From positions 1,972 to 65,971 of the forward strand of contig CAZSWK010000002.1 of NCBI GenBank assembly GCA_964610835.1: 64,000 nucleotides of DNA, written 5' to 3'. Below are positions 1 to 64,000 of this stretch, piece by piece. The DNA comes from an uncultured Anaerolineaceae bacterium. GTDB lineage: Bacteria > Chloroflexota > Limnocylindria > Limnocylindrales > CSP1-4. Numbering within the stretch: position 1 is the first letter of the stretch; each line of letters opens with the position of its first letter. The notes beneath the pieces are model-generated. The model searched no databases, had not been told where the DNA came from, and saw nothing but the letters and a program-made list of their open reading frames with translations. Both the position numbers and the translations under genes were made by a program.

Positions 1-738
1 CACCGCACCGGCACCCTCGCCGTAGACGAAACCGTCACGGTCGCGATCGAACGGCCGCGATGCCCGCTGCGGCTCGTCGTTGCGCCGGGACAGCGCGTGC
101 ATGTTGCCCAGCGCAGCGAAGCCCATCGGCAGCAGCGGTGCCTCCGTGCCGCCGGCCAGCACCACGTCGACCTCGCCGCGCTGGATCATGCGCAGCGCGT
201 CCAGGAAGCAGATGATCGAAGTGGCGCACGCGGCCGACTGGGTGATCACCGGACCGGTCAGGCCGTACTGCATGGACAGCTGACACGCGGCCATCGACGC
301 TGACAGGGCCGGGAACGCGAACGGACTGACGAACCCGGGACCCTTGGCCTCGAGGATGTCGTGGTTGATGGTCACTTGCTCGATCCCGCCACCGCCGGTA
401 TTGAAGGCAACGGCAACGCGATCACGCCGCTCGGGCGACCAATCGGAGAAGTCGAGCCCGGCGTCGGCGACCGCCTCACCGCCGGCGGCCATGCCCAGGT
501 GCACGAAACGACTCATGCGGCGCGCCATCTTGCGGTCCATGACCGTGGCCGGATCGAAGTCCTTGACCTCCGCGGCGATGCGGACGTCGAACCGAGAAGC
601 GTCGAAGGTGCTGATCGGAGCGACCCCGCTCAAACCCGCGACGAGGTTGCGCCAGAAGGTGGCGTGGTCGTTACCGATCGGCGTGATGGCACCGACGCCC
701 GTGATGACGGCTCGGTGGCTGAGGTTCTTGTCAGGCAC
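1..738 (-). CDS. fabF: beta-ketoacyl-ACP synthase II (KAS II), N-terminal part; the gene continues beyond the window start
   Basis: The reverse strand translates as VPDKNLSHRAVITGVGAITPIGN...GLTGPVITQSAACATS...VYGEGAGAV, a typical KAS N-terminus with the active-site Cys region. The start is GTG at 738 preceded by GGAG. This ORF is not in the supplied track because it has a GTG start and is partial. Confidence 0.8.
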   Translation of the reverse strand, partial: MPDKNLSHRAVITGVGAITPIGNDHATFWRNLVAGLSGVAPISTFDASRFDVRIAAEVKDFDPATVMDRKMARRMSRFVHLGMAAGGEAVADAGLDFSDWSPERRDRVAVAFNTGGGGIEQVTINHDILEAKGPGFVSPFAFPALSASMAACQLSMQYGLTGPVITQSAACATSIICFLDALRMIQRGEVDVVLAGGTEAPLLPMGFAALGNMHALSRRNDEPQRASRPFDRDRDGFVYGEGAGAV

Positions 739-795
739 TTGAACTCCTGCGTCCGGCTGGCCCGGATTGTACCGGCGCCCGTCTGGCGCCTTCCC

Positions 796-1635
796 TCACG
801 CGCGTTCGACCCGGCCGTACGCCGAGCGCGCCTGGGGCATCTGCCGCCAGGCGCGCGGGACCGTGCGTACCCACGCCCGCAGAGCCTGGCCCGAAAGCCG
901 CGCCATGACCTCGTGGCGCGGATTCCAGTCGATGCCGAACTCCGCGCGCAGGCGTTCGGGCAGCAGCGCCAGTCCGGGCAGCGCCAGCAGGTCGACCACC
1001 GGTCCCGGCGTGAGCGGCAGCGGCGGACGGACGATCAGGCGCGCGAGACGTCGCGCCGTGGGTGTCACGTGGATGGGGCCGTCCGGGGCGAGCATGCGGC
1101 GCCAGTACGCCATGAGGTCTGGCCAGGAAGCCGGGCTCAGCGAGAGCGGCACCCCCAGCCGCACCCCCACCTCGCGTGCCTCCTGCCAGAACCGTTCGAG
1201 TTCCGCCTCATTGAGTGGTGCCACCCAGCGGCGGTAGGCGCGGACCGAGGAGATGATCAGGGTCACCTGGACCCACAGCAGCAGTTCCGGGTCCAGCGCG
1301 CGGTAGGACTCCGCCAGCTGGCGAGCGGCAGGATCATCGACCGTGCCACGCACGCCTCGGTGGACGCCGTTCAGCCGGCGGACTGCGCGCTCGGCGGTCG
1401 GCCCATCGCCGAAGACCAGGTCCATGGTCGTGTGGATCGTGCCGTGCAGGCGGCGAAACGGGTCCTGCTCGAAGGTGCTGTGTTGGGCCACACCTTCGGC
1501 GACCAGCGGATGCGCAACCTGCAGTAGCAGGGCCGCCGGCCCCGCTCCGAGCAGCACCGCCTCGCTGTTGATGCGCCACATCATGGTTGCCGGGCCGTAG
1601 AAACCGAGCAGCGGGTCGACGTGGCGCGCGTCCAT
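796..1635 (-). CDS. MpaB/DUF2236-family (ER-bound oxygenase-like) protein
   Basis: The C-terminal 280 aa of track ORF 796..1962 match DUF2236 (MMWRINSEAVLLGAGPAALLLQVAHPLVAEGV...). The N-terminal roughly 110 aa look like over-extension, so the start is placed at internal MDARHV. The exact start is uncertain. Confidence 0.55.
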   Translation of the reverse strand: MDARHVDPLLGFYGPATMMWRINSEAVLLGAGPAALLLQVAHPLVAEGVAQHSTFEQDPFRRLHGTIHTTMDLVFGDGPTAERAVRRLNGVHRGVRGTVDDPAARQLAESYRALDPELLLWVQVTLIISSVRAYRRWVAPLNEAELERFWQEAREVGVRLGVPLSLSPASWPDLMAYWRRMLAPDGPIHVTPTARRLARLIVRPPLPLTPGPVVDLLALPGLALLPERLRAEFGIDWNPRHEVMARLSGQALRAWVRTVPRAWRQMPQARSAYGRVERA

Positions 1636-1648
1636 CACACTAGCCATC

Positions 1649-3019
1649 GTGGCCCTCGACCTGATCATTCGCAATGGCACCCTGGTTAGCGCGACCGACA
1701 GGCACGTTGCGGACATCGGCATCAGCGACGGCCGGATTACCGCGATCGAGGCGGCCGGCACGCTTACCGCGGCGGCGGAGGTGATCGAGGCCGGCCGCCT
1801 GCACGTACTGCCCGGCCTGATCGACGAGCACGTGCACTTCCGGCAGCCCGGTTTCGAGGCGGAGGAGGACTGGCTGACTGGTTCGCGGGCCGCGGTGATG
1901 GGCGGCGTCACGACCGTGCTCGAGATGCCCAACACCGTGCCGCCTACCGGGTCGGTTGCCACCGCGCGGCAGAAGCTGGCGCTCGCTGCCGAGCGTTCGC
2001 TGTGTGACTTCGGGATCTACGGCCTGGCGGGCGAATCGGTCGAAGCGGTAGCCGGGCTGATCGGGTCGGGACTGATCGTCGGCCTGAAGGTCTTCCTGGG
2101 GCCGACCACCGGCGGGCATCGGGCGCCGGACGATGATGTCCTGCGCCACCTGCTCGAGCTGGCACGGGCGGCCGACTTGCGGGTCGGGTTTCACGCCGAG
2201 GACGAGTCCCTTCTCCGCGTCGCTGAGGCTCGCCTGCGGACGGCCGGGAGAACGGATGCACGGGCACATCTCGAGTCACGGCCGATCGCTGCGGAGGTGG
2301 CGGCCATCGACCACGCCGGGCAGCTGTTGCGCGAGACTGGCGCCCCGGGCCACGTCTTCCATCTGACTTCGCTCGAAGGGCTGGCGGCGGTCGGCCGCTG
2401 GCGCGCCGCGGGCGTCGATCTGACCTGCGAGGCCACGCCGCACCACCTGCTGCTCGGGCTCGGCGTGTACGAGCGGCAAGGTGGCCTGGCGCGTGTCAAT
2501 CCGCCGATCCGCGGCGAGCCGCACTCTGCTGCGCTGCTGGCGGCGCTGGCCGACGGGCGCATCGACTGTCTCGGTAGCGACCACGCGCCGCACCTCGCCG
2601 GGGCCAAACATGCGGCATCGATCTGGGACGTGCCGGGCGGCTTCGCCGGCGTGGAAACGCTGCTGCCGTTGCTGCTGACCGAGGTCCACGAGGGCCGGCT
2701 GACACTGGAGCGGCTGGTATCGGTCACCTCCGAGCGGCCCGCGCACGCCTGGAAGTTGTGGCCGCGCAAGGGAGCCGTCGTGGAAGGCGCAGACGCCGAC
2801 CTGACGCTGGTCGACCTGCAGCGACCCGGCGTCGTGCACTCCGCCGACCTGCACGGCAAGAACAATGTGTCGCCATTCGAAGGCCGGCCGACGGTCGGCG
2901 CACCGGTGGCGACGGTCGTGCGCGGCCGGATCGTCATGCGTGACGGTGAGCTGCTCGGCCGGCCCGGCTGGGGGCGAGCGGTGAATGATGAAAAAGATCA
3001 AGCGCGCCCGTCCGTCTAG
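1649..3019 (+). CDS. cyclic amidohydrolase (dihydroorotase/allantoinase/hydantoinase family)
   Basis: GTG start. Metal-binding HVH motif (PGLIDEHVHFRQPG) and GGVTTVLEMPNT are typical of class I dihydroorotase/allantoinase. It is not located in a pyr operon. Confidence 0.75.
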   Translation: MALDLIIRNGTLVSATDRHVADIGISDGRITAIEAAGTLTAAAEVIEAGRLHVLPGLIDEHVHFRQPGFEAEEDWLTGSRAAVMGGVTTVLEMPNTVPPTGSVATARQKLALAAERSLCDFGIYGLAGESVEAVAGLIGSGLIVGLKVFLGPTTGGHRAPDDDVLRHLLELARAADLRVGFHAEDESLLRVAEARLRTAGRTDARAHLESRPIAAEVAAIDHAGQLLRETGAPGHVFHLTSLEGLAAVGRWRAAGVDLTCEATPHHLLLGLGVYERQGGLARVNPPIRGEPHSAALLAALADGRIDCLGSDHAPHLAGAKHAASIWDVPGGFAGVETLLPLLLTEVHEGRLTLERLVSVTSERPAHAWKLWPRKGAVVEGADADLTLVDLQRPGVVHSADLHGKNNVSPFEGRPTVGAPVATVVRGRIVMRDGELLGRPGWGRAVNDEKDQARPSV

Positions 3020-3035
3020 CGCGCAGGATCAGCTC

Positions 3036-3962
3036 ATGGCACTCTCCACGGCCCAGTCAGACACGTTCATCCGGTTCGTGGACGGCCTGGCCGAGGCACT
3101 CGCCGGCGACGCGTTGAGCGCCGACGAGCACGCTGCCCGCGCGTTCATGTCGCGCAGCCATTTCGATCGCGTCATCCGCGCAGTCGCCGGCGAACCGCCG
3201 GCCGCCTTTCGGCGACGCCTGCTCCTCGAGCGGGCGGCCTACCGACTGGCCATCGCGGGCGACGACATCCTTGAAATCGCGCTCGAGGCCGGCTATTCAT
3301 CGCACGAGGCATTCGTGCGGGCGTTCCGCCGCGCCTACGGCGTCAACCCATCCGAGTGGCGCTCGGCACCCCGGCAGATCCGGCTGCCGACGCCCAACGA
3401 CGTGCATTTCCACCCACCCGGCGGCCTGCGGCTGCCGACCCGAAACGAGGTGACATCAATGGACCTGATCGTGCGCATGGTCGAGCACCACGTGTGGCTG
3501 CTCGGCGAAATGGTCGATCGCGCCGCACGGCTCGACGACAAGGCACTCGACAAGCGCATCGAGCTGTCGGTCGAGGACATCGACGAGGACCAGACAATTC
3601 GTTCGCTGCTCTCGCGGTTGATCGGCCAGATGGACATGTGGAACAACGTCATTCACGACCGGCCGTACGACTGGGACGTGGAGCAGCACGAGTCGATTGC
3701 CTCGCTGCGCTCGAGGCTGGCGAGCGTCGGCCCGGCGTTCCTCGCCGAGGTGCGTCGCGTGACGTCCGAGAACCGGCTCGACGAGACCTTCGTCGACGCT
3801 CATTGCGAACCGCCGGAGATCTTCACCTACGGCGGCCTGATCGCTCACGTACTGACGTTCGCGGCCCACCGCCGCGTGCTCGTCCTCGGAGCGCTCGAGT
3901 CGGCCGGTATCGCCGATCTGGGCGCGGGCGACCCGCGCAAGTGGGTGGCCGAAGCCGCCTGA
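3036..3962 (+). CDS. AraC-family transcriptional regulator with C-terminal DinB_2/MDMPI_N-like domain
   Basis: AraC HTH (SRSHFDRVIRAV...EAGYSSHEAFVRAFRRAYGVNPSEWR) is followed by a DinB-like four-helix region (VEHHVWLLGEMV). The start is moved to internal MALSTAQ because the track start overlaps the upstream gene. Confidence 0.7.
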   Translation: MALSTAQSDTFIRFVDGLAEALAGDALSADEHAARAFMSRSHFDRVIRAVAGEPPAAFRRRLLLERAAYRLAIAGDDILEIALEAGYSSHEAFVRAFRRAYGVNPSEWRSAPRQIRLPTPNDVHFHPPGGLRLPTRNEVTSMDLIVRMVEHHVWLLGEMVDRAARLDDKALDKRIELSVEDIDEDQTIRSLLSRLIGQMDMWNNVIHDRPYDWDVEQHESIASLRSRLASVGPAFLAEVRRVTSENRLDETFVDAHCEPPEIFTYGGLIAHVLTFAAHRRVLVLGALESAGIADLGAGDPRKWVAEAA

Positions 3963-4149
3963 CTGACTGGTTTCCACGAACGTTGTTGACAGCGCTTGAT
4001 GCGCGCGCAGCATCGCTCACAGGCAATTCGTGCGGGGACAGTCGACGCATTGGTCGATTCCGGACAGGTCTGTGCAGGGAATCGGACGTTCCTGAACCCC
4101 CGTGCGCATCGACCCTGATGTGGCGACTCAGGTAGGACTGTCCCGCTGA

Positions 4150-5301
4150 CTAACCCGCATTGACGAACGCGGCGAGGTCCGCGATCGCGGCATCGACGGC
4201 CCGGCGCACCTGTGCGCCGGGCCGTTCCGCTTCCCAGTGCAGCTGGCGCACGACCAGCTCGCTGGTCTTGCGGTCGCGTTCCGAGTCGAGCCGGGCCACC
4301 AGCTCGTTGCCGTACAGGACCGGCAGCACGAAATGCCCGAACTGGCGCTCCGCCTTGGGCACGTACATCTCGAGCTTGTACTCGAAGTCGAACAGCTGCG
4401 CGGCCCGTTCGCGGTCGTAGACGAGCGGGTCGAACGGAGACACGAGCGTCGTCCTCGAGTCGGCACGCGATTCCGCTCTGGCCAGCGCGTCGGGAGTAGC
4501 CCAGGTCGGGCGGGGCGGCCCGCTGCGTGGCAGATCGACCGCGATAAGTCGGCCCTCTTCGACGAAGCGCTCGATCGTGCGTGGCAGGACGTCCTTGGGC
4601 GCCCAGTAGGTGCGCGTCTTGATCTCGCGCAGGTCGGCCACGCCGAAGCGGCGCATGGCCTCGTCCAGCCGGCGCTCGGCGTAGGCCTCGTCATCGAGTG
4701 TGCCGGCCGGCGCATCGGGCGGGATCACCCGTTCGGCCAGATCCCACACGCGCTCCCGGCCCTGGCGGCCGGCGACCAGCACCTCGAGCGCCTTGGCCAT
4801 GAACTCGAGCATGCGCGTGGTGTTCTTGCCATGCGTCCAGCCGCTCGACCGCCAGCCCTCGACCAGCTTCGAGTCGTCGATGTCGCGCGACTGGAGCGGG
4901 CCGCGGTCGCGCAGCTGGTCGAGGATCGAATCGTGAAAGGCGCGATTGGTCTCGATCCAGCCCTTGACGCCGTCCCAGCGATCGATCCACGGCCCCGCCT
5001 CGTAGCGCAGCTCGGGCAGGCGTTCGATCGGCACCAGAAAGGCGTTGTGCTCGAGCAGCCGTCGCTCACGCCACAGCACGCGGTCGATCTCTTCCCGATC
5101 GTAGACGCCGAGCCGGCTCCACAGCACCAGGTAATGCGTCCGCTCCACGGTGCGCGTCGGATCGAGCTGCAGGCTGCCGAAGTGGCGGACGACGCGCAGG
5201 ATGCCATCGCCATCAGCCGATAGCGTGTTGTTCGCGCTCAGCAGCGACGCTTCGACGGCAATCAGGCATGCTGCCGCTGCGTCGAGCCGGACAGGGCTCA
5301 C
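4150..5301 (-). CDS. winged-helix DNA glycosylase, YcaQ/AlkZ family (DUF1006)
   Basis: 383 aa with diagnostic stretches (HYLVLWSRLGVYDREEIDRVLWRERRLLEHNAFLVP, QxQ region). Family assignment rests on motif recall only. Confidence 0.7.
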   Translation of the reverse strand: MSPVRLDAAAACLIAVEASLLSANNTLSADGDGILRVVRHFGSLQLDPTRTVERTHYLVLWSRLGVYDREEIDRVLWRERRLLEHNAFLVPIERLPELRYEAGPWIDRWDGVKGWIETNRAFHDSILDQLRDRGPLQSRDIDDSKLVEGWRSSGWTHGKNTTRMLEFMAKALEVLVAGRQGRERVWDLAERVIPPDAPAGTLDDEAYAERRLDEAMRRFGVADLREIKTRTYWAPKDVLPRTIERFVEEGRLIAVDLPRSGPPRPTWATPDALARAESRADSRTTLVSPFDPLVYDRERAAQLFDFEYKLEMYVPKAERQFGHFVLPVLYGNELVARLDSERDRKTSELVVRQLHWEAERPGAQVRRAVDAAIADLAAFVNAG

Positions 5302-5657
5302 TCAGGCAGGGTGTGCTCTTCGAGCGGCACGTCCCAGTGCGCGTCGAGCAACTCGAAGCGGCGCTGCTCCTCCTGGCGATAGGTTTCCCGGTCGGGGAAG
5401 AGTTTGTGCGCGACCTCTTCGGGCGTGTGGCCCTCCATCGCCGCCCAGTCGCGATAGGTGATGCGCACCATGACGTCCCAGTCCGCGCGGCCGTCGCCGT
5501 GGAAGCGTGGCGTGAACAAGCGCACATCGAGGATGTTGCCGGTGCGTTTCGACTCGCGCAGCAGTGGCCAATGGTTGCGCCGGAAGAGGTCGAGCCACTC
5601 GTCGTGGAAGCCCCAGCGCACCCGGTAGAAGTACTCGGCGGTAACCGGTCCCGCCAT
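5298..5657 (-). CDS. hypothetical small protein (possible NIPSNAP/Dabb-like alpha+beta barrel), translationally coupled to the AlkZ-like gene
   Basis: 119 aa with a 4-bp start/stop overlap (ATGA) with the downstream glycosylase gene. Composition is typical of surrounding genes. Confidence 0.5.
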   Translation of the reverse strand: MAGPVTAEYFYRVRWGFHDEWLDLFRRNHWPLLRESKRTGNILDVRLFTPRFHGDGRADWDVMVRITYRDWAAMEGHTPEEVAHKLFPDRETYRQEEQRRFELLDAHWDVPLEEHTLPE

Positions 5658-5659
5658 CC

Positions 5660-6052
5660 CTAAGCTGCCTTTACCACTTCCACATCGTAGTCGTCGAACA
5701 CCGAATCGACTGTCACGATCGGCAGGTGCTCGACCTGGGCCTGCGCAATGAGCAGCCGGTCGAATGGATCGCCATGGTGGCGGGGGAGAGTCGCAACCTG
5801 GAGGGCGTGCACGTGCTCAACCGCAAGTCCTGCCACGCCGGACGTCCGCATCATGCGCGGCACGTAGGCCGCCGGCGGCTCGGGCAGTGGCATGCGGCCG
5901 AGTGCCCACTTGATGGCGATCTCCCAGGACACCGCGGCCGAGAGATACAGCTGTGTCTGCCGGCCGCTGAACTCACTCACCAGGTCGGGACGGATGTGGC
6001 CGGGCGCCTCCAGTAGCCACAGCCATACGTGCGTGTCGAGGAGATACCTCAC
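5660..6052 (-). CDS. vapC: type II toxin VapC (PIN-domain ribonuclease)
   Basis: 130 aa with the PIN signature (MRYLLDTHVWLWLL...; conserved acidic residues D6, E, D near the C-terminus). GTG start overlaps the antitoxin stop. Confidence 0.8.
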   Translation of the reverse strand: MRYLLDTHVWLWLLEAPGHIRPDLVSEFSGRQTQLYLSAAVSWEIAIKWALGRMPLPEPPAAYVPRMMRTSGVAGLAVEHVHALQVATLPRHHGDPFDRLLIAQAQVEHLPIVTVDSVFDDYDVEVVKAA

Positions 6053-6276
6053 CCGTAGAACTCGTCCAGCAGCTCCTGTGGCAATGGCTCATCGAAATCG
6101 TCCGGTACATGGAGGATGCCCGCCTCGGAGCCGAAGATCCGTTGGCCGGGCTCAACTGGGACGAGTCTTGCGGCGGGGCGTCCGCCGCTGGTGATGACTA
6201 TTTCCTCGCCGGTAGCCACGCGGCGCAGCAGCCTCGAGAGATGAGTCTTTGCTTCATGCACGCCCACTTCAGACAT
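6049..6276 (-). CDS. type II antitoxin, Phd/YefM family
   Basis: MSEVGVHEAKTHLSRLLRRVATGEEIVITSGGRPAARLVPV is a classic prevent-host-death antitoxin N-terminus. The start is moved to internal MSEVGV; the track ORF begins 12 codons earlier. Confidence 0.7.
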   Translation of the reverse strand: MSEVGVHEAKTHLSRLLRRVATGEEIVITSGGRPAARLVPVEPGQRIFGSEAGILHVPDDFDEPLPQELLDEFYG

Positions 6277-6308
6277 CGGCCAATTGTGCCTGCGATTGGT
6301 GGACTTAG

Positions 6309-6863
6309 TCAACGACTTAGTCTTTTCGGTCCCTCCTGCGGACTTGCCTGGGACGGTTCAGACGACCGGCGGCGCCTGCCCGAACTCCGCTGTCGCCGCC
6401 TCCCCGGGCCAGGAGGTATCGGATGAGCGTGGATCGACAGCCAGACGTCTCTCGCCCAGTCGAAGTCGTCCGAAGTGATTGTCACGATGAGAACGCGTCC
6501 GTCGATCGCGAGCAGACCACAGAGTGCCGACGAGGCCCGGGCAGGCTGCTCAATGGGTCCGTAACGCGCGTGTCCGTTCAATCCAGCTGGCAGCTCCTCC
6601 ACCGGAATGCCATCCTTGCCGAGCATCGCGTCCGGCTTCATCGCCTCGAGTATCTCCGTCGCACTGACCGGGCGACCGCTCTTGTCGATCGTCATGCTCG
6701 TGAGGGAGATGGATCGCTGGTCGTCCCAGGCGTGCCAGTAGCTGTCCTCCTTGATGAACCGTTCATCGAATGTCCCGGGAATGCCTATTGACCACGTCTG
6801 GAACACGCGCCGCATGAATAGCCAGCGCGACTCGGGGGTGACGTGGCGAGCGAGTGCTTCCAT
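6309..6863 (-). CDS. hypothetical protein, orphan, in an AT-richer segment
   Basis: 184-aa ORF with visibly lower GC than its flanks. The C-terminal 35 aa (PGPGRRRQRSSGRRRR...) look like read-through into the antitoxin promoter region. No family recognised. Confidence 0.35.
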   Translation of the reverse strand: MEALARHVTPESRWLFMRRVFQTWSIGIPGTFDERFIKEDSYWHAWDDQRSISLTSMTIDKSGRPVSATEILEAMKPDAMLGKDGIPVEELPAGLNGHARYGPIEQPARASSALCGLLAIDGRVLIVTITSDDFDWARDVWLSIHAHPIPPGPGRRRQRSSGRRRRSSEPSQASPQEGPKRLSR

Positions 6864-7243
6864 GCCGCCGAAGACTAGGAGCAGGCGCTTACCGCCGGCT
6901 TACCTGCCGCTTATCGCTGGATTTGATCCGGGTCCAGCCACTTGCGCGAGCAGAGAGGAACAAGACGGCTATGGACCACCCTTGGAGGGCGTAGTCGATG
7001 TATGCGGAGTGTTGTCTTCGCTCGCCTCGCGTCAAGGGCCATTCAGCGGCGGTTCTGCCGCCGGCCCCAAGCAGGCCAAGGCGCCGATGTTCCATCAAAT
7101 CCCGCTATCTGTGGCAGTGTTGCGGCCGAACCGGCCAGTCTTCTGTCAGATGCCGCCCAATTGCGGAACCTGGGGCCAAATGGCGTCACGGCCCCCGCGA
7201 TTTGCCGGATATGACGGCAAGCATCGGCCGGACAGGGCGCGGG

Positions 7244-8512
7244 TCAGTCGCCCTCGTAGCGTTTGAAGATGACCGCCCCGTTGTGGCCGCCCAGGCCGAT
7301 GTTGTCGCTCATCGCGTAGCGAATGGGCATCGCCCGCGCCGCCGTGCCGGAAACGATGTTCAGGTTGATCTCGGGATCCGCATCGCGAAAGTTGATGGTC
7401 GGCGGCGCGCACTGGTTGAACACGGACAGGACCGTGAACACTCCCTCGACCGCGCCGGCGGCGCCCATCAGGTGGCCGGTCATCGATTTGGTCGCGCTGA
7501 TGGCCACGTCCGGCGTGTGGTCGCCGAATACCGCCCAGATGGCCTGCGCCTCGCGCAGGTCGCCGAGTGGCGTCGACGTACCGTGCGGGTTGATCAGGTC
7601 GATCTCGTCGGCCGGCACGTTATGGCGCTCGAGCGCCTGGATCATGGCCCGCCGCGCGCCGTCGCCCTTTTCGACCGGCTGGATAAGATCCCAGGCGTCC
7701 GCCGCGGAACCGTAGCCGACCACCTCCGCGTATACGCGAGCGCCGCGCGCCCTGGCGAACTCGAGGTCCTCGAGCATCAGCGCGCCGGCGCCCTCACCGA
7801 GCACGAAGCCGTTGCGCGTCAGATCGAACGGCCGCGAGACCGTCTGCAGGTCCTCGCCCGGCCGCGGCAGGCCCATGCCGCGCATGTTCGAGAAGCCGAT
7901 GTGCACCAGCTCGTGGAGCGGGTTCTCGGTCGAGCCGGTCAGCGCCGCGACGTAGTCACCGCGGCGGATGCCCTCGGCCGCCTCGCCGATGTTGTGCGTG
8001 CCGGTGGAGCAGGCGGTCACCACGCACATGTTCGAGCCACGGATGCCCGTCTCGATGGCGATCTGGCCCGACGCGGTGTCGGGCAGCATGTTGGCGATGA
8101 AGAACGGCGACACGGTTCGTGCGCCGCTGTTCTCCCACTTCTGGACGTTGTCCATCATCAGCAACGGGCCGCCGCCGCCCGAGCCGAAGATGACGCCGAT
8201 GTCGTCGCGGTTCGCGTCGTCCACGACCAGCCCGGAATCGGCCAGCGCCTGCTTGGCCGCGGCCACGCCCATGACCACGTTCTTGTCGGTGCGCCGGATG
8301 GCCTTGAAGTCCATCCACCGCGTGCCATCGAAGTCGTTGATCTCACCCGACACCTGTGCCTCGTACGGGGAGGGATCCCAGCGCGTGATGCGCTTGAGGC
8401 CCGAGCGGCCGTGCTGGAGGTTGTCCCACACGGTGTCGATGTCCTGGCCGATGGGGCTGATGATGCCGAGCCCGGTGACGGCGACTCGGCGCGAGAAATC
8501 GGGACGACGCAT
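7244..8512 (-). CDS. fabF: beta-ketoacyl-ACP synthase II
   Basis: 422 aa, full KAS II (VAVTGLGIISPIG..., active-site CSTG..., His-His motifs HGTSTPLGD and GHLMGAAG). Confidence 0.9.
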   Translation of the reverse strand: MRRPDFSRRVAVTGLGIISPIGQDIDTVWDNLQHGRSGLKRITRWDPSPYEAQVSGEINDFDGTRWMDFKAIRRTDKNVVMGVAAAKQALADSGLVVDDANRDDIGVIFGSGGGGPLLMMDNVQKWENSGARTVSPFFIANMLPDTASGQIAIETGIRGSNMCVVTACSTGTHNIGEAAEGIRRGDYVAALTGSTENPLHELVHIGFSNMRGMGLPRPGEDLQTVSRPFDLTRNGFVLGEGAGALMLEDLEFARARGARVYAEVVGYGSAADAWDLIQPVEKGDGARRAMIQALERHNVPADEIDLINPHGTSTPLGDLREAQAIWAVFGDHTPDVAISATKSMTGHLMGAAGAVEGVFTVLSVFNQCAPPTINFRDADPEINLNIVSGTAARAMPIRYAMSDNIGLGGHNGAVIFKRYEGD

Positions 8513-8514
8513 GG

Positions 8515-9567
8515 CTAGCTGGCTGCTCCTGTGGCGCTGGCGGTGGATTGATCTTCTGAAGTGGGTGAGAGGAAGTCGGGCAGCGCGAGGCCGCCAGCCG
8601 CGGCGGACTCGTCGAGAGCAGCCGCCTGGGTATCCGAAGCGATGCGCCTGATAAGCCCGGTCAGCACCTTGCCCGGCCCGACCTCGGCGAAGGCGTCAAC
8701 TCCGGCGCCGGTCATGTGTTCAACCGCCGCGACCCAGTCCACACCGCGGGTCAGGTGCTCGACTAGCTCGGCGCGGCACTCCTCCGCGCTCGTCAGCAGG
8801 CGTGCGTCGGCGTTCGCCAGCAGCGGCGTCGCCGGATCGGCGAAGCTGACGTCGGCGAGCACCTTGCGCATGGCGTCGGCAGCGCGCGCCATCAGCGGCG
8901 AGTGGGCGGCCACGCTGACCGGCAGCACGATGGCACGCCGGGCGCCCAGCTCGCGCGCCGCGGCGACCGCCGCATCGACGGCTACGCGCGTGCCACTGAC
9001 CACGATCTGGCCGGGCGAGTTGCGATTGGCCAGGGTGAATTCACCGGCAGCCTGACCAGCGGCCAGCAGGTCGGGGATGCGCGCCTCGTCGAGGCCGATG
9101 ACCGCGGCCATCGCACCCTCCCTGGCCGATGCCTGCATCTGCCGGCCGCGCTCGCGAACCAGGCGCAGCCCATCCTCGAGGCTGATGACGCCCGCAGCGA
9201 CCATCGCGCTGTACTGGCCCATCGAATGACCGGCCATGAATGCCGGCCGTGGCGCTCCGCCGAGTCGCTCCTCGAGTGCCCGAAGCATGGCAATCGACAC
9301 CGCGAGGATGGCCGGCTGGGCATTGACGGTCTGGTCGAGCTCGTCGGCCGGGCCGTTGAAGCACAGCTCTGACAGTGGCTCGCCGAGCGCCTCGTCGGCC
9401 GCGCGGAATACCTCGCCGGCGGGCTCCGACGCGTAGGCGAGCGACTGGCCCATGCCTGCGTACTGGGAGCCCTGGCCGGGGAAGACGAGCGCGAACTGGT
9501 GCACGACTTCGCACGGTAGCAGCGTGCCGACGGCCAGCCGACCAATTACGTGCACTTCTGCACGCAT
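8515..9567 (-). CDS. fabD: malonyl CoA-ACP transacylase
   Basis: FPGQGSQYAGMG, GHSMGQYSA (active-site Ser) and VSVAAHSPLM are present. The true start may be GTG at about 9504 (VVHQFALVFPGQG), because the ATG at 9567 lies only 17 bp from the divergent MarR start. Confidence 0.85.
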   Translation of the reverse strand: MRAEVHVIGRLAVGTLLPCEVVHQFALVFPGQGSQYAGMGQSLAYASEPAGEVFRAADEALGEPLSELCFNGPADELDQTVNAQPAILAVSIAMLRALEERLGGAPRPAFMAGHSMGQYSAMVAAGVISLEDGLRLVRERGRQMQASAREGAMAAVIGLDEARIPDLLAAGQAAGEFTLANRNSPGQIVVSGTRVAVDAAVAAARELGARRAIVLPVSVAAHSPLMARAADAMRKVLADVSFADPATPLLANADARLLTSAEECRAELVEHLTRGVDWVAAVEHMTGAGVDAFAEVGPGKVLTGLIRRIASDTQAAALDESAAAGGLALPDFLSPTSEDQSTASATGAAS

Positions 9568-9584
9568 GCCCGGGGCAGCCTACG

Positions 9585-10124
9585 ATGGGGCACGTGACCG
9601 CGCCCGACCACCAGCCGGTGGAAGACCTCAGTCCGGCTGTCGTCGCAGCCCGCGACGAGATCCAGAATCCGCGCCAGCTTTCGGATCGGATTGCGATGGG
9701 CCGCGCGTTGTGGCGTGACCTCGTCGTGGGTTTCGCGGCGCAGCTGCAGCAGCTCGGCCTGGGTTTCGCCCAGCTTGCCGCGCTCTACGCGATGGACGGC
9801 ACTGAGACGATGACCATCGCCGACCTGGCCGAGCGGATCGGGCGCTCGCCGTCGGCCACCAGCCGGCTGATCACGACGCTCGAGCGACGCGGGCTGGCGC
9901 AGCGTCAGGAGGAGGTCGCCGACCGGCGCCAGCGGACGCTCGAGGTAACCCCGGCGGGCAAGGCCCTGCTGGCCGAGGTCGACGGTCAACGTGCCGAGCA
10001 GTTCCTGGCGGTGGTCCGCCCGCTGCCACCCAGCGAGCGCGCCCTGATCGCGATGGGCGTGGCCGCCCTGTCGAGCCACGCCATTACCCGTCGCGGCCGG
10101 TTGATCAAGGCGCGCCAGCTGTAG
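9585..10124 (+). CDS. MarR-family transcriptional regulator, divergent from fabD-fabF
   Basis: Internal ATG of track ORF 9375..10124. A winged-HTH MarR core (LGLGFAQLAALYAM...MTIADLAERIGRSPSATSRLITTLERRGLAQRQ...DRRQRTLEVTPAGK) is present. Confidence 0.8.
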   Translation: MGHVTAPDHQPVEDLSPAVVAARDEIQNPRQLSDRIAMGRALWRDLVVGFAAQLQQLGLGFAQLAALYAMDGTETMTIADLAERIGRSPSATSRLITTLERRGLAQRQEEVADRRQRTLEVTPAGKALLAEVDGQRAEQFLAVVRPLPPSERALIAMGVAALSSHAITRRGRLIKARQL

Positions 10125-10136
10125 TTCAACTGGCGG

Positions 10137-11339
10137 TCAGTGGACGCAACCGCCGGGGTCGACGGCGGTGGTGCTGGCGAGCGAAGCGGCGATGTCGGTC
10201 GCGACCGCGGTCGGCGCGAGGGCATAGCCGATATCGGGATGGTCGCGGGATTGCGAGAACGTGACGCCGCCCACGGTGCCGTCGGCCAGAACCAGCGGGC
10301 CCCCGCTATCGCCCGGCGCAACGCTGGAGCGCAACTCGATGATCTCCCGTGCGGTGATCGCGTTGCCGTATATGTCGCGCGTCAGGGCCTCGAGCGTGCG
10401 GCTGACCTGGGCGTCGATGATGCGCTCGGGGCCGCCACCGGTGAAGCCCAGCGCCGCGGCCGCGTCGCCCCGTTGCGGATCGGCCGCCGAGAAGGTCAGT
10501 GGCGGTACGTCGAGACGACGCACGTCAATTACGGCGATATCGAGCTGCGGGTCGAAGAAGACGACCTTGCCCGCGTAGCGGTTCAGTGAGCCGTCAAATG
10601 ACACCCATACCTGGGTCGCGCCGGCGACCACGTGGGCGTTGGTGGCGAAGTGGCCCGCCGACACGGCAAACCCGGTGCCGCTGATCAGCTCGCTGCAGGC
10701 GACCGTTTCGACCCGGACCGTGCTCGGTTGGGCGGCACGCGCGGCAGCCTCGGCCTGTGCCAGGCCGGGCGCGTTGAGTGGCGGCGCCGGCGGCGGCGAG
10801 GCGGCGACGAATATGTCCGGCAGGCCGGCCACCTCCAGGACGCGACCGAGCTCACCGGCGAACACCAGCGGCGAGGGCAGGCGGGTCTGGAGGGTGCGGA
10901 TGATGAGCGACTGCCGTGCCTCGGTGGCCAGCGTGGCGATCGGCAGCAGGCCGACCAGCGCACCGATCAGCCAGACCACGAACACGCCGCGGACGAAGCC
11001 GAAGACGGCCCCGGCACCCTGGTCCAGGCCACCCAGGACGCCGCGGCCGAGCCGGCGGCGGATGAGCGCCCCGACCGCGCCACCGGCCACCTGGGCGAGC
11101 ACGATGATGCCGGCCATGACCGTCACCAGCAGTACTCCGGGCAGCCAGCCGGACAGCCCGGCGGTCAGCTGCGTCGCCAGCGGCGCCAGCGCGATCATCG
11201 CCACCACGCCGAGCAAAAAGCCGACCAGCGCCAGCGCCTGGACGATGAAGCCGGATCGCCAGCCGAATACCACCGCGACGACGATGATCGTCAGCGCGAT
11301 CAGGTCCACGGCGTTGAACGGCAGGTTCACCCGTGCCAC
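10137..11339 (-). CDS. CvpA-family membrane domain fused to trypsin-like (S1) serine protease (MarP-like)
   Basis: The N-terminus has four hydrophobic helices (CvpA-like). The C-terminus carries GTGFAV...HVVAG, DIAVIDV and GDSGGPL, the His/Asp/Ser triad of a chymotrypsin fold. Confidence 0.8.
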   Translation of the reverse strand: MARVNLPFNAVDLIALTIIVVAVVFGWRSGFIVQALALVGFLLGVVAMIALAPLATQLTAGLSGWLPGVLLVTVMAGIIVLAQVAGGAVGALIRRRLGRGVLGGLDQGAGAVFGFVRGVFVVWLIGALVGLLPIATLATEARQSLIIRTLQTRLPSPLVFAGELGRVLEVAGLPDIFVAASPPPAPPLNAPGLAQAEAAARAAQPSTVRVETVACSELISGTGFAVSAGHFATNAHVVAGATQVWVSFDGSLNRYAGKVVFFDPQLDIAVIDVRRLDVPPLTFSAADPQRGDAAAALGFTGGGPERIIDAQVSRTLEALTRDIYGNAITAREIIELRSSVAPGDSGGPLVLADGTVGGVTFSQSRDHPDIGYALAPTAVATDIAASLASTTAVDPGGCVH

Positions 11340-11767
11340 CCGGCGACCGCCTCGACCGCTATCGCCAGCAGCGGCCGCTCCTCGAGGCGCTGGGCGGCGT
11401 ACTGCGGGTAGCGCTCGCGCAGCAGGGCCAGGGCGTGCGCGTGGCCTGCCGCCCCGGGCTCGAGCAACTGCGCCCGACCATCCAGGCGCAGCCAGGCCAG
11501 GTGTGCCCAGTCCTCCGCCCAGCGATCGACGAGCAGCGAAACCCGCGGGCGGGCCATGATGTCACGCACGCGGGCCAGACGGTGCGGGTCGCTCACCACC
11601 TTGGGCTTCTCGTCAATGGGCGAGTAGATCAGCAGTGTGTCCGCGTCGTGCGCGACGGCATAGGCGATCGGCACGAGACGTGGCCGTCCGTCGGGACGGA
11701 TCGTTGCCAGGACCGCGCGCCGCGTGGAACGCAGCAGCTCGGCCTGCCAATCGGTGAGCTGCGCCAC
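11327..11767 (-). CDS. PPOX-class (pyridoxamine 5'-phosphate oxidase-like) probable F420-dependent enzyme
   Basis: 146 aa with a split-barrel FMN/F420-binding fold pattern (RRAVLATIRPDGRPRLVPIAY...). It overlaps the downstream gene by 13 bp. Confidence 0.65.
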   Translation of the reverse strand: MAQLTDWQAELLRSTRRAVLATIRPDGRPRLVPIAYAVAHDADTLLIYSPIDEKPKVVSDPHRLARVRDIMARPRVSLLVDRWAEDWAHLAWLRLDGRAQLLEPGAAGHAHALALLRERYPQYAAQRLEERPLLAIAVEAVAGWHG

Positions 11768-11770
11768 GCA

Positions 11771-12274
11771 TCAGTGCTCGGTGATCGTGACGCTCGTGAT
11801 GCTCGTCGGCTGGTGAGGCCGGTCGTTGGCACCGGTGGGCGCCGTGGCAATTGCGTCGAGCACTTCGGTGCCCGCCGTGAGCCGGCCGAAGATCGTGTAG
11901 TTGGGCGGCAGTCCGTAGTCGGCATGCATGATGAAGAACTGGCTGCCGTTCGTGTTGGGTCCGGCGTTGGCCATGGCCAGGATGCCACGTGAGTAGCTGC
12001 GCTGGACGGGCTCGTCGTCGAAGCGGTACCCGGGGCCGCCCCGGCCGGTGCCGGTGGGATCGCCGCCCTGGATCATGAAACCGGGGATGACGCGGTGGAA
12101 GATGACGCCGTCGTAGAAACCGTCGCGCGCCAGGAAGACGAAGTTGTTGACGGTCTTGGGCGCGTCGCCGGGCAGCAATTCGGCGGTCATCTGACCCGCG
12201 CTGGTGTTGATCGTCGCCTCATAGCTGCGGGCGGGATCGATGGACATCGGCGGGGGCGCGGGGTAGGACTTCAT
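11771..12274 (-). CDS. peptidyl-prolyl cis-trans isomerase, cyclophilin type
   Basis: FHRVIPGFMIQGGDP, GPNTNGSQFFI and TIFGRL are canonical cyclophilin motifs. Confidence 0.85.
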   Translation of the reverse strand: MKSYPAPPPMSIDPARSYEATINTSAGQMTAELLPGDAPKTVNNFVFLARDGFYDGVIFHRVIPGFMIQGGDPTGTGRGGPGYRFDDEPVQRSYSRGILAMANAGPNTNGSQFFIMHADYGLPPNYTIFGRLTAGTEVLDAIATAPTGANDRPHQPTSITSVTITEH

Positions 12275-12348
12275 CTTCAGCTCCTGCGGCGGACGGTTTT
12301 CGGGAGCCTAGCGCAGCAAGATGAGAACCGACTCAGAAGCCGCGGCTC

Positions 12349-13314
12349 TCACGCGTCGGGCAGCTCGAACCAGCCCTCGGCGATACCGACGACGCGCCCG
12401 CTGACGCGCGCCGCCACAGGCCTGCCCGCGGCGTCGAAATCGGCCTCTGCCACAAGCCGCGACGGGCGGCCCATCTCCACGCCCTGCTCAATCACCGTGC
12501 GCTCGGTTGCGTCGCGACGGCGCGCCAGAAGGCCCAGCTGGACGGAGATGGGCGCGGCGGCCGAGCCGGTGGCAGGGTCCTCGACGATGCCTGTTCGCGG
12601 ATCGCACAGGACGCGTGCGTGGGCATCCGCGTCGTGCACCGCGGCCACGTGTCCCGGCGCGACGAGGGCGACGGTGTCGACACCGTACTGGCGCACGAGG
12701 TCGGCCAGGGTCAGCGCCACGCGCGCGTCGAGCGTAGCCAGCGTGGCGAGCCGCGAGATGGGCGCGACCAGCGTGGGCAGGCCGCACGAGACCACGGCCG
12801 GCAGCGCCGGGTCCGCCGCGGCCGGCCAGCCAAGGGCGCTCGGCGCGAGCTCGAGCACGGCGGCCAGCTCGTCCGCCTCATCGGGCGTCAGTTCTCGGAG
12901 TATCCGCGGCGGCGGTGTGGTCAGCGTGATCTCGTCGACGGTGCCTCCGGACAGGGAGAGTGCCAGTGGCAGGACGCCGACGCCGACCTCCTGGCGCACC
13001 GTCACGGTGCCGCCGGCCAGTTCGAAGCGGCCGAGTTCGGCCAGCACCCAGGCCGTGCCCAGCGACGGGTGCCCGGCAAAGGGCAGCTCCTCGCCAGGCG
13101 TGAAGATGCGTACGCGATAGTCGGCGCCGGCCTGTCTACCCGCCTCGCTCGGGTCCAGCACGAAGGTCGTCTCGGACAGATTCGTCTCGCGCGCGAGAGC
13201 CTGCATCTCCGCGTCGCTCAATCCGGCCGCGTCGGGAAACACGGCGAGCGGGTTGCCGGCCAGTGCGCGGTCGGTGAAGACGTCGACCTGTCGGAAGCGG
13301 TAGCGGCGTGCCAT
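12349..13314 (-). CDS. PhzF-family isomerase-like protein
   Basis: 321 aa (FRQVDVFTDRALAGNPLAVF...SETTFV... second half repeats the fold) typical of the PhzF/YHI9 family. Confidence 0.75.
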   Translation of the reverse strand: MARRYRFRQVDVFTDRALAGNPLAVFPDAAGLSDAEMQALARETNLSETTFVLDPSEAGRQAGADYRVRIFTPGEELPFAGHPSLGTAWVLAELGRFELAGGTVTVRQEVGVGVLPLALSLSGGTVDEITLTTPPPRILRELTPDEADELAAVLELAPSALGWPAAADPALPAVVSCGLPTLVAPISRLATLATLDARVALTLADLVRQYGVDTVALVAPGHVAAVHDADAHARVLCDPRTGIVEDPATGSAAAPISVQLGLLARRRDATERTVIEQGVEMGRPSRLVAEADFDAAGRPVAARVSGRVVGIAEGWFELPDA

Positions 13315-13384
13315 GTTGCCCGAAGGCTAGCGCCATCGTTCGGACACGGGGCGCCGACCGGCCGGACGTACAATCACGGTCGGT

Positions 13385-14821
13385 ATGGCCGTCGCTATCA
13401 AGCCGCATCCCATCTACGTTGCCGGCCAGTGGGTCGAGTCCCCCGAGGTGCTGAACATTGGCAACCCGGCCGGCGGCGAACCCGCAGGGGCTACCTACAA
13501 CGCCACGGCCGAGCAGTACGAGGAGGCCGTCGCGGCCGCGGTCAGTGCCTTCGAGGAGACGCGCCGGCTGCCGGCGTACGAGCGTGCTGCGGCGTTGCGC
13601 CATATCAGCGCCGGCATCGCGCAACGGCGTGAAGAGCTGGGCCGGCTGATAACGCTCGAGTCCGGCAAGCCCATCCGCGAGGCACTGGTGGAGGTCGATC
13701 GCGCCGTGCTGACATTCCGCTTGGGCGCGGAAGAGGCCGAGCGCATCCACGGTGAGCTAATCCCGCTCGACCTGATGGCCTCGTCCCGGGGACGGGTCGC
13801 AGTCACCCGGCGCTTTCCGCTCGGCCCGGTAGCGGCCATCAGCCCGTTCAACTTCCCGCTAAACCTGGCCGCGCACAAGGTCGCACCGGCGATCGCGGCA
13901 GGCGACCCGGTCGTCCTCAAGCCGCCCTCCAAGGATCCCCTCACGATGCTCACGGTGGCTGAGATCATCGATGGCGCCGGCCTGCCCAAGGGAGCCGTCA
14001 GCATCCTGCCCATGAGCCGTGCGCTCGGTGATCGCATGGTCGCCGACGAGCGCTTCAAGCTGCTTACCTTCACTGGCTCGCCGGCGGTTGGCTGGCGGAT
14101 GAAGGAGCGTGCCGGCAAGAAACGCGTGGTCCTGGAGCTCGGTGGCAATGCTGGCGTGATCGTCGACCAGTCGGCGGACCTTGAATGGGCGGTGAAGCGG
14201 ACACTGGCCGGCGGCTTCGCCTACGCCGGCCAAGTATGCGTGAGCGTGCAGCGCGTATTCGTCCAGCGCGGCATCTACGAGGTGTTCCTCGACCGCTTCA
14301 TCGCGGGCGCCCGTGACCTGCGGGTGGGCGATCCGCTCGATCCGGCCACCCAACTCGGACCAATGGTCGATGAGCAGTCCGCCATGCGCACCGAGAGCTG
14401 GGTCAGGGAGGCCGAGCAGCTGGGGGGCAAGGTTCTGTTGGGCGGCCGCGCTCAGGGCAGTTTGTTTCCGCCCACGGTCCTGGTCGACACGCCGATGACG
14501 GCACAAGTGTGCTCCAACGAAGCCTTTGCGCCGCTCGTAGTCGTCTTCCCGTTCGACGATTTTAGTGACGCGCTGGCGATGGTCAACGACAGCTTCTACG
14601 GCCTACAGGCAGGCGTCTTCACCAACGACCTCATCCACAGCTGGCAGGCGTTCAACGAGCTCCAGGTCGGTGGAGTGATCATCAACGACGTGCCCATCTA
14701 CCGCATCGATCACATGCCCTTCGGCGGAGCCAAGGACTCGGGCCTCGGCCGTGAAGGGCTGCGCTGGTCGGTCGAGGACATGACCGAGCTGCGCCTGATG
14801 GTCGTCGCCCAGCCGGCCTGA
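13385..14821 (+). CDS. NAD(P)-dependent aldehyde dehydrogenase
   Basis: 478 aa with FTGS..G (glycine motif), catalytic Cys region (GQVCVSVQR) and ELGGNA (Glu). Confidence 0.85.
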   Translation: MAVAIKPHPIYVAGQWVESPEVLNIGNPAGGEPAGATYNATAEQYEEAVAAAVSAFEETRRLPAYERAAALRHISAGIAQRREELGRLITLESGKPIREALVEVDRAVLTFRLGAEEAERIHGELIPLDLMASSRGRVAVTRRFPLGPVAAISPFNFPLNLAAHKVAPAIAAGDPVVLKPPSKDPLTMLTVAEIIDGAGLPKGAVSILPMSRALGDRMVADERFKLLTFTGSPAVGWRMKERAGKKRVVLELGGNAGVIVDQSADLEWAVKRTLAGGFAYAGQVCVSVQRVFVQRGIYEVFLDRFIAGARDLRVGDPLDPATQLGPMVDEQSAMRTESWVREAEQLGGKVLLGGRAQGSLFPPTVLVDTPMTAQVCSNEAFAPLVVVFPFDDFSDALAMVNDSFYGLQAGVFTNDLIHSWQAFNELQVGGVIINDVPIYRIDHMPFGGAKDSGLGREGLRWSVEDMTELRLMVVAQPA

Positions 14822-14859
14822 CTCCGCCTGCGCTCTCCACGCGGCTAGACTCAGGCGCG

Positions 14860-15786
14860 ATGCCGCGACCCTTCAAGATCGGAGTCCAGCTCCCGGAAGT
14901 CGAACGCGCCGTGCGCTGGCCCGAACAGCTCGCCATCGGCCAGATGGCCGAGCAGGTGGGCTTCGACTCGATCTGGCTGGGCGATCACCTGCTCTACCGT
15001 CGGGCGGACGGCGTCGTTGGCCCGTGGGAGGCGTGGACCTCACTGGCGGCGCTGGCGCAGGCGACCAGCCGCGTCGAGATCGGGCCGCTGGTGGCTTGTA
15101 CAGCGTTCCATGACCCGCCGATGCTGGCCAAGATGGCCGCGACCGTCGACGAGATCAGCGGCGGCCGCCTGATCCTGGGCCTGGGCGCGGGCTGGAACGA
15201 GCCGGAGTTCACTGCCTACGGCATTCCCTTCAGCGATCGCGCGAGCCGGTTCGAAGAGGCCTTCACGATCATTCGCCGCCTGCTGCGCGACGGCCACGCC
15301 GACTTCGATGGGCGTTTCTACCAGGTGCGCGACTGCGAGCTGGTGCCGCGCGGCCCGCGCCCCGACGGGCCGCCACTGATGCTCGGCTCAATCGGCCCGC
15401 GGCTGCTGAAGTTCACGGCGCCGGTCATCGACTCCTGGAACGCCTGGTACGCGTGGTTCGGCAACTCCCCGGCCGGCCTCGCGCCACTTCTGGAAAAGGT
15501 TGACACGGCATGCCGTGCGGCCGGCCGCGACCCGGCGGAGGTCGAACGGACGGTCACCTTGCTGGTGCACATGCCCGGCGGGCGGGGCCGCCTGTCGGGT
15601 GAGGGGCAACAGGCGGACGATCGTGCCCTGCGTGGAGCACCGGACGAGATCGCGGCCGCCATCGCTGCATACGCGCCGCTGGGCATCGGCCACGTCCAGC
15701 TCGTGCTCGACCCCATCACCGTCGAATCGGTCGCCGCCTGTGCGCCGATCCTCGAGGCCCTGGACAGGACGGCTGACCGCAGCTGA
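14860..15786 (+). CDS. LLM-class F420-dependent oxidoreductase (luciferase-like monooxygenase family)
   Basis: 308 aa with FDSIWLGDHL and GLGAGW motifs of LLM flavin/F420 oxidoreductases. Confidence 0.8.
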   Translation: MPRPFKIGVQLPEVERAVRWPEQLAIGQMAEQVGFDSIWLGDHLLYRRADGVVGPWEAWTSLAALAQATSRVEIGPLVACTAFHDPPMLAKMAATVDEISGGRLILGLGAGWNEPEFTAYGIPFSDRASRFEEAFTIIRRLLRDGHADFDGRFYQVRDCELVPRGPRPDGPPLMLGSIGPRLLKFTAPVIDSWNAWYAWFGNSPAGLAPLLEKVDTACRAAGRDPAEVERTVTLLVHMPGGRGRLSGEGQQADDRALRGAPDEIAAAIAAYAPLGIGHVQLVLDPITVESVAACAPILEALDRTADRS

Positions 15787-16619
15787 TGGCGCCCGAGGCC
15801 GTCGCGGCGGCACTGCCCTACGTCAATTGGATGGTCCTCGTCGCGGTCGCGGTGGGCAGCTTCGCGCTCATCGCCCTGATCCACGAAAGGACCGATGCCA
15901 CCCGTGGCTACATCGCGTTCAGCGCCTTCATCGCCGGGGTGATCGGTCTGCTCGCCTTCGCCTCCGGCGGCGCCCTGCCCGTACCGTCGGGCCTGGCCAT
16001 CCATGCGGCGTCGGCAGATGTTGACCTTGGTCGCCGGCTGTCGCTGGCCGCCTTCAGCGCGCTGGCGATCCTGTACGCCATCTTCCTGCGCTTTCGTCGG
16101 ACACATCTGCTCGCGGCGGTGCTTGCCCTGGTCAGCGGCGCCGCAGCCCTGCTCTTTGCCGCCGTTGGCTGGGCGCCCACGCCGACCGACGCGGTGCCAC
16201 TGGGCGTTCAGCTGTTCATACTCTCGGCCGTCAGCGGCGGCGCGCTGGCCGCGCTGACACTGGGCCACTGGTACCTCGTGACGCCCAAGCTGTCGACCAC
16301 GCCGCTGGTGCTCGAAACACGTCTGCTGCTTGCCGCCGCGATTCTTCAGACGCTGTTGTTCGTGACCTGGACGACGCTCGGCGGTGGCGTTGACCAGGCT
16401 GCCTTCGCGGCACTGACCGGTTCGTCGGCGCCGCTCGTCTGGATGCGCCTGATCGTGACCCTGATCTTCCCGCTGATACTCATCTACATGGCCCTGCGCA
16501 CGGCCCAGACGCGGTCGATGGAATCGGCCACGGGATTGCTGTACATCAACCTGGCCGCGGTCGCGGCGGGCACCATCGGCGCGGCCGCGCTGTACGTCAC
16601 CGGCGGGCTGCTGGTATGA
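15786..16619 (+). CDS. integral membrane protein, hypothetical
   Basis: 277 aa with about 7 hydrophobic helices. It overlaps the neighbouring genes at both ends (coupled operon). Confidence 0.5.
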   Translation: MAPEAVAAALPYVNWMVLVAVAVGSFALIALIHERTDATRGYIAFSAFIAGVIGLLAFASGGALPVPSGLAIHAASADVDLGRRLSLAAFSALAILYAIFLRFRRTHLLAAVLALVSGAAALLFAAVGWAPTPTDAVPLGVQLFILSAVSGGALAALTLGHWYLVTPKLSTTPLVLETRLLLAAAILQTLLFVTWTTLGGGVDQAAFAALTGSSAPLVWMRLIVTLIFPLILIYMALRTAQTRSMESATGLLYINLAAVAAGTIGAAALYVTGGLLV

Positions 16620-17347
16620 ACGTCACCGTGCGCCTGTTCGCGATCCTGCGCCAGCAGGCCGGCTGGCAGGTCCGCCAGCTCGATCTGCCGGGCGCAGCCA
16701 CGGTCGAGGACGCCTGGCAGGCGCTCGTCGCGCAGCAGCCCGCCCTGGCGCCGACGCGCTCGATCGTTCGCTTCGCCGTCAACCGGCACTACGCGGCCGC
16801 AGACCAGGCGCTGGCCGACGGCGACGAGCTGGCGCTCATTCCACCGGTTTCGGGTGGTGCCGACCACCAGCCGCGGCTGTGGCTCACAGCCGATCCGATC
16901 TCCGACGACCTGCTCGGCGAGCTGCGGCGGACGTTGCCCACGGCACGCGACGGGGCATTCGTGATCTTCGTCGGCCAGACGCGCGAGACTCCCGGCACGC
17001 CGGCGCCCGGCGAGGAAGCCGAGGCCGCGCGGCATGCGGGCAAGCCCGTTGAGGAACTCGACTACGAGGCATACGAGGAGATGGCGCTCGACGTCCTGCG
17101 CCGGATCGCGGGCGAGATCGAGCAGCACTTCGGTGTCGAGCGGCTGGCCATCGTGCATCGCACCGGCAGCGTGCCGCTCGGCGAACCGAGCGTGGTGGTG
17201 GCGGCCGCCGCGCCCCACCGATCGGCCGCGTTCGAGGCCGCGCGCTACGCGATCGACGAGCTCAAGACGCGGGCACCCATCTGGAAGTCGGAGCAATACC
17301 GCGACGGGTCGGTCTGGGTCGGGTCGCCGGCGCGGGGAGGTGAGTGA
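16616..17347 (+). CDS. fused molybdopterin synthase MoaD-MoaE (MoaX-like)
   Basis: N-terminus MNVTVRLFAILRQQAG...ELALIPPVSGG is a MoaD/ThiS beta-grasp ending in GG. The C-terminal 150 aa are MoaE (FVGQTRE..., LAIVHRTGSVPLGEPSVVVAAAAPHR). Confidence 0.8.
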   Translation: MNVTVRLFAILRQQAGWQVRQLDLPGAATVEDAWQALVAQQPALAPTRSIVRFAVNRHYAAADQALADGDELALIPPVSGGADHQPRLWLTADPISDDLLGELRRTLPTARDGAFVIFVGQTRETPGTPAPGEEAEAARHAGKPVEELDYEAYEEMALDVLRRIAGEIEQHFGVERLAIVHRTGSVPLGEPSVVVAAAAPHRSAAFEAARYAIDELKTRAPIWKSEQYRDGSVWVGSPARGGE

Positions 17348-18180
17348 TGGTTCGGGTCTACCTGTCGGTCGACATGGAGGGCATGGCCGGCGTGAGCCAC
17401 GCGGCACCCACGCGGCGCGGCGACGACCTCTACGCCCAGACAGTCGAGCTGATGACCGGCGAGACGAACGCCGCGATCGAGGGCGCCTTCGCCGGTGGCG
17501 CGACGGAGGTCACGGTCAACGACAGCCACGGCCAGATGTTCAACCTGCCGCCCGAGAAGCTCGACCCGCGGGCGCGCCTGGTCGAGGGCAAGAAGCCGCT
17601 GTCGATGGTCGAGGCTGCCCGCGAGTCGAAGTTCGACGTGGCGCTGTTCGTCGGCTATCACGCGCGGGCCGGCCACCCCACCGGCGTCATCGCGCATACC
17701 TACAACCCGCGCATCACGCTGGTCACGTTGAACGGCCGGCCCGCGACCGAGGCGGCCGTGAATGCGCTCTACCTGGGCTCGTTCGGCATACCCGTCGGCC
17801 TGGTCACCGGGGATGACGCCCTGGCCGCCGAGGTGGCCGAGTGGCTGCCCGCCGCCGAGCGCGTGGTGGTCAAGCGCGCGCTGGCCTTCCAGTCGGCCGA
17901 TTCGATCCTCCCGGCACGGGCGCGCGACCTGATCCGCGATGCGGCGCAGCGTGTCCTGGTCCGCGTCGCCGCCGGCGAGAAGCTGCCGGTGTTCACGATG
18001 CCCATGCCCGTCGAGCTGCGGCTGGAGGTCGCCACACCTGGCCAGGCGGCGATGACGGCGGTCATCCCCGGTTTCGAGCGCGACGGCGACCGCGAGATTG
18101 TCTTCTCCGCGCGTGATCCGGTCGAGATGTTCCGTGCCCTGATCAGCGCCGCGCGGATGGTGATACCCGCCGACGACTGA
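17344..18180 (+). CDS. DppA-type D-aminopeptidase (peptidase M55)
   Basis: MVRVYLSVDMEGMAGV...NDSHG...GYHARAG matches the M55 family. Confidence 0.75.
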   Translation: MMVRVYLSVDMEGMAGVSHAAPTRRGDDLYAQTVELMTGETNAAIEGAFAGGATEVTVNDSHGQMFNLPPEKLDPRARLVEGKKPLSMVEAARESKFDVALFVGYHARAGHPTGVIAHTYNPRITLVTLNGRPATEAAVNALYLGSFGIPVGLVTGDDALAAEVAEWLPAAERVVVKRALAFQSADSILPARARDLIRDAAQRVLVRVAAGEKLPVFTMPMPVELRLEVATPGQAAMTAVIPGFERDGDREIVFSARDPVEMFRALISAARMVIPADD

Positions 18181-18214
18181 CGTTCGGCTGACCGGATTTG
18201 CTAGGCTCCGCGCG

Positions 18215-18763
18215 ATGGCCGAGATGCGCAATGTGACGCCCGGCGCCGAGGAGCCGCGCTCGACCGGCTGGACGGGGGGAATGTGGGTCTACCACGGACG
18301 TAACTTCCCGTGGCTGGGCGTGCTGTTGGTGCTCATCGGTGTGGCACTGTTGGTCCAGGTCGCCGTCCCGGATGTCAGCGCCGGCACGGTGCTGCTGCTC
18401 GTGCTGGGCCTGTCGCTCGTCGGTGCGTGGCTGCTCGGCAATTCGTGGCCGGCCGCGGTCGCTGGACTGCTCCTGACCGGCCTGGCTGTCGGCAACCTGG
18501 CCGGCGAGCTCGGGATCTACGTCGGACCCGGGCGCACGTCGCTGAGCATCGCCGCGGCATTCCTCATCATCTGGGTGATCAAGCTGCTGCGCCACGACCG
18601 GGATGCTTGGCCGCTGTGGGGCGTGGCCATTTTCGGGCTGATCGGACTGGTGCAGGCCGGCGGTCAGCTGACGAGCATCCCCGAGTACAGCTGGTTCTGG
18701 CCGGCGGCCATCATCGTTCTTGGAGTGCTGCTGATCATCAGCGCGCGGCGCAGTTCCGCCTGA
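18215..18763 (+). CDS. membrane protein, hypothetical
   Basis: 182 aa with 4-5 hydrophobic helices. No family recognised. Confidence 0.45.
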   Translation: MAEMRNVTPGAEEPRSTGWTGGMWVYHGRNFPWLGVLLVLIGVALLVQVAVPDVSAGTVLLLVLGLSLVGAWLLGNSWPAAVAGLLLTGLAVGNLAGELGIYVGPGRTSLSIAAAFLIIWVIKLLRHDRDAWPLWGVAIFGLIGLVQAGGQLTSIPEYSWFWPAAIIVLGVLLIISARRSSA

Positions 18764-18994
18764 GGACCGCGTGGCTGGCGAATCCGCACGTCTGCCAGGG
18801 CGTCACCCCGAAGGCAAAGTGGAAAGCAGGTAGCTGCTCGCCCGGGTGATCGTCGGCGTATGAAGTGCCAGCCCGGTGCGCCGGCCGCGGGCAAGTGGAT
18901 GACCGCGTCGCCCGGCTGTTGAAGCGACACGGGTAGCCCAGGTGGCCGTTGCTGCTCGACAGGGCGAACGCCGACGGGGTTATGGTCAACGCTG

Positions 18995-19034
18995 TCTCCG
19001 CCGGTCTCCGCCGGTCTCCGCCGGTCTCGGGCGG
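18995..19034. repeat. tandem decamer repeat (tctccgccgg x3 plus a degenerate 4th copy) in a 330-bp non-coding gap
   Basis: Read directly from sequence 18995-19034. Confidence 0.8.
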
Positions 19035-19095
19035 CAGGGTGGGACGCAGGTCGCACTGACCTCGGCCGGCCAGCGGCTCCGAGTGGCGGGCAACG

Positions 19096-19785
19096 CTACT
19101 TCGTGTAGACGCCGGCCGGGTCGAGTTCCTCGCGGATCAGGCGCAACTCCGCCGTTGTCGGTGGCGGTGTGACCGCGAGCGACGGCGCAACGCGCGGCTG
19201 CCAGCCCATCGCCGCTCGGACCTGTTCGATTGTCACTCCACCGTGCAGCGCGTCGAGCACGAGCTCGCCGTCGACGCGATGGAAGATGCCCATGTCGGTG
19301 ACCACGACGTGGACCCGGTCACCGACCGAAGTGCGGAAGTCGAGCCGCTCGACGAACGAGCGCCTTGAGAGGCGCATGATCACGAAGATCGACTTCGCGT
19401 TCTGGGCGATCTCGCAGGCGCCACCCGAACCGGGCAGCCTGATCTTCGGCGTCTCATACGGCCCGATCACCGTGGTGTTGATGTTCCCCTGCCGATCGAT
19501 CTGCGCTGCGCCCAGGAAACCGACGTCGATCAGCCCGCCCTGCAGGTAGTAGCCGAAGAGTTCGAGCATGCTCGTTACCGAGGTGGCGCCGGTGACGATG
19601 GTCGGGTCGCCGATCGACAGCGGGAGCCGTGCCGGACGGGCGCCGAACACGCCCGCTTCGTAGACCAGTTCGAGCTCGGGCGCCACCGTGCGCTTGGCGA
19701 GGTTCACGGCGATGTTGGGCAGGCCGACGCCGACAAAGCACACGTGCTGGCCGGCCAGCTCACGCGCCGCGGCGACGATCATCAT
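19096..19785 (-). CDS. CoA-transferase subunit B (family I, 3-oxoacid/glutaconate CoA-transferase-like)
   Basis: MMIVAAARELAG...GVGLPN...ELVYEAGV...SGGACEIA is the beta-subunit pattern. The start is moved to internal MM; the upstream 68 codons of the track ORF overlap subunit A. Confidence 0.7.
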   Translation of the reverse strand: MMIVAAARELAGQHVCFVGVGLPNIAVNLAKRTVAPELELVYEAGVFGARPARLPLSIGDPTIVTGATSVTSMLELFGYYLQGGLIDVGFLGAAQIDRQGNINTTVIGPYETPKIRLPGSGGACEIAQNAKSIFVIMRLSRRSFVERLDFRTSVGDRVHVVVTDMGIFHRVDGELVLDALHGGVTIEQVRAAMGWQPRVAPSLAVTPPPTTAELRLIREELDPAGVYTK

Positions 19786-19817
19786 CTCTGCCGCGCTGAA
19801 AGCGGGCGGGCCCTGGC

Positions 19818-20753
19818 TCACCGGTACTCCCCGTAATCGACCGACCCGGACGGCGCGGGTGTGGGTCGCAGCGCGAGCAGCCGGTCGCGGCCCAGTTTCT
19901 CGACGTACTCCGGCCGGCCGGTCACGCCGTACACAAATTCGTCCAACCACGTCCGCAGTGAGTCCTCGTCGCGTGAGACGCGGTCCCACTCAAGGTAGAA
20001 GGCGTTGTCGCGGTCGTAAAAGCCCTGCGCGTACGAGGGATGCGCCCCGAAGGGCTCGACCACGACCGCGTCGACGACCAGGCCGGGCAGGATGGTGCGG
20101 TTGGGGTCGGCGCGGATGACCTCCTCGTCGACCAGCTCTTCGACCACCACGATGACCCGTGAAGCTGCGAAAGCGGCCTCCTTCTGGCAGCCGAGCAACC
20201 CCCACACCTGCGTGTCGCCGGCAGCGTCGGCACGCTGTGCGTGGACGATCGTTACATCGGGGCGCAGGGGCGGCACGGCGTAGATGTACTCATCGCCGTA
20301 CGGCGAATCGATCGGGCGGATGAGCGGATTGGCGGACGGCAGGTCGGTTGCCGCGTACGAGCGCAGCGGGAAGAACGGCAGGTTCATCGCCCCGGCGGTA
20401 TAGCGACAGACCATGCCGAAGTGGCTGTATTCCTCGAGCTCGAGCCGCGGTTCCGACCCCTCGCTCCAGCGCCGGATGGCATGCAGCGATCCCACCCCTG
20501 GATTGCCCAGCCAGCTGAAAACCAGCTTGCGTGCAACCCCCGCGGCGACCATCTGGTCGTAGACCAGGTCCGGGGTAAGCCGGCAGAGGGTCAGATCGCG
20601 CCGCCGCTGACGAATGATTTCATGCCCCGCGGCGAAACCGATCAGGTGCGTGAAGCCCTCGATCGCGACGCTGTCGCCGTCGTGCACCAGCTCGGCGATC
20701 GCATCGTGCATCGAGGCGATCTTGTTCGCGGTCACCGCGTCATGATCGCGCAC
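19818..20753 (-). CDS. CoA-transferase subunit A
   Basis: 311 aa (KIASMHDAIAELVHDGDSVAIEGFTH...), the alpha-subunit pattern, immediately upstream of subunit B. Confidence 0.7.
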   Translation of the reverse strand: MRDHDAVTANKIASMHDAIAELVHDGDSVAIEGFTHLIGFAAGHEIIRQRRRDLTLCRLTPDLVYDQMVAAGVARKLVFSWLGNPGVGSLHAIRRWSEGSEPRLELEEYSHFGMVCRYTAGAMNLPFFPLRSYAATDLPSANPLIRPIDSPYGDEYIYAVPPLRPDVTIVHAQRADAAGDTQVWGLLGCQKEAAFAASRVIVVVEELVDEEVIRADPNRTILPGLVVDAVVVEPFGAHPSYAQGFYDRDNAFYLEWDRVSRDEDSLRTWLDEFVYGVTGRPEYVEKLGRDRLLALRPTPAPSGSVDYGEYR

Positions 20754-20824
20754 GCAGCCGCGGCCCGCGTCTCACCCAGGGCACCGCCCACGGGTGAGGA
20801 CATGGCGAGGCATAGCCGGCCGCC

Positions 20825-21457
20825 TCAAATGGGGATGGCTGTCGGTCGCTCCGCCGCGATCCAACCTTCGTTGATCGCCAGCATTAGTAGCTGGCTACGA
20901 CTCGAGACGGCGTAGCGCGAGAACAGCCGGCGCAGATGACTCTCGACCGTGCGCGGAGAGATCTCGAGGTCGTGGGCGATGGCTACGTTGGTGAGCCCGC
21001 GAGCCAACTCACCGAGCAGCTGGAACTCCCGCTGACTGGGCAAAGGTAGCTGGGCTGGCCGCGAGGGCCTGATGCGCTCGTCGAACACGCTGCCACCCTG
21101 AGCGATTACGGCCACTGCTGCAGCGAGTGTTTGCAGCGGCGTGTCCTTGAGGAGGAAGCCGGCCGCTCCACGGCGGCGGACCGCGGCCAGCAGAGCACCT
21201 CGGTCGTAACGGGACAGGAACAGGACGCGCGTGCGCTGCGCCCGTACAGCATCCAGGTCCATGACCGCGAGCCGCTCGTGGGCGTTGTTGCCACCGATAT
21301 CGACGATCAGCACGTCAGGTCGATCGGTGTCCAGCAGCGCGCGCAGCGCCGGAAACGAGTCGACCCACACGGCGTTATCGACCCCGTCAACGGTGCGCAA
21401 CGCTATAGCCAGGCTCTCGGCGACAGACTGATTGTCCAGGATCGCAACGTTGGGCAA
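20825..21457 (-). CDS. LuxR/NarL-family response regulator (orphan, no kinase adjacent)
   Basis: REC domain (VAILDN, VLIVDIGG phospho-Asp, S and K present) plus C-terminal LuxR HTH (REFQLLGELARGLTNVAIAHDLEISPRTVESHL). The start is moved to TTG at about 21457, preceded by GGGAG. Confidence 0.7.
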   Translation of the reverse strand: MPNVAILDNQSVAESLAIALRTVDGVDNAVWVDSFPALRALLDTDRPDVLIVDIGGNNAHERLAVMDLDAVRAQRTRVLFLSRYDRGALLAAVRRRGAAGFLLKDTPLQTLAAAVAVIAQGGSVFDERIRPSRPAQLPLPSQREFQLLGELARGLTNVAIAHDLEISPRTVESHLRRLFSRYAVSSRSQLLMLAINEGWIAAERPTAIPI

Positions 21458-21597
21458 CGTCTGGCTCCCGGGTAACGTGGGACAAGGATGAGTTGCCAGC
21501 CCAACCAGCATAGTTTGATGGCCAGGCGCGTGGGGTTACGCGAAAGTACGTAACAGCCGAAGCCGCCGTGGCCCTTTCTGGCGGCGCGCAATCGGAT

Positions 21598-22446
21598 CTA
21601 TTGGACTGAGATCGCCCCCGAGAGGGTCCAGTTACCCCTTACGAAGTTGACGTCACGCGCACGCACACGGAACTCGATCGTCTTGCCCACTCTTACGCGC
21701 TTCGCCGCATGTGTGCGGGTGGTGGCCCTGCGCAGCGTGCGCCAGCGGTGACCGTTGATTCGGAATTGGACGCGGTAATCCCTGATGGTGGCGCTGCCGG
21801 GTGTCCCGGCCCAAGTCACCTTGACCTTGCGATACGCTCTGCTGTAGGGCAGCACCTGGGTGCTCGTGATGCTGACGGTCGGCGGCACGGCAGTCGAACC
21901 GGTCGGTTCCTTCACGAATTCGACCGTCCAGATCCACATACCGTTCTGGCTGTCCTGCGCGACGCCGACGCCGGCGTAGTTGAACGCCTTGTCGGTGAGG
22001 ATGCTCCAGTGCGCGCTGGAGTGGCGCCACTGGCGCATCGCTTCGTCGGCCGAATCGCCCACCGACGGCCAGTCGTTCTCGGCCAGGATCTCGCCGAGCG
22101 CCGAGAACGAAATGCCCCGGCTGGTGAACATTGCCACCCATTCCGCGGTTCGCAGGTGGGCAAAGTAGTGGTTGGTGGCCATGTCGTCGGAGCGCGCCTG
22201 GGCGATGTCTGCCACGCGTGGATCCACGGCGACGCTGCGAACCCCGTGATTGGCTCGCGCGGTGTTGATGCGCTCGAGTAGATAGGTACGCGCCTGGGCA
22301 ATGGTCATGGCGCTCGCCGGCGCGGCCGCCGTGCTCGGCATGTTCGAGGCAGGCATGGCCATGGCCGGCGCGGCGCCGGCCATCAGGACCGCTAGCAGCA
22401 GGCAGGCGATAGATATGCGGCGAAGAACGAGCATGTTGACGAGCAT
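21598..22446 (-). CDS. secreted CAP/SCP/PR-1 domain protein with C-terminal beta-rich (FN3-like) extension
   Basis: Signal peptide (LLLAVLMAGAAPAMAMPA), CAP core (HYFAHL, HWSILTD...NYAGVGV) and a C-terminal roughly 90-aa beta domain. Confidence 0.65.
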   Translation of the reverse strand: MLVNMLVLRRISIACLLLAVLMAGAAPAMAMPASNMPSTAAAPASAMTIAQARTYLLERINTARANHGVRSVAVDPRVADIAQARSDDMATNHYFAHLRTAEWVAMFTSRGISFSALGEILAENDWPSVGDSADEAMRQWRHSSAHWSILTDKAFNYAGVGVAQDSQNGMWIWTVEFVKEPTGSTAVPPTVSITSTQVLPYSRAYRKVKVTWAGTPGSATIRDYRVQFRINGHRWRTLRRATTRTHAAKRVRVGKTIEFRVRARDVNFVRGNWTLSGAISVQ

Positions 22447-22577
22447 CTCTGTACGCGGCGACTTCGACCATGGCCCAACCGTCGCGAGCGCACGGCACGC
22501 TCGTCATCGGGGAAAGGCCGGTCGGTACGCCGACCCGATTTTACGCGGTGAGGAGCCTGGGCCGGCCGCCCAGCGTG

Positions 22578-23936
22578 CTACCCGTCGACGTACTGGTCGT
22601 CAGGCATGCCCCAGCGATGGGCCAAGCCGTGGGCGCGCACCGGATCCTCCGCAACGGCGTCGAGTGCCTCAGCGAAGAGGCGTACCGCTGTGTCGACCTC
22701 GTCCGCCGTGACGACGAGCGGTGGCGACATGCGCACCACGTTGTCGCCCGCCTCGAGGACAAGCAGCCCGCGCTGGAAGGCTGCCCACTGGACGGCCTCC
22801 GCAGTATCCCCCGAAGTGAGTTGGACGCCGATCATGAGGCCCTTACCGCGCACGTCGTCGACCAGCTCCCCGTGTCGCGCGGCCAACTCACGCAAGCCTG
22901 CCAGCGCCTGCTCGCCGCGCGCTGCTGCATTCTCGATCAGGCCACCCCTGAGGGCTTCGATCGTCGCCAGCCCAGCCGCACACGAGACCGGGTTGCCGCC
23001 GAAGGTTGAGCCGTGATGACCCGCCTGCCAGGCCGCCATCACGTCGGCGCGCGCCACGGCCGCGCTGATGGGCATGCCGCTGGCGATTCCCTTGGCCAGG
23101 CACAAGATGTCTGGCTGCACGTCCCAGTGCTCGATTGCCCACATCTTGCCGGTTCGCCCGGCACCGCTTTGCACCTCGTCGGCGATCAGCAGGATCCCGT
23201 GCTGGTCGCAGATGCGGCGCAGGCGCGGTAGGAACTCATCGTCGGGAACCACGTAGCCGCCCTCACCCTGGATCGGCTCGACGACGATGGCGGCTACCTC
23301 AGTTGCTGGCACGAGGCGCTTGAACACGCGCTGCTCGAGCTCGTCGAGTCCCGCGCTGCCGTATGGCACGTGGAAGACGCCCGGCAGCATTGGGCCGAAC
23401 CCCGCGTGGTACTTGGCCTTGCTGGCGGTGAGCGTCACGGCGCCGTAGGTGCGTCCGTGGAAACCGCCCAGAAATGCGACCAGGTACTGCCGCCCGGTGG
23501 CGTGGCGGGCCAGCTTGATGGCCGTCTCGATCGCCTCGGAGCCCGAGTTGCCAATGAAGCTGCGCGCCGGCCCATCGATCGGCGCGATGTCGCTCAGTGC
23601 GGCCGCGAACTCCGCGTAGATTGGCAGGTAGAAGTCCGACGCGCTGAAATGGATCAGTTCGCGCGCCTGGCGTTCGATTGCCGCCGTCACCCGCGGATGG
23701 CCGTAGCCGGTCGACGACACCGCGATACCAGCCGTGAAGTCGAGGAAGAGGTTGCCGTCGATGTCCTCGATCGCGCAGCCACTGCCGCGGACCGGCACGA
23801 TCGGGTACGCGCGTGGCAGGCTGGGCGACGTGTAGCGATGGTCGAACGCGACGTGCTCGAGGGCGCGTGGGCCAGGTATGGGGGTGCGGATGTCTGGCGC
23901 CGTCCTGACGGCGGGACGCTCGGCGAGATCGGTCAC
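22578..23936 (-). CDS. gabT: 4-aminobutyrate aminotransferase (class III PLP aminotransferase)
   Basis: 452 aa with the GabT pattern (LLIADEVQSGAGRTGKMWA, PLP-Lys in AKGIASGMP). Confidence 0.85.
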   Translation of the reverse strand: MTDLAERPAVRTAPDIRTPIPGPRALEHVAFDHRYTSPSLPRAYPIVPVRGSGCAIEDIDGNLFLDFTAGIAVSSTGYGHPRVTAAIERQARELIHFSASDFYLPIYAEFAAALSDIAPIDGPARSFIGNSGSEAIETAIKLARHATGRQYLVAFLGGFHGRTYGAVTLTASKAKYHAGFGPMLPGVFHVPYGSAGLDELEQRVFKRLVPATEVAAIVVEPIQGEGGYVVPDDEFLPRLRRICDQHGILLIADEVQSGAGRTGKMWAIEHWDVQPDILCLAKGIASGMPISAAVARADVMAAWQAGHHGSTFGGNPVSCAAGLATIEALRGGLIENAAARGEQALAGLRELAARHGELVDDVRGKGLMIGVQLTSGDTAEAVQWAAFQRGLLVLEAGDNVVRMSPPLVVTADEVDTAVRLFAEALDAVAEDPVRAHGLAHRWGMPDDQYVDG

Positions 23937-24028
23937 GAAGTCACCCCTGCATAGATTTCATTCACCGTGCATGAAACTGTCGGTAGTCTACCGCTCGCCA
24001 TGGCCTTACGCTGGCGGGCAGTAAGTAC

Positions 24029-25042
24029 CTACAGGCTGCGAATCTCGTGCAGGATGCGGGCGGCATCGGCGCCCCCGGCGGGCCGTGGCACTCCGTTGCG
24101 GATCAAGATGGGAACCCAGTCGAAGCTCTCCACGCCGTTGCGGCTCAGGGTGACGTCGAGAATCGCCGAGTCGTTCGACCGGCCGCTGAATCGGTTGAAG
24201 ACGAAGTTGCCCATGCTGTAGGCGATCAGCGAGTTGCCCGTGGCGCGGTAGCCCTGCAGCACGTGTGGGTGGTGACCTACCACCAGCGCCGCGCCGGCGT
24301 CGATCGCGGCCCTGGCGAACCGGCGGACGTGAGGGTTCGGCCGGTGGTGGTATTCGACCCCGCCGTGGAATGCGACGACCACGACGTCGGCCTGCGTTCG
24401 CGCGGCGGCCACGTCGGCGGCCACGACGGCGGGCTTGCCCATGGCCAGACCGGGCGTGTCCGCGTGCGCCGCCCACATGCCGGTTTTGAAGTGGGTCAGG
24501 CCCCAGAAGGGCAGCACGTAACCCAGGAAGGCGACACGCAGGCCGTTGACTTCGACTATCAGTGGCGCGTGGGCGGCGTCGTAGTTGACGCCTCCGCCCA
24601 CGTGGCCGATCTGCCGTTCGTCGAGCCGCGCCAGTGTGTCCTCGAAACCGCTCACGCCGAAGTCGAGCGCGTGGTTGTTGGCGACGTTGAGCACGTCGAA
24701 GCCAGCCGCGGCAAGGGTGTCGGCGGAGGCCAGCGGCGCGCGCAGGTGGATGGTCTTGTTCGGCCAGCGGTCCATGCTGGTGCTGATGGCACACTCGAGG
24801 TTGCCCATCACCAGGTCGGCCTGGTCGAAGTACCCCTCGACGTACTTGAACGGGTCCAGGCCGTGGCGGACGATGCGCCGGCCGACCTCCCAGCCCAGGC
24901 TGATGTCCCCGACCGCCATCAGGCGCACGGTCGTAGCCGGCGCGGGATCCGCGGCGCTGGCCGCTCCCGCTCCGGGCAGGACAGTCACCGCCAGCGCCAG
25001 CATGAGCGCCAGCAGCGTCCGCCCCGCGCGCAGCGCACTCAT
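24029..25042 (-). CDS. CapA/PGA_cap-family metallophosphoesterase-like exported protein
   Basis: Signal peptide, then GDISLG..., NLECA, NNHALD and GHHPHV motifs of the PGA_cap family. Confidence 0.7.
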   Translation of the reverse strand: MSALRAGRTLLALMLALAVTVLPGAGAASAADPAPATTVRLMAVGDISLGWEVGRRIVRHGLDPFKYVEGYFDQADLVMGNLECAISTSMDRWPNKTIHLRAPLASADTLAAAGFDVLNVANNHALDFGVSGFEDTLARLDERQIGHVGGGVNYDAAHAPLIVEVNGLRVAFLGYVLPFWGLTHFKTGMWAAHADTPGLAMGKPAVVAADVAAARTQADVVVVAFHGGVEYHHRPNPHVRRFARAAIDAGAALVVGHHPHVLQGYRATGNSLIAYSMGNFVFNRFSGRSNDSAILDVTLSRNGVESFDWVPILIRNGVPRPAGGADAARILHEIRSL

Positions 25043-25203
25043 GGCGACCAGCCTCTGAGGGCATCGGAAATTGCGCGTGGCGGATGAACACGACGCGCGG
25101 CCGGTCCGCCGGCCGCGCGCCCGGCGTCAACCAGTCGCTCCTGTTCGCCGTGCGCACCAAACCGCCCCAGCTCGGGCTGTTTGGCCGTCATCTGCCGCCT
25201 GCT

Positions 25204-25289
25204 CTGTCGAGGTCGTTCCGCTCGCGGAAATCGGTTCGTGCCAGGTAGCACCACCTGTCGAGTTCGTTCGCCTCGCGACAATCGGTTCG
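25204..25289. repeat. two 35-nt imperfect direct repeats (about 30/35 identical) with 51-bp period, between the pruA stop and the CapA-like start
   Basis: ctgtcgaggtcgttccgctcgcggaaatcggttcg (25204-25238) compared with ctgtcgagttcgttcgcctcgcgacaatcggttcg (25255-25289). Confidence 0.7.
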
Positions 25290-25315
25290 CCGCCAGCGCC
25301 TTGCCGGCCGGTCAC

Positions 25316-26899
25316 TCAATCGACGATCGTCTGTGACTGCTCGCGCATGAACTGCTGGACGTAGTAGAGCCCGCCGCCGGCCTTGCCCGTCGAGCCCGAT
25401 GCCTTCCAGCCGCCGAAGGGCTGGATGCCCGGCCATGCGCCGGTGGTCGCCCCGGCGCGACGGTTCACGTAGACGACGCCGGCCTGGATCCGCTCGAGGA
25501 ACGTGTCTATCTCGGCACGCTCCTCGCTGAAGAAGCCGGCCGTCAGGCCGTAGTCGTTGTTGTTGGCCAGCTCGAGGGCCTGATCGATCGAGTCGACCGC
25601 GGCAACGACGATGAACGGCACGAACAGCTCGTCACGGAACAGGCGATGGTCGGTCGGCACACCGGTGGCCACGGTTGGGGTAACGAACCAGCCGTTGGCA
25701 TATTCGCCGTCGGCCAGCCGCTCGCCACCGACCGCGATGCTGCCCTCGTGGCGCGCTTCTGCGACGGCCGCCTCGTAGCGCGCCACGGCGCGCTGGTTGA
25801 TGACCGGGCCGAGCCACACCTCGCGGCGAAGCGGATCGCCGACGGTGATCTTCTGGGTCTTCTCGACCAGCAGACGCACGAACTCGTCGTGCACCGGCCG
25901 CTCTACGTAGCAGCGACTGTTGGCCGAGCACTTCTCGCCACCAAAGCCGAACGCGGCGCGCATGACACCCTCGGCCGCTTCCTCGAGGTCCGCATGGCGC
26001 GACACGATTGACGGGTTCTTGCCGCCCATCTCGACGATGACCGGCTTGGGGAACGACCCGGCGAACGACTTGTACAGGTCGAAGCCCACCTCGAATGAGC
26101 CGGTGAAGACGACGCCGTCTATGCCGGGGTTCTCCTGGAGCTCGGCGCCCACCGTCTCACCGGGCCCGGCGACGTAGTTGAACACGCCCGCCGGCAGGCC
26201 GGCATCACGCATGACCTCGTACAGCTTCATGCCCAGCAGCGGCGCATCGCTCGACGGCTTGAAGACGACCGCGTTGCCGGCCACCAACGCGCCACCGGCC
26301 GGTCCGCCGGCCAGCGCGAGCGGGAAATTGAACGGGCTGATCACTGCGAACACACCAAATGGCTTGAGCACCGAGCGTGTGTGGACGGCGCTGTCCCCCA
26401 GGTTGCCCATGGGCGTGTCGAAACCCTCGTGCTTCTCCATCTGGTCGCAGTAGTAGCGAATGAGGTCGGCCGTCTCCTCGACGTCGCCCAGCGCCTCGAG
26501 CCGGTTCTTGCCTACCTCGTGGCACATCAGCGCCGCGTATTCCATTTGCCGCTCACTGATCAGGTCGGCCGCGCGGCGCATCATCGCGACTCGCTCACGC
26601 CAGGGCATTCGGGCCCAGCCCGGCGCCGCGGCGCGGGCGGCTGCGATGGCATCCCTTACGTCCTGGCGCGTGCCCTTGGCGAAGTAGCCGAGCACCTGGG
26701 CGGAATCTATCGGCGAGCGATCCTCGAATTCCCCCTCTCCGTGCCGCGCTTCACCGTTGATGAAGTTCGAGTAGTGCTGACCCAGCTGGGCTCGCGCGCG
26801 CTGGTCGCCTACCTCGAAGTGTTGATGCAGTTCCTCGTTGTCGGCGCGCAGGGTCGCGTAGGTGATCTTCAGCCGCGGTCGTGCAATCGTGTCGGTCAT
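25316..26899 (-). CDS. pruA: L-glutamate gamma-semialdehyde (delta-1-pyrroline-5-carboxylate) dehydrogenase
   Basis: ALDH fold with the PruA/RocA-type N-terminus (KITYATLRADNEELH), catalytic Cys in GEKCSANSR and Glu in EMGGKN. The start is moved to internal MTDTIARP, which has a GGGAGA RBS. Confidence 0.8.
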   Translation of the reverse strand: MTDTIARPRLKITYATLRADNEELHQHFEVGDQRARAQLGQHYSNFINGEARHGEGEFEDRSPIDSAQVLGYFAKGTRQDVRDAIAAARAAAPGWARMPWRERVAMMRRAADLISERQMEYAALMCHEVGKNRLEALGDVEETADLIRYYCDQMEKHEGFDTPMGNLGDSAVHTRSVLKPFGVFAVISPFNFPLALAGGPAGGALVAGNAVVFKPSSDAPLLGMKLYEVMRDAGLPAGVFNYVAGPGETVGAELQENPGIDGVVFTGSFEVGFDLYKSFAGSFPKPVIVEMGGKNPSIVSRHADLEEAAEGVMRAAFGFGGEKCSANSRCYVERPVHDEFVRLLVEKTQKITVGDPLRREVWLGPVINQRAVARYEAAVAEARHEGSIAVGGERLADGEYANGWFVTPTVATGVPTDHRLFRDELFVPFIVVAAVDSIDQALELANNNDYGLTAGFFSEERAEIDTFLERIQAGVVYVNRRAGATTGAWPGIQPFGGWKASGSTGKAGGGLYYVQQFMREQSQTIVD

Positions 26900-27133
26900 T
26901 CGAGTCGGCTCTCCCTTCAGGATCCGCCAGGGGTCAGAAATCCAGTTTAGACCCGCTCCGGCGGGCCATTTCGAGCGCCATAGGTCCCCGCGTCGCGAGC
27001 CGCTCGGCACTACTCCGGACCGTGGGCTCGTGCGACGTCCGATAGGCCCGCGGCATATGCGCCGTATGGCACGTCACGAACCGCGCGCCGGGGCCTACGT
27101 TTGGCTGTAACCAGCGAATAGGAGCACGCAGCC

Positions 27134-28462
<1,329 letters not shown>

Positions 28463-28480
28463 CTCGTCGCGTAGCGAAAG

Positions 28481-28504
28481 GAGCCGGGGCGAACGCCCCG
28501 GCTC
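28481..28504. terminator. perfect GC hairpin (gagccggggcg-aa-cgccccggctc) between convergent gltA and the zinc-ribbon gene; candidate bidirectional terminator
   Basis: 11-bp perfect inverted repeat read from sequence. There is no T-tract, as expected in high-GC genomes. Confidence 0.55.
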
Positions 28505-28529
28505 GTTGCACAATCGCGGTGTTTGACCG

Positions 28530-28880
28530 TCAGCTGGCGCCCGCCGCCTGGACCTCGCGGAAGCAATCGGAGCAGTAAACGGGTCGATCCATGCGTGGCT
28601 TGAAAGGCACCTGGGCGGCATTGCCACACTTCGAACAGATAACGGCAAAGTATTCGCGCTGAGGCCGGTAATCGCCGCGCTCGTAGCCGCGCGGGCCGCC
28701 GATCTCGCGCATGTCGTAGCCGCTCGACTCGCGCATGGCACGACGGGCCGCGCGACAGCTTGGGCAGCGCTTGGGATCCGATGCGAACCCCTTCTGGGCA
28801 TAGAACTCCTGGTCGGCCGCGGAGTGGACGAATTCCACGCCGCAGTCGGCACAGGTAAGGGTCCGATCCGTATAACTCAC
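28530..28880 (-). CDS. zinc-ribbon domain protein (two CxxC pairs twice)
   Basis: VSYTDRTLTCADCGVEF...KRCPSCRAA and ...VICSKCGNAAQ...VYCSDCF give two zinc-ribbon units. GTG start at about 28880 has GGAGG 9 nt upstream; the track ORF extends further but overlaps. Confidence 0.5.
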   Translation of the reverse strand: MSYTDRTLTCADCGVEFVHSAADQEFYAQKGFASDPKRCPSCRAARRAMRESSGYDMREIGGPRGYERGDYRPQREYFAVICSKCGNAAQVPFKPRMDRPVYCSDCFREVQAAGAS

Positions 28881-29237
28881 CTGGTTTGCCTCCCCTGGGC
28901 AGCGAACGTTGTGACCGTTGTTGCCGGATGCCCACCGAACTCCAGCTCCGAGCACGCTGAAGCCGTGCGTAGCGCTACGACGAGGAGCCGGGCGCCACGC
29001 GACCCAGGTGCTCTGCCGAGGTCCCTGAACTGGGGCGCACCGGTAACTGGCGCAAGGTTACCACCGGCGGCCGACCTGCCCAAGGCGCGCCCCGGCGGCC
29101 CACGCTCAATTTCCGCCTAGCCCAACCTTCCTATGTGTGGCGGCCCTGCAAGGGTGTCAGAATTCAGTGTGGCCTGTCGGCACCACTCTGGTCGGCGGGA
29201 GGTTCGTCAATCCATAGCGAGGGAGTCCACCGCGGCG

Positions 29238-30419
29238 ATGCCCCGCCTTCTGCACATGGCCGATGTTCACCTCGGTGCCCGTCACAGCGATCTCGGGCCG
29301 GCGGCGGCTGAGCAGCGCGAGCGCCAGTTCGCCGCCTTCGAGCGGGCCATCGAGCATGCGCTGGCGGAGCGCGTCGACCTGGTCCTGATAGCCGGCGACC
29401 TGTTCGACTCGAACAGCCAGCCGCCCCGCTCGGTCGAGCGGGCGGCCGCTCAGCTCGGCCGTCTCGTCCAGCGTCACATACCGACGGTTGTCATTCCCGG
29501 GACGCACGACAGCTACGAGCCGGGCTCCATCTATCGCGTCTTCGATCTGGCGGCGCTGGCCGGTGCGGAGGGAACCGATCTGCTGACCGTACTGACCGAC
29601 CAACAGCGCCTGGTGGAGTTCGAGGCGCTGGGCATAGCCGTCCACGGCTTTGTCTTCGCCACCAAGCGTGCGCCGGAAAGCCCACTGGCCGGTTTCACGA
29701 TCACTCGCGAGCCGGTCAGGAACAGCGCGATCATCTGGCACGTGGGCATGATCCACGGCTCGCTGGTGGTGCCCGGGCACGTCGACCAGGACGAGGTCGG
29801 ATTCACGGAGGGGGAGATCGCCGCGAGCGGCCTGGACTACCTGGCTCTTGGCCACTGGCACACGGCGCGTCAGGGCCGGGCCGGGCGCACGACCTGGGCT
29901 TACTCGGGTGCCCCGGAGCCGGTTGCGGTCGATCAGGACGGGGCCGGTCAGGTGCTGGTCGTCGCGCTCGAAGATGCCGAGGGACGGCGCACGGTGAGCG
30001 TTGCTACGCAGCCGGTGGGCCGGACCCATTTCCAGAAGCTCGAACTCGACGCCGCCACCATCGGCTCGCAGGCAGAGGTCGATGCCCAGTTGCGCAAGCT
30101 GGCGGATCCGGACAGGGTGCTCGACGTGCGCCTGGTGGGCGTCAAACCGGCAGGGCTGGACCTGAACACCGACGAACTTGAAAACCAGCTGCGCGGCTCG
30201 TTCCTGCGCGTGCGCGTGCGCGACGCCGCGGTGATGGCCTTGCCCGATGGCCCGATGCCGCCGGTGGACACGATCATCGGCTCGTTCGCCCGCGACCTGG
30301 AGGCGCGCATCAAGGATGCCGAGGGCCGCGGCGACACGGCCCGCGCGGCCGAGTTGCGCGAGGCACTCCACCTGGGGGCGTTGCTGCTCGACGATCCCAA
30401 CCGCGTGACGCTGGCCTAG
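29238..30419 (+). CDS. sbcD: DNA repair exonuclease SbcD/Mre11-family metallophosphoesterase
   Basis: MPRLLHMADVHLG, GDLFD, GTHD, GHWH motifs are present. The start is moved to internal MPRLL. Confidence 0.8.
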   Translation: MPRLLHMADVHLGARHSDLGPAAAEQRERQFAAFERAIEHALAERVDLVLIAGDLFDSNSQPPRSVERAAAQLGRLVQRHIPTVVIPGTHDSYEPGSIYRVFDLAALAGAEGTDLLTVLTDQQRLVEFEALGIAVHGFVFATKRAPESPLAGFTITREPVRNSAIIWHVGMIHGSLVVPGHVDQDEVGFTEGEIAASGLDYLALGHWHTARQGRAGRTTWAYSGAPEPVAVDQDGAGQVLVVALEDAEGRRTVSVATQPVGRTHFQKLELDAATIGSQAEVDAQLRKLADPDRVLDVRLVGVKPAGLDLNTDELENQLRGSFLRVRVRDAAVMALPDGPMPPVDTIIGSFARDLEARIKDAEGRGDTARAAELREALHLGALLLDDPNRVTLA

Positions 30420-30423
30420 AACG

Positions 30424-32673
30424 ATGCGTATCAGACACGTCCACCTCGAGAACTTCGCCCGCCACGAGTCGCTCGACCTCGACTTCGCGCCGGGCCTGAA
30501 CGTCGTGCGCGGCGCGAACGAGGCCGGCAAATCGACCGTCCAACGAGCCCTCGAAATGGGCCTCTTCCGGCGCCCGACGTCAACTGCGGAGGACGTCGAC
30601 CGGTTGCGCCCCTGGGCAGCGCAGGACAGCGCCCCGGTGGTGGCGATCGATTTCGAGGAGGACGGTGTCGAAGGCAGTCTGCGCAAGGTTTTCGCCGGCC
30701 AGCGCGGTACGGTCGAGATGCGGCTGGGCGACGAAGAGAAGGCCATGTCCGACCCGGCGCAGGTCGAACAGCAGGTGGCGCGCCTGACTGGCCTGCCGTC
30801 GGAGAAATTCTTCCAGGCCACGGCCAGCGTGCATCACCAGGAACTGACTGGCTTGAAGCAGGATGAGAACACCCTGCGTGACCGTCTGCAGCAGTCGATG
30901 AGCGGTGCCGATCGCGGCACGCGAGCTGCGCGGCGCAAGCTCGAGGACGCTGTCCACCGCTATCGGACGGAGGGCTCGAAGAATCCCGGCTATCTCAAGA
31001 GCATGCGCGCCGAGGTCGATCGGCTGCGGGTCGCGGTGGAGACCGGTGAGGCGGCGCTGGCCGCCCTGGCCACCGACCGCCAGGCGCTGTCGGAGGCCCG
31101 TGCCACGCGTGCCGGCCTCGATACGCGTCTCGCCCACGAACGCGCGGGGGCCGAGAAGTCCGAGCGAGCGGTCGAACTGACGGCGCGGGCAAACGACGCG
31201 TCGAGCAAGTACCTGGTCTACCGGCGCGCCGCCGAATTGCGGACCGAGATCGACAAGCTCAATGGCAGTCATCCGACGCCGATCCCGCTGGCCAGGCTGC
31301 GCGCCGCGGTTGACGACCTGCGCGACACCGAGTTCCGTCTATCAGAAATGCGCGCCGAACTGGCTGCCGAGCCCGACCTGTCCGGCTACGACGTGGCCAT
31401 CCCCACGCTGCGGTGGCGGCCCTGGGCAATCGGCGGGGCGGTCATGCTGGTCATCGGCCTGATCGGGCTCGTCGGTGGCGTGCTGCTTGACTCGCTGGCG
31501 GTCGGCGGCGTGGCGGCGCTGGCCTTTGCGCTGCTCGGCGTCGCCGGGTTGCTTTTCGCTGCTCGCGAGCGGCGACGGATTCATGATGTCCGGCTGCAGA
31601 ACGAGTTGCGTGAGTCAGAGATCGCGCGCCGTCTGCAGGGCCGCACCGAGCTGTCTGAGCAGGTTCGGCAGACAGAGCAGGAGCGTGCGGACAAGCTCGT
31701 TCCGCTCGAGGTCGAGGATGTGGCCGCGGCCGAGGCGCTGCTCGCCGCCGAGACCGAGCACGTGGCCCGGATCGATGCCCTGACGGCCGAGTTCCGTGGT
31801 CTGACGCGCGCCGAGCCGGGCGCCGAGAACGTCGATGAGCTGCGCGACCGTGCCGCCGCCGAGGCCGACGAGTGCCGGCACGCGCTCGCCGGCATGGGCG
31901 AGGTGGGACACGATCCCGAGCGCCATCTTGCCGGCCATCGTCTCGCGATCGAGCGCCTGACGCCCGAACGCGAAGCTGCGCTCCAGGCCGAGGCCCATGC
32001 CCAGGCGCGCGTCACGGCCAACGAAGTCGACGCCGAGCAGGTCGCGGCCGATACCGAGGCACTCAGCACGGCCCAGGAGCAGTACGTCGCAGCCGAACGG
32101 CGCCTGCGTATCTACGAACAGGTCCTCGCCGCGCTGGATGCCGCGGAGCAGGCGACCATGAAGAAGGCGGCACGTTTCCTCGAGCAGCGCATGGCCCAGG
32201 ACGTCGACCGGGTCACCGGCGGCCGCTATCGCCGACTGCGCGTCGACGAGGGGACGCTGACCTTCACCGTCTACTCGCCCGAACTCGACGACTGGGTCGA
32301 TGTCCGGCGCCTGTCGCAGGGCACGCTCGACCAGCTGTACCTGTGTGCCCGGCTGGGGATCGTCCGCCAGGTCACCGAACCTGCGAGTCCGCCGCTGGTG
32401 TTCGACGACCCGTTCGTCACTTTTGACGATGAGCGGGCTCTGCGGGCGGTGGCCCTGCTGCACGACATCGCCCGCGAGCATCAGGTGCTGCTGCTCACCA
32501 CCAGTGACCGCTACGACGATCACGCCGACAATGTGCTCGTCTTGCCCGCCCCGACTCAGCGCGATGAGCCGGAGCCCGGATCTCCTTCAACAACGACGGC
32601 GGCTGAAACGATCTCCATGTGGAGCAGCGCGCCGGTCAGCCGGACACCGGCCTCGACACGGAAGGGTCGCTGA
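30424..32673 (+). CDS. SbcC/Rad50-like ABC-type ATPase with central membrane-spanning hairpin
   Basis: Walker A (GANEAGKST) at the N-terminus, signature/Walker B/D-loop (LSQGTLDQLYL...LVFDDPFVTFD) at the C-terminus, and long Ala/Glu/Arg coiled coil between. The middle about 31425-31565 encodes two hydrophobic helices (AIGGAVMLVIGLIGLVGGVLL / VGGVAALAFALLGVAGLLFAA). No CxxC hook is visible. Confidence 0.75.
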   Translation: MRIRHVHLENFARHESLDLDFAPGLNVVRGANEAGKSTVQRALEMGLFRRPTSTAEDVDRLRPWAAQDSAPVVAIDFEEDGVEGSLRKVFAGQRGTVEMRLGDEEKAMSDPAQVEQQVARLTGLPSEKFFQATASVHHQELTGLKQDENTLRDRLQQSMSGADRGTRAARRKLEDAVHRYRTEGSKNPGYLKSMRAEVDRLRVAVETGEAALAALATDRQALSEARATRAGLDTRLAHERAGAEKSERAVELTARANDASSKYLVYRRAAELRTEIDKLNGSHPTPIPLARLRAAVDDLRDTEFRLSEMRAELAAEPDLSGYDVAIPTLRWRPWAIGGAVMLVIGLIGLVGGVLLDSLAVGGVAALAFALLGVAGLLFAARERRRIHDVRLQNELRESEIARRLQGRTELSEQVRQTEQERADKLVPLEVEDVAAAEALLAAETEHVARIDALTAEFRGLTRAEPGAENVDELRDRAAAEADECRHALAGMGEVGHDPERHLAGHRLAIERLTPEREAALQAEAHAQARVTANEVDAEQVAADTEALSTAQEQYVAAERRLRIYEQVLAALDAAEQATMKKAARFLEQRMAQDVDRVTGGRYRRLRVDEGTLTFTVYSPELDDWVDVRRLSQGTLDQLYLCARLGIVRQVTEPASPPLVFDDPFVTFDDERALRAVALLHDIAREHQVLLLTTSDRYDDHADNVLVLPAPTQRDEPEPGSPSTTTAAETISMWSSAPVSRTPASTRKGR

Positions 32674-33596
32674 CCGTCGGCCCAGTCTTTGGCCTGATAT
32701 CGGCCCTCAGCTGGGGCGCCGGCGATTTCTGCGGCGGGCTCCTCAGCCGGTACACGAGCGTCCTGGCCGCGATCATGGTCAGCCAGTCGCTGGGCTTGCT
32801 GCTGGCGCTCGGCCTGGTCATCGGCTCCGGTGAGCCGGCCCCTTCGAACGCCGCCATGGCGTGGGCTGTCGCCGCAGGCGCCTCCGGCGTGGCCGGGCTC
32901 GGCTTCTTCTATTTCGCACTGTCACGCGGCACGATGAGCGTCATCGCGCCGCTGGCGGCGCTCGTCGGCGCCGGGGTGCCCGTCCTGCTCACGATCGGCG
33001 GTGGCGAGGCGGCCGACACACCACGACTGGTCGGCATCGCCCTGGCGCTGGCCGCGGTGGTACTCATCTCGCTACCTGACCGGGCCACGAGTGCACACGA
33101 GCGGCGAGCCTGGCGCATCGACGTCAGCGAGCTGCCACTGGTGCTGTTCAGCGGCCTGGGCTTCGCCGGCTTCTTCCTGTTCATCGACCACGCGTCGGCG
33201 GGTGGCTCGATCTGGTGGCCGCAGATGGCCGTGCGCCTGACCGGCCTCGGCCTGACGGTGCTGTTCTTCACGCTGCTGCTCGCGGCTCGCCGCCGGCCGT
33301 CTGGCTGGCGTCAACAGGCGCGTGCCCTGCTGGGCATGAACCGGCTGCGCGCAGGTGGACGCGGCCTGCTGGCGGTCGCGCCGCTGTTCGTGATGGCTGG
33401 CGCGGGCGACCTGGGCGGCAACACCTTCTTCCTGTTCGCCGAACACGCCGACGCCTTCGCCGTGGCCGTCGTACTTTCTTCGCTCTACCCGGTCGTCACC
33501 GCGTTGCTGGCGGCCAGCTTCCTGCGCGAGCGGATGCGGCCCGTCCAGCTCCTGGGCGTGGCTCTCGCCGCGTGCGCCATCGCGCTACTGCACTAG
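32619..33596 (+). CDS. EamA/DMT-superfamily transporter
   Basis: About 10 hydrophobic helices in two EamA repeats. No in-frame ATG/GTG/TTG is seen right after the sbcC-like stop, so the start may be the ATG at 32619, giving a 55-nt overlap with the SbcC-like gene. Confidence 0.65.
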   Translation: MEQRAGQPDTGLDTEGSLTVGPVFGLISALSWGAGDFCGGLLSRYTSVLAAIMVSQSLGLLLALGLVIGSGEPAPSNAAMAWAVAAGASGVAGLGFFYFALSRGTMSVIAPLAALVGAGVPVLLTIGGGEAADTPRLVGIALALAAVVLISLPDRATSAHERRAWRIDVSELPLVLFSGLGFAGFFLFIDHASAGGSIWWPQMAVRLTGLGLTVLFFTLLLAARRRPSGWRQQARALLGMNRLRAGGRGLLAVAPLFVMAGAGDLGGNTFFLFAEHADAFAVAVVLSSLYPVVTALLAASFLRERMRPVQLLGVALAACAIALLH

Positions 33597-34366
33597 GCGC
33601 CGGCCGCCTCCCGGTCGATCAGCCACAGGGCGTTGCCCAGCAGCGCGCTCTGGACGGGCCACCGTCGCGGCTCGCGCTCTGGACCGAGCACACTGCGCAC
33701 TATTTCGGCCTTGCCTGGCCCGTTGGCCATCACGATGATCTGCCGTGCAACGGGCAGGAGGCGTGCCGCGAGCGTCACCCGCGGCAGGTGCGGCTCGACG
33801 TGCCGCGGTGCGGCAATGGACATTGCGATCGGTGCATCGGCTGCCAGCGCGGGGCTGTCCGGGAAGATCGACATCACGTGGCCGTCGGGCCCGATGCCGG
33901 CCAGGATCACGTCGAAGATCGGAACGCCGTCAGCGTCGAGCGGCAGGAGGCCTCTGATCTCGGCGGCATAGGCGGCAGCCGCCTGCGGTCCGGCGTCCGG
34001 CGCATCGGACGCCAGGTCGACCGGTACCGGGTGAACATTGGCCGCGTCGACGAGCGGGGCGGTGGCCCGCAGAAGCCGTTCGGCGAGGCCGGCATTCGAT
34101 TGTGGATCCGCGAGCGGCACGAGACGCTCATCGCCCCACCAGAGATGGACCCGTTGCCAGCTCAGCTGCGTGCGCCGCTCGGGCCGGGTCAGTTCGTGGA
34201 AGAACGGGACTGCGGTCGAGCCGCCGGTCAGCGCCAGGTGGACGGTCCGGCCCTGCGCGATGCCACGGGCGAGTACCGCGATGGTGCGGTCGGCGGCGCT
34301 CCGTGCCACGTCATCTGGGTCGGGCAGGATCCTCAACTCGGCAGGCGCCGCGTCGAGGTCAGCCAC
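33593..34366 (-). CDS. pgl: 6-phosphogluconolactonase
   Basis: C-terminal 257 aa of the track ORF match Pgl/DevB (HLALTGGST..., WGDERLVP..., GIGPDGH). GTG start at about 34366 overlaps the opcA stop; the upstream 100 codons of the track ORF are antisense read-through. Confidence 0.8.
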   Translation of the reverse strand: MADLDAAPAELRILPDPDDVARSAADRTIAVLARGIAQGRTVHLALTGGSTAVPFFHELTRPERRTQLSWQRVHLWWGDERLVPLADPQSNAGLAERLLRATAPLVDAANVHPVPVDLASDAPDAGPQAAAAYAAEIRGLLPLDADGVPIFDVILAGIGPDGHVMSIFPDSPALAADAPIAMSIAAPRHVEPHLPRVTLAARLLPVARQIIVMANGPGKAEIVRSVLGPEREPRRWPVQSALLGNALWLIDREAAGA

Positions 34367-35600
34367 CGATGAGACGCACGGCGCGCACCAGGGCTGCCTC
34401 GAAGGCACGATCGATCCCGGGCCGCTCGAGTGCCTCGGCGATGAACGGCGTTTCCTCGAAGGGCTCGAGCCGCCCCGCCCGGCGCGCGACTTGAGCGCCG
34501 TTCCAGTCGGCGGTCGCGAGCAGGTGATCGGCCTGGCGCGTGATGCGCGCCCGGATCGATGACCGCGGCCGCTCGGTGTCCACCTCAACGCGGACCAGCG
34601 ATCCGGCACCACGTTGCGCTCCGTCGAGTGTCTGGTGCACCGGTCGCAGCTCGACCTTGATCTCGCGCCGCCCATCACGGAAGGCGCCGACCAGCCCCTC
34701 GTCGTCCTGCTGCTCGCTCAGCGGACGCGCCACGTCCCAGCCGAGTCGGGATGCCAGCCAGCCGCAGAAGTAGGCGGCCTTGGAGATGCGGAAGGTGCTT
34801 GTCGGCCGTGAGACGTCGACACGCACGCTGCGGATATGGCGCAACTCGCGCACCAGCAGAGGATGGTCGAACAGCCCCGCCATCAGCTCGCGCCACAGGG
34901 TGAGCCGTAGCCAGCCGATGTCGGCCACCGACACACCGTCGGACACGACGGTTGCCAGGCCTGCCATGCGGCGGCCGCCGTCCTCGTGGAACGTGCCCGA
35001 GTCGACCAGCAGACGGTCGGCGCTGCCCACGACCTCGTTGAACAGGCGCGAGCCGAAAGGCGGATCGTCGGGCCACCACAGCACGACCGGCAGATCGTGG
35101 ATCAACAGCGGGGTGATCACGCGCGAGAGGTGCTGGGAAAGTTCGCCGCCGGTGCGCACCACGATCTGTTCGGTGCACATCTCGGCGTCGGTGCGCTCCG
35201 AGAGCTTGCACTCTGCGTAGATGTCAGCGTCCATCCTGGCCGGCCCGTCGAAATCGCCGGGCGAGACGACCACGGCTCGCGATGGATGCCGCTGATGGAG
35301 TGCCTCGACGGCCGCCAGGGCACGCTCGGCCGTCTCGGGGCGGGGAGCGATGACGACCAGCGTGAGGACGCTCGTGCGCATTCGCACCCTTACCGATTGG
35401 TGCGTGTCCAGCCGTGCCGCCAGCCGCGGGTCACCCAGCGCCGCGCCACGTGTCTCTTCGGACAGCTCGGCCCCCGCAGCCTCCTCGGCGGCCGAGCTCC
35501 ATACCTGGCCGAGCTCGTCGACGCACTGACGAATGCTGTGCGCCCGCACGTGCCAGCGGCTGGCCGAATCTTCGAGAGCGGGCCCGGTCGTGTCGGTCAT
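34359..35600 (-). CDS. opcA: glucose-6-phosphate dehydrogenase assembly protein OpcA
   Basis: 413 aa located directly downstream of zwf, with OpcA-like composition (LVVIAPRPETAERALAAVEAL...). Confidence 0.8.
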   Translation of the reverse strand: MTDTTGPALEDSASRWHVRAHSIRQCVDELGQVWSSAAEEAAGAELSEETRGAALGDPRLAARLDTHQSVRVRMRTSVLTLVVIAPRPETAERALAAVEALHQRHPSRAVVVSPGDFDGPARMDADIYAECKLSERTDAEMCTEQIVVRTGGELSQHLSRVITPLLIHDLPVVLWWPDDPPFGSRLFNEVVGSADRLLVDSGTFHEDGGRRMAGLATVVSDGVSVADIGWLRLTLWRELMAGLFDHPLLVRELRHIRSVRVDVSRPTSTFRISKAAYFCGWLASRLGWDVARPLSEQQDDEGLVGAFRDGRREIKVELRPVHQTLDGAQRGAGSLVRVEVDTERPRSSIRARITRQADHLLATADWNGAQVARRAGRLEPFEETPFIAEALERPGIDRAFEAALVRAVRLIGG

Positions 35601-35616
35601 GCTGGCCCCACCGCGT

Positions 35617-37263
<1,647 letters not shown>

Positions 37264-37279
37264 GCCGCCCGACCCCGAG

Positions 37280-38226
<947 letters not shown>

Positions 38227-38230
<4 letters not shown>

Positions 38231-40017
38231 GATCCCACCCGGGCTTCCCGTTCGAGCGGCCGCTCGAGTGCCTGTTTGAATGCCTCGCGCAGCTGCGCGA
38301 GGCCCGCGTCCGGGTCGGCCGAGAGATTGATCGTCGCCACCGGCAGCTCGTGCGTCTCGAGCGAGGTGAAGTCGCCCGCTGCCTGGCTGGCGATGAGCGT
38401 GCCAAATGACTCGCGCTGCCCGGGGATGTGTGGCCCGTCGGGCTGGTCGGCGGTCAGCTGGATGAAGCAGCCGATCGGCGCGCCGCCCTTGTGCAGCTGC
38501 CCGGTGGAGTGCAGGAAGCGCGGCCCATAGCCCAGCGTGACCGCGCGCTGCGTGCCGTCGCGCAGCTGCGTGGCGATCCCGCGCAGGATGTCCGTGCGCT
38601 GTGCCTCGGGCGCCAGGTACGCCTGCAGGCCGTAGTAGCCGCGCGGCCGCACCCGCGCCAGATGCCGCCGCAGCTCGTTTACGAAACCGTCACGGCCCAT
38701 CGTCAGGCGCAATGGCGCGTCGCCGTACAGCCGCAGGGCACCCGATTCGGCCAGCAACTCGGTGTGTGGCAGCTGATGCGTGTGGTGGTAGGCATCGAGT
38801 ACGCGGCGGGTGTTCTCCTTGGACTCGGTGACGTTCGGTTCGTCGAAGGGGTTGATGCCGAGCACGGCGCCCGCCACCGCGGTTGCGAACTCCCAGCGGA
38901 AGAACTCGCCGCCCAGGGCGTGCTCGCCGTCCATGTGCAGGTCGACGACCGGGTGGCCGGCGGCGGCCAGCGCGTCGAGGGCGCGGTCGGTGGCCGCCTG
39001 CCATGTCTCGTCAGTGGCGCTGCTGATGCGCACGAAGACCCGATCGTCGTCGTACACGCCCGGCTTGCCCAGTGGCTCGCCGTCGACCGGCACGATCCCC
39101 ACTCCGTGCTTGCCGGTACTCTCGGCGATGAGCTGTTCGATCCATGCCCCGAGCGCGGCCGCGCCGGGTTCGATGATCAGGGTCAGCTTGTCACGACCGG
39201 CACGCGCCAGCGTGCCCAGGGTGACGCCCAGCCATAGGCCGGGATTGTCCGCGTCGCCTCGATGGCAGCGAGCCGCCATCTCCGACGCTTCGCTGAGCAG
39301 TCCGCGCAGGTCGAGGTCAAGCAGCGCGGCAGGTACCAGGCCCACGTAGGTCAGGGCGCTGTAGCGCCCCCCGACATCTTGGGGGTTCAGGAAGACCTCG
39401 CGGAAGAGATCGGAGTGCGGAATGGCTTCCACGCTCTTGCCCGGATCGGTGATGGCCACGAAGTGGGCACCGGGCAGGCTCTCCGGGATCTCGCCGTGGA
39501 GGCGATCCTCGAGCTGCCAGAAGTGCGCCAGGAAGGACAGCGTCTCGGTCGTCGTGCCCGACTTTGAGGCAATCAGGTAGACGGTGCGTGCCGGTTCTGA
39601 CGCGTCGCTGGCGGCGCTCACCGCACGCGGCGCGGTCGAGTCCAGCACCGGAACCGGCAGCCCGTGCGCGCCGCGTGGGAGTGAGGTGGCCAGTACGGCG
39701 GGGGCCAGCGAAGAGCCGCCCATGCCGCATACCAGCCCGGCCGTAAACCCTTCGGCGCGCAGGGCGGCAGCGAACGCCTGCAGTTCTTCGATGTCGTCGG
39801 CGAAGTGGTCGGGTGCGTCGAGCCAGCCCAGGCGATGACGGATCTTCTCGGCGACGGGCGGGTCGTCCGTCCACACCTTCGTGTCGCGCTGCCAAATGCG
39901 TGCCGGCCAGTCAGCTTCGACTGCCTTCGCGAGTGCCTCTGCCACTTGCTCGCGCAGGCCGCTGGTCAGGCGGGTGGCGTGTCCCTGTTCGATTGCTGTG
40001 TCAGCCATGCTCGCCAT
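38227..40017 (-). CDS. pgi: glucose-6-phosphate isomerase
   Basis: The LIASKSGTTTETL signature (SKSGTTxET) and GGRYS are present; length is 596 aa. Confidence 0.8.
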
Positions 40018-40019
40018 CC

Positions 40020-41912
40020 TCAGCCGACCCCGCCGGTTACGGCTACTGCCGGTGGCTTGAGCGCTGGGCGTTGAGCGAGTTGCCGCGCGGCGCCGGCGAT
40101 GCCGTCGGCGTCGAGGCCCTGTTCGGCGAGCTGCTGCTCAGGTGTGGCGGAACCGGCCATCCTGCTGACGGCCAGTTGTCTGCCGGCGACTGCTACGCCT
40201 GCCTCTGCGAGCGCGGCGAAAACGGCCTCGCCCAGGCCGCCCTCCGGCCAATGGTCCTCGACGGTCAGCACGCGCCCGGTCGCGCGCGCGGCAGCGACTA
40301 GTGTGTCGCTGTCGAGTGGCTTGACCGAGTACAGGTCGATCACGCGCGCGGCCGTCCCCTCCTGGGCGAGCAGATCGGCCGCGGCCAGCGCCTCGCCGAC
40401 ACTTATCCCCGCGGCGACGATGGTCAGCGCGTCGTCCGCCGACTCGCGCAGGACGCGGCTACCGCCGATGGCGAATGTCTCGTCGGGTCCGTAGATGACT
40501 GGCATTGCCTGGCGCGTCGTGCGCATGTACGAAATGCCGGGCTGGCTGGCCATCAACTCGACGAGGTGGGCCGTCTGATTAGCGTCGCACGGGTAGAGCA
40601 CGGTGCTGCCGTGCACGGCGCGCATCGCGGCGATGTCCTCGAGGCCCATCTGCGATGGCCCGTCCTCGCCGATCGAAACGCCCGCGTGTGAGCCGCACAG
40701 GCACAGGTCCGCGCGGCTGACGGCGGCCATGCGCACGAAATCGTAGGCGCGGCTCAGGAACGCCGAAAACGTGGCCGCAAACGGCCGCCAGCCGCGCACC
40801 TGCAGGCCGACTGCCGCGCCGATCATCTGCTGCTCGGCGATGTACATCTGGAAGAAGCGCTCCGGATGAGCCTTGGCAAAGATCTCGGTGTAGGTGGAGT
40901 TGCCTACCTCTCCGTCCAGCGCGACGACCTCCGGACGGGCGGTGCCGACCGCCGCCAGCGCCTCGCCGTACGCCTTGCGCGTGGCCACCTTCTGGCCCAG
41001 CTCGTAGCGCGGCAGGTCCAGCTTGCCGGCCGTGAAGTGGTGGGGTTCACCCCGGCTCTCCGGCGGCTGCGGCCGGACGATGAGGTTGCTCAGGCCGCCC
41101 AGTTCGCGAATCGCGTCTTCGGGATCCTCGACCGGCTTGCCGTGAAAACCGTTGCGGTTCTCTTCCCAGGGCACACCCTTGCCCTTGACGGTGCGCGCCA
41201 CGATGACCGTCGGCTTGCTGGTGGTGGCGAGCGCCTCGCCATAGGCTCGGTCGACCGCGTCGACATCGTGGCCGTCGATCTCGATCGCGTGCCAGCCAAA
41301 GGCGCGCAGGCGGTTTGCGTAGACGTCGAGATCCCACTCGTAACGTGTCTCCCCGGTCTGGCCGAGGCGGTTCACGTCGATGATCGCCGTCAGGTTGTCG
41401 AGGTTGTCATAGGCGGCTTGCGCAAAGGCCTCCCACATCGAGCCCTCGGCCATTTCGCTGTCGCCACACAGCACCCACGTGCGATACGGCAGCCGGTCCA
41501 GGCGCTTCGCAGCGAGCGCGACCCCAACGCCGATCGGCAAGCCCTGCCCGAGCGAACCGGTGGCCACGTCGACCCACGGCAGAACCGGCGTGGGGTGCCC
41601 TTCCAGGCGGCTGCCGAGCGTGCGGTAGGTCATGAACTCCTGCTCATCGACCGCGCCGATCGCGCGCAGGATGGCATAGAAGAGCGGTGACGCGTGGCCC
41701 TTCGAGAAGATCAGGTGGTCGTTGTTCGGGTCGTGCGGCTCGTCGACGCGATAGTGGAAGTACTTGGCGACGAGTACGGACATCAACTCCGCCGCCGACA
41801 GTGACGAGGTTGGATGGCCGGAGCCGGCATGGCTCGATACGCGTATGGAGTCGACCCTGAACTGCTGGGCCAGGTCACGCCAGGTTTGGCGGTCGTCGAG
41901 GACGTCAGTCAT
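40020..41912 (-). CDS. tkt: transketolase
   Basis: 630 aa with the ThDP-binding GDSEM..EG motif (CGDSEMAEGSMWEA) and SHAGSGHP. Confidence 0.9.
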   Translation of the reverse strand: MTDVLDDRQTWRDLAQQFRVDSIRVSSHAGSGHPTSSLSAAELMSVLVAKYFHYRVDEPHDPNNDHLIFSKGHASPLFYAILRAIGAVDEQEFMTYRTLGSRLEGHPTPVLPWVDVATGSLGQGLPIGVGVALAAKRLDRLPYRTWVLCGDSEMAEGSMWEAFAQAAYDNLDNLTAIIDVNRLGQTGETRYEWDLDVYANRLRAFGWHAIEIDGHDVDAVDRAYGEALATTSKPTVIVARTVKGKGVPWEENRNGFHGKPVEDPEDAIRELGGLSNLIVRPQPPESRGEPHHFTAGKLDLPRYELGQKVATRKAYGEALAAVGTARPEVVALDGEVGNSTYTEIFAKAHPERFFQMYIAEQQMIGAAVGLQVRGWRPFAATFSAFLSRAYDFVRMAAVSRADLCLCGSHAGVSIGEDGPSQMGLEDIAAMRAVHGSTVLYPCDANQTAHLVELMASQPGISYMRTTRQAMPVIYGPDETFAIGGSRVLRESADDALTIVAAGISVGEALAAADLLAQEGTAARVIDLYSVKPLDSDTLVAAARATGRVLTVEDHWPEGGLGEAVFAALAEAGVAVAGRQLAVSRMAGSATPEQQLAEQGLDADGIAGAARQLAQRPALKPPAVAVTGGVG

Positions 41913-42054
41913 GTTGCACCCATGATCGGCGCTGGGCCCCGATGGGCCATGCTACAGCGCTGCCCGTTGCTTGCGCGTTTCTCAGTTTTATACCCCCCAA
42001 GCCTAGCCGCTTTGCCGGCAACCTCGCCTTGCGCCGACATATCATTGGCCGCCC

Positions 42055-43008
42055 GTGAACCGTCGTCCGCGACTCGCCTGCCTTGGTGACCTGATGCTCG
42101 ACGTTGTCGTCCAGGCCGAGAGTGCCCCACAGCCGGGCACCGACGTGGGCGGCTCGATCAGGTTCCGCGCGGGCGGTTCCGCGGCCAACACGGCGCGCGC
42201 CTTTGCCGCCCTCGGCGGGCGCGCATCGCTCATCTGCGTGGCCGGCCAGGACTCCCTGGCGGGCCGGCTGCTGGCGTCGGTTCGGGCGGCCGGTGTCGTC
42301 GTCCACGCCGTGCGCGCCAAGGGACGCACGCCGCGCCTGCTGGCACTGGTTGACGAGCAGGGCGAGCGCTCGTTCGTCACTGATCGATCGGTCGCCGATC
42401 AGCTGCCGCCCGATCGGCTAAAGATGGCGTGGCTGGCGCGCGTCGATGGCCTGCACATCCCGGCTTATTCGTTGCTCAACGGCTCGCTGCCGCAGGCCGC
42501 CCGCGCCGCGGCACGCGCCGTCCACGCCGCAGGCGGGACGGTGTCGGTCGACCTGGCCTCGCAGCGGCCCTTGCTGGCTCGTGGCCGAGGCGCGGCGCTC
42601 GACGCGATTCGTGCCGTGGAGCCCGATCTCGTGCTGGCCAACACGAGCGAGGCGGCCGCGCTGACGGGACTGCGACCCGTGCGCGGCTCGATGGCGCTCG
42701 ACGAGCGGATGCTCGAGGCGGCGCCGCTGGCGATCATCAAGCAGGGTCTGGCCGGCTGCCGCATCGTGTGGCGGGCGCACACGGGCGAGTCGGCACTCGC
42801 CATCGACGTCGCGACAAGGCCGATTGCGGCAGTCGACACGACGGGCGCCGGCGATGCCTTCGACGCCGGCTTCATGTACTCGTTGCTCGCCAGCGGCCAC
42901 CGGCACGGATCTCCACTCGATGGGGCGACGCTGCGCCGCGCCGCACTGATCGGCCATCGCGCGGCTGCGCGTGTGCTCACGCGCCCGCGCGCCGAGCTCG
43001 TCCTGTGA
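42055..43008 (+). CDS. psuK: PfkB-family carbohydrate kinase, probable pseudouridine kinase
   Basis: PfkB motifs (GGSAANTA; DTTGAGDAF) are present. The assignment rests on the overlap with the psuG start. Confidence 0.65.
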   Translation: MNRRPRLACLGDLMLDVVVQAESAPQPGTDVGGSIRFRAGGSAANTARAFAALGGRASLICVAGQDSLAGRLLASVRAAGVVVHAVRAKGRTPRLLALVDEQGERSFVTDRSVADQLPPDRLKMAWLARVDGLHIPAYSLLNGSLPQAARAAARAVHAAGGTVSVDLASQRPLLARGRGAALDAIRAVEPDLVLANTSEAAALTGLRPVRGSMALDERMLEAAPLAIIKQGLAGCRIVWRAHTGESALAIDVATRPIAAVDTTGAGDAFDAGFMYSLLASGHRHGSPLDGATLRRAALIGHRAAARVLTRPRAELVL

Positions 43009-43946
43009 CCCCGACGGTCAAGCCGCCGCTGGCTGTCGCGCCCGGCGTCCGCGCGGCGCTGACGGCTGGGCGGCCCGTCGTAGCCCTCGAATCGACGCTC
43101 GTCACTCATGGATTCGCCGCTCCCCAGAACCTCGAAGCCGCTCAGCGCGCGGAGGCCGCCGTGCGCGCCAACGGCGCCGAGCCGGCCACCGTCGCGGTTC
43201 ACGGCGGGCGGCTGCTCGTCGGATTGTCCGCGGAGCAGCTCGCGGCGCTCGCGGCCGAGCCCCACGCGGCCAAGGCCTCCCGGGCGACACTTGCGCTGGC
43301 TCTGGCGGAGGGCGGTTGGGCGGGCACGACCGTCTCGGCAACCATGATCGCGGCCAGCCACGCGGGTATTCGCGTGTTCGCGACCGGTGGTATTGGTGGC
43401 GTCCACCGCGGAGGCGCCACATCATTCGACATCTCCGCGGATCTCGAGGAGTTGGCGCGCACCGCGGTGCTCGTCGTGTGCGCCGGCCCCAAGTCGGTCC
43501 TCGACATCGACCTGACGCTCGAGTATCTCGAGACACGGGGCGTGCCGGTCCTCGGCTGGCGAACGAAGCAGTTGGCCGGCTTCTATGCCGTTGAGAGCGG
43601 TCGGGCGCTGGTCGGATCGGTCGCTGACCCGGCGCACGCCGCCGCCATTGCGGCGGCGCACTGGTCACTGGGCCTGGAGAGCGGCCTGGTGATCGCCGCT
43701 CCGGTCCCGGCCGATGCCGCACTATCGCGCGCGGAGTCTGAGCGTGCCGTCGCCACGGCCGTTGCCGATGCCACGACCGCGGGTGTCCACGGGCCGGGCG
43801 CGACGCCATTCATCCTGGCGCGCGTCGCCGAACTGACGCAAGGTCGCTCGGTCAGGGCGAACCTCGCGCTGATCGAAAACAACGCGGCCATCGCCGCGCT
43901 GATCGCCGTGGAGCTGGCACGCCCTCAAAGATCGCGGAAGCGTTAA
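43005..43946 (+). CDS. psuG: pseudouridine-5'-phosphate glycosidase
   Basis: GTG start overlaps the psuK stop (GTGA). LESTLVTHG, ATGGIGGVHRG and VVCAGPKSVLDI are the PsuG/IndA pattern. This is the tail of track ORF 42429..43946. Confidence 0.8.
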   Translation: MTPTVKPPLAVAPGVRAALTAGRPVVALESTLVTHGFAAPQNLEAAQRAEAAVRANGAEPATVAVHGGRLLVGLSAEQLAALAAEPHAAKASRATLALALAEGGWAGTTVSATMIAASHAGIRVFATGGIGGVHRGGATSFDISADLEELARTAVLVVCAGPKSVLDIDLTLEYLETRGVPVLGWRTKQLAGFYAVESGRALVGSVADPAHAAAIAAAHWSLGLESGLVIAAPVPADAALSRAESERAVATAVADATTAGVHGPGATPFILARVAELTQGRSVRANLALIENNAAIAALIAVELARPQRSRKR

Positions 43947-44057
43947 CGAAACGTTGCCTGCGCACCCGGCACGTTTGGCTATCTTTATTCGTCAAGAGAC
44001 CGTTGCCAGGTGCCCGCCGTGGCCAGGGGAGGCGCATTGCGCGAAAATCGGGGTCGC

Positions 44058-45614
44058 ATGATGGCCAGCTATGCCCGGCGTCCGCGTGTTCGTTCGGGAG
44101 CGATAGCTGCTGCACTCAGCTTCGTTTTTCCGGGCCTGGGTCAGGCATATCTTCGGCACCGCCGCGCCGCCCTGATCTTCGGCGGCCCGGTGCTGCTGCT
44201 CTTCCTTGGCCTGGCTCTCTGGATCGCAGGGGCCGGCCTGACGCGCGTCGGCCTGAAGTTCCTCGATCCAACCATCGCTCTGTTCGGCGCGCTCGCCGTG
44301 CTGGTCGTGGGTCTGTGGTGGATCGGCGCCATCGTCAACGCCTGGCGCGCCGGCCGCCGCGGGCCGGGTACGGCGTTCGCGGTGCCATTGCTGCTCATCT
44401 GCGTGGTCGGCGCCGCGACGTTGTACGGGACCGACTGGATGTATCGATTGTCGGTTGCCGACCGCGGTTTCAATGACAGCCCGGACGTGACTCTCGGCGA
44501 TAACTCGTCGCCCAGCCCGTTCAGCAGCGTGATCGCGCAGGTGCCGACGCCCAGCGGCAGCCACCTGGCGACAGCGACTCCAACGGCAAGCCCATCGGGC
44601 TACAACGACTACGGCGTAGATCCGACCGAGCCTCCGGCAACGATCCAGCCCGGACCTTCGCCCACCTTCGACATCACCAGGATCGATGCCCAGAACGACG
44701 GCTGGCTGAACGTCCTACTGATGGGCATCGACACGCGCTGCGCGGGCGGCCCGGTGACCGGCGCCAACAGCGACAGCATGATCGTGGTGAGCGCGAACGC
44801 GGCCACGGGTGACGTCTACATGTTCAGCTTCCCGCGCGACATCGCGAAATTCCCCCTCTACGTCGGTGGGACCATGCCCGGCTACTGGAAGCTCAACTCG
44901 TTTGCCGGCTGGACAAAGAGTGCGCCAAGTTACTTTCCCGAGCCCGGTCAGCCGTCGTTGGCCTACGAGATCGGCTACCTCCTGGGCATCCCCATCGACT
45001 ACTACGCGTCGATCAACATCTGTGGCTTTCCGCAGCTCATCGACGCGTTGGGCGGCGTCGATGTGTGCAACGCACACACCATCGACGATCCCGGCTACCC
45101 GTGGGGCAACGGTCAGTATGGCTTCCACCTCGATCCCGGGCCGTACCACTTCGACGGCGCGACCGCGCTCGCCTACGCTCGCTCGCGCCACGGCAGCAGC
45201 GACTTCGCCCGCGCCAAACGGCAGCAGCAGCTACTGACGGCCATTCGCAAGGCCGTCATGGAGCCGCAGAACCTGGCACGTTTGCCCGACATCGTGGCGG
45301 CGCTCAGCGGCGTGGTGCACACCAACTTCCCGCCCGACCAGATCGATCAGCTGTTGTCGCTCGCCAATCAGCTGGAGTCCGCTCCCACGGCTGAGTACGT
45401 GTTCAGCTCCCCCGAGTGGGCTCAGCACCTGCCGCGCGGGCTGACCAACGGTCGTTCGGTGGAGTTCCTGCGCCTCGACAAGGTTGCCGCTCTTTCAGAG
45501 CAGGTCTTCGGCGACAAGAGCCTGTACACGACCGGTGGCGCAGTACCTTCGACTAACCCATTCGATCTCCCGACGCCTTCACCAACACCGTCAGATAACG
45601 CTAACGTTTGCTAG
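44058..45614 (+). CDS. LytR-CpsA-Psr (LCP) family cell-envelope phosphotransferase
   Basis: N-terminal TM helices, a Pro/Thr-rich linker, then the LCP core (VLLMGIDTR...SDSMIVVS...FPRD...R). The start is moved to MMASYARRP. Confidence 0.8.
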   Translation: MMASYARRPRVRSGAIAAALSFVFPGLGQAYLRHRRAALIFGGPVLLLFLGLALWIAGAGLTRVGLKFLDPTIALFGALAVLVVGLWWIGAIVNAWRAGRRGPGTAFAVPLLLICVVGAATLYGTDWMYRLSVADRGFNDSPDVTLGDNSSPSPFSSVIAQVPTPSGSHLATATPTASPSGYNDYGVDPTEPPATIQPGPSPTFDITRIDAQNDGWLNVLLMGIDTRCAGGPVTGANSDSMIVVSANAATGDVYMFSFPRDIAKFPLYVGGTMPGYWKLNSFAGWTKSAPSYFPEPGQPSLAYEIGYLLGIPIDYYASINICGFPQLIDALGGVDVCNAHTIDDPGYPWGNGQYGFHLDPGPYHFDGATALAYARSRHGSSDFARAKRQQQLLTAIRKAVMEPQNLARLPDIVAALSGVVHTNFPPDQIDQLLSLANQLESAPTAEYVFSSPEWAQHLPRGLTNGRSVEFLRLDKVAALSEQVFGDKSLYTTGGAVPSTNPFDLPTPSPTPSDNANVC

Positions 45615-46148
45615 GTGCGTATATACGAGGGAACTCCGCGTCAGAACTACGAGGAAGTGCTGCGCTCGATGGGCGCCATCCTCGACCAGCGCGGCATGCG
45701 CGAAGTGAGCATGGCTGAGACCGACGACGGTTTCGTGGTCCAGGGTCTGGTGCTCGTTGCCGGCGAGGACAAGGCTTGGAGCGATCCGGCTGCACGGCTG
45801 GCAAAGGAGACCTTTTACCTGCGCGAGGACGACGTCTCCCGTTTCATGGACGAAGCGTTTGCGCGGCGGGGCGACAAGTCGGGCGCCGCTGCCGCGGGAG
45901 GGGTGCAGGGCGGCTTCTACGAGACGGCTCTGCGCGTACTGGGAGGCTATTTCGACCAGCAGCAGCCGCGCGACGTCTTCTTCTTTGAGCAGGACCATCA
46001 GTTCGTGATCCGGTTGCTGATGCCCACTCGCATCGGGTTGCGCCACGTGCTCGTCGAGTTCACCCGTGACGACATCGAGGCGATGATCGCCAGCGCCGGG
46101 CACGGACGGATCAAGCCGCCGGGGGCAGGATCCCAGGCGCCTGGCTGA
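45615..46148 (+). CDS. hypothetical protein with internal tandem duplication, translationally coupled to LCP gene
   Basis: GTG start overlaps the LCP stop (TAGGTG). The two halves resemble each other (FYLREDDVSRFMDEAFARRG compared with VEFTRDDIEAMIASAGHGRI). Confidence 0.45.
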   Translation: MRIYEGTPRQNYEEVLRSMGAILDQRGMREVSMAETDDGFVVQGLVLVAGEDKAWSDPAARLAKETFYLREDDVSRFMDEAFARRGDKSGAAAAGGVQGGFYETALRVLGGYFDQQQPRDVFFFEQDHQFVIRLLMPTRIGLRHVLVEFTRDDIEAMIASAGHGRIKPPGAGSQAPG

Positions 46149-46213
46149 CGCGCTATGCGCGGTGGCTTAGCATTGATCGTGTCTTCGGAAATGAGTTGCG
46201 ATTGGAGGTCCGC

Positions 46214-46393
46214 GTGAAGAGGCTGATCAAGCTGATCGTCGTTCTCTTCGTGCTTCTGCTCGCGGCCGCCGTCGTCGTTCCGCTGGTCGTGCTTGCCGGC
46301 CTCTTCATCTGGCTCAAGCTGACCGAGGAAGCCGACGACGAGGCACTCGAGCTTGAGCAGGAGATGGAGGGCGACGATCAGTCGAGCGACTGA
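46214..46393 (+). CDS. small single-pass membrane protein with acidic tail (micro-ORF)
   Basis: GGAGG RBS 5 nt before the GTG. One hydrophobic helix is followed by an EEADDEALELEQEMEGDDQSSD tail. Confidence 0.35.
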   Translation: MKRLIKLIVVLFVLLLAAAVVVPLVVLAGLFIWLKLTEEADDEALELEQEMEGDDQSSD

Positions 46394-46440
46394 ATAGCGA
46401 CGCGAGCCGGGGCCCGGCGCACCCCGGCGCCCCGGTCAGT

Positions 46441-47208
46441 TTTCTCGTCGATTACGACGGCACGGTTTCACTGCTCGACATCGGCGATGAGCTCCTGGCA
46501 CGGCACTTTGCCGACCGTGTCGAGGCAGCCCGGCTGGACGCGCTCTATGACGCCGGCGAGATCGGCTCGCGCGAGCTCATGCGCTGGGACATGGACGTGC
46601 TGCCGCGGGATCCCGCGCTGCTGCGTCGCGAAGCCGCGGCCATGCCCCAGGACGCAGCATTCCCGGCATTTGTGCGCGCAGCCCATGGGCACGGCGCACG
46701 GGTCGAGGTGGTCAGCGACGGGCTCGGCTTCTACGTGCGCTCAAACCTCGCCGCGCTCGGAGTACGCGACGTGTTCGTGGCCACCAACGACAACACGGTC
46801 AGCGATGGCGGTGCGGGGATGAGCTTCCCCTTCAGTCATCCAAGCTGCTTCGTGTGTGGTACCTGCAAGCGAGAGCGCGTCAGGCTGCACCAGGCGGCGG
46901 GGCGAGTGGTCGTGTTCATCGGTGACGGCACCAGCGACCGTTTCGGCGCGGCTCACGCCGACATCGTCTTCGCCAAGGATGGGCTGGCCCGCATGTGTCG
47001 GGCAGAGGGCTGGCCGTTCGAGCCGTGGTCTGACTTCGGCGAGCTGACGCGCTGGATCGAGGATGCCTTCGCCAACGGTCGGCTGCCGCGTTCGGAGGCG
47101 GACCTTGACCCCTGGCGCGCCCAACATGGCCGGGCGCCGCAGGCTTTCATATGCGGCCCGGAGGTCTGGGGGCCGGGTCGTTCGACCCCGGGACCGGGAC
47201 CGGGCTAG
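46441..47208 (+). CDS. HAD-superfamily phosphatase (MtnX/PSP-like) with no canonical start codon upstream of motif I
   Basis: HAD motif I (FLVDYDGT) is encoded at 46441-46464, but the first in-frame ATG/GTG/TTG is at 46579. The frame is open back to the stop at 46354-46356 with only CTG available. This may be a frameshifted or pseudogenised gene, or one using a non-canonical start. Confidence 0.55.
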   Translation, partial: FLVDYDGTVSLLDIGDELLARHFADRVEAARLDALYDAGEIGSRELMRWDMDVLPRDPALLRREAAAMPQDAAFPAFVRAAHGHGARVEVVSDGLGFYVRSNLAALGVRDVFVATNDNTVSDGGAGMSFPFSHPSCFVCGTCKRERVRLHQAAGRVVVFIGDGTSDRFGAAHADIVFAKDGLARMCRAEGWPFEPWSDFGELTRWIEDAFANGRLPRSEADLDPWRAQHGRAPQAFICGPEVWGPGRSTPGPGPG

Positions 47209-47252
47209 CGCCGCCGGATGCCGATCCTGATGGTCGCTATGATCGGCGCGTC

Positions 47253-47834
47253 GTGCGTTTCTCCTTCCTGGTCAGTTCACTGATGGCCGTGGCCCTGGCG
47301 GGCACTGTGCTCGCCGGCGCCATCTTGATCGGCCTGGTGCCTACGGGCCCGGGCACGGGACCCACTGCCACGCCCGCGCCTGCCTCCGCGTCCGCGTCGC
47401 AACAGGTCTCGCAGCCGACGCCGACTGAGGCGATCACTGCCGCTCCATCGCCCACTCCTTCGGCCACCCCGGTGCTGCCCTCGGCGGGCGGCACCTATGT
47501 CGTCCAGGAGGGGGACACGTTGACCGGCATCGCGGATCAGGTCGGTGTGCCATGGCAGCTCATCGCCCAGGCGAATGACATCCAGGGGCCCGACTACATA
47601 ATCCAGGTCGGCGACATACTCACCATACCGGCGGCGCCCAGTAGCTCACCCAATCCCAACGCCTATGTCGTGAAGCCGGGCGACACCATCACTGCGATCG
47701 CCCAGCAGTTCGGTGTCGATCCGAGCGATCTGGCCGATTACAACAACGTCGGAAACTGGAATGACATCAAGGTCGGCCAGACGCTCTACATCCCGGGACC
47801 CGGCTGGACACCACTGCCAACCGCGAGCCCCTAG
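47253..47834 (+). CDS. membrane-anchored LysM-domain protein (two LysM repeats)
   Basis: TM helix, then a Pro/Thr/Ala linker, then two LysM units (YVVQEGDTLTGIADQVGV...; YVVKPGDTITAIAQQFGV...). Start choice is uncertain (GTG 47253, ATG 47283 or ATG 47151). Confidence 0.7.
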   Translation: MRFSFLVSSLMAVALAGTVLAGAILIGLVPTGPGTGPTATPAPASASASQQVSQPTPTEAITAAPSPTPSATPVLPSAGGTYVVQEGDTLTGIADQVGVPWQLIAQANDIQGPDYIIQVGDILTIPAAPSSSPNPNAYVVKPGDTITAIAQQFGVDPSDLADYNNVGNWNDIKVGQTLYIPGPGWTPLPTASP

Positions 47835-48033
47835 CGGTCTGCGCGGCACGAGTGGTGCACGTGCACAACACAGAACTGGGAAACTAGTACTTAATGGTCA
47901 AGTAGTACTTTCGGTCACCCGCGCGAGGTGCTAGCGTTAGCGGACTCGGCGGCGCCTGCCGTCGATTAACCCGAAGATGAAGCTAATCGGTCAGAGCCGA
48001 CTGAGATCTCGGCAAGAGGAAGTGGGGCAAACT

Positions 48034-48537
48034 GTGAAGGTCGCAAAGGTATTTCTCGCTTCTGTCGTTGCCGGTCTGCTGGTGCTGGCCGGGAGCGCGC
48101 TGGCGGTCTCAGCCTACGAAGGACAGGTGCCGGCGCAGATCAAGCTGGTCGCGACGTGCACCGGCAACACGCTGGTGGCGACGGTCCTCGACTCGCAGGG
48201 CAACAAGATCAGCGGTGTCGACGTGACGTTCTCGTTCGTGCAGAAGGGTGACAGCGCAGACAGCCTTGCGCCTTCGTCTGACACGACCAACACGGACGGC
48301 AAGGCCAGCGTCGGGCTTTCCCTGGCGGACGTGGCGGGCACGCGTGTGCTCAAGGCTCAGACAACCGACGCAGGCGCCCAGAACACGCTCACCCTGAACT
48401 GCACCCACGGCCTGCCGCCCACCACCGCCGATGCGTCCACGGGCGGCTACGGCCTGCCGCTGGCGCTACTGCTCGGCATGGCGGTACTGGTTCTCGCCGG
48501 TACGTTCACCTGGCGGTTCGCCCGCGTTCGCGCCTAG
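48034..48537 (+). CDS. exported surface protein with C-terminal TGG / hydrophobic / Arg-rich sorting-signal-like tail
   Basis: GTG start has a GAGGAAG RBS. Signal peptide (VKVAKVFLASVVAGLLVLAGSALAVSA), Ig-like beta region and C-terminal ...LPPTTADASTGGYGLPLALLLGMAVLVLAGTFTWRFARVRA. The sortase gene follows immediately. Confidence 0.6.
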   Translation: MKVAKVFLASVVAGLLVLAGSALAVSAYEGQVPAQIKLVATCTGNTLVATVLDSQGNKISGVDVTFSFVQKGDSADSLAPSSDTTNTDGKASVGLSLADVAGTRVLKAQTTDAGAQNTLTLNCTHGLPPTTADASTGGYGLPLALLLGMAVLVLAGTFTWRFARVRA

Positions 48538-48554
48538 ACTTTCGTTCAGCGCAT

Positions 48555-48577
48555 CATCCCGGCGGAACGCCGGGATG
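48555..48577. terminator. GC hairpin (catcccggcg-gaa-cgccgggatg) after the surface-protein gene
   Basis: 10-bp perfect inverted repeat read from sequence. Confidence 0.5.
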
Positions 48578-48614
48578 ACCCGGCGTTCATAGCGCACTCG
48601 GAGTAGTTTTCATC

Positions 48615-49292
48615 GTGGCCAGAGTTGGCTTGCCGCGAAACTTCGTCGGCTTGGCTGTGCTGGCGCTTGCGATCTTGCTGGCGGTGGTCGGCGTCCCGCT
48701 GGTGGCCTCCAGCCTGTCACCATCGGCGCCGGCATCAACGGCCCCCGCGTCGGGCCTGCCCTTTGTCCCCGACAGCCCGGCGGCCCAGGGACCGACTGGC
48801 TCACCTGGCCAGTCCGCTACGAGCACCCCGGCACCGGGCACGAGCGTCCAGGGCCTGCCATCGACCGATGGTTCGACGCCAGCGCCCGTCAACGGCGAGT
48901 CGGGCATCGTCGCGACACGCGTGCAGGTGCCTCGCCTGGGCATTGACCTGCCGGTCGTGGAGGGGGACGGCGTCGATGCGCCTTTGCACATGGCGGCCCA
49001 CTATCCCGGCACCGCATGGCCGGGCGGCGGATCAAACATCTACCTCTACGCGCATGCCCGTCAGCAGATGTTCCAGAACCTGTGGAATGCGCAGTTAGGT
49101 GACCTCGTCTACCTCGATCTCGTGGATGGGAGCCAGCGCGTCTACCAGGTCACGAAGATCGAGCCGGACATCGCCTGGAACGACCTGAGCGTGCTCGACC
49201 CCACGCCCACTGAGCAGCTGACCCTGCAAACGTGCACGGGAACACAGGACACTGATCCGCGCTTCCTGGTCATAGCCACGCCCGTGTCGTGA
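48615..49292 (+). CDS. sortase (class E/F-like transpeptidase)
   Basis: N-terminal membrane anchor, His region (LYAHA) and catalytic TLxTC (LTLQTCTG). Confidence 0.8.
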   Translation: MARVGLPRNFVGLAVLALAILLAVVGVPLVASSLSPSAPASTAPASGLPFVPDSPAAQGPTGSPGQSATSTPAPGTSVQGLPSTDGSTPAPVNGESGIVATRVQVPRLGIDLPVVEGDGVDAPLHMAAHYPGTAWPGGGSNIYLYAHARQQMFQNLWNAQLGDLVYLDLVDGSQRVYQVTKIEPDIAWNDLSVLDPTPTEQLTLQTCTGTQDTDPRFLVIATPVS

Positions 49293-51268
49293 GCGACGTC
49301 GAGCTCGGCGCCCAACCGGTGCCCGAGCGGCGCCGACGGCGGGTCCGGTGGCGGCGCCTGGGGGTGGCACTCATGGTGGTGCTGGTCCCCTTCCTTCTGC
49401 TGGGACTGTATGCCGCTGTGCGCTACCTGCCGGCGCTCGACAATGCCCAAGCCGCGCGCGCGAGTCTGCGCAGCGCGATGAGTCAGGCCAGCAACATCGC
49501 CACCATCGACGCGGCCGGCCTCGACGCGGCCGCCGCCGACGTCGCCGATGCCAAGCAGCGCTTCAGCCAACTCGACGACTTACTGGCGCACGATCCCCTC
49601 ATCTCCCTGCTGCGCAATGCGCCCGTGGTTGGCAAGCAGATCCGTGGTGCCGACGACCTGGTCGCGGCGGGTGACGACGTGGTTGCCGCGGCAGAGGACA
49701 TGTTGAGCGTGGGGCACCAGTTCCTCAACGCTCGCGACGGCAGCGGCGACCCCATGCCGCGCCTGGTGGCGCTGATGCAGCAGGCGGCGCCGGACGTCAC
49801 CCGGGCCGACCAGCTACTGACCGACGCGCAGCAACACGTCGATGCGATACCCGACGGGTTGGCGAGGCAGATTATCGATGGGCGAGACGAGCTGCGCGAT
49901 CGGTTGGACCGCTACCTGCCGGTCCTCGACGCGTACGCGGGTGCGCAGGGCTACATACCGTCGCTTCTCGGTGCCAACGGGCAGCGCCGCTACCTGGTCC
50001 TGCCGGAGGACCCGGCCGAGCTGCGGCCGACGGGTGGATTCATGGGCTCCTACGGGATCGTCGTGTTCGACGGAGGGGCCATAGTCAGCTCCGACTTCCA
50101 TGACATCTACACCCTGGACCTGCAGCCGGGCATTCCCTATGTTGCGCCGCCGCGCGATCTCAAGGACCACCTTCTGGGCACCTACTCGTGGCAACTCGCC
50201 GATGCAAACTGGTCGCCCGACTACCCAACGTCGGCGCAGGAGGCGCTGGCCCTCTACACGCACGAGTCCGGTGACTCGAACATCGATGGCGTCATCGTCC
50301 TGACCACGACAGCGATCGACAAGCTGCTGACCCTTACCGGACCGGTGGCCGTTCCCGAGTACGGGGTCACGGTGCACGCCGGCCAGACGCTCTTCATCAC
50401 CCTGGCCAACACGCGCCAATCGCAGACGCCGGGGGTCAATCGCAAGGCTTTCCTCGACTATCTCGCCGACCACCTGCTGCAGGCTGTACGTGCGCTGCCG
50501 GCCAGCAAATGGTTGGACGCGCTCAATGTGCTGGACGAGATCCGGACACAGCGACAGGCGATGATCTGGCTGGCCGACCCGCAACTGCAGGCGCACGTGG
50601 TCGACGCTGGGTGGAGCGGAGGCCTGCGCCAGGACACCGGTGACTTCCTGATGTCTGTCGACTCGAACGTCGCGCCGGTGGGCAAACTGAACGCCATCGT
50701 CCAGCGCCAGCTCGCCTTCACCGCTCACATCGACTCCGTCGGCAACGCCCACGACTCGCTGCAGCTGAACTGGACGAACCCCATCCTGAGTGGCGTCGGG
50801 CCCAACTACGACACCATGCGCGCCATCCAGAAGAACGTCGACATCCTGGGCAATTTCAACCGCATCGTTGTGCCCGAGAGAAGCCGACTGGTGTCGGTCA
50901 CGGGAGGCAGCGCGCTGACGCCCGTCGACTCGCTCGAATCGCAGGGCACCGAAGCCGGCCGTGACTGGTTCGGGACCTACCTGATGGTGCCGCCCGGTGA
51001 AGCCTCGCTCGATTGGCAGTGGATCTCACCATACGTGGCGATCCCGCCACCCACCGGCGGCCTTGTTACGTACAGCCTCGTGGTGCAAAAGCAGCCCGGG
51101 ACCAACGCCGACCCGCTCTCGGTGAGCGTTCAATTGCCCGCGGGGGCGCAGTTCGTGTCAGCTTCCGAAGGCGCCCAGGTGAACGGCAGCGTGATCCGCT
51201 GGCAGACCAACCTGCAGACCGACGTCGTGCTGCAGGTGCAGTACCGGCTGGGACCGTCACCCGGCTGA
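49289..51268 (+). CDS. DUF4012 domain membrane-anchored protein
   Basis: 659 aa with an N-terminal TM and a long extracytoplasmic region matching the DUF4012 pattern seen in actinobacterial envelope polysaccharide loci. It overlaps the sortase stop by 4 bp. Confidence 0.7.
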   Translation: MSDVELGAQPVPERRRRRVRWRRLGVALMVVLVPFLLLGLYAAVRYLPALDNAQAARASLRSAMSQASNIATIDAAGLDAAAADVADAKQRFSQLDDLLAHDPLISLLRNAPVVGKQIRGADDLVAAGDDVVAAAEDMLSVGHQFLNARDGSGDPMPRLVALMQQAAPDVTRADQLLTDAQQHVDAIPDGLARQIIDGRDELRDRLDRYLPVLDAYAGAQGYIPSLLGANGQRRYLVLPEDPAELRPTGGFMGSYGIVVFDGGAIVSSDFHDIYTLDLQPGIPYVAPPRDLKDHLLGTYSWQLADANWSPDYPTSAQEALALYTHESGDSNIDGVIVLTTTAIDKLLTLTGPVAVPEYGVTVHAGQTLFITLANTRQSQTPGVNRKAFLDYLADHLLQAVRALPASKWLDALNVLDEIRTQRQAMIWLADPQLQAHVVDAGWSGGLRQDTGDFLMSVDSNVAPVGKLNAIVQRQLAFTAHIDSVGNAHDSLQLNWTNPILSGVGPNYDTMRAIQKNVDILGNFNRIVVPERSRLVSVTGGSALTPVDSLESQGTEAGRDWFGTYLMVPPGEASLDWQWISPYVAIPPPTGGLVTYSLVVQKQPGTNADPLSVSVQLPAGAQFVSASEGAQVNGSVIRWQTNLQTDVVLQVQYRLGPSPG

Positions 51269-51455
51269 CATTGGGCGCGCCGGGCGCGGCGTGGCGCGAG
51301 CGGGCACCTGACTTTGGTCCGGGTGACCCAAGTACGGTGGGCAGTCCAGTTAGCCCGTGATAGGTTCGCCCGGCGTTGATGGGGGGAGGTGGCGAGGCTG
51401 ATGTCCGCGCCGCCCACACGTGATCGAGCTGGCAGGTGCGGAAAGCGAGGACCAT

Positions 51456-54645
<3,190 letters not shown>

Positions 54646-54717
54646 ACAGCCTGCCCTTTACGATCTCGCAACGCCTCCTCGCGTACACTCGGTGCACGAA
54701 AGACGAGGAGTGAAGAC

Positions 54718-55408
54718 GATGAAGATCTTCCTGGACACGGCCGAGATCGAGGAAATCCGAACTGCGGCTCGATGGGGCGTGCTCGACGGCGTGACGACCA
54801 ACCCGACCCTGTTCGCCAGGGTTGGCGGGTCCTACGACGAGGTGCTCAAGCAGATCTGCGAGATAACCTCCGGGCCGGTGAGTGCCGAGGTCGTGGCCGA
54901 GGACGTCGAGGGCATGCTGCGTGAGGGCCGCCATTTCGCCAAGCTGGCGCCCAACATCGTGGTCAAGATACCGATGAGCGAGGTTGGGCTGGAAGCCATC
55001 TCACGCCTGGCCGATGAGGGCATTAAGACCAACTGCACGCTCATCTTCACCGCCAACCAGGGCCTGCTGGCGGCCAAGGCAGGTGCCTGGCTGCTGTCGC
55101 CCTTTGTCGGGCGGCTGGATGACATCAATCAGGACGGCATGGACGTGATCCGCGAGCTGGTCACCATCGTCGACAACTTCGACCTCGACGCCCAGGTGCT
55201 GACTGCGTCGGTCCGCCATCCGCGCCACGTGACCGAGGCGGCGATGCTCGGTTCGCACATCGCCACGCTGCCGTTCAAGGTCCTCGAGCAGATGGTTCAC
55301 CACCCGCTCACGGATGCGGGCATCAAGCGGTTCCGCGAGGACTGGGACAAGGCGCGCAAAGAGGCTGCCGACAAGCAGCCCGCCGCCGCGGGCGCGCGCC
55401 AGAACTAG
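54718..55408 (+). CDS. tal: transaldolase, short (Fsa/TalC-like) form
   Basis: MKIFLDTAEIEEI...TTNPTLF...VKIP...FVGR is present (Schiff-base Lys region). It is the tail of track ORF 54380..55408. Confidence 0.85.
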
Positions 55409-55550
55409 CCAGCCCGCGGCGCTGGCCGCCGGCCTCGCACGCTCACTCCGTCGCCCCGCGCGAAATCGCTGAAAAATCGATGCGCCACGGGGCGTTCCGC
55501 GTGGCATGCTTACGCCGCGTCACGGGGAGCAACTTCGAGGAGGGAGCACC

Positions 55551-57692
55551 ATGTCACCGTCGCTCCGTGTTCGGGCTACCCAATTCATCGCGGGAATGTT
55601 CGTGGTCGTGCTTGCCCTGGCACCGGCCGCGCGGCCTGTGTCGGCCGCGGACACCGTTACCCTGCGCATCGGCATCGACCAGAAAGCAAGCGGCCACGGC
55701 CTGAACCCGTTCCGTGCCCTGCTTGGCCAGGACTGGCTGATGTTCGCCGACGTCTATGACCTGCTCGTGGACTTTGGCCCCAACCTCGAGCCTGAGCCAG
55801 GCCTCGCGGAATCCTGGGAGACATCGCCGGACGGCCTCACCTGGACCTTCCACATCCGCCAGGGCGCGACGTGGCAGGACGGCCAGCCGGTCACGGCCAA
55901 CGACGTGGCGTTCACGCTGAACTTCATCCGTAGCAGCGAGGATCCGGCGTACACGGGCCCCTGGGCGCCCAATGGCAACGACACCAACGGCGACGGTGAT
56001 CCCGATCACCCGCTGTCACTGTTCGACAACTATCTCGACCTCGCCGACGGGTACGCCAATACGCGCATCTCATCGGTCGCGGCGACCGACGCATCGACAG
56101 TCGTGATCAAGACCACGGCACCACTGATCGTGCTCGGCCAGATGTACATCCCGATATTGCCGGAGCACATCTGGGGGAGCATGACCTTTGCCCAGGCCTA
56201 CAAGACCACCAACGACAACCCGATCGGTTCGGGCCCCTTCCAGGTCGTCGATTTCAACCGCGACCAGGCCATCCGGCTGGTCGCCAACAAGAACTACTGG
56301 GGCGGTGCGCCCAAGATCGACCAACTGATCTACCAGTACTTCGACACCGACGAGGCGGCCGTCAACGCGCTGACAACAGGCTCGATCGACATGATCAGCG
56401 ACGTCCCGACGACGCTGGTGTCAACACTCCAGGGCAGGAGCGACATCACCATCAACCAGGCCCCGATCACCGACTTCGTGGAGCTGGGCTTCAACAGCTG
56501 GAACCCCACGCCACAGCAGTTCGACGAACTAGGTACCACGGATTATGCGAAGGGTCCCACCACCGGCTCGAACGGCAACCCCTGGCTAACGCTGCCCGAT
56601 GTGCGCGCAGCACTCTCCCAGTTGGTCGACAAGCAGCAGCTGGTCGCCAGCGCCGTGAACGGCTACGCCACGCCCGGCGAAGGCCTGATCGGCCCCGCCG
56701 ACCCGACGTACTACTTCCAGGCGCCGGCGGACGACCCGGCCACCTATCCGGGCGATCTCAATACCGCGATCTCACGCTTCCAGGCCGTTATGGCCACGCA
56801 CGGATTCGCCGACACGGACGGGAACGGCATCCTGAACGTGCCCGATACTTCTGACGCGCAGGCCTTCGATCCCAACGGCGCCGGGCAGGATTGGAGTCTG
56901 CGTCTCTTCGTCCGTAACGATCAGCAGTCGGACATCATCGCGGGCGGCCTGATCCAGTCCTGGATGGAGCAGGCCGGTGTGAACGTCGACCTGCAGCAGA
57001 TCACCGAGGACGTCCTGACCGACGACACCTACCCCGCGTCGACGAACGCCGATATCGACATGTACCTGTGGGGCTGGGGGCCCGACCCCGACCCCGACTT
57101 CATCCTGAGCGTCTTCACGTGCGACCAGATCGATAACTGGCAGGATGCCAACTATTGCGATCCGGCGTACGACGACATGTATCGCCAGTCACAGACGGCC
57201 ACCGACATCGCGACGCGGCAGCAGATCGTGCACGACATGCAGCAGAAGCTGTACACGGAAGCTCCATACGCGGTGCTCTGGTACTCGCAGGCGATCGAGG
57301 CTTATCGAAGCGATCGCTTCACCGGCTTCGTCCAGCTGCCGCGCAGCGGGGGCGCCATCTGGGGTGCCTGGGCGTACGGTCCCTACGGCAGCCGGTTGTC
57401 GGTCGCCCTGGTAGGCGCCGAACCGACGGCTGCTCCGACCTCCTCGCCGGTAGCCACTGCCTCAGCGGAGGCTTCCGCCGGCCCGAGTGCCTCGGCGGTG
57501 GCGCCGACCCCGGCGTCATCCGAGGAAGCGATCGTGACCACACCGGCGCCGACGGCCGCTCCCGGCGACAACACGACGCCAACCGGTGGTGACAACACGC
57601 CGCTGTTCGTGGCGCTTATCGTCATCATCGTCGTGCTTCTTGGAGGTGGCATCCTGTGGATCCGACGCCGGAGCGAACGCGAGGCCGAGTGA
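55551..57692 (+). CDS. ABC transporter substrate-binding protein (family 5, peptide/nickel type) with C-terminal TM anchor
   Basis: Sec-type signal peptide without a lipobox, then an SBP_bac_5 core, then a roughly 60-aa Ala/Pro/Thr/Ser-rich linker and ...TPTGGDNTPLFVALIVIIVVLLGGGILWIRRRSEREAE. The start is moved to MSPSL, which has a GAGGAGGGA RBS. Confidence 0.8.
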   Translation: MSPSLRVRATQFIAGMFVVVLALAPAARPVSAADTVTLRIGIDQKASGHGLNPFRALLGQDWLMFADVYDLLVDFGPNLEPEPGLAESWETSPDGLTWTFHIRQGATWQDGQPVTANDVAFTLNFIRSSEDPAYTGPWAPNGNDTNGDGDPDHPLSLFDNYLDLADGYANTRISSVAATDASTVVIKTTAPLIVLGQMYIPILPEHIWGSMTFAQAYKTTNDNPIGSGPFQVVDFNRDQAIRLVANKNYWGGAPKIDQLIYQYFDTDEAAVNALTTGSIDMISDVPTTLVSTLQGRSDITINQAPITDFVELGFNSWNPTPQQFDELGTTDYAKGPTTGSNGNPWLTLPDVRAALSQLVDKQQLVASAVNGYATPGEGLIGPADPTYYFQAPADDPATYPGDLNTAISRFQAVMATHGFADTDGNGILNVPDTSDAQAFDPNGAGQDWSLRLFVRNDQQSDIIAGGLIQSWMEQAGVNVDLQQITEDVLTDDTYPASTNADIDMYLWGWGPDPDPDFILSVFTCDQIDNWQDANYCDPAYDDMYRQSQTATDIATRQQIVHDMQQKLYTEAPYAVLWYSQAIEAYRSDRFTGFVQLPRSGGAIWGAWAYGPYGSRLSVALVGAEPTAAPTSSPVATASAEASAGPSASAVAPTPASSEEAIVTTPAPTAAPGDNTTPTGGDNTPLFVALIVIIVVLLGGGILWIRRRSEREAE

Positions 57693-57750
57693 GTTAGGCC
57701 CGCAGCGCGGGTGGATGAGGCCACAGCCCGGATGAGCAGGGCGTGATGCA

Positions 57751-58800
57751 ATGAGCCGGCGCGTCCTGGTGCGCCGGATCGTCAACGCGCTGGTGACCAT
57801 CGCCTTCATTGCGGTGGCCAACTTCATCCTGTTCCGGCTGATCCCGGGCGATCCGACGCGCGCGCTCCTGCCGCGCAACGTGAGCTCGGAGGAGCGCGCC
57901 GCCCTGCGCGACCGCCTGGGCCTGGACCAGCCGTTGCTGCCCGGTGTCGTGCGCCAGGCGAACGGCCGGATCGAGGTGGATCTCTCGACGCTGCCCGACA
58001 GCATCACCAACAACCAGTTGGTGACGTACTTTGGCAACCTGCTCCAGTGGCCGCCTGACCTGGGCGATTCATTCGCCGAGCCGGGCACGGTGGTGGACGC
58101 GATTGCACAGCGTTTCTGGCCGACAGTGCTGTTGGTCGGCGTGGCAGAAGCGGTGGCGCTCCTGCTGGGGGTCGCCATCGGCATTGTCGCCGGATGGAAA
58201 CGGGGCGGCATCTTCGACACGGTGTCGGTGAGCGGGTCGCTGGTGCTCTATGCCGTGCCGCTGTTCTGGCTGGGCATGCTGCTGCTCTTTTTCCTGGCCA
58301 CGTCGAACGGAGTGCCCATCTTCCCCGAGCAGCAGATGGTCACCCCCGGGCGCGTATATGCCAACTCCATCGATGAGGTGCTGGACATCGGCGCGCACCT
58401 GGTCCTTCCCGCGGCCACCCTGGCACTCGGGCTGGTAGCCGACTATGCGCTGATCATGCGCTCGTCGCTGATCGAGGTGCTGACCGAGGAGTACATCACG
58501 ACCGCGCGCGCCAAGGGCCTGTCCGAGCGGGGCATCCTGCGTCGCCACGCCCTGCCCAACGCGTGGCTGCCCACGGTCTCCCTTACGGCTCTATCACTGG
58601 GTTACGTGCTGGGCGGCGCGATCGGTGTTGAGACCGTCTTTGCCTGGCCCGGCTTGGGCCGGTTGACCATCGATTCGGTCGCCGCCAAGGACTTTCCCGT
58701 GCTGCAGGGCCTGTTCCTGCTGATCGCGATCAGCGTTGTCCTCGCCAATCTGGCCGCGGAGATCATCTACGGCATGCTCGACCCGCGGGTGCGCGAATGA
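57751..58800 (+). CDS. ABC transporter permease (DppB/OppB-like)
   Basis: 6 TM helices and an EAA-like loop (ARAKGLSERGILRRHALPNA). Confidence 0.85.
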   Translation: MSRRVLVRRIVNALVTIAFIAVANFILFRLIPGDPTRALLPRNVSSEERAALRDRLGLDQPLLPGVVRQANGRIEVDLSTLPDSITNNQLVTYFGNLLQWPPDLGDSFAEPGTVVDAIAQRFWPTVLLVGVAEAVALLLGVAIGIVAGWKRGGIFDTVSVSGSLVLYAVPLFWLGMLLLFFLATSNGVPIFPEQQMVTPGRVYANSIDEVLDIGAHLVLPAATLALGLVADYALIMRSSLIEVLTEEYITTARAKGLSERGILRRHALPNAWLPTVSLTALSLGYVLGGAIGVETVFAWPGLGRLTIDSVAAKDFPVLQGLFLLIAISVVLANLAAEIIYGMLDPRVRE

Positions 58801-59711
58801 GACGCCTGCGTTCGGGCTGGCGCATCTTCCGGCGCAGCCGTCAGGGCATGGTCGGGCTGATCATTTTGACCGCCTTCCTGTTGCTCGCGGTCGTTGGTCC
58901 GCTGATCGTGGGACCACTCAACAGGGTGGCCTCTTTCCAGCAGCTGCAGGGACCATCACTGGAGCACCTCTTCGGCACGGACCGGGCCGGCCGAGACGTC
59001 CTGGTCACGTTCGTCAACAGTTCCCAGGTGAGCCTCATGGTGGGCATCCTCGCGAGCGTCCTCTCGATGATCATCGGCGCCGCCGTGGGAATCGTCTCCG
59101 GCTATACCGGCGGTCGCACCGACACCACCCTCATGCGCATCACCGACTTCTTCTACGTGCTGCCGACCCTCGTGCTGGCGGTCGTGCTGGCCGCCGTGCT
59201 GGGGCCCAGCCTGATCAACGTGATTGCCGTCATCGCCATCAGCTCGTGGGCCGGCACGGCGCGCATCATCCGGGCCCAGACACTCTCCATCCGTGAGCGT
59301 GCGTTCGTCGCCAGGGCACGGGCGTACGGAGCCGGCGATGTGCGGGTGATGATCCGCCACGTGCTGCCCAATGTCTTTTCGCTGATCCTGGCCAACACGA
59401 CGCTCACCGTCGGCTCGGCGATCTTCCTCGAGACCACGCTCTCCTTCCTGGGCGTGGGCGTTCGCGACACTTTCTCGTGGGGCCGCATGCTCGAGGAGTC
59501 GTTCGACGCGGGCGCACTGACGCTCGGCCTGTGGACGTGGTTCGTACCGCCCGGACTGGCCGTCGTCCTGGTGGTGCTTGCGTTCACGCTGATCGGACAG
59601 GCTTTCGACGAGATCCTGGACCCACGCCTGCGGTCGCGCGAGCAGGGCGGCGACGAGGGCGGCACGGAAGGCCTCGGCGGGCTGATGCCCGCCGTCGCCG
59701 AACCGAGCTGA
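58797..59711 (+). CDS. ABC transporter permease (DppC/OppC-like)
   Basis: TM pattern and EAA loop (ARARAYGAGDVRVMIRHVLPNV). 4-bp overlap with the upstream gene. Confidence 0.85.
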   Translation: MRRLRSGWRIFRRSRQGMVGLIILTAFLLLAVVGPLIVGPLNRVASFQQLQGPSLEHLFGTDRAGRDVLVTFVNSSQVSLMVGILASVLSMIIGAAVGIVSGYTGGRTDTTLMRITDFFYVLPTLVLAVVLAAVLGPSLINVIAVIAISSWAGTARIIRAQTLSIRERAFVARARAYGAGDVRVMIRHVLPNVFSLILANTTLTVGSAIFLETTLSFLGVGVRDTFSWGRMLEESFDAGALTLGLWTWFVPPGLAVVLVVLAFTLIGQAFDEILDPRLRSREQGGDEGGTEGLGGLMPAVAEPS

Positions 59712-59725
59712 AGGGAAGAGGTCAG

Positions 59726-60775
59726 ATGTCACTGCTCGAGGTTCGCGACCTGCATGTCGAATTCACCGTGCCCGGCGCGAACGTTCGCGCAGTCGACGGA
59801 GTCAGCTTCGATGTGGAGCCGGGTGAGGCGCTCGGCCTGGTCGGCGAATCGGGTTGCGGCAAGACCACCACCGCTCTCGCCGTCATGGGCTTGCTGCCAG
59901 GCAATGGCCGCATCACGGGCGGCTCGATCAAGCTCGGCGGCGAGGAGCTGACGACCATGCCAGCCGAGCAGCTACGCCACCACCGTTGGCGCGAGATGAG
60001 CATCATCTTCCAGGGCGCCATGAACGCCCTGAACCCTGTCCAGCGTGTCGGCGACCAGGTGCGCGAGCCGATCCTGCTGCATGAGCCCAAGACCACCTAC
60101 CGAGAGGCGAACCGGCGTGTCAGCCGACTCTTCGACCTGGTGGGCATCGAGCCCGAGCGCAAGAAACGCTATCCGCACGAATTTTCGGGCGGCATGCGCC
60201 AACGCGTCATGATCGCCATGGCGCTCGCCAACAACCCCAAGCTGGTGATCGGCGATGAACCGACGACCGCCCTCGATGTGATGGTCCAGGCGCAGATCCT
60301 GGAACTCCTCGAGCGGCTGCGCCGCGAGCTGGGCCTGGCCATGATCCTCATCACGCACGACCTCTCGGTGGTCGCCGAGACGTGCGACCGGGCGCTCGTC
60401 ATGTACGCGGGCCAGCTGGCGGAGACGGGCACCACCGTCCAGCTGCACGATCGACCGCTGCACCCGTACACGGCGCGGCTGATCGCATCGGTGCCCGACA
60501 TCGAGGGCAAACGCGACCTTGGCGCAGGCATCCCGGGCCGACCGCCCGATCTGACCGATCCGCCGCCCGGCTGTCGCTTCAACCCGCGCTGCGACCACGC
60601 CATCTCCGCGTGCCTCGACGCCTATCCCGAGCCGCGCTCCTTCGCCGAGCAGCATCTGGTCGCCTGCCACGCCGTCGACGGCACTGGCCGGCTGCGCTCA
60701 CCCGGGGAGCTGCAGCTGCTGCCGTCGGCACAGGCGGTGCTGCGCGCCCAGCAGGTGCCGGAGGCAGCGTCATGA
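59726..60775 (+). CDS. ABC transporter ATP-binding protein (DppD/OppD-like)
   Basis: Walker [10 protein letters not shown], signature FSGGMRQRV and Walker [13 protein letters not shown] are present, plus an oligopeptide C-terminal Cys-containing domain. The start is at internal ATG 59726 with a GGGAAGAGG RBS. Confidence 0.9.
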
Positions 60776-61863
60776 CCGGCACGCCTTTGACAGCACCGGC
60801 GAGCGGCATCGAGCTGCGCGACATCCGCGTGCAGTTCCCCCTGCGCCAGGGGTTCCGCGACATGCTGCGTGGCGCGCCGCGACCAGCGGTGCGCGCGGTC
60901 GACGGCGTGGACCTCGCCGTCGGTCGTGGCGAGGTGGTGGCGCTGGTCGGCGAGTCGGGCAGCGGCAAGACCACGCTCGCCCGGGCATTGGTGCGCCTGC
61001 TGCCCATCAACAGTGGTCGCGTGCTGCTCGATGGCGACGACGTCACCGACCTGCGCGGGGCGCGGCTGCGCTCGTATCGGCGGCGCGTGCAGATCGTGTT
61101 CCAGGATCCGTACGAGAGCCTCGACCCGCGTCAGACCGTCCTGGACATCGTGGGCGAGCCGCTCGATGTGCACGGCCTCGCACGTGGTGGTGAACGCCGC
61201 GACCGCGTGGAACAGGCGCTCGAGGACGCCGGCCTGACGCCACCGCGCCGTTTCCTGCAACGCTATCCGCACGAGCTCTCCGGTGGCCAGCGCCAGCGCG
61301 TGGCCATCGCCGCGGCGATGGTTCTCGAGCCGGAGATCGTCGTCGCCGACGAGCCCGTGTCCATGCTCGACGTGTCGCTGCGCGTCGGCATCCTGCGCAT
61401 CCTGCTGGACCTGCGCCGCACGCGCAATGTGGGCTACCTGTTCATCACCCACGATCTCTCGCTGGCGTGGCTGATCGCCGACCGCATCGCGGTCATGTAC
61501 CTGGGCCGGATCGTGGAGGAGGGCCCTGCCGAACAGGTGGTCCGCGACCCTCAGCACCCCTACACGCGCGCGCTGCTGTCGGTGGCGCCGTCACCCGATC
61601 CATCGCGTCGCACCAAGCGGCGCATCCTGGTCGGTGAAACGCCGGACCCGTCGCGGCTGCCGCCCGGATGCCGGTTCTACCCGCGCTGCCCGCTGCAATC
61701 CGAGCGCGGCGCAACGGAAGAGCCACCGCTCACCGACGTGGGGCCGGACCACCGCTCGGCATGCTGGCTGGTTCAGGATGGCGCGCCGCTGCCACCTTTC
61801 CCGGAGCCCGTTGCCGAAACGGCGAGCGGATCACCCGCGGATCAGGAACCCAGCTTGAGGTAA
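60772..61863 (+). CDS. ABC transporter ATP-binding protein (DppF/OppF-like)
   Basis: Walker A GESGSGKTT, signature LSGGQRQRV and Walker B VVADEPVSMLD are present. The start overlaps the upstream stop (ATGA). Confidence 0.9.
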   Translation: MTGTPLTAPASGIELRDIRVQFPLRQGFRDMLRGAPRPAVRAVDGVDLAVGRGEVVALVGESGSGKTTLARALVRLLPINSGRVLLDGDDVTDLRGARLRSYRRRVQIVFQDPYESLDPRQTVLDIVGEPLDVHGLARGGERRDRVEQALEDAGLTPPRRFLQRYPHELSGGQRQRVAIAAAMVLEPEIVVADEPVSMLDVSLRVGILRILLDLRRTRNVGYLFITHDLSLAWLIADRIAVMYLGRIVEEGPAEQVVRDPQHPYTRALLSVAPSPDPSRRTKRRILVGETPDPSRLPPGCRFYPRCPLQSERGATEEPPLTDVGPDHRSACWLVQDGAPLPPFPEPVAETASGSPADQEPSLR

Positions 61864-63926
61864 CGCCGAAACCACTCGAGCATGCGCGTGTGCCTATCCC
61901 GGCGACGATCGGGCCGCCCGGTGACCGCGTAGACGTGCGACGACTCGGGGTACAGCACGTATTCCACTGTGCGCCCCAACGCCCGCAGCACCAGGAACAG
62001 CTGCTCGTTGTCGCTCGGTGGACAGACAAGGTCCGCCTCGCCCTGGAGCATCAGCAGCGGCGTGCGCACCCGCGCTGCCAGCCGCAGCGGCGACTGCCGC
62101 CACAGAGCGCCCACGCCGGTCTCGTCGAACGGTTCGCCGAGCCTGGCGCGGCGGTTGTAGTCGGGCCCATTCCACGAGAGCGCCCACACGGCGACCTGGT
62201 TGGAGACGCCGTTCTCGCTGACCGCGGCCGCAAATCGATCCGGGTACGCACCCACAAGCCAGTTGACCAGGAAGCCGCCGTAGGAGAGGCCCAGGATGCC
62301 GATCCGTGAGGCATCGGCCGTCCCGTCGGCGATCAGGGCATCGATGACGGCCAGGATGTCCGCCGCGTCCACCTCGCCCCAGTGGCCCATGTGCGGCGTG
62401 ATCCAGTCGCGACCGTAAGCCGCGGAGCCCCGGATGTTGGGCAGCGCGACGACGAAGCCAGCACTCGCCAGCATCTGCACCTCGAGCGATGGCGTGGGCG
62501 CCCAGCCGCCCAGCGGGCCGCCATGGATGTTCACCACCAGCGGGCGCGGGCCCGAGGCCGCGGCGTCTCCCTGGCGTGGGTGGGCAATCCAGGTCTCGAT
62601 CGCGCCGCCCGGGCCGTCGATGAGCCGGTTGTCCATGCGCGGTAACGCGAGGCTCTCCTGCCAGGTCGAGCCGATGCTCGTCACGGTGTGGTAGGCGCCT
62701 GTGCCGTCCGGCTCCATGACCTCCATGGCACGGCTGCCGAGCGTGCCCACAACGGCGACTCGCCCACTTGCGGCAACGGCCATCTGCCAGCACGCGGCAT
62801 CGCCTTCGGCCAGCGGCCGCGGCGCTCCACGAGCCCTGCCGGTGGTCGCCTCGACAGGGAACAGCCACGGGTCGCTGCGCCCGCGGCGCGTGACCAGCGC
62901 CACCAACTCGGGGCCGCTTTCCGTGTTGCGCCAGAACGGTCCCGAGCTCGGGGAGCTCATCCAGCCGTTCAGATCCGTGTCCAGCCAGGCGCCGATGGGC
63001 AGGTCGAGGTCGGCGGCGAGCGGCACCGCAGGCGCAGAGCCGTCAGCCGGCGCGATGAACAGCCCCGGCTCGGCGTTGTCGGGCGCGCCGTCCTCGTCCA
63101 CGCCGGCAACTGCCAGCCAGCGCCCGTCGGGCGACGGTACGGCGTGCTCGGCCACGCCGCGCAGGCGCAACACCTCCACCGGCGCGGCGGGCGCACCGCG
63201 GGCAGGCGCGGAGGTGACGCGCCAGATGGAAGGTCGCGGGTACAGGTCGGCCAGCTCATGGCGCGCCGCAGAGAACACGAGTGAACGGCCATCCGCATCC
63301 CACGCCGGGTTAGCGACGTCGAAGTCGCCGTCGGTGACGGCCACCGCCGTTGCACCATCCGCAGCGTCGATCACCGAAAGATGCGTGTGGTGGTCGGCGT
63401 GGCCGATCTCGTCGACACGCCAGCCGCCCACGGTTATGCGCCGCGCGGTTGGTTCCTTGCCGTCGTCGCGCTTGCCCACGAGAAAGCGAGCCGGGCCACG
63501 CCAGCCCCAGAACGCGATGCGTGCCCCGTCGGGCGACCAGGCAAAGCCGGTAACGTCATGTTCCTCGTGCGTCAGTTGCCAGGCCTCTCCGCCCTCGAGT
63601 GGCAGCACCCAGACCTGCGTGGGCGGCTTGTCGTCCGTGCCGTGGCGTGCCTGTTCGCCGGCGGCCTCCGCGTGCGCCCGCTTGCGCAGGAAAGCCAGCG
63701 AGTGCCCGTCGGGAGAGGGGCGGGGGAAGGTGTCGGTCGGCCCGCCCGTCAGGCGTCGCGGCTCACCACTGTCGAGGGGCACCGCCCAGATCTCCTGGTG
63801 GTACTCCAGCTCGTCGGTGGAGCGCCGCACGACGAAGGCGGTGCCGCCATCGGGCGCAATGCCGATCTCCTCCATGAAGATTGCCTGGTCGACGACTTCC
63901 GGCGTGACGGCCGTTAGCTCGGGCAC
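61842..63926 (-). CDS. S9-family serine peptidase (prolyl oligopeptidase/acylaminoacyl-peptidase type) with N-terminal beta-propeller
   Basis: C-terminal alpha/beta hydrolase with GLSYGG (Ser), Asp and His (SSHVY), and an N-terminal WD-like propeller repeat pattern. Its 3' end overlaps the ABC ATPase gene by about 22 bp (convergent). Confidence 0.8.
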   Translation of the reverse strand: MPELTAVTPEVVDQAIFMEEIGIAPDGGTAFVVRRSTDELEYHQEIWAVPLDSGEPRRLTGGPTDTFPRPSPDGHSLAFLRKRAHAEAAGEQARHGTDDKPPTQVWVLPLEGGEAWQLTHEEHDVTGFAWSPDGARIAFWGWRGPARFLVGKRDDGKEPTARRITVGGWRVDEIGHADHHTHLSVIDAADGATAVAVTDGDFDVANPAWDADGRSLVFSAARHELADLYPRPSIWRVTSAPARGAPAAPVEVLRLRGVAEHAVPSPDGRWLAVAGVDEDGAPDNAEPGLFIAPADGSAPAVPLAADLDLPIGAWLDTDLNGWMSSPSSGPFWRNTESGPELVALVTRRGRSDPWLFPVEATTGRARGAPRPLAEGDAACWQMAVAASGRVAVVGTLGSRAMEVMEPDGTGAYHTVTSIGSTWQESLALPRMDNRLIDGPGGAIETWIAHPRQGDAAASGPRPLVVNIHGGPLGGWAPTPSLEVQMLASAGFVVALPNIRGSAAYGRDWITPHMGHWGEVDAADILAVIDALIADGTADASRIGILGLSYGGFLVNWLVGAYPDRFAAAVSENGVSNQVAVWALSWNGPDYNRRARLGEPFDETGVGALWRQSPLRLAARVRTPLLMLQGEADLVCPPSDNEQLFLVLRALGRTVEYVLYPESSHVYAVTGRPDRRRDRHTRMLEWFRRYLKLGS

Positions 63927-64000
63927 GCGGGGAGACTAGCGCGCCGCGCGGCTCCGGGCGCGTCAGATCCGAGCATGGCACTCGTGACTGAGCGGCACGC

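Follow-up and report, generated by a model that had tools for sequence, protein, structure and literature searches.

We identify, in a 64,000-nt stretch of contig CAZSWK010000002.1 from an uncultured Chloroflexota bacterium (the window), a nuclease-ATPase gene pair that we read, with a probability of about three in four, as a YhaO/YhaN-type machine in which a membrane-anchoring apical hairpin stands in place of the zinc hook. Judged by sequence, the pair belongs, as a Chloroflexota representative, to YhaO/YhaN (SbcF/SbcE), a family that branches off as a paralogue from the Mre11-Rad50/SbcCD machines. The core of a preliminary description of this locus, an SbcD-type nuclease together with a hook-less ATPase bearing an apical hydrophobic hairpin, was supported by every test run. 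The coordinates of the features are given in Table 1.

Table 1 Features of the nuclease-ATPase locus, in window coordinates
Feature	Coordinates	Strand	Basis
Small double treble-clef zinc-finger protein, divergent	28530..28955	-	PF13451 72 bits, PF23477 62 bits, TIGR04272
YhaO/SbcF-like Mre11/SbcD-family phosphoesterase	29238..30419	+	Pfam Metallophos, Mre11 models, PDB sequence matches
YhaN/SbcE-like SMC/Rad50-type ABC ATPase, 749 aa	30424..32673	+	Pfam, profiles, AF2, Foldseek
Walker A / P-loop GANEAGKST, aa 30-38	30511..30537	+	Motif and alignment
N-terminal coiled-coil arm, aa 190-315	30991..31368	+	AF2 helices 190-281, 289-315, pLDDT 86-96
Predicted transmembrane helical hairpin at coiled-coil apex, aa 335-380	31426..31563	+	Hydropathy, AF2, homologues
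C-terminal helical arm, aa 405-597	31636..32214	+	AF2 helices 405-428, 433-461, 470-490, 498-532, 537-597
Family-specific ABC signature LSQGTLDQL, aa 630-638	32311..32337	+	Motif; common to Bacillaceae YhaN-type proteins
Walker B / D-loop LVFDDPFVTFD, aa 658-668	32395..32427	+	Motif; DD, not DE
EamA-family permease	32619..33596	+	Pfam EamA 55.7 bits

The nuclease and the ATPase head

The gene directly upstream of the ATPase encodes, as first described, a nuclease of SbcD/Mre11 type (Pfam Metallophos, 52.3 bits). It matches Mre11 models with E = 1e-17 and the sbcd model TIGR00619 with 67.4 bits, under the cutoff of 77.65, and the matches in a PDB sequence search were Mre11 and SbcD. The NCBIfam equivalog models for SbcD, Mre11 and Rad50 all scored under cutoff for the pair. 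The motifs DVHLG, GDLFD, GHWH and the motif IV His were found, and motif III reads GTHD, replacing GNHD. The frame is open from ATG 29133 in the ORF list, and the start is probably ATG 29238 (MPRLLHMADVHLG), because residue 38 is the first one covered by the Metallophos match and also the point from which most homologues start to align. The two genes were initially thought to overlap by a few bp; instead, the nuclease stop (TAG, 30417-30419) is separated by 4 nt from the co-directional ATPase start (ATG 30424).

All sequence claims made earlier for the 749-residue ATPase and its split ABC/SMC head motifs stood up to rechecking. Pfam AAA_23 and AAA_27 (PF13514; 36.6 bits, cutoff 22) both score over cutoff, the head matches Rad50 head profiles with E values down to 1e-14, and the best Foldseek match of the AlphaFold2 (AF2) model (mean pLDDT 78.7) is Rad50 7zr1. 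Across an alignment of 39 sequences, Walker A residues G30, N32, E33, G35, K36 and T38 and Walker B residues D661 and D662 are invariant. In P. furiosus Rad50 the positions aligned with D662 and T693 are the catalytic Glu and the H-loop His, respectively. Because of these Glu-to-Asp and His-to-Thr replacements, and of GTHD for GNHD in the nuclease, both enzymatic activities may be weak or altered.

A hydrophobic hairpin at the coiled-coil apex

The ATPase is predicted to fold back as Rad50 does, such that its N- and C-terminal halves join in a single ABC head, with the helices between them as an arm. The two arm segments are unequal in the AF2 model (126 and 193 residues, the C-terminal one longer by ~67), and the geometry therefore differs from that of a simple Rad50-like antiparallel coil. 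The arm ends in two hydrophobic helices of ~21-23 residues, joined by a two-residue turn, with no CxxC zinc hook. The preliminary description had located such a helix pair mid-protein, at about 31425-31565, and had counted two isolated Cys and no CxxC; we find the hairpin at 31426-31563 and the only Cys residues at 484 and 641. Helix 1 spans aa 335-355 and helix 2 aa 358-380, with D356-S357 as the turn and D356 as the sole charged residue of the 46-residue stretch; R330, W331, R332 and W334 precede it and R381 and R383-385 follow.

The Kyte-Doolittle means of the two helices are 2.1-2.3, and 33 windows in a row, with centres from aa 341 to aa 373, have a 19-residue mean of at least 1.6; the longest such run in 2000 composition-preserving shuffles was 16 windows. 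AF2 independently places two helices in this segment (332-354 and 358-380), between low-confidence linkers and with an only moderate pLDDT of ~60-68. Charged residues make up 1-2% of the hairpin versus 25-47% of its flanks (39 sequences), and column identity is 0.41-0.43 versus 0.71-0.82, as would be expected for transmembrane helices that face lipid. The transmembrane assignment rests on hydropathy, conservation pattern, flanking charges and AF2, and tethering of the protein to the membrane by the hairpin is well supported in silico.

The hairpin could instead be a hydrophobic dimerisation or oligomerisation core, such as a four-helix bundle of two apices, that takes the place of the zinc hook or SMC hinge; the complex would then be soluble and nucleoid-associated, and the hairpin not inserted in the membrane. 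This would agree with the behaviour of B. subtilis SbcE-YFP, which forms discrete mobile foci on nucleoids and poles, moving from pole to pole within minutes, and not a membrane signal (PMC2811018); the insolubility of the isolated SbcE central domain fits any exposed hydrophobic surface (PMC2811018). The small-xxx-small motifs of the helices (AIGGA, GLVGG, GGVAA, ALAFA) favour tight packing, but are equally typical of helix packing within membranes. We nevertheless regard a soluble core as unlikely, given the near absence of charge and low identity over 46 residues, which are more typical of helices facing lipid than of a specific protein-protein core, the length of each helix (21-23 residues, long enough for a membrane span), and the Arg clusters and Trp at both hairpin boundaries. 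In addition, work on S. haemolyticus recovered YhaN by surface shaving and assigned it to the class 'Membrane' (PMC7137321).

Distribution and family assignment

The homologue search retrieved 423 homologues of the ATPase, and JGI gives some of them the name YhaN or SbcCD ATPase. The central hydrophobic segment is present in all 120 close homologues and in 94 of 97 full-length cluster representatives (24-54% identity), 214 of 217 altogether, and no CxxC occurs in any of the 217; the hairpin is thus conserved and the hook absent among homologues. It is ~46-55 aa long and also occurs in proteins of Armatimonadetes, Oscillospiraceae and Bacillaceae. Three objections had been raised in advance, and none applies: the segment is not an amphipathic one, no CxxC was hidden by a frameshift, and the homologues do not all carry canonical hooks.

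The placement in YhaN/SbcE follows from the AAA_27 match, from the JGI name of a 66%-identical relative ('uncharacterized protein YhaN') and from the common LSQGTLDQL motif. When scanned for in genomes, this motif retrieved Bacillaceae YhaN-type proteins of 948-985 aa, likewise with a DD Walker B, that match the C-terminal head by hhalign (probability 99.1, E = 4e-19) and by BLASTP (30% identity, confined to the head). The gene order of the Bacillaceae locus L038 is ABC-2 permease, Metallophos, AAA_27 and HD+OB, which we take to be that of B. subtilis yhaP-yhaO-yhaN-yhaM. Bacillaceae proteins from such a gene order match the ATPase in architecture.

A Metallophos gene lies directly upstream of the ATPase in all Limnocylindria loci examined, in loci L035-L047 save one (L046, no tblastn match), and, among four contigs with 24-29%-identical representatives, in the three whose upstream gene was looked up. 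Pairing of nuclease and ATPase is therefore family-wide, and outside Limnocylindria only that pair recurs.

The preliminary description also reported an EamA permease directly downstream, possibly overlapping, and a divergent double zinc-ribbon protein upstream. Both are present: the sole canonical EamA start, GTG 32619, overlaps the 3' end of the ATPase gene by 55 nt, and the zinc-ribbon protein comprises two treble-clef zinc-finger domains (PF13451, PF23477). Synteny with these genes held within Limnocylindria but failed in relatives from other phyla. Between Limnocylindria loci the zinc-finger protein shows 76-95% identity, and its gene was not found beside the pair in the loci examined outside the class. 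EamA is the next gene after the ATPase at almost every Limnocylindria locus; it is missing in L025 and L032, of a 44%-identity Limnocylindria branch, and the contig of L024 stops shortly after the ATPase. In Armatimonadetes, Oscillospiraceae, Bacillaceae and four metagenomic relatives the pair has neither gene beside it. The two genes are lineage-specific neighbours.

That the zinc-ribbon protein, SbcD, ATPase and EamA function as a single unit, with the transporter as part of a membrane complex, is consequently very improbable. The four genes do adjoin in nearly all Limnocylindria loci, and the EamA/ATPase overlap recurs in the closest relatives (L001, L022, L031). However, the whole 10-kb neighbourhood is collinear in Limnocylindria, as is the region from P5C dehydrogenase to zwf, and for this reason the adjacency of the four genes is little informative.

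Comparison with known systems

The pair resembles B. subtilis SbcE/SbcF in that an SMC-like ATPase gene adjoins an SbcD-like nuclease gene, in the absence of CxxC and in the AAA_27 N-terminal domain, and it has the LSQGTLDQL and DD Walker B seen in Bacillaceae proteins of matching gene order. The ATPase is, however, ~200 residues shorter than the Bacillaceae YhaN-type proteins, with ~30% identity in the head only, and has arms of 126 and 193 residues where SbcE heptad regions of ~300 residues were reported (PMC2811018). Furthermore, the host belongs to Chloroflexota and not Firmicutes, the nuclease has GTHD rather than GNHD, and neither a yhaM-like nor an ABC-transporter gene adjoins the pair. 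With E. coli SbcCD and archaeal and eukaryotic Mre11-Rad50 the pair shares the two-gene nuclease-ATPase module, Mre11-family motifs, the fold-back helical arm and the Rad50-type ABC head. It differs from them in the predicted transmembrane hairpin in place of the zinc hook, in the signature (LSQGT, not LSGGE), in Walker B (DD, not DE) and in the H-loop (Thr for His).

Proteobacterial 'YhaN family' proteins of ~1150 aa (Tardibacter plasmid pHSL3, Tanticharoenia) are 31-40% identical over the C-terminal head, lack CxxC and have an adjacent upstream 'DNA repair exonuclease' gene. In contrast to the ATPase described here, they are ~400 residues longer and lack the hairpin (maximum Kyte-Doolittle 19-residue mean 1.2-1.4), and the pHSL3 protein keeps the H-loop His. 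Some copies are on plasmids beside mobile elements. Because these proteins have no hairpin, membrane anchoring is not obligatory in the wider YhaN family.

We considered whether the main role of the pair is defence against plasmids or phages, comparable to that of Lamassu and other SMC-like defence ATPases, in which it would destroy DNA entering at the membrane and not serve chromosomal repair. In PADLOC, the ATPase matches LmuB weakly over its full length (50.7 bits, E = 4e-14) and PtuA and GajA with its N-terminal part, and it has structural similarity to the SMC-like head and short coiled coil of 9hqx_B, but such matches are what any SMC-like head gives. PADLOC found no match for the nuclease. 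The pair has an Mre11-type nuclease as partner, without LmuA or LmuC and without an LmuA-like effector, and LmuB is not known to have a transmembrane hairpin. On sphingomonad plasmids, the hairpin-less protein and its exonuclease lie between a toxin-antitoxin gene and transposases. In Limnocylindria, however, the pair is in a region of housekeeping genes (P5C dehydrogenase, citrate synthase, zwf-opcA-pgl) that is collinear and conserved throughout the class, and distant members have ftsK, rodZ, lon and spoIID-type genes as neighbours, outside defence islands. In Firmicutes, an anti-correlation of SbcEF with CRISPR type I-B has been reported (PMC6452273), and B. subtilis SbcE is recruited to the pole bearing the membrane DNA-uptake machinery, but when sbcE is lost transformation falls mildly and does not rise (PMC2811018). 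We consider a primary role in defence quite unlikely.

Implications for the YhaO/YhaN family

Under the preferred reading, a membrane-anchored YhaO/YhaN-type machine, the hairpin would insert in the cytoplasmic membrane with both ends cytoplasmic, a topology suggested by the Arg clusters on either side of it. With the apex so held, the head and bound SbcD-like nuclease could reach up to ~19 nm into the cytoplasm (the 126-residue shorter arm at 0.15 nm per residue). ATP-driven head engagement would then clamp DNA ends or structures near the membrane, to be processed by the nuclease. Hairpins might also pair or dimerise in the membrane and so substitute functionally for the hook. By analogy with B. 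subtilis SbcE, which interacts with SbcF by yeast two-hybrid and acts in double-strand-break repair and transformation (PMC2811018), the pair may have a role in DNA repair and transformation.

A hairpin without a hook is a family-wide trait and does not define a novel kind of machine; Krishnamurthy et al. (2009) had already described B. subtilis SbcE (YhaN) as having no CxxC and a unique, conserved, hydrophobic and insoluble central domain (PMC2811018). The ATPase described here is a short-arm form of this known but little-studied family.

The locus and its gene boundaries

The region 28530-33596 holds four ORFs, in a window of ~68% G+C; the genomes closest to it were assembled from metagenomes and carry the labels Chloroflexota or Candidatus Limnocylindrales. 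The coordinates of the ORFs and of the parts discussed below are collected in the table. The calcineurin-like phosphoesterase (Metallophos) gene ends 4 nt before the ATG of the ATPase gene. The two genes therefore abut, and do not overlap as proposed in the preliminary description. The most likely start of the nuclease is the ATG at 29238, MPRLLHMADVHLG, because the Pfam match opens at residue 38, where the alignment to most homologues also begins. The 35 additional N-terminal codons of the longer ORF align only in the closest relatives and, judged from these alignments, are probably not translated. For the EamA gene the sole canonical start is a GTG, with no other ATG, GTG or TTG ahead of the EamA domain, and the resulting overlap with the 3' end of the ATPase gene recurs in the closest related loci (L001, L022 and L031); in more distant ones the two genes lie 100-170 nt apart. 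When 28400-33900 was scanned for promoters and terminators, no promoter-like site appeared; the three terminator-like sites (chance expectation 1.8) all fall inside genes. Beyond the EamA gene, the longest forms of two ORFs overlap by ~320 nt; these are referred to as 6-phosphogluconolactonase-like and OpcA-like from sequence resemblance and the zwf neighbourhood. A similar overlap appears in the tblastn matches of many related loci and probably reflects a start called too far upstream in high-GC sequence with few stop codons.

Features of the locus (positions in the window)
Feature	Coordinates	Strand	Description
Zinc-finger protein	28530-28955	-	141 aa; two treble-clef domains (PF13451, 72 bits; PF23477, 62 bits)
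Calcineurin-like phosphoesterase (nuclease)	29133-30419	+	428 aa; best named matches SbcD and Mre11 models, PDB sequence matches Mre11 and SbcD
N-terminal extension of the nuclease ORF	29133-29237	+	35 codons, probably not translated
ATPase	30424-32673	+	749 aa
Helical arm before the hairpin	30991-31368	+	~126 residues
Hydrophobic hairpin	31426-31563	+	aa 335-380
Helical arm after the hairpin	31636-32214	+	~193 residues
ATPase/EamA overlap	32619-32673	+	55 nt
EamA permease	32619-33596	+	325 aa; Pfam EamA
6-phosphogluconolactonase-like ORF	33593-34678	-	
OpcA-like ORF	34359-35600	-	

A Rad50-type ATPase of the YhaN/SbcE family

The split ABC head that had been read from the DNA is present in the 749-aa protein, with GANEAGKST, LSQGTLDQL and LVFDDPFVTFD starting at aa 30, 630 and 658, respectively. 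Cysteine occurs just twice, at 484 and 641, and CxxC is absent, as had also been noted. A CxxC hidden by a frameshift was considered and rejected: the intact ORF runs collinear with a homologue of equal length (749 aa, 91% identity), and the motif is missing from all relatives. The protein matches AAA_27 (PF13514) at 36.6 bits (cutoff 22) and AAA_23 at 44.4 bits (cutoff 27), and its profile matches Rad50 heads in the PDB (E = 1e-14). We modelled the ATPase with AlphaFold2 using 39 homologues as input (mean pLDDT 78.7). When this model was compared with the PDB using Foldseek, the top hits were the Rad50 chains of the Chaetomium Mre11-Rad50-Nbs1 complex (7zr1, E = 1e-13), with other SMC-type proteins ranking next. 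A head built from the N- and C-terminal segments is joined by long helices at 190-315 and 405-597, which low-confidence linkers (321-328 and 393-400) separate from the hairpin. The two arms are unequal in length and the C-terminal side is split into five helices; judged from the model, the arm probably departs from a simple two-stranded antiparallel coil over at least part of its length.

The pair belongs to a family described before, SbcE/SbcF (YhaN/YhaO), here in Chloroflexota and in a shorter form of ~750 aa. The link to Bacillus subtilis rests on Pfam, JGI and NCBI names, shared motifs and gene order. A 66%-identical relative is named "uncharacterized protein YhaN" by JGI, and more distant plasmid-borne relatives are annotated as "YhaN family protein" by NCBI. 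Scanning with the pattern LSQGTLD[QA]L retrieved ten Bacillaceae/Carnobacteriaceae proteins. The AAA_27 model is also matched (74.9 bits) by the Bacillaceae protein of L038, a Virgibacillus locus. BLASTP aligned the window ATPase with this protein at 30% identity in the C-terminal head (E = 1e-16) and 35% in the P-loop region. The C-terminal head motifs, LSQGTLDQL and an hhhDD-F-V-x-FD Walker B/D-loop, are common to the window ATPase and the Bacillaceae YhaN-type proteins. In a comparison of Limnocylindria and Bacillaceae profiles (hhalign, probability 99.1, E = 4e-19) only the C-terminal head aligned, so the case for homologous central domains is one of position and composition. In Virgibacillus, the gene order is ABC-2 permease, 410-aa Metallophos protein, 985-aa ATPase, one small ORF, and an HD plus OB-fold gene, which we take to be the yhaP-yhaO-yhaN-yhaM order of B. 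subtilis.

YhaN and YhaO were named SbcE and SbcF by Krishnamurthy et al. (PMC2811018), who found that SbcE lacks the CxxC of SbcC and Rad50. Its central domain was described as unique, present in all homologues, rich in hydrophobic residues in its first half and insoluble when expressed. SbcE interacts with SbcF by yeast two-hybrid, aids double-strand-break repair and transformation, and, in a manner that depends on ComK, gathers at one pole of competent cells (PMC2811018). The complex with the nuclease and these roles are known only for B. subtilis, through genetic, localisation and two-hybrid work. The window ATPase shares with YhaN/SbcE the AAA_27 N-terminal domain with a split ABC head, the central hydrophobic domain, the upstream SbcD-like gene and the lack of a CxxC zinc hook, which is likewise missing from the Bacillaceae proteins. 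It differs in size: B. subtilis SbcE is a 106-kDa protein with heptad regions of ~300 aa, whereas the window protein falls in a subgroup of ~700-750 aa that dominates the distant matches.

The hydrophobic hairpin is predicted to span the membrane

Canonical SbcCD and Mre11-Rad50 carry a CxxC zinc hook at the apex of the coiled coil. The window ATPase has the same Rad50-type head fold, but at its apex there is a hydrophobic hairpin. Two mid-protein hydrophobic helices separated by a short turn had been proposed from the sequence, and hydropathy (aa 335-380) and the AlphaFold2 model both place them there; the model and the alignment also bear out the proposal that this apex stands in the position of the hook. 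The Kyte-Doolittle 19-residue mean is at least 1.6 across 33 consecutive windows, a run that never exceeded 16 in 2000 composition-preserving shuffles. Helix 1 spans aa 335-355 and helix 2 aa 358-380, joined by a turn at D356-S357; AlphaFold2 places the helices at 332-354 and 358-380, with moderate confidence in the hairpin (pLDDT ~60-68). D356, at the turn, is the sole charged residue among the 46 positions. The hairpin is bordered by R330, W331, R332 and W334 before helix 1, and by R381 and R383-R385 after helix 2.

The alignment of 39 sequences separates the hairpin from the linkers, arms and head. Mean hydropathy is 2.2 in the hairpin and -0.3 to -1.4 elsewhere, charged residues make up 1-2% against 25-47%, and column identity is 0.41-0.43 against 0.71-0.82. 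Hydrophobicity is thus kept without residue identity, in helices of membrane-spanning length with basic and aromatic residues at both ends, and we read this sequence pattern as that of lipid-facing transmembrane helices rather than of a specific amphipathic interface. Since each end of the hairpin leads to the ATPase head, both must be cytoplasmic, a topology with which the Arg clusters on either side are in agreement under the established positive-inside rule. A soluble hydrophobic bundle through which the protein dimerises would be compatible with the mobile nucleoid foci of B. subtilis (PMC2811018), yet it fits the conservation pattern and the flanking charges poorly and we consider it improbable. 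Membrane insertion of the hairpin is a strong inference from sequence and model, and the earlier proposal of a membrane-tethered SbcCD-like machine is supported in silico. We put the probability of this overall reading, a YhaN/YhaO-type pair with a membrane-inserted hairpin, at roughly three in four. In a staphylococcal surface-shaving study, YhaN was detected and is listed as a predicted membrane protein (PMC7137321).

Conservation of the hairpin across the family

The central hydrophobic stretch is present in all 120 listed homologues at 57-91% identity (median length 48 residues), and CxxC in none. A HMMER search of 1.84 billion cluster representatives retrieved 325 proteins at E <= 1e-30 and 2986 at E <= 1e-10. 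Among the top 150, 94 of the 97 full-length proteins (24-54% identity) passed the central-segment test, and CxxC was again absent (0/97). Of the three that failed, two nevertheless carry a hydrophobic segment; one of these is N-terminally truncated and the other falls just under the threshold. The preliminary description had called for a check of homologues for the hairpin and for absence of CxxC: the hairpin is conserved in 214 of 217, and CxxC occurs in 0 of 217.

We also scanned one genome per species using conserved peptide patterns. The scan yielded 34 loci in Chloroflexota, one each in Armatimonadetes, Oscillospiraceae and Acetobacteraceae, and 10 in Bacillaceae/Carnobacteriaceae. In the proteins from Armatimonadetes, Oscillospiraceae and Bacillaceae there is always a hydrophobic segment in the centre, mostly double, and never a CxxC. 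Across loci L037-L047, which lie in other phyla, a mid-length hydrophobic segment was found in 10 of the 11 proteins and is double in most.

Two ~1150-aa "YhaN family" proteins, encoded on the Tardibacter plasmid pHSL3 (L048, 2953-6396) and in Tanticharoenia (L042, 2884-6357), have window-type head motifs and an upstream exonuclease gene, with neither hairpin nor CxxC. Their highest 19-residue Kyte-Doolittle means are 1.2-1.4. On pHSL3, the gene is flanked by a Phd/YefM antitoxin gene on one side and by Tn3/IS transposases on the other.

A two-gene module in a housekeeping context

A Metallophos gene lies directly 5' of the ATPase gene in every Limnocylindria locus and in L035-L047, except L046, where there was no match. 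Of four contigs with representatives of 24-29% identity, it is also found in the three whose upstream gene was looked up (L049, L050 and L052). The zinc-finger and EamA genes flank the pair in most of the Limnocylindria, where adjacency is uninformative because gene order is kept across the class all the way from P5C dehydrogenase to zwf. EamA is missing from the branch at 44% identity (L025 and L032; the L024 contig ends too early to show it), and in no other lineage does either gene accompany the pair. Distant members have housekeeping neighbours, among them ftsK, rodZ, lon and spoIID. Thus, the adjacency of EamA and zinc-ribbon genes noted in the preliminary description is real, while their membership of the machine is unsupported beyond the syntenic Limnocylindria. 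A functional link to either gene was rejected for want of conservation outside this one lineage, which also makes a four-gene unit including both very unlikely. We treat the system as a two-gene module of nuclease and ATPase; EamA may be co-transcribed with the pair in Limnocylindria. The zinc-finger protein is 76-95% identical across Limnocylindria loci, above its neighbours in most of them.

The pair might alternatively be a defence module. Weak matches of the head to LmuB, PtuA and GajA, and the hairpin-less relatives that lie by toxin-antitoxin and transposase genes on sphingomonad plasmids, speak for this, but the core-genome context of the pair in the window speaks against it, and we regard a defence role as unlikely. 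A Lamassu system calls for a strong LmuB profile match and partner genes. In the window, LmuB reaches only 50.7 bits, the other three genes, including that of the zinc-finger protein, have no PADLOC match, and the context is housekeeping. Filing the locus as a PADLOC defence system was rejected, the matches being generic to SMC heads.

Altered catalytic residues in ATPase and nuclease

The Walker B motif of the ATPase reads hhhDD instead of hhhDE, with D661 and D662 invariant. The stretch from this motif to the H-loop position, aa 658-693, lies at 32395-32502. When placed in register with Pyrococcus furiosus Rad50 (a weak alignment by E-value, with the motifs in register), D662 falls at the catalytic Glu and T693 at the H-loop His, both of which canonical SbcCD and Mre11-Rad50 possess. 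At the position of the H-loop His, the Bacillaceae protein of L038 has Cys and the hairpin-less pHSL3 protein has His.

The nuclease has DVHLG, GDLFD, the motif IV His and GHWH. Its TIGR00619 score is 67.4 (cutoff 77.65), and all Mre11, SbcD and Rad50 equivalogs score far below their cutoffs. Motif III is GTHD (VVIPGTHDSYE) in place of the GNHD of Mre11 and SbcD, with Thr in all Limnocylindria copies examined; GNHD is kept in the YhaO-like copies of Armatimonadetes, Oscillospiraceae, Bacillaceae and Acetobacteraceae. The Asn of motif III is a metal ligand in Mre11. These sequence features suggest a slowly hydrolysing, switch-like ATPase (from the Walker B DD and the missing H-loop His) and, taken with GTHD and the unequal arms, slow or altered catalysis and a non-simple coil geometry.

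Proposed working and significance

The family combines a Rad50-type ABC head, a fold-back helical arm, a hook-less two-helix apex and an obligately paired Mre11-type nuclease. In the mechanism that we propose, the hairpin would span the cytoplasmic membrane with both ends in the cytoplasm, fixing the apex there, and the head-nuclease module would hang at most ~19 nm away, as set by the shorter, 126-residue arm. DNA ends close to the membrane would be clamped when the heads engage in an ATP-dependent way, and would then be processed by the nuclease. Within the bilayer, hairpins from two protomers may pair via small-xxx-small motifs, replacing dimerisation through the hook. By analogy with B. 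subtilis, the pair would act in DNA repair and transformation.

More tentatively, and with somewhat less than even odds, the hairpin could be a functional replacement of the zinc hook. Small-xxx-small pairing would then hold the ring closed at the membrane, and the complex would act only on membrane DNA, such as incoming or translocating DNA or membrane-attached chromosomal ends. It would do so as a slow, switch-like clamp, given the Walker B DD, the lack of the H-loop His and the GTHD of the nuclease.

The only functional study that we found, from 2009, left the central domain as an unexplained hydrophobic, insoluble region, and a later comparative study still describes SbcEF as poorly characterised (PMC6452273). 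Our literature searches found nothing on the central domain as a transmembrane replacement of the zinc hook, and nothing relevant on a transmembrane or membrane-anchored Rad50-like or SMC-like nuclease. The window by itself adds little beyond the occurrence of SbcE/SbcF in Limnocylindria (Chloroflexota) in a short-arm form. The most interesting question concerns the whole family: whether the hairpin serves as a membrane anchor in the role of the zinc hook. Outside the long proteobacterial branch, nearly all members combine an Mre11-type nuclease with an apparent two-helix membrane anchor in place of the hook. If the anchoring is real, the members would be membrane-fixed machines for processing DNA ends. 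This would bear on how bacteria handle DNA that enters or lies at the envelope, and would provide a natural test of the purpose of the Rad50 hook.

Follow-up and report, generated by a model that had tools for sequence, protein, structure and literature searches.

A probable dedicated LPxT-type sortase system and a separate predicted C-terminal membrane anchor of a substrate-binding protein in an uncultured Chloroflexota bacterium

In the window (the whole 64-kb stretch of DNA analyzed) two exported proteins end in a hydrophobic segment and a basic tail, and a sortase gene lies next to one of them. We consider it probable that these are two unrelated features, a dedicated LPxT sortase system and a separate membrane anchor on an ABC substrate-binding protein (SBP). 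Judged from sequence, the small Ig-like protein encoded beside the sortase very probably carries a non-canonical C-terminal sorting signal that this enzyme services. The tails of this protein and of the SBP, approximately 9 kb away, are unrelated. A scan of the window for a C-terminal transmembrane (TM) segment with a basic tail returned these two as the sole signal-peptide proteins, besides two integral membrane proteins. The initial annotation had described both as carrying the same three-part tail; the hydrophobic segment and basic tail are present in each, but the only specific element in common is the tripeptide TGG. It was correct that neither protein has LPXTG or LAXTG.

Table 1. Features of the window, with positions counted from its first nucleotide.
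Feature	Position	Strand	Remarks
LytR-CpsA-Psr (LCP) glycopolymer transferase homolog	44010..45614	+	PF03816, 99.8 bits
LysM peptidoglycan-binding protein, two domains	47151..47834	+	Pfam LysM, 105 bits; directly upstream of the small protein
Small secreted Ig-like (Big_1-like) protein	48034..48537	+	ORF call; putative dedicated sortase substrate
Predicted signal peptide of the small protein	48034-48114	+	cleavage between …AVSA and YEGQV
LPPTTA, proposed sortase recognition/cleavage site	48412..48429	+	family version L-P-x-T-[S/D/T]-[T/A]
TGG tripeptide of the small protein	48439..48447	+	in variable spacer, not conserved
Hydrophobic segment of the small-protein sorting signal	48454-48513	+	
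Basic tail of the small-protein sorting signal	48514-48534	+	RFARVRA
Membrane-anchored sortase	48615..49292	+	PF04203, 82 bits
Sortase catalytic residues	H147 49053-49055; C207 49233-49235; R216 49260-49262	+	
Sortase TLQTC motif	49218-49235	+	
DUF4012 membrane protein	49289..51268	+	PF13196, 102 bits; third cassette gene
UDP-glucose/GDP-mannose dehydrogenase	51420..52904	+	
SBP_bac_5 (Opp/Dpp-type) substrate-binding protein	55551..57692	+	PF00496, 248.7 bits; first gene of ABC importer operon
SBP C-terminal tail	57573..57689	+	TTPTGGDNTP; TM 57603-57662; RRRSEREAE 57663-57689
Permeases of the SBP operon	57751-58800 and 58797-59711		

The ORF of the small protein spans 47977-48537, and its true start is the GTG at 48034, which aligned with the Met of its homologs in a 41-sequence alignment. 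Pfam Big_1 matched it at 34.2 bits, slightly below the 34.9 cut-off, and PF02369 is precomputed on its homologs. Across the alignment Y47, G49, V51 and C61 were invariant, and no Lys was conserved. The protein ends LPPTTADASTGGYG-LPLALLLGMAVLVLAGTFTW-RFARVRA and, in addition to its N-terminal signal peptide, has the tripartite layout of LPPTTA, TM segment and basic tail. An LPXTG-type layout had been recognized here before; the motif within it is LPPTTA, which had been overlooked, and not the xxTGG proposed in its place.

We compared 59 loci, consisting of the window and 58 genome loci from Ca. Limnocylindria-like Chloroflexota. An ORF with an LPxT tail lay directly 5' of the sortase gene in 52 of the 59, and tblastn recognized homologs of the small protein at this position in 26 of the 58 genome loci. 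Four of the seven loci lacking such an ORF were cut contigs that stop within 2 kb of the sortase (L008, L038, L044, L049), and in the other three the cassette genes were split over several frames (L051, L052, L058). The family tail reads G-L-P-x-T-[S/D/T]-[T/A] and is followed, after a spacer, by a TM segment with RRxxxxRR behind it. The L, P and T of the motif were present in all 52 unique tails; position +4 was occupied by S (41), D (7) or T (4) and position +5 by T (47) or A (5). The spacer between motif and TM segment was 9–19 residues (median 14), longer than in canonical sorting signals.

Searched against 1.84 billion representative proteins, a profile of the tail gave only 31 matches, all of 46–254 amino acids. 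The 12 of these that were read all belonged to the small Ig-like family, and no SBP was found among the matches. A metagenome DNA scan for exact GLPNT[ST]TLP gave 27 C-terminal tails, 18 of them with a sortase immediately downstream; the others were on short contigs or had no sortase within 1.5 kb, and 13 non-tail matches were chance ORFs. In the loci, the profile search and the metagenome scan, the recognized tails appear restricted to a single protein family, whose gene lies beside that of the sortase; of the genome studied here, the comparison covered the 64 kb of the window.

Curated models of sorting signals were run on the tails. TIGR01167 scored 12.6 bits on the small-protein tail (cut-off 15.9), aligning to TGG and not to LPPT, and gave weak matches in 4/48 family tails. 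Each NCBIfam sorting domain matched at most 8 of these 48 tails, and every match was weak (PEP-CTERM 1, MYXO-CTERM 2). The GlyGly-CTERM, PEP-CTERM and PGF-CTERM models, which had been named as other tail classes with this layout, gave no match at E<=1 on either the small protein or the SBP. As far as conservation indicates, the small-protein tail is an LPxT-type signal that current curated models miss. LPXTS proteins are found in S. agalactiae (PMC8225981) and an LPATS peptide has been co-crystallized with S. pyogenes SrtA (PDB 7s4o), so cleavage between T and S or between T and A has precedent.

The sortase gene starts 77 nt downstream of the small-protein gene and, as first annotated, encodes a TLxTC motif, confirmed as TLQTC. 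Its product has an N-terminal TM segment, a Pro/Ser/Thr/Ala-rich linker that is disordered up to the barrel, and a minimal catalytic domain (residues ~100–225); the protein ends 9 residues past R216. H147 and R216 were invariant in the sortase alignment (A1). Comparison with class profiles, as the initial annotation had advised, secured the superfamily, with PF04203 at 82 bits (cut-off 26.6) and TIGR01076 at 56.1 bits (cut-off 39.35), but no class-specific NCBIfam cut-off was reached (score/cut-off: class E 44.7/160, SrtD 43.3/140, class D 40.8/165, class C 39.2/160, class GN 24.1/158 and class F 20.2/166). An AF2 model of the catalytic domain had pLDDT mostly >80, with a weaker stretch at approximately residues 131–140, and predicts the eight-stranded beta-barrel sortase fold with confidence. 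Foldseek with this model placed class C sortases on top (E=1e-10), and among 117 PDB matches at E<=1e-3 the 50 listed were all sortases. Separately, we observed that the catalytic Cys is replaced by Ser in the sortases of 39/53 loci, whilst the window enzyme keeps Cys. The Ser forms have no other Cys in the domain. It is a possibility that the family is not one of classical Cys transpeptidases.

The DUF4012 gene begins with a 4-nt overlap at the stop codon of the sortase gene, as it also does in L059, L060 and L062. This gene was downstream of the sortase in 56/58 loci, which is every locus extending past the sortase gene. Lys386 and Lys466 of the DUF4012 protein are invariant, and no PDB relative of it was found by sequence. 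Some of the related loci likewise have LysM upstream (approximately 12 by tblastn, plus L061 and L062), and the LCP gene is also present in L062. Between DUF4012 and the UDP-glucose/GDP-mannose dehydrogenase gene, relatives have genes for glycosyltransferases, Wzz and a flippase. Ig-like substrate, sortase and DUF4012 are a conserved cassette within a cell-wall glycopolymer locus. Observed in approximately 50 related uncultured Chloroflexota genomes, the cassette has the appearance of a sortase system dedicated to one substrate, an arrangement of sortase and adjacent target that has precedent (PMC3237569; PMC8225981).

We propose that the small protein would be exported via its cleavable signal peptide and that its C-terminal TM segment, with the basic tail, would keep it in the membrane. 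The sortase would then cleave after the Thr of LPPTTA, between T and T in the window and between T and S in most relatives (family consensus LPxT before the cut, [S/D/T][T/A] after it), through an acyl-enzyme on Cys207. The protein would be transferred to an amine of the envelope, most likely that of a peptidoglycan precursor or cross-bridge, with the translationally coupled DUF4012 protein as a putative obligatory partner.

The SBP ends TTPTGGDNTP-LFVALIVIIVVLLGGGILWI-RRRSEREAE, and its operon also holds two ATPase ORFs with oligo_HPY domains, extending to 61863. The layout of its tail is an Ala/Pro/Thr/Ser linker, a Gly-rich stretch, a TM segment, RRR and an acidic end. Such a tail was carried by 86/120 SBP_bac_5 homologs; the other 34 lacked it, some of those sequences being partial. 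Within the 86 tails, GG preceded the TM segment in 80, the acidic end was present in 85, TGG in 15 and L[PA]xT in 2, and the acidic end occurred in 0/48 sortase-substrate tails. All 120 homologs, tailed and tail-less, have SPase I-type signal peptides, and a lipobox-like tetrapeptide was seen in 3/34 tail-less and 0/86 tailed proteins. TIGR01167 exceeded its cut-off on the SBP tail (17.5 bits), a match that arises without LPXT because it covers the profile only from position 5 onward. Across 1.2 Mb of related DNA, no other protein family was seen with this tail type. As a suffix that can be missing and that has a conserved Gly-rich stretch, the tail has two properties that processed sorting signals typically show as well. 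The SBP has the domain, SPase I signal, low-complexity linker, single TM segment and adjacent permeases of C-terminally TM-anchored Opp-type proteins. On these features the tail is best taken as a family-specific membrane-anchor suffix and not as part of the sortase system, and it would keep the binding protein beside its permease, as in crenarchaeal OppA-type proteins. The SBP was considered as a second sortase substrate and rejected, because it lacks LPxT and 86/120 homologs have the same class of tail. The distinct signal that the sortase very probably services, which the initial annotation had extended to both proteins, applies to the small protein, in non-canonical form, and not to the SBP.

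The annotation had proposed that both proteins carry a new xxTGG signal cut between T and G by the neighboring sortase, and here TGG does stand 2–4 residues before the hydrophobic segment in both tails, with the T-G positions of TIGR01167 falling on the small-protein TGG and the SBP tail scoring higher still. Its conservation is poor, however: TGG lies between motif and TM segment in just 2/52 substrate tails, with the frequency in SBP tails given above, and is absent from the closest orthologs of both proteins (L001 and L002, which read LPPTTADSPAATDSS and LPNTSADSPVSTDYS; the 88%-identical SBP ortholog P0122, which reads TPTSGDNTP, TSG in place of TGG). The invariant element beside the sortase is LPxT, the acidic end separates the two tail classes, and the tail profile recovers no SBPs. 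Composition leads to an expected TGG frequency per 12-residue stretch of ~2% in the SBP linker and ~11% in the small-protein linker; the TGG common to both tails is a coincidence. Conservation already largely argues this proposal away, and we regard it as highly improbable. Less remote, although still improbable, is that the SBP tail is a GlyGly-CTERM-like processed signal of another system, cut by an intramembrane protease or transpeptidase, and not a permanent anchor. The tripartite layout with a conserved Gly-rich stretch right before the TM segment, the suffix behavior among proteins that all have SPase I-type signals, and the lipobox counts are compatible with it, and Haft calls such properties typical for sorting signals (PMC3237569). 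Set against these are the CTERM models without a match, the restriction to one protein family and the lack of any rhomboid or exosortase family match among the scanned multi-TM ORFs of the window. The conserved acidic cytoplasmic end suggests retention of the tail, a binding protein has to remain membrane-bound near its permease, and archaeal OppA-type proteins are described with a plain C-terminal TM anchor, together with an SPase I signal and a Ser/Thr stretch (PMC3387779).

A further alternative keeps the small protein as the partner of the sortase but has it not attached to peptidoglycan: it could be ligated to DUF4012 or a glycopolymer-linked acceptor, polymerized, or, above all beside the Ser forms, bound through LPxT by a non-catalytic sortase homolog. 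In its favor, DUF4012, which has two invariant Lys residues, accompanies the sortase in every case and often shows translational coupling to it, polysaccharide-synthesis genes surround the cassette, the nearest solved structures are pilus-polymerizing class C sortases, and most loci have Ser for Cys in a domain without another Cys. Yet no Lys is conserved in the small protein, which makes polymerization through Lys-isopeptide bonds in the manner of pilins unlikely, and neither the lid nor the C-terminal TM segment of class C enzymes is present in the sortase. Both the Cys and the Ser enzymes keep His and Arg without exception, and the LPxT motif is maintained beside either form, which argues for catalysis. 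We judge this alternative unlikely.

The target motif reported for class GN sortases of Proteobacteria (TIGR03784), LP[QK]T[AS]T, resembles the LPxT[S/D/T][T/A] of this family. These systems too have a single adjacent target in a cassette with conserved partner genes. For class GN (Comfort & Clubb 2004, cited in PMC8225981; Haft 2011, PMC3237569), each genome has a single dedicated sortase with a single target next to it. Unlike them, the window sortase scores far under TIGR03784, the target is small and Ig-like and not vWA/vault-like, the partner is DUF4012 and the hosts are Chloroflexota. Class A/LPXTG sorting has in common with the window an N-terminally anchored sortase-fold enzyme with the His/Cys/Arg triad and TLxTC, and a substrate with signal peptide, LPxT motif, TM segment and basic tail. 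It differs in having G after the motif Thr, where S/D/T and T/A are found here at P1' and P2', in the motif-to-TM distance, in its TIGR01167 model, which the small protein does not reach, and in serving many substrates, whereas the enzyme here appears with one substrate family next door.

Among solved structures the class C pilus sortases (S. agalactiae SrtC1, PDB 3tbe, 4g1j) were the best sequence and structure matches (phmmer E=1e-6, Foldseek E=1e-10, 28% identity), but the missing lid and C-terminal anchor, the low NF033745 score and the substrate without a conserved pilin-type Lys set the window system apart. For the SBP tail, GlyGly-CTERM/rhombosortase (TIGR03501) offers a Gly-rich motif, a TM segment and a C-terminal basic cluster; the SBP tail differs in its extra acidic end, single protein family and non-proteobacterial hosts, besides the absent model match and rhomboid in the window scans. 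Crenarchaeal OppA-type proteins (S. solfataricus, A. pernix; PMC3387779) are closer, being Opp/Dpp-family proteins that combine an SPase I signal peptide and a Ser/Thr/Pro-rich linker with a membrane-tethering C-terminal TM segment, whereas the SBP, known from sequence, has a bacterial host (Chloroflexota), a Gly-rich stretch and RRR with an acidic cytoplasmic end. Class E sortases of Actinobacteria (NF033747), which gave the best class-specific score yet remained far under the cut-off, recognize LAXTG and not LPxT, and share with the window system high-GC, environmental monoderm-type hosts.

Two signal-peptide proteins in the 64-kb window, and only two, end in a C-terminal transmembrane segment (TM) and a basic tail: a small Ig-like exported protein and the substrate-binding protein (SBP) of an ABC importer. 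The initial annotation had described both tails as free of LPXTG and LAXTG, and had placed a sortase with a TLxTC motif beside the small protein; the ORFs and a scan of the window agreed on each point, the sortase motif reading TLQTC. It had also proposed that the two tails share an xxTGG sorting signal, cut between T and G by this sortase.

We fetched 58 genomic loci coding for relatives of the sortase, giving 59 with the window (G+C approximately 68%); the relatives are known from metagenome-assembled genomes, under the labels Chloroflexia, Chloroflexota or Candidatus Limnocylindria. The ORF directly upstream of the sortase had a C-terminus built of L-P-x-T, spacer, TM and basic tail, in that order, in 52 of the 59 loci. 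Among the remaining seven, the sortase lay less than 2 kb from a contig end in four (L008, L038, L044, L049), and the cassette genes were split over several frames in three (L051, L052, L058). Anchored on the motif, the 52 unique tails aligned as G(38)-L(52)-P(52)-x-T(52)-[S41/D7/T4]-[T47/A5]-[L/A/D]-P(36), with 9–19 residues (median 14) between motif and TM and RRxxxxRR as the typical tail end. The small protein of the window ends LPPTTADASTGGYG / LPLALLLGMAVLVLAGTFTW / RFARVRA, and its version of the motif had escaped notice, the fifth residue being other than Gly. TGG was found between motif and TM in only 2/52 tails, and the same region reads LPPTTADSPAATDSS and LPNTSADSPVSTDYS in the closest relatives (L001 and L002, with sortases 73–79% identical to that of the window), placing the TGG of the small protein in a variable spacer. 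On these alignments, the true signal of the small protein is a predicted LPxT-type motif. An N-glycosylation sequon reading of LPNTST was ruled out, as x is N in only 21/52 tails.

Coordinates of the sortase cassette, its neighbors and the substrate-binding protein in the window
Feature	Position	Strand	Basis or remark
LCP transferase	44010-45614	+	Pfam neighborhood
LysM protein	47151-47834	+	Pfam neighborhood
Small exported protein (ORF)	47977-48537	+	True start GTG 48034, aligned with the Met of 30/41 homologs
LPPTTA, window version of the LPxT motif	48412-48429	+	Motif-aligned family tails
Sortase	48615-49292	+	Pfam Sortase, 82 bits; 77 nt downstream of the small protein
DUF4012 protein	49289-51268	+	Relatives: L059:10702-12681, L062:10651-12624
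UDP-glucose dehydrogenase (UGDH)	51420-52904	+	Pfam neighborhood
SBP	55551-57692	+	SBP_bac_5, 248.7 bits
SBP C-terminal tail, TTPTGGDNTP / LFVALIVIIVVLLGGGILWI / RRRSEREAE	57573-57689	+	SBP sequence

Conservation in the small protein was also seen at its predicted mature N-terminus, where Y-x-G-Q-V (window 48115-48129, Y47-V51) had Y in 41/41 homologs, G in 34/41 and V in 40/41. Cys61, 14 residues past Y47, was present in 40/41, and a second Cys just ahead of LPxT in a subset. Scanning 48 of the substrate tails with the NCBIfam sorting-domain models gave only weak matches (JDVT-CTERM 8/48, NPXTG 6, GVDTG 5, LPXTG 4) and no fitting model, in agreement with the suggestion that a signal outside the described classes was present, as far as the small protein is concerned.

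The reach of this tail was narrow. Its alignment (A2) retrieved four fragments from a 5.8-billion word-indexed database, all of the same family. A profile of the window tail and these four fragments, which extends upstream of the motif over a few residues peculiar to the family, matched only 31 proteins (46–254 aa) at E ≤ 1e-3 among 1.84 billion representative proteins (HMMER); all 12 of the 31 that were inspected were members of this Ig-like family and carried LPxT[S/D/T][T/A]. An exact degenerate-DNA scan of a metagenome collection for GLPNT[ST]TLP gave 40 in-frame occurrences, 27 of them C-terminal tails with TM and basic end and 13 unrelated ORF frames. A sortase lay directly downstream of 18 of the 27 tails; the others had none within 1.5 kb downstream or were on short contigs. 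Across the loci, the profile search and the metagenome scan, the pattern is that of a putative dedicated system in Haft's sense, a single sorting enzyme with a single adjacent target (PMC3237569). Gram-negative sortases likewise have a single neighboring substrate each (PMC8225981), and the Limnocylindria-like locus resembles them in pairing one sortase with an adjacent substrate family. Some loci hold two or three tailed paralogs within 6 kb: two in L012 (4969-5625, 7033-7662), with the last 55 residues of their tails identical, and three, tandem or nearby, in L028 (1925-3064, 3065-3808, 6869-7861).

The sortase itself has catalytic residues H147, C207 (in TLQTC) and R216. When it was checked against class profiles, as the initial annotation had advised, it passed the generic sortase models and came near the cut-off of no class-specific NCBIfam model (score/cut-off: class E 44.7/160, SrtD 43.3/140, class D 40.8/165, class C 39.2/160, class GN 24.1/158, class F 20.2/166). 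Among solved structures the best sequence matches were class C sortases (E ~1e-6). The AlphaFold model (catalytic-domain pLDDT mostly >80) also matched class C first (3tbe, 4g1j; E ~1e-10, 28% identity), followed closely by classes D, A and E. From its N-terminus, the enzyme runs through a TM and a disordered Pro/Ser/Thr/Ala linker into a minimal barrel, which ends nine residues past the catalytic Arg; unlike class C sortases, it has neither a lid nor a C-terminal anchor. The substrate alignment contained no conserved Lys, which makes polymerization through Lys-isopeptide bonds, as in pili, unlikely; with the absence of a lid, this ruled out a pilin hypothesis. Our literature search found no paper joining Limnocylindria with sortase, nor the sortase superfamily with Chloroflexi. 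The hosts form an abundant lineage of Chloroflexota in soil and freshwater; it is uncultured, and little is known of its envelope.

The most interesting lead from the analysis concerns the nucleophile. At this position, which is Cys in the window (49233-49235), TLQTS replaced TLQTC in 39/53 locus sortases and in 30/120 database homologs, encoded by TCC, TCG, TCA and TCT. Examples are loci L005-L047 and others, at approximately 8300–8600 (L019:8418, L029:8358), and the proteins P0101, P0110, P0113 and P0060. In the Ser forms the invariant His and Arg are still present, the catalytic domain is free of Cys (30/30), and the neighboring substrates have an unaltered motif, LPxT[S/D]T; a rough NJ tree gave at least six changes between Cys and Ser. 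From these sequence features, the Ser forms may be natural serine sortases. A literature search returned no report of a natural sortase with serine in place of the catalytic cysteine. Should the Ser forms prove active, they would, to our knowledge, be the first serine sortases from nature, and the interchange would be relevant to sortase enzymology and to protein-ligation engineering. None of this changes the conclusions for the window, where the enzyme has Cys. In L005 (4807-5178) and L013 (1193-1462), a second, Cys-type sortase paralog (…LTLQTCLGPN…) lies approximately 3 kb upstream of the Ser-type cassette sortase.

By tblastn with the window proteins, DUF4012 followed the sortase in every locus reaching past the sortase gene (56/58), and the small protein was recognizable by sequence in 26/58. 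In the window (49289/49292), L059, L060 and L062, the DUF4012 start shares 4 nt with the sortase stop; a scan of 47700-51500 found no promoter or terminator. Pfam-annotated neighborhoods had the order LysM, Big_1, Sortase, DUF4012, with an LCP transferase upstream and, past DUF4012, Wzz-like proteins, glycosyltransferases, a Polysacc_synt flippase, UDP-glucose dehydrogenase and epimerases. In L062, a close relative, a GT2/polysaccharide-deacetylase fusion, a small ORF and a Polysacc_synt flippase (12756-16907) separate DUF4012 from UDP-glucose dehydrogenase; the window lacks these genes and has a 151-nt gap instead (51268-51420). DUF4012 has been reported in an EPS cluster of Bifidobacterium longum and is enriched in Gram-positives, Chloroflexi and CPR bacteria (PMC5412050, PMC6744442). 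No PDB relative was found by sequence, and the single-sequence AF2 model was poor overall (pLDDT 46) and so unusable for a fold search; it had an N-terminal TM helix, a long stalk of helix and, at the C-terminus, a beta-sandwich of moderate confidence with a weak DUF11 match. The invariable coupling to a sortase gives a first functional handle on this widespread uncharacterized domain.

Sequence and comparisons together establish a predicted substrate with signal peptide and tripartite C-terminal signal, next to a sortase with an intact His/Cys/Arg triad in conserved synteny. The small protein would be exported by Sec and retained by its C-terminal TM; Cys207 would attack the Thr-Thr bond of LPPT|TA (Thr-Ser in most relatives), and the protein would then be transferred to an envelope amine, most probably of a peptidoglycan precursor. 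Precedents for a P1' residue other than Gly are the Streptococcus pyogenes SrtA complex with LPATS (PDB 7s4o, among the structure matches listed) and LPXTS and LPXTN proteins (PMC8225981). A family of alternatives would make DUF4012 the acceptor or a scaffold; its tight coupling to the sortase and its Lys386 and Lys466, invariant among many conserved residues, speak for this, which we nevertheless hold to be unlikely. We tentatively suggest, as a possibility, a new sortase class in Limnocylindria. It would have its own signal, LPxT|[S/D/T][T/A] with a long spacer, and one Ig-like substrate to which it is dedicated; an obligatory partner, DUF4012, would tie protein anchoring to cell-wall glycopolymer assembly, and the nucleophile would have switched repeatedly between Cys and Ser. 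In any case the locus defines a predicted signal, LPxT[S/D/T][T/A], together with a subfamily of sortases, neither of which is recognized by the present class models and sorting-signal models.

The SBP gene opens a complete importer operon that also encodes two permeases and a pair of ATPases bearing oligo_HPY domains. The protein was compared with its 120 best homologs (P0121-P0240). A C-terminal tail of Gly-rich stretch, TM, RRR and acidic end was present in 86, down to 35% identity, with a GG run no more than 14 residues from the TM in 80/86 and at least two acidic residues past the RRR cluster in 85/86 (e.g., RRRSAEDRA, RRRNEDDDDE, RRRxxEDDDE); 0/48 sortase-substrate tails had such an acidic end. 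Any L[PA]xT occurred in 2/86 SBP tails and TGG in 15/86, and the 88% identical ortholog P0122 reads TPTSGDNTP. TGG is the only specific element common to the two window tails, and linker composition predicts it by chance in approximately 2% (SBP) and 11% (small protein) of 12-residue stretches. Conservation ruled out xxTGG as a sorting motif, and the shared signal should be dropped from the annotation. A non-canonical signal, very probably serviced by the adjacent sortase, is retained for the small protein, with its LPxT-type motif and conserved synteny; the SBP has a different class of tail and is predicted not to be a substrate of the sortase.

No curated model matched the SBP suffix. The SBP scored 17.5 bits against TIGR01167, the LPXTG anchor model (cut-off 15.9), in an alignment starting at profile position 5, so that only the TM and basic parts matched and the LPXT positions were unaligned. 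We regard this match as a false positive; as it exceeds the cut-off, automatic annotation may mislabel the SBP, which should not be annotated as an LPXTG protein. OppA-type proteins of Sulfolobus and Aeropyrum combine an SPase I signal, a Ser/Thr-rich linker and a C-terminal TM anchor (PMC3387779), and the SBP arrangement matches this documented anchoring; the most economical reading of its tail is a putative membrane anchor. That the Gly-rich suffix is a processing signal for some other enzyme seems quite improbable: its absence from 34/120 homologs would fit, but no GlyGly-, PEP- or PGF-CTERM model, as the initial annotation had considered, matched at E ≤ 1, the scanned multi-TM ORFs of the window had no rhomboid or exosortase family match, and the tail occurred in no other protein across 1.2 Mb of related DNA. 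The homologs without a tail, of which some are partial, share the SPase I-type signal peptide; a lipoprotein alternative for them was rejected, as a lipobox-like string in just 3/34 leaves anchoring redundancy without support.

Elsewhere in the window, an ORF of 277 aa (15786-16619, + strand) with approximately eight predicted TM segments matched nothing in Pfam at E ≤ 0.01. The end of a gene for a luciferase-like monooxygenase runs into its start; after it come genes for a ThiS-MoaE fusion (16616-17347) and for a D-aminopeptidase of the Peptidase_M55 family (17344-18180).
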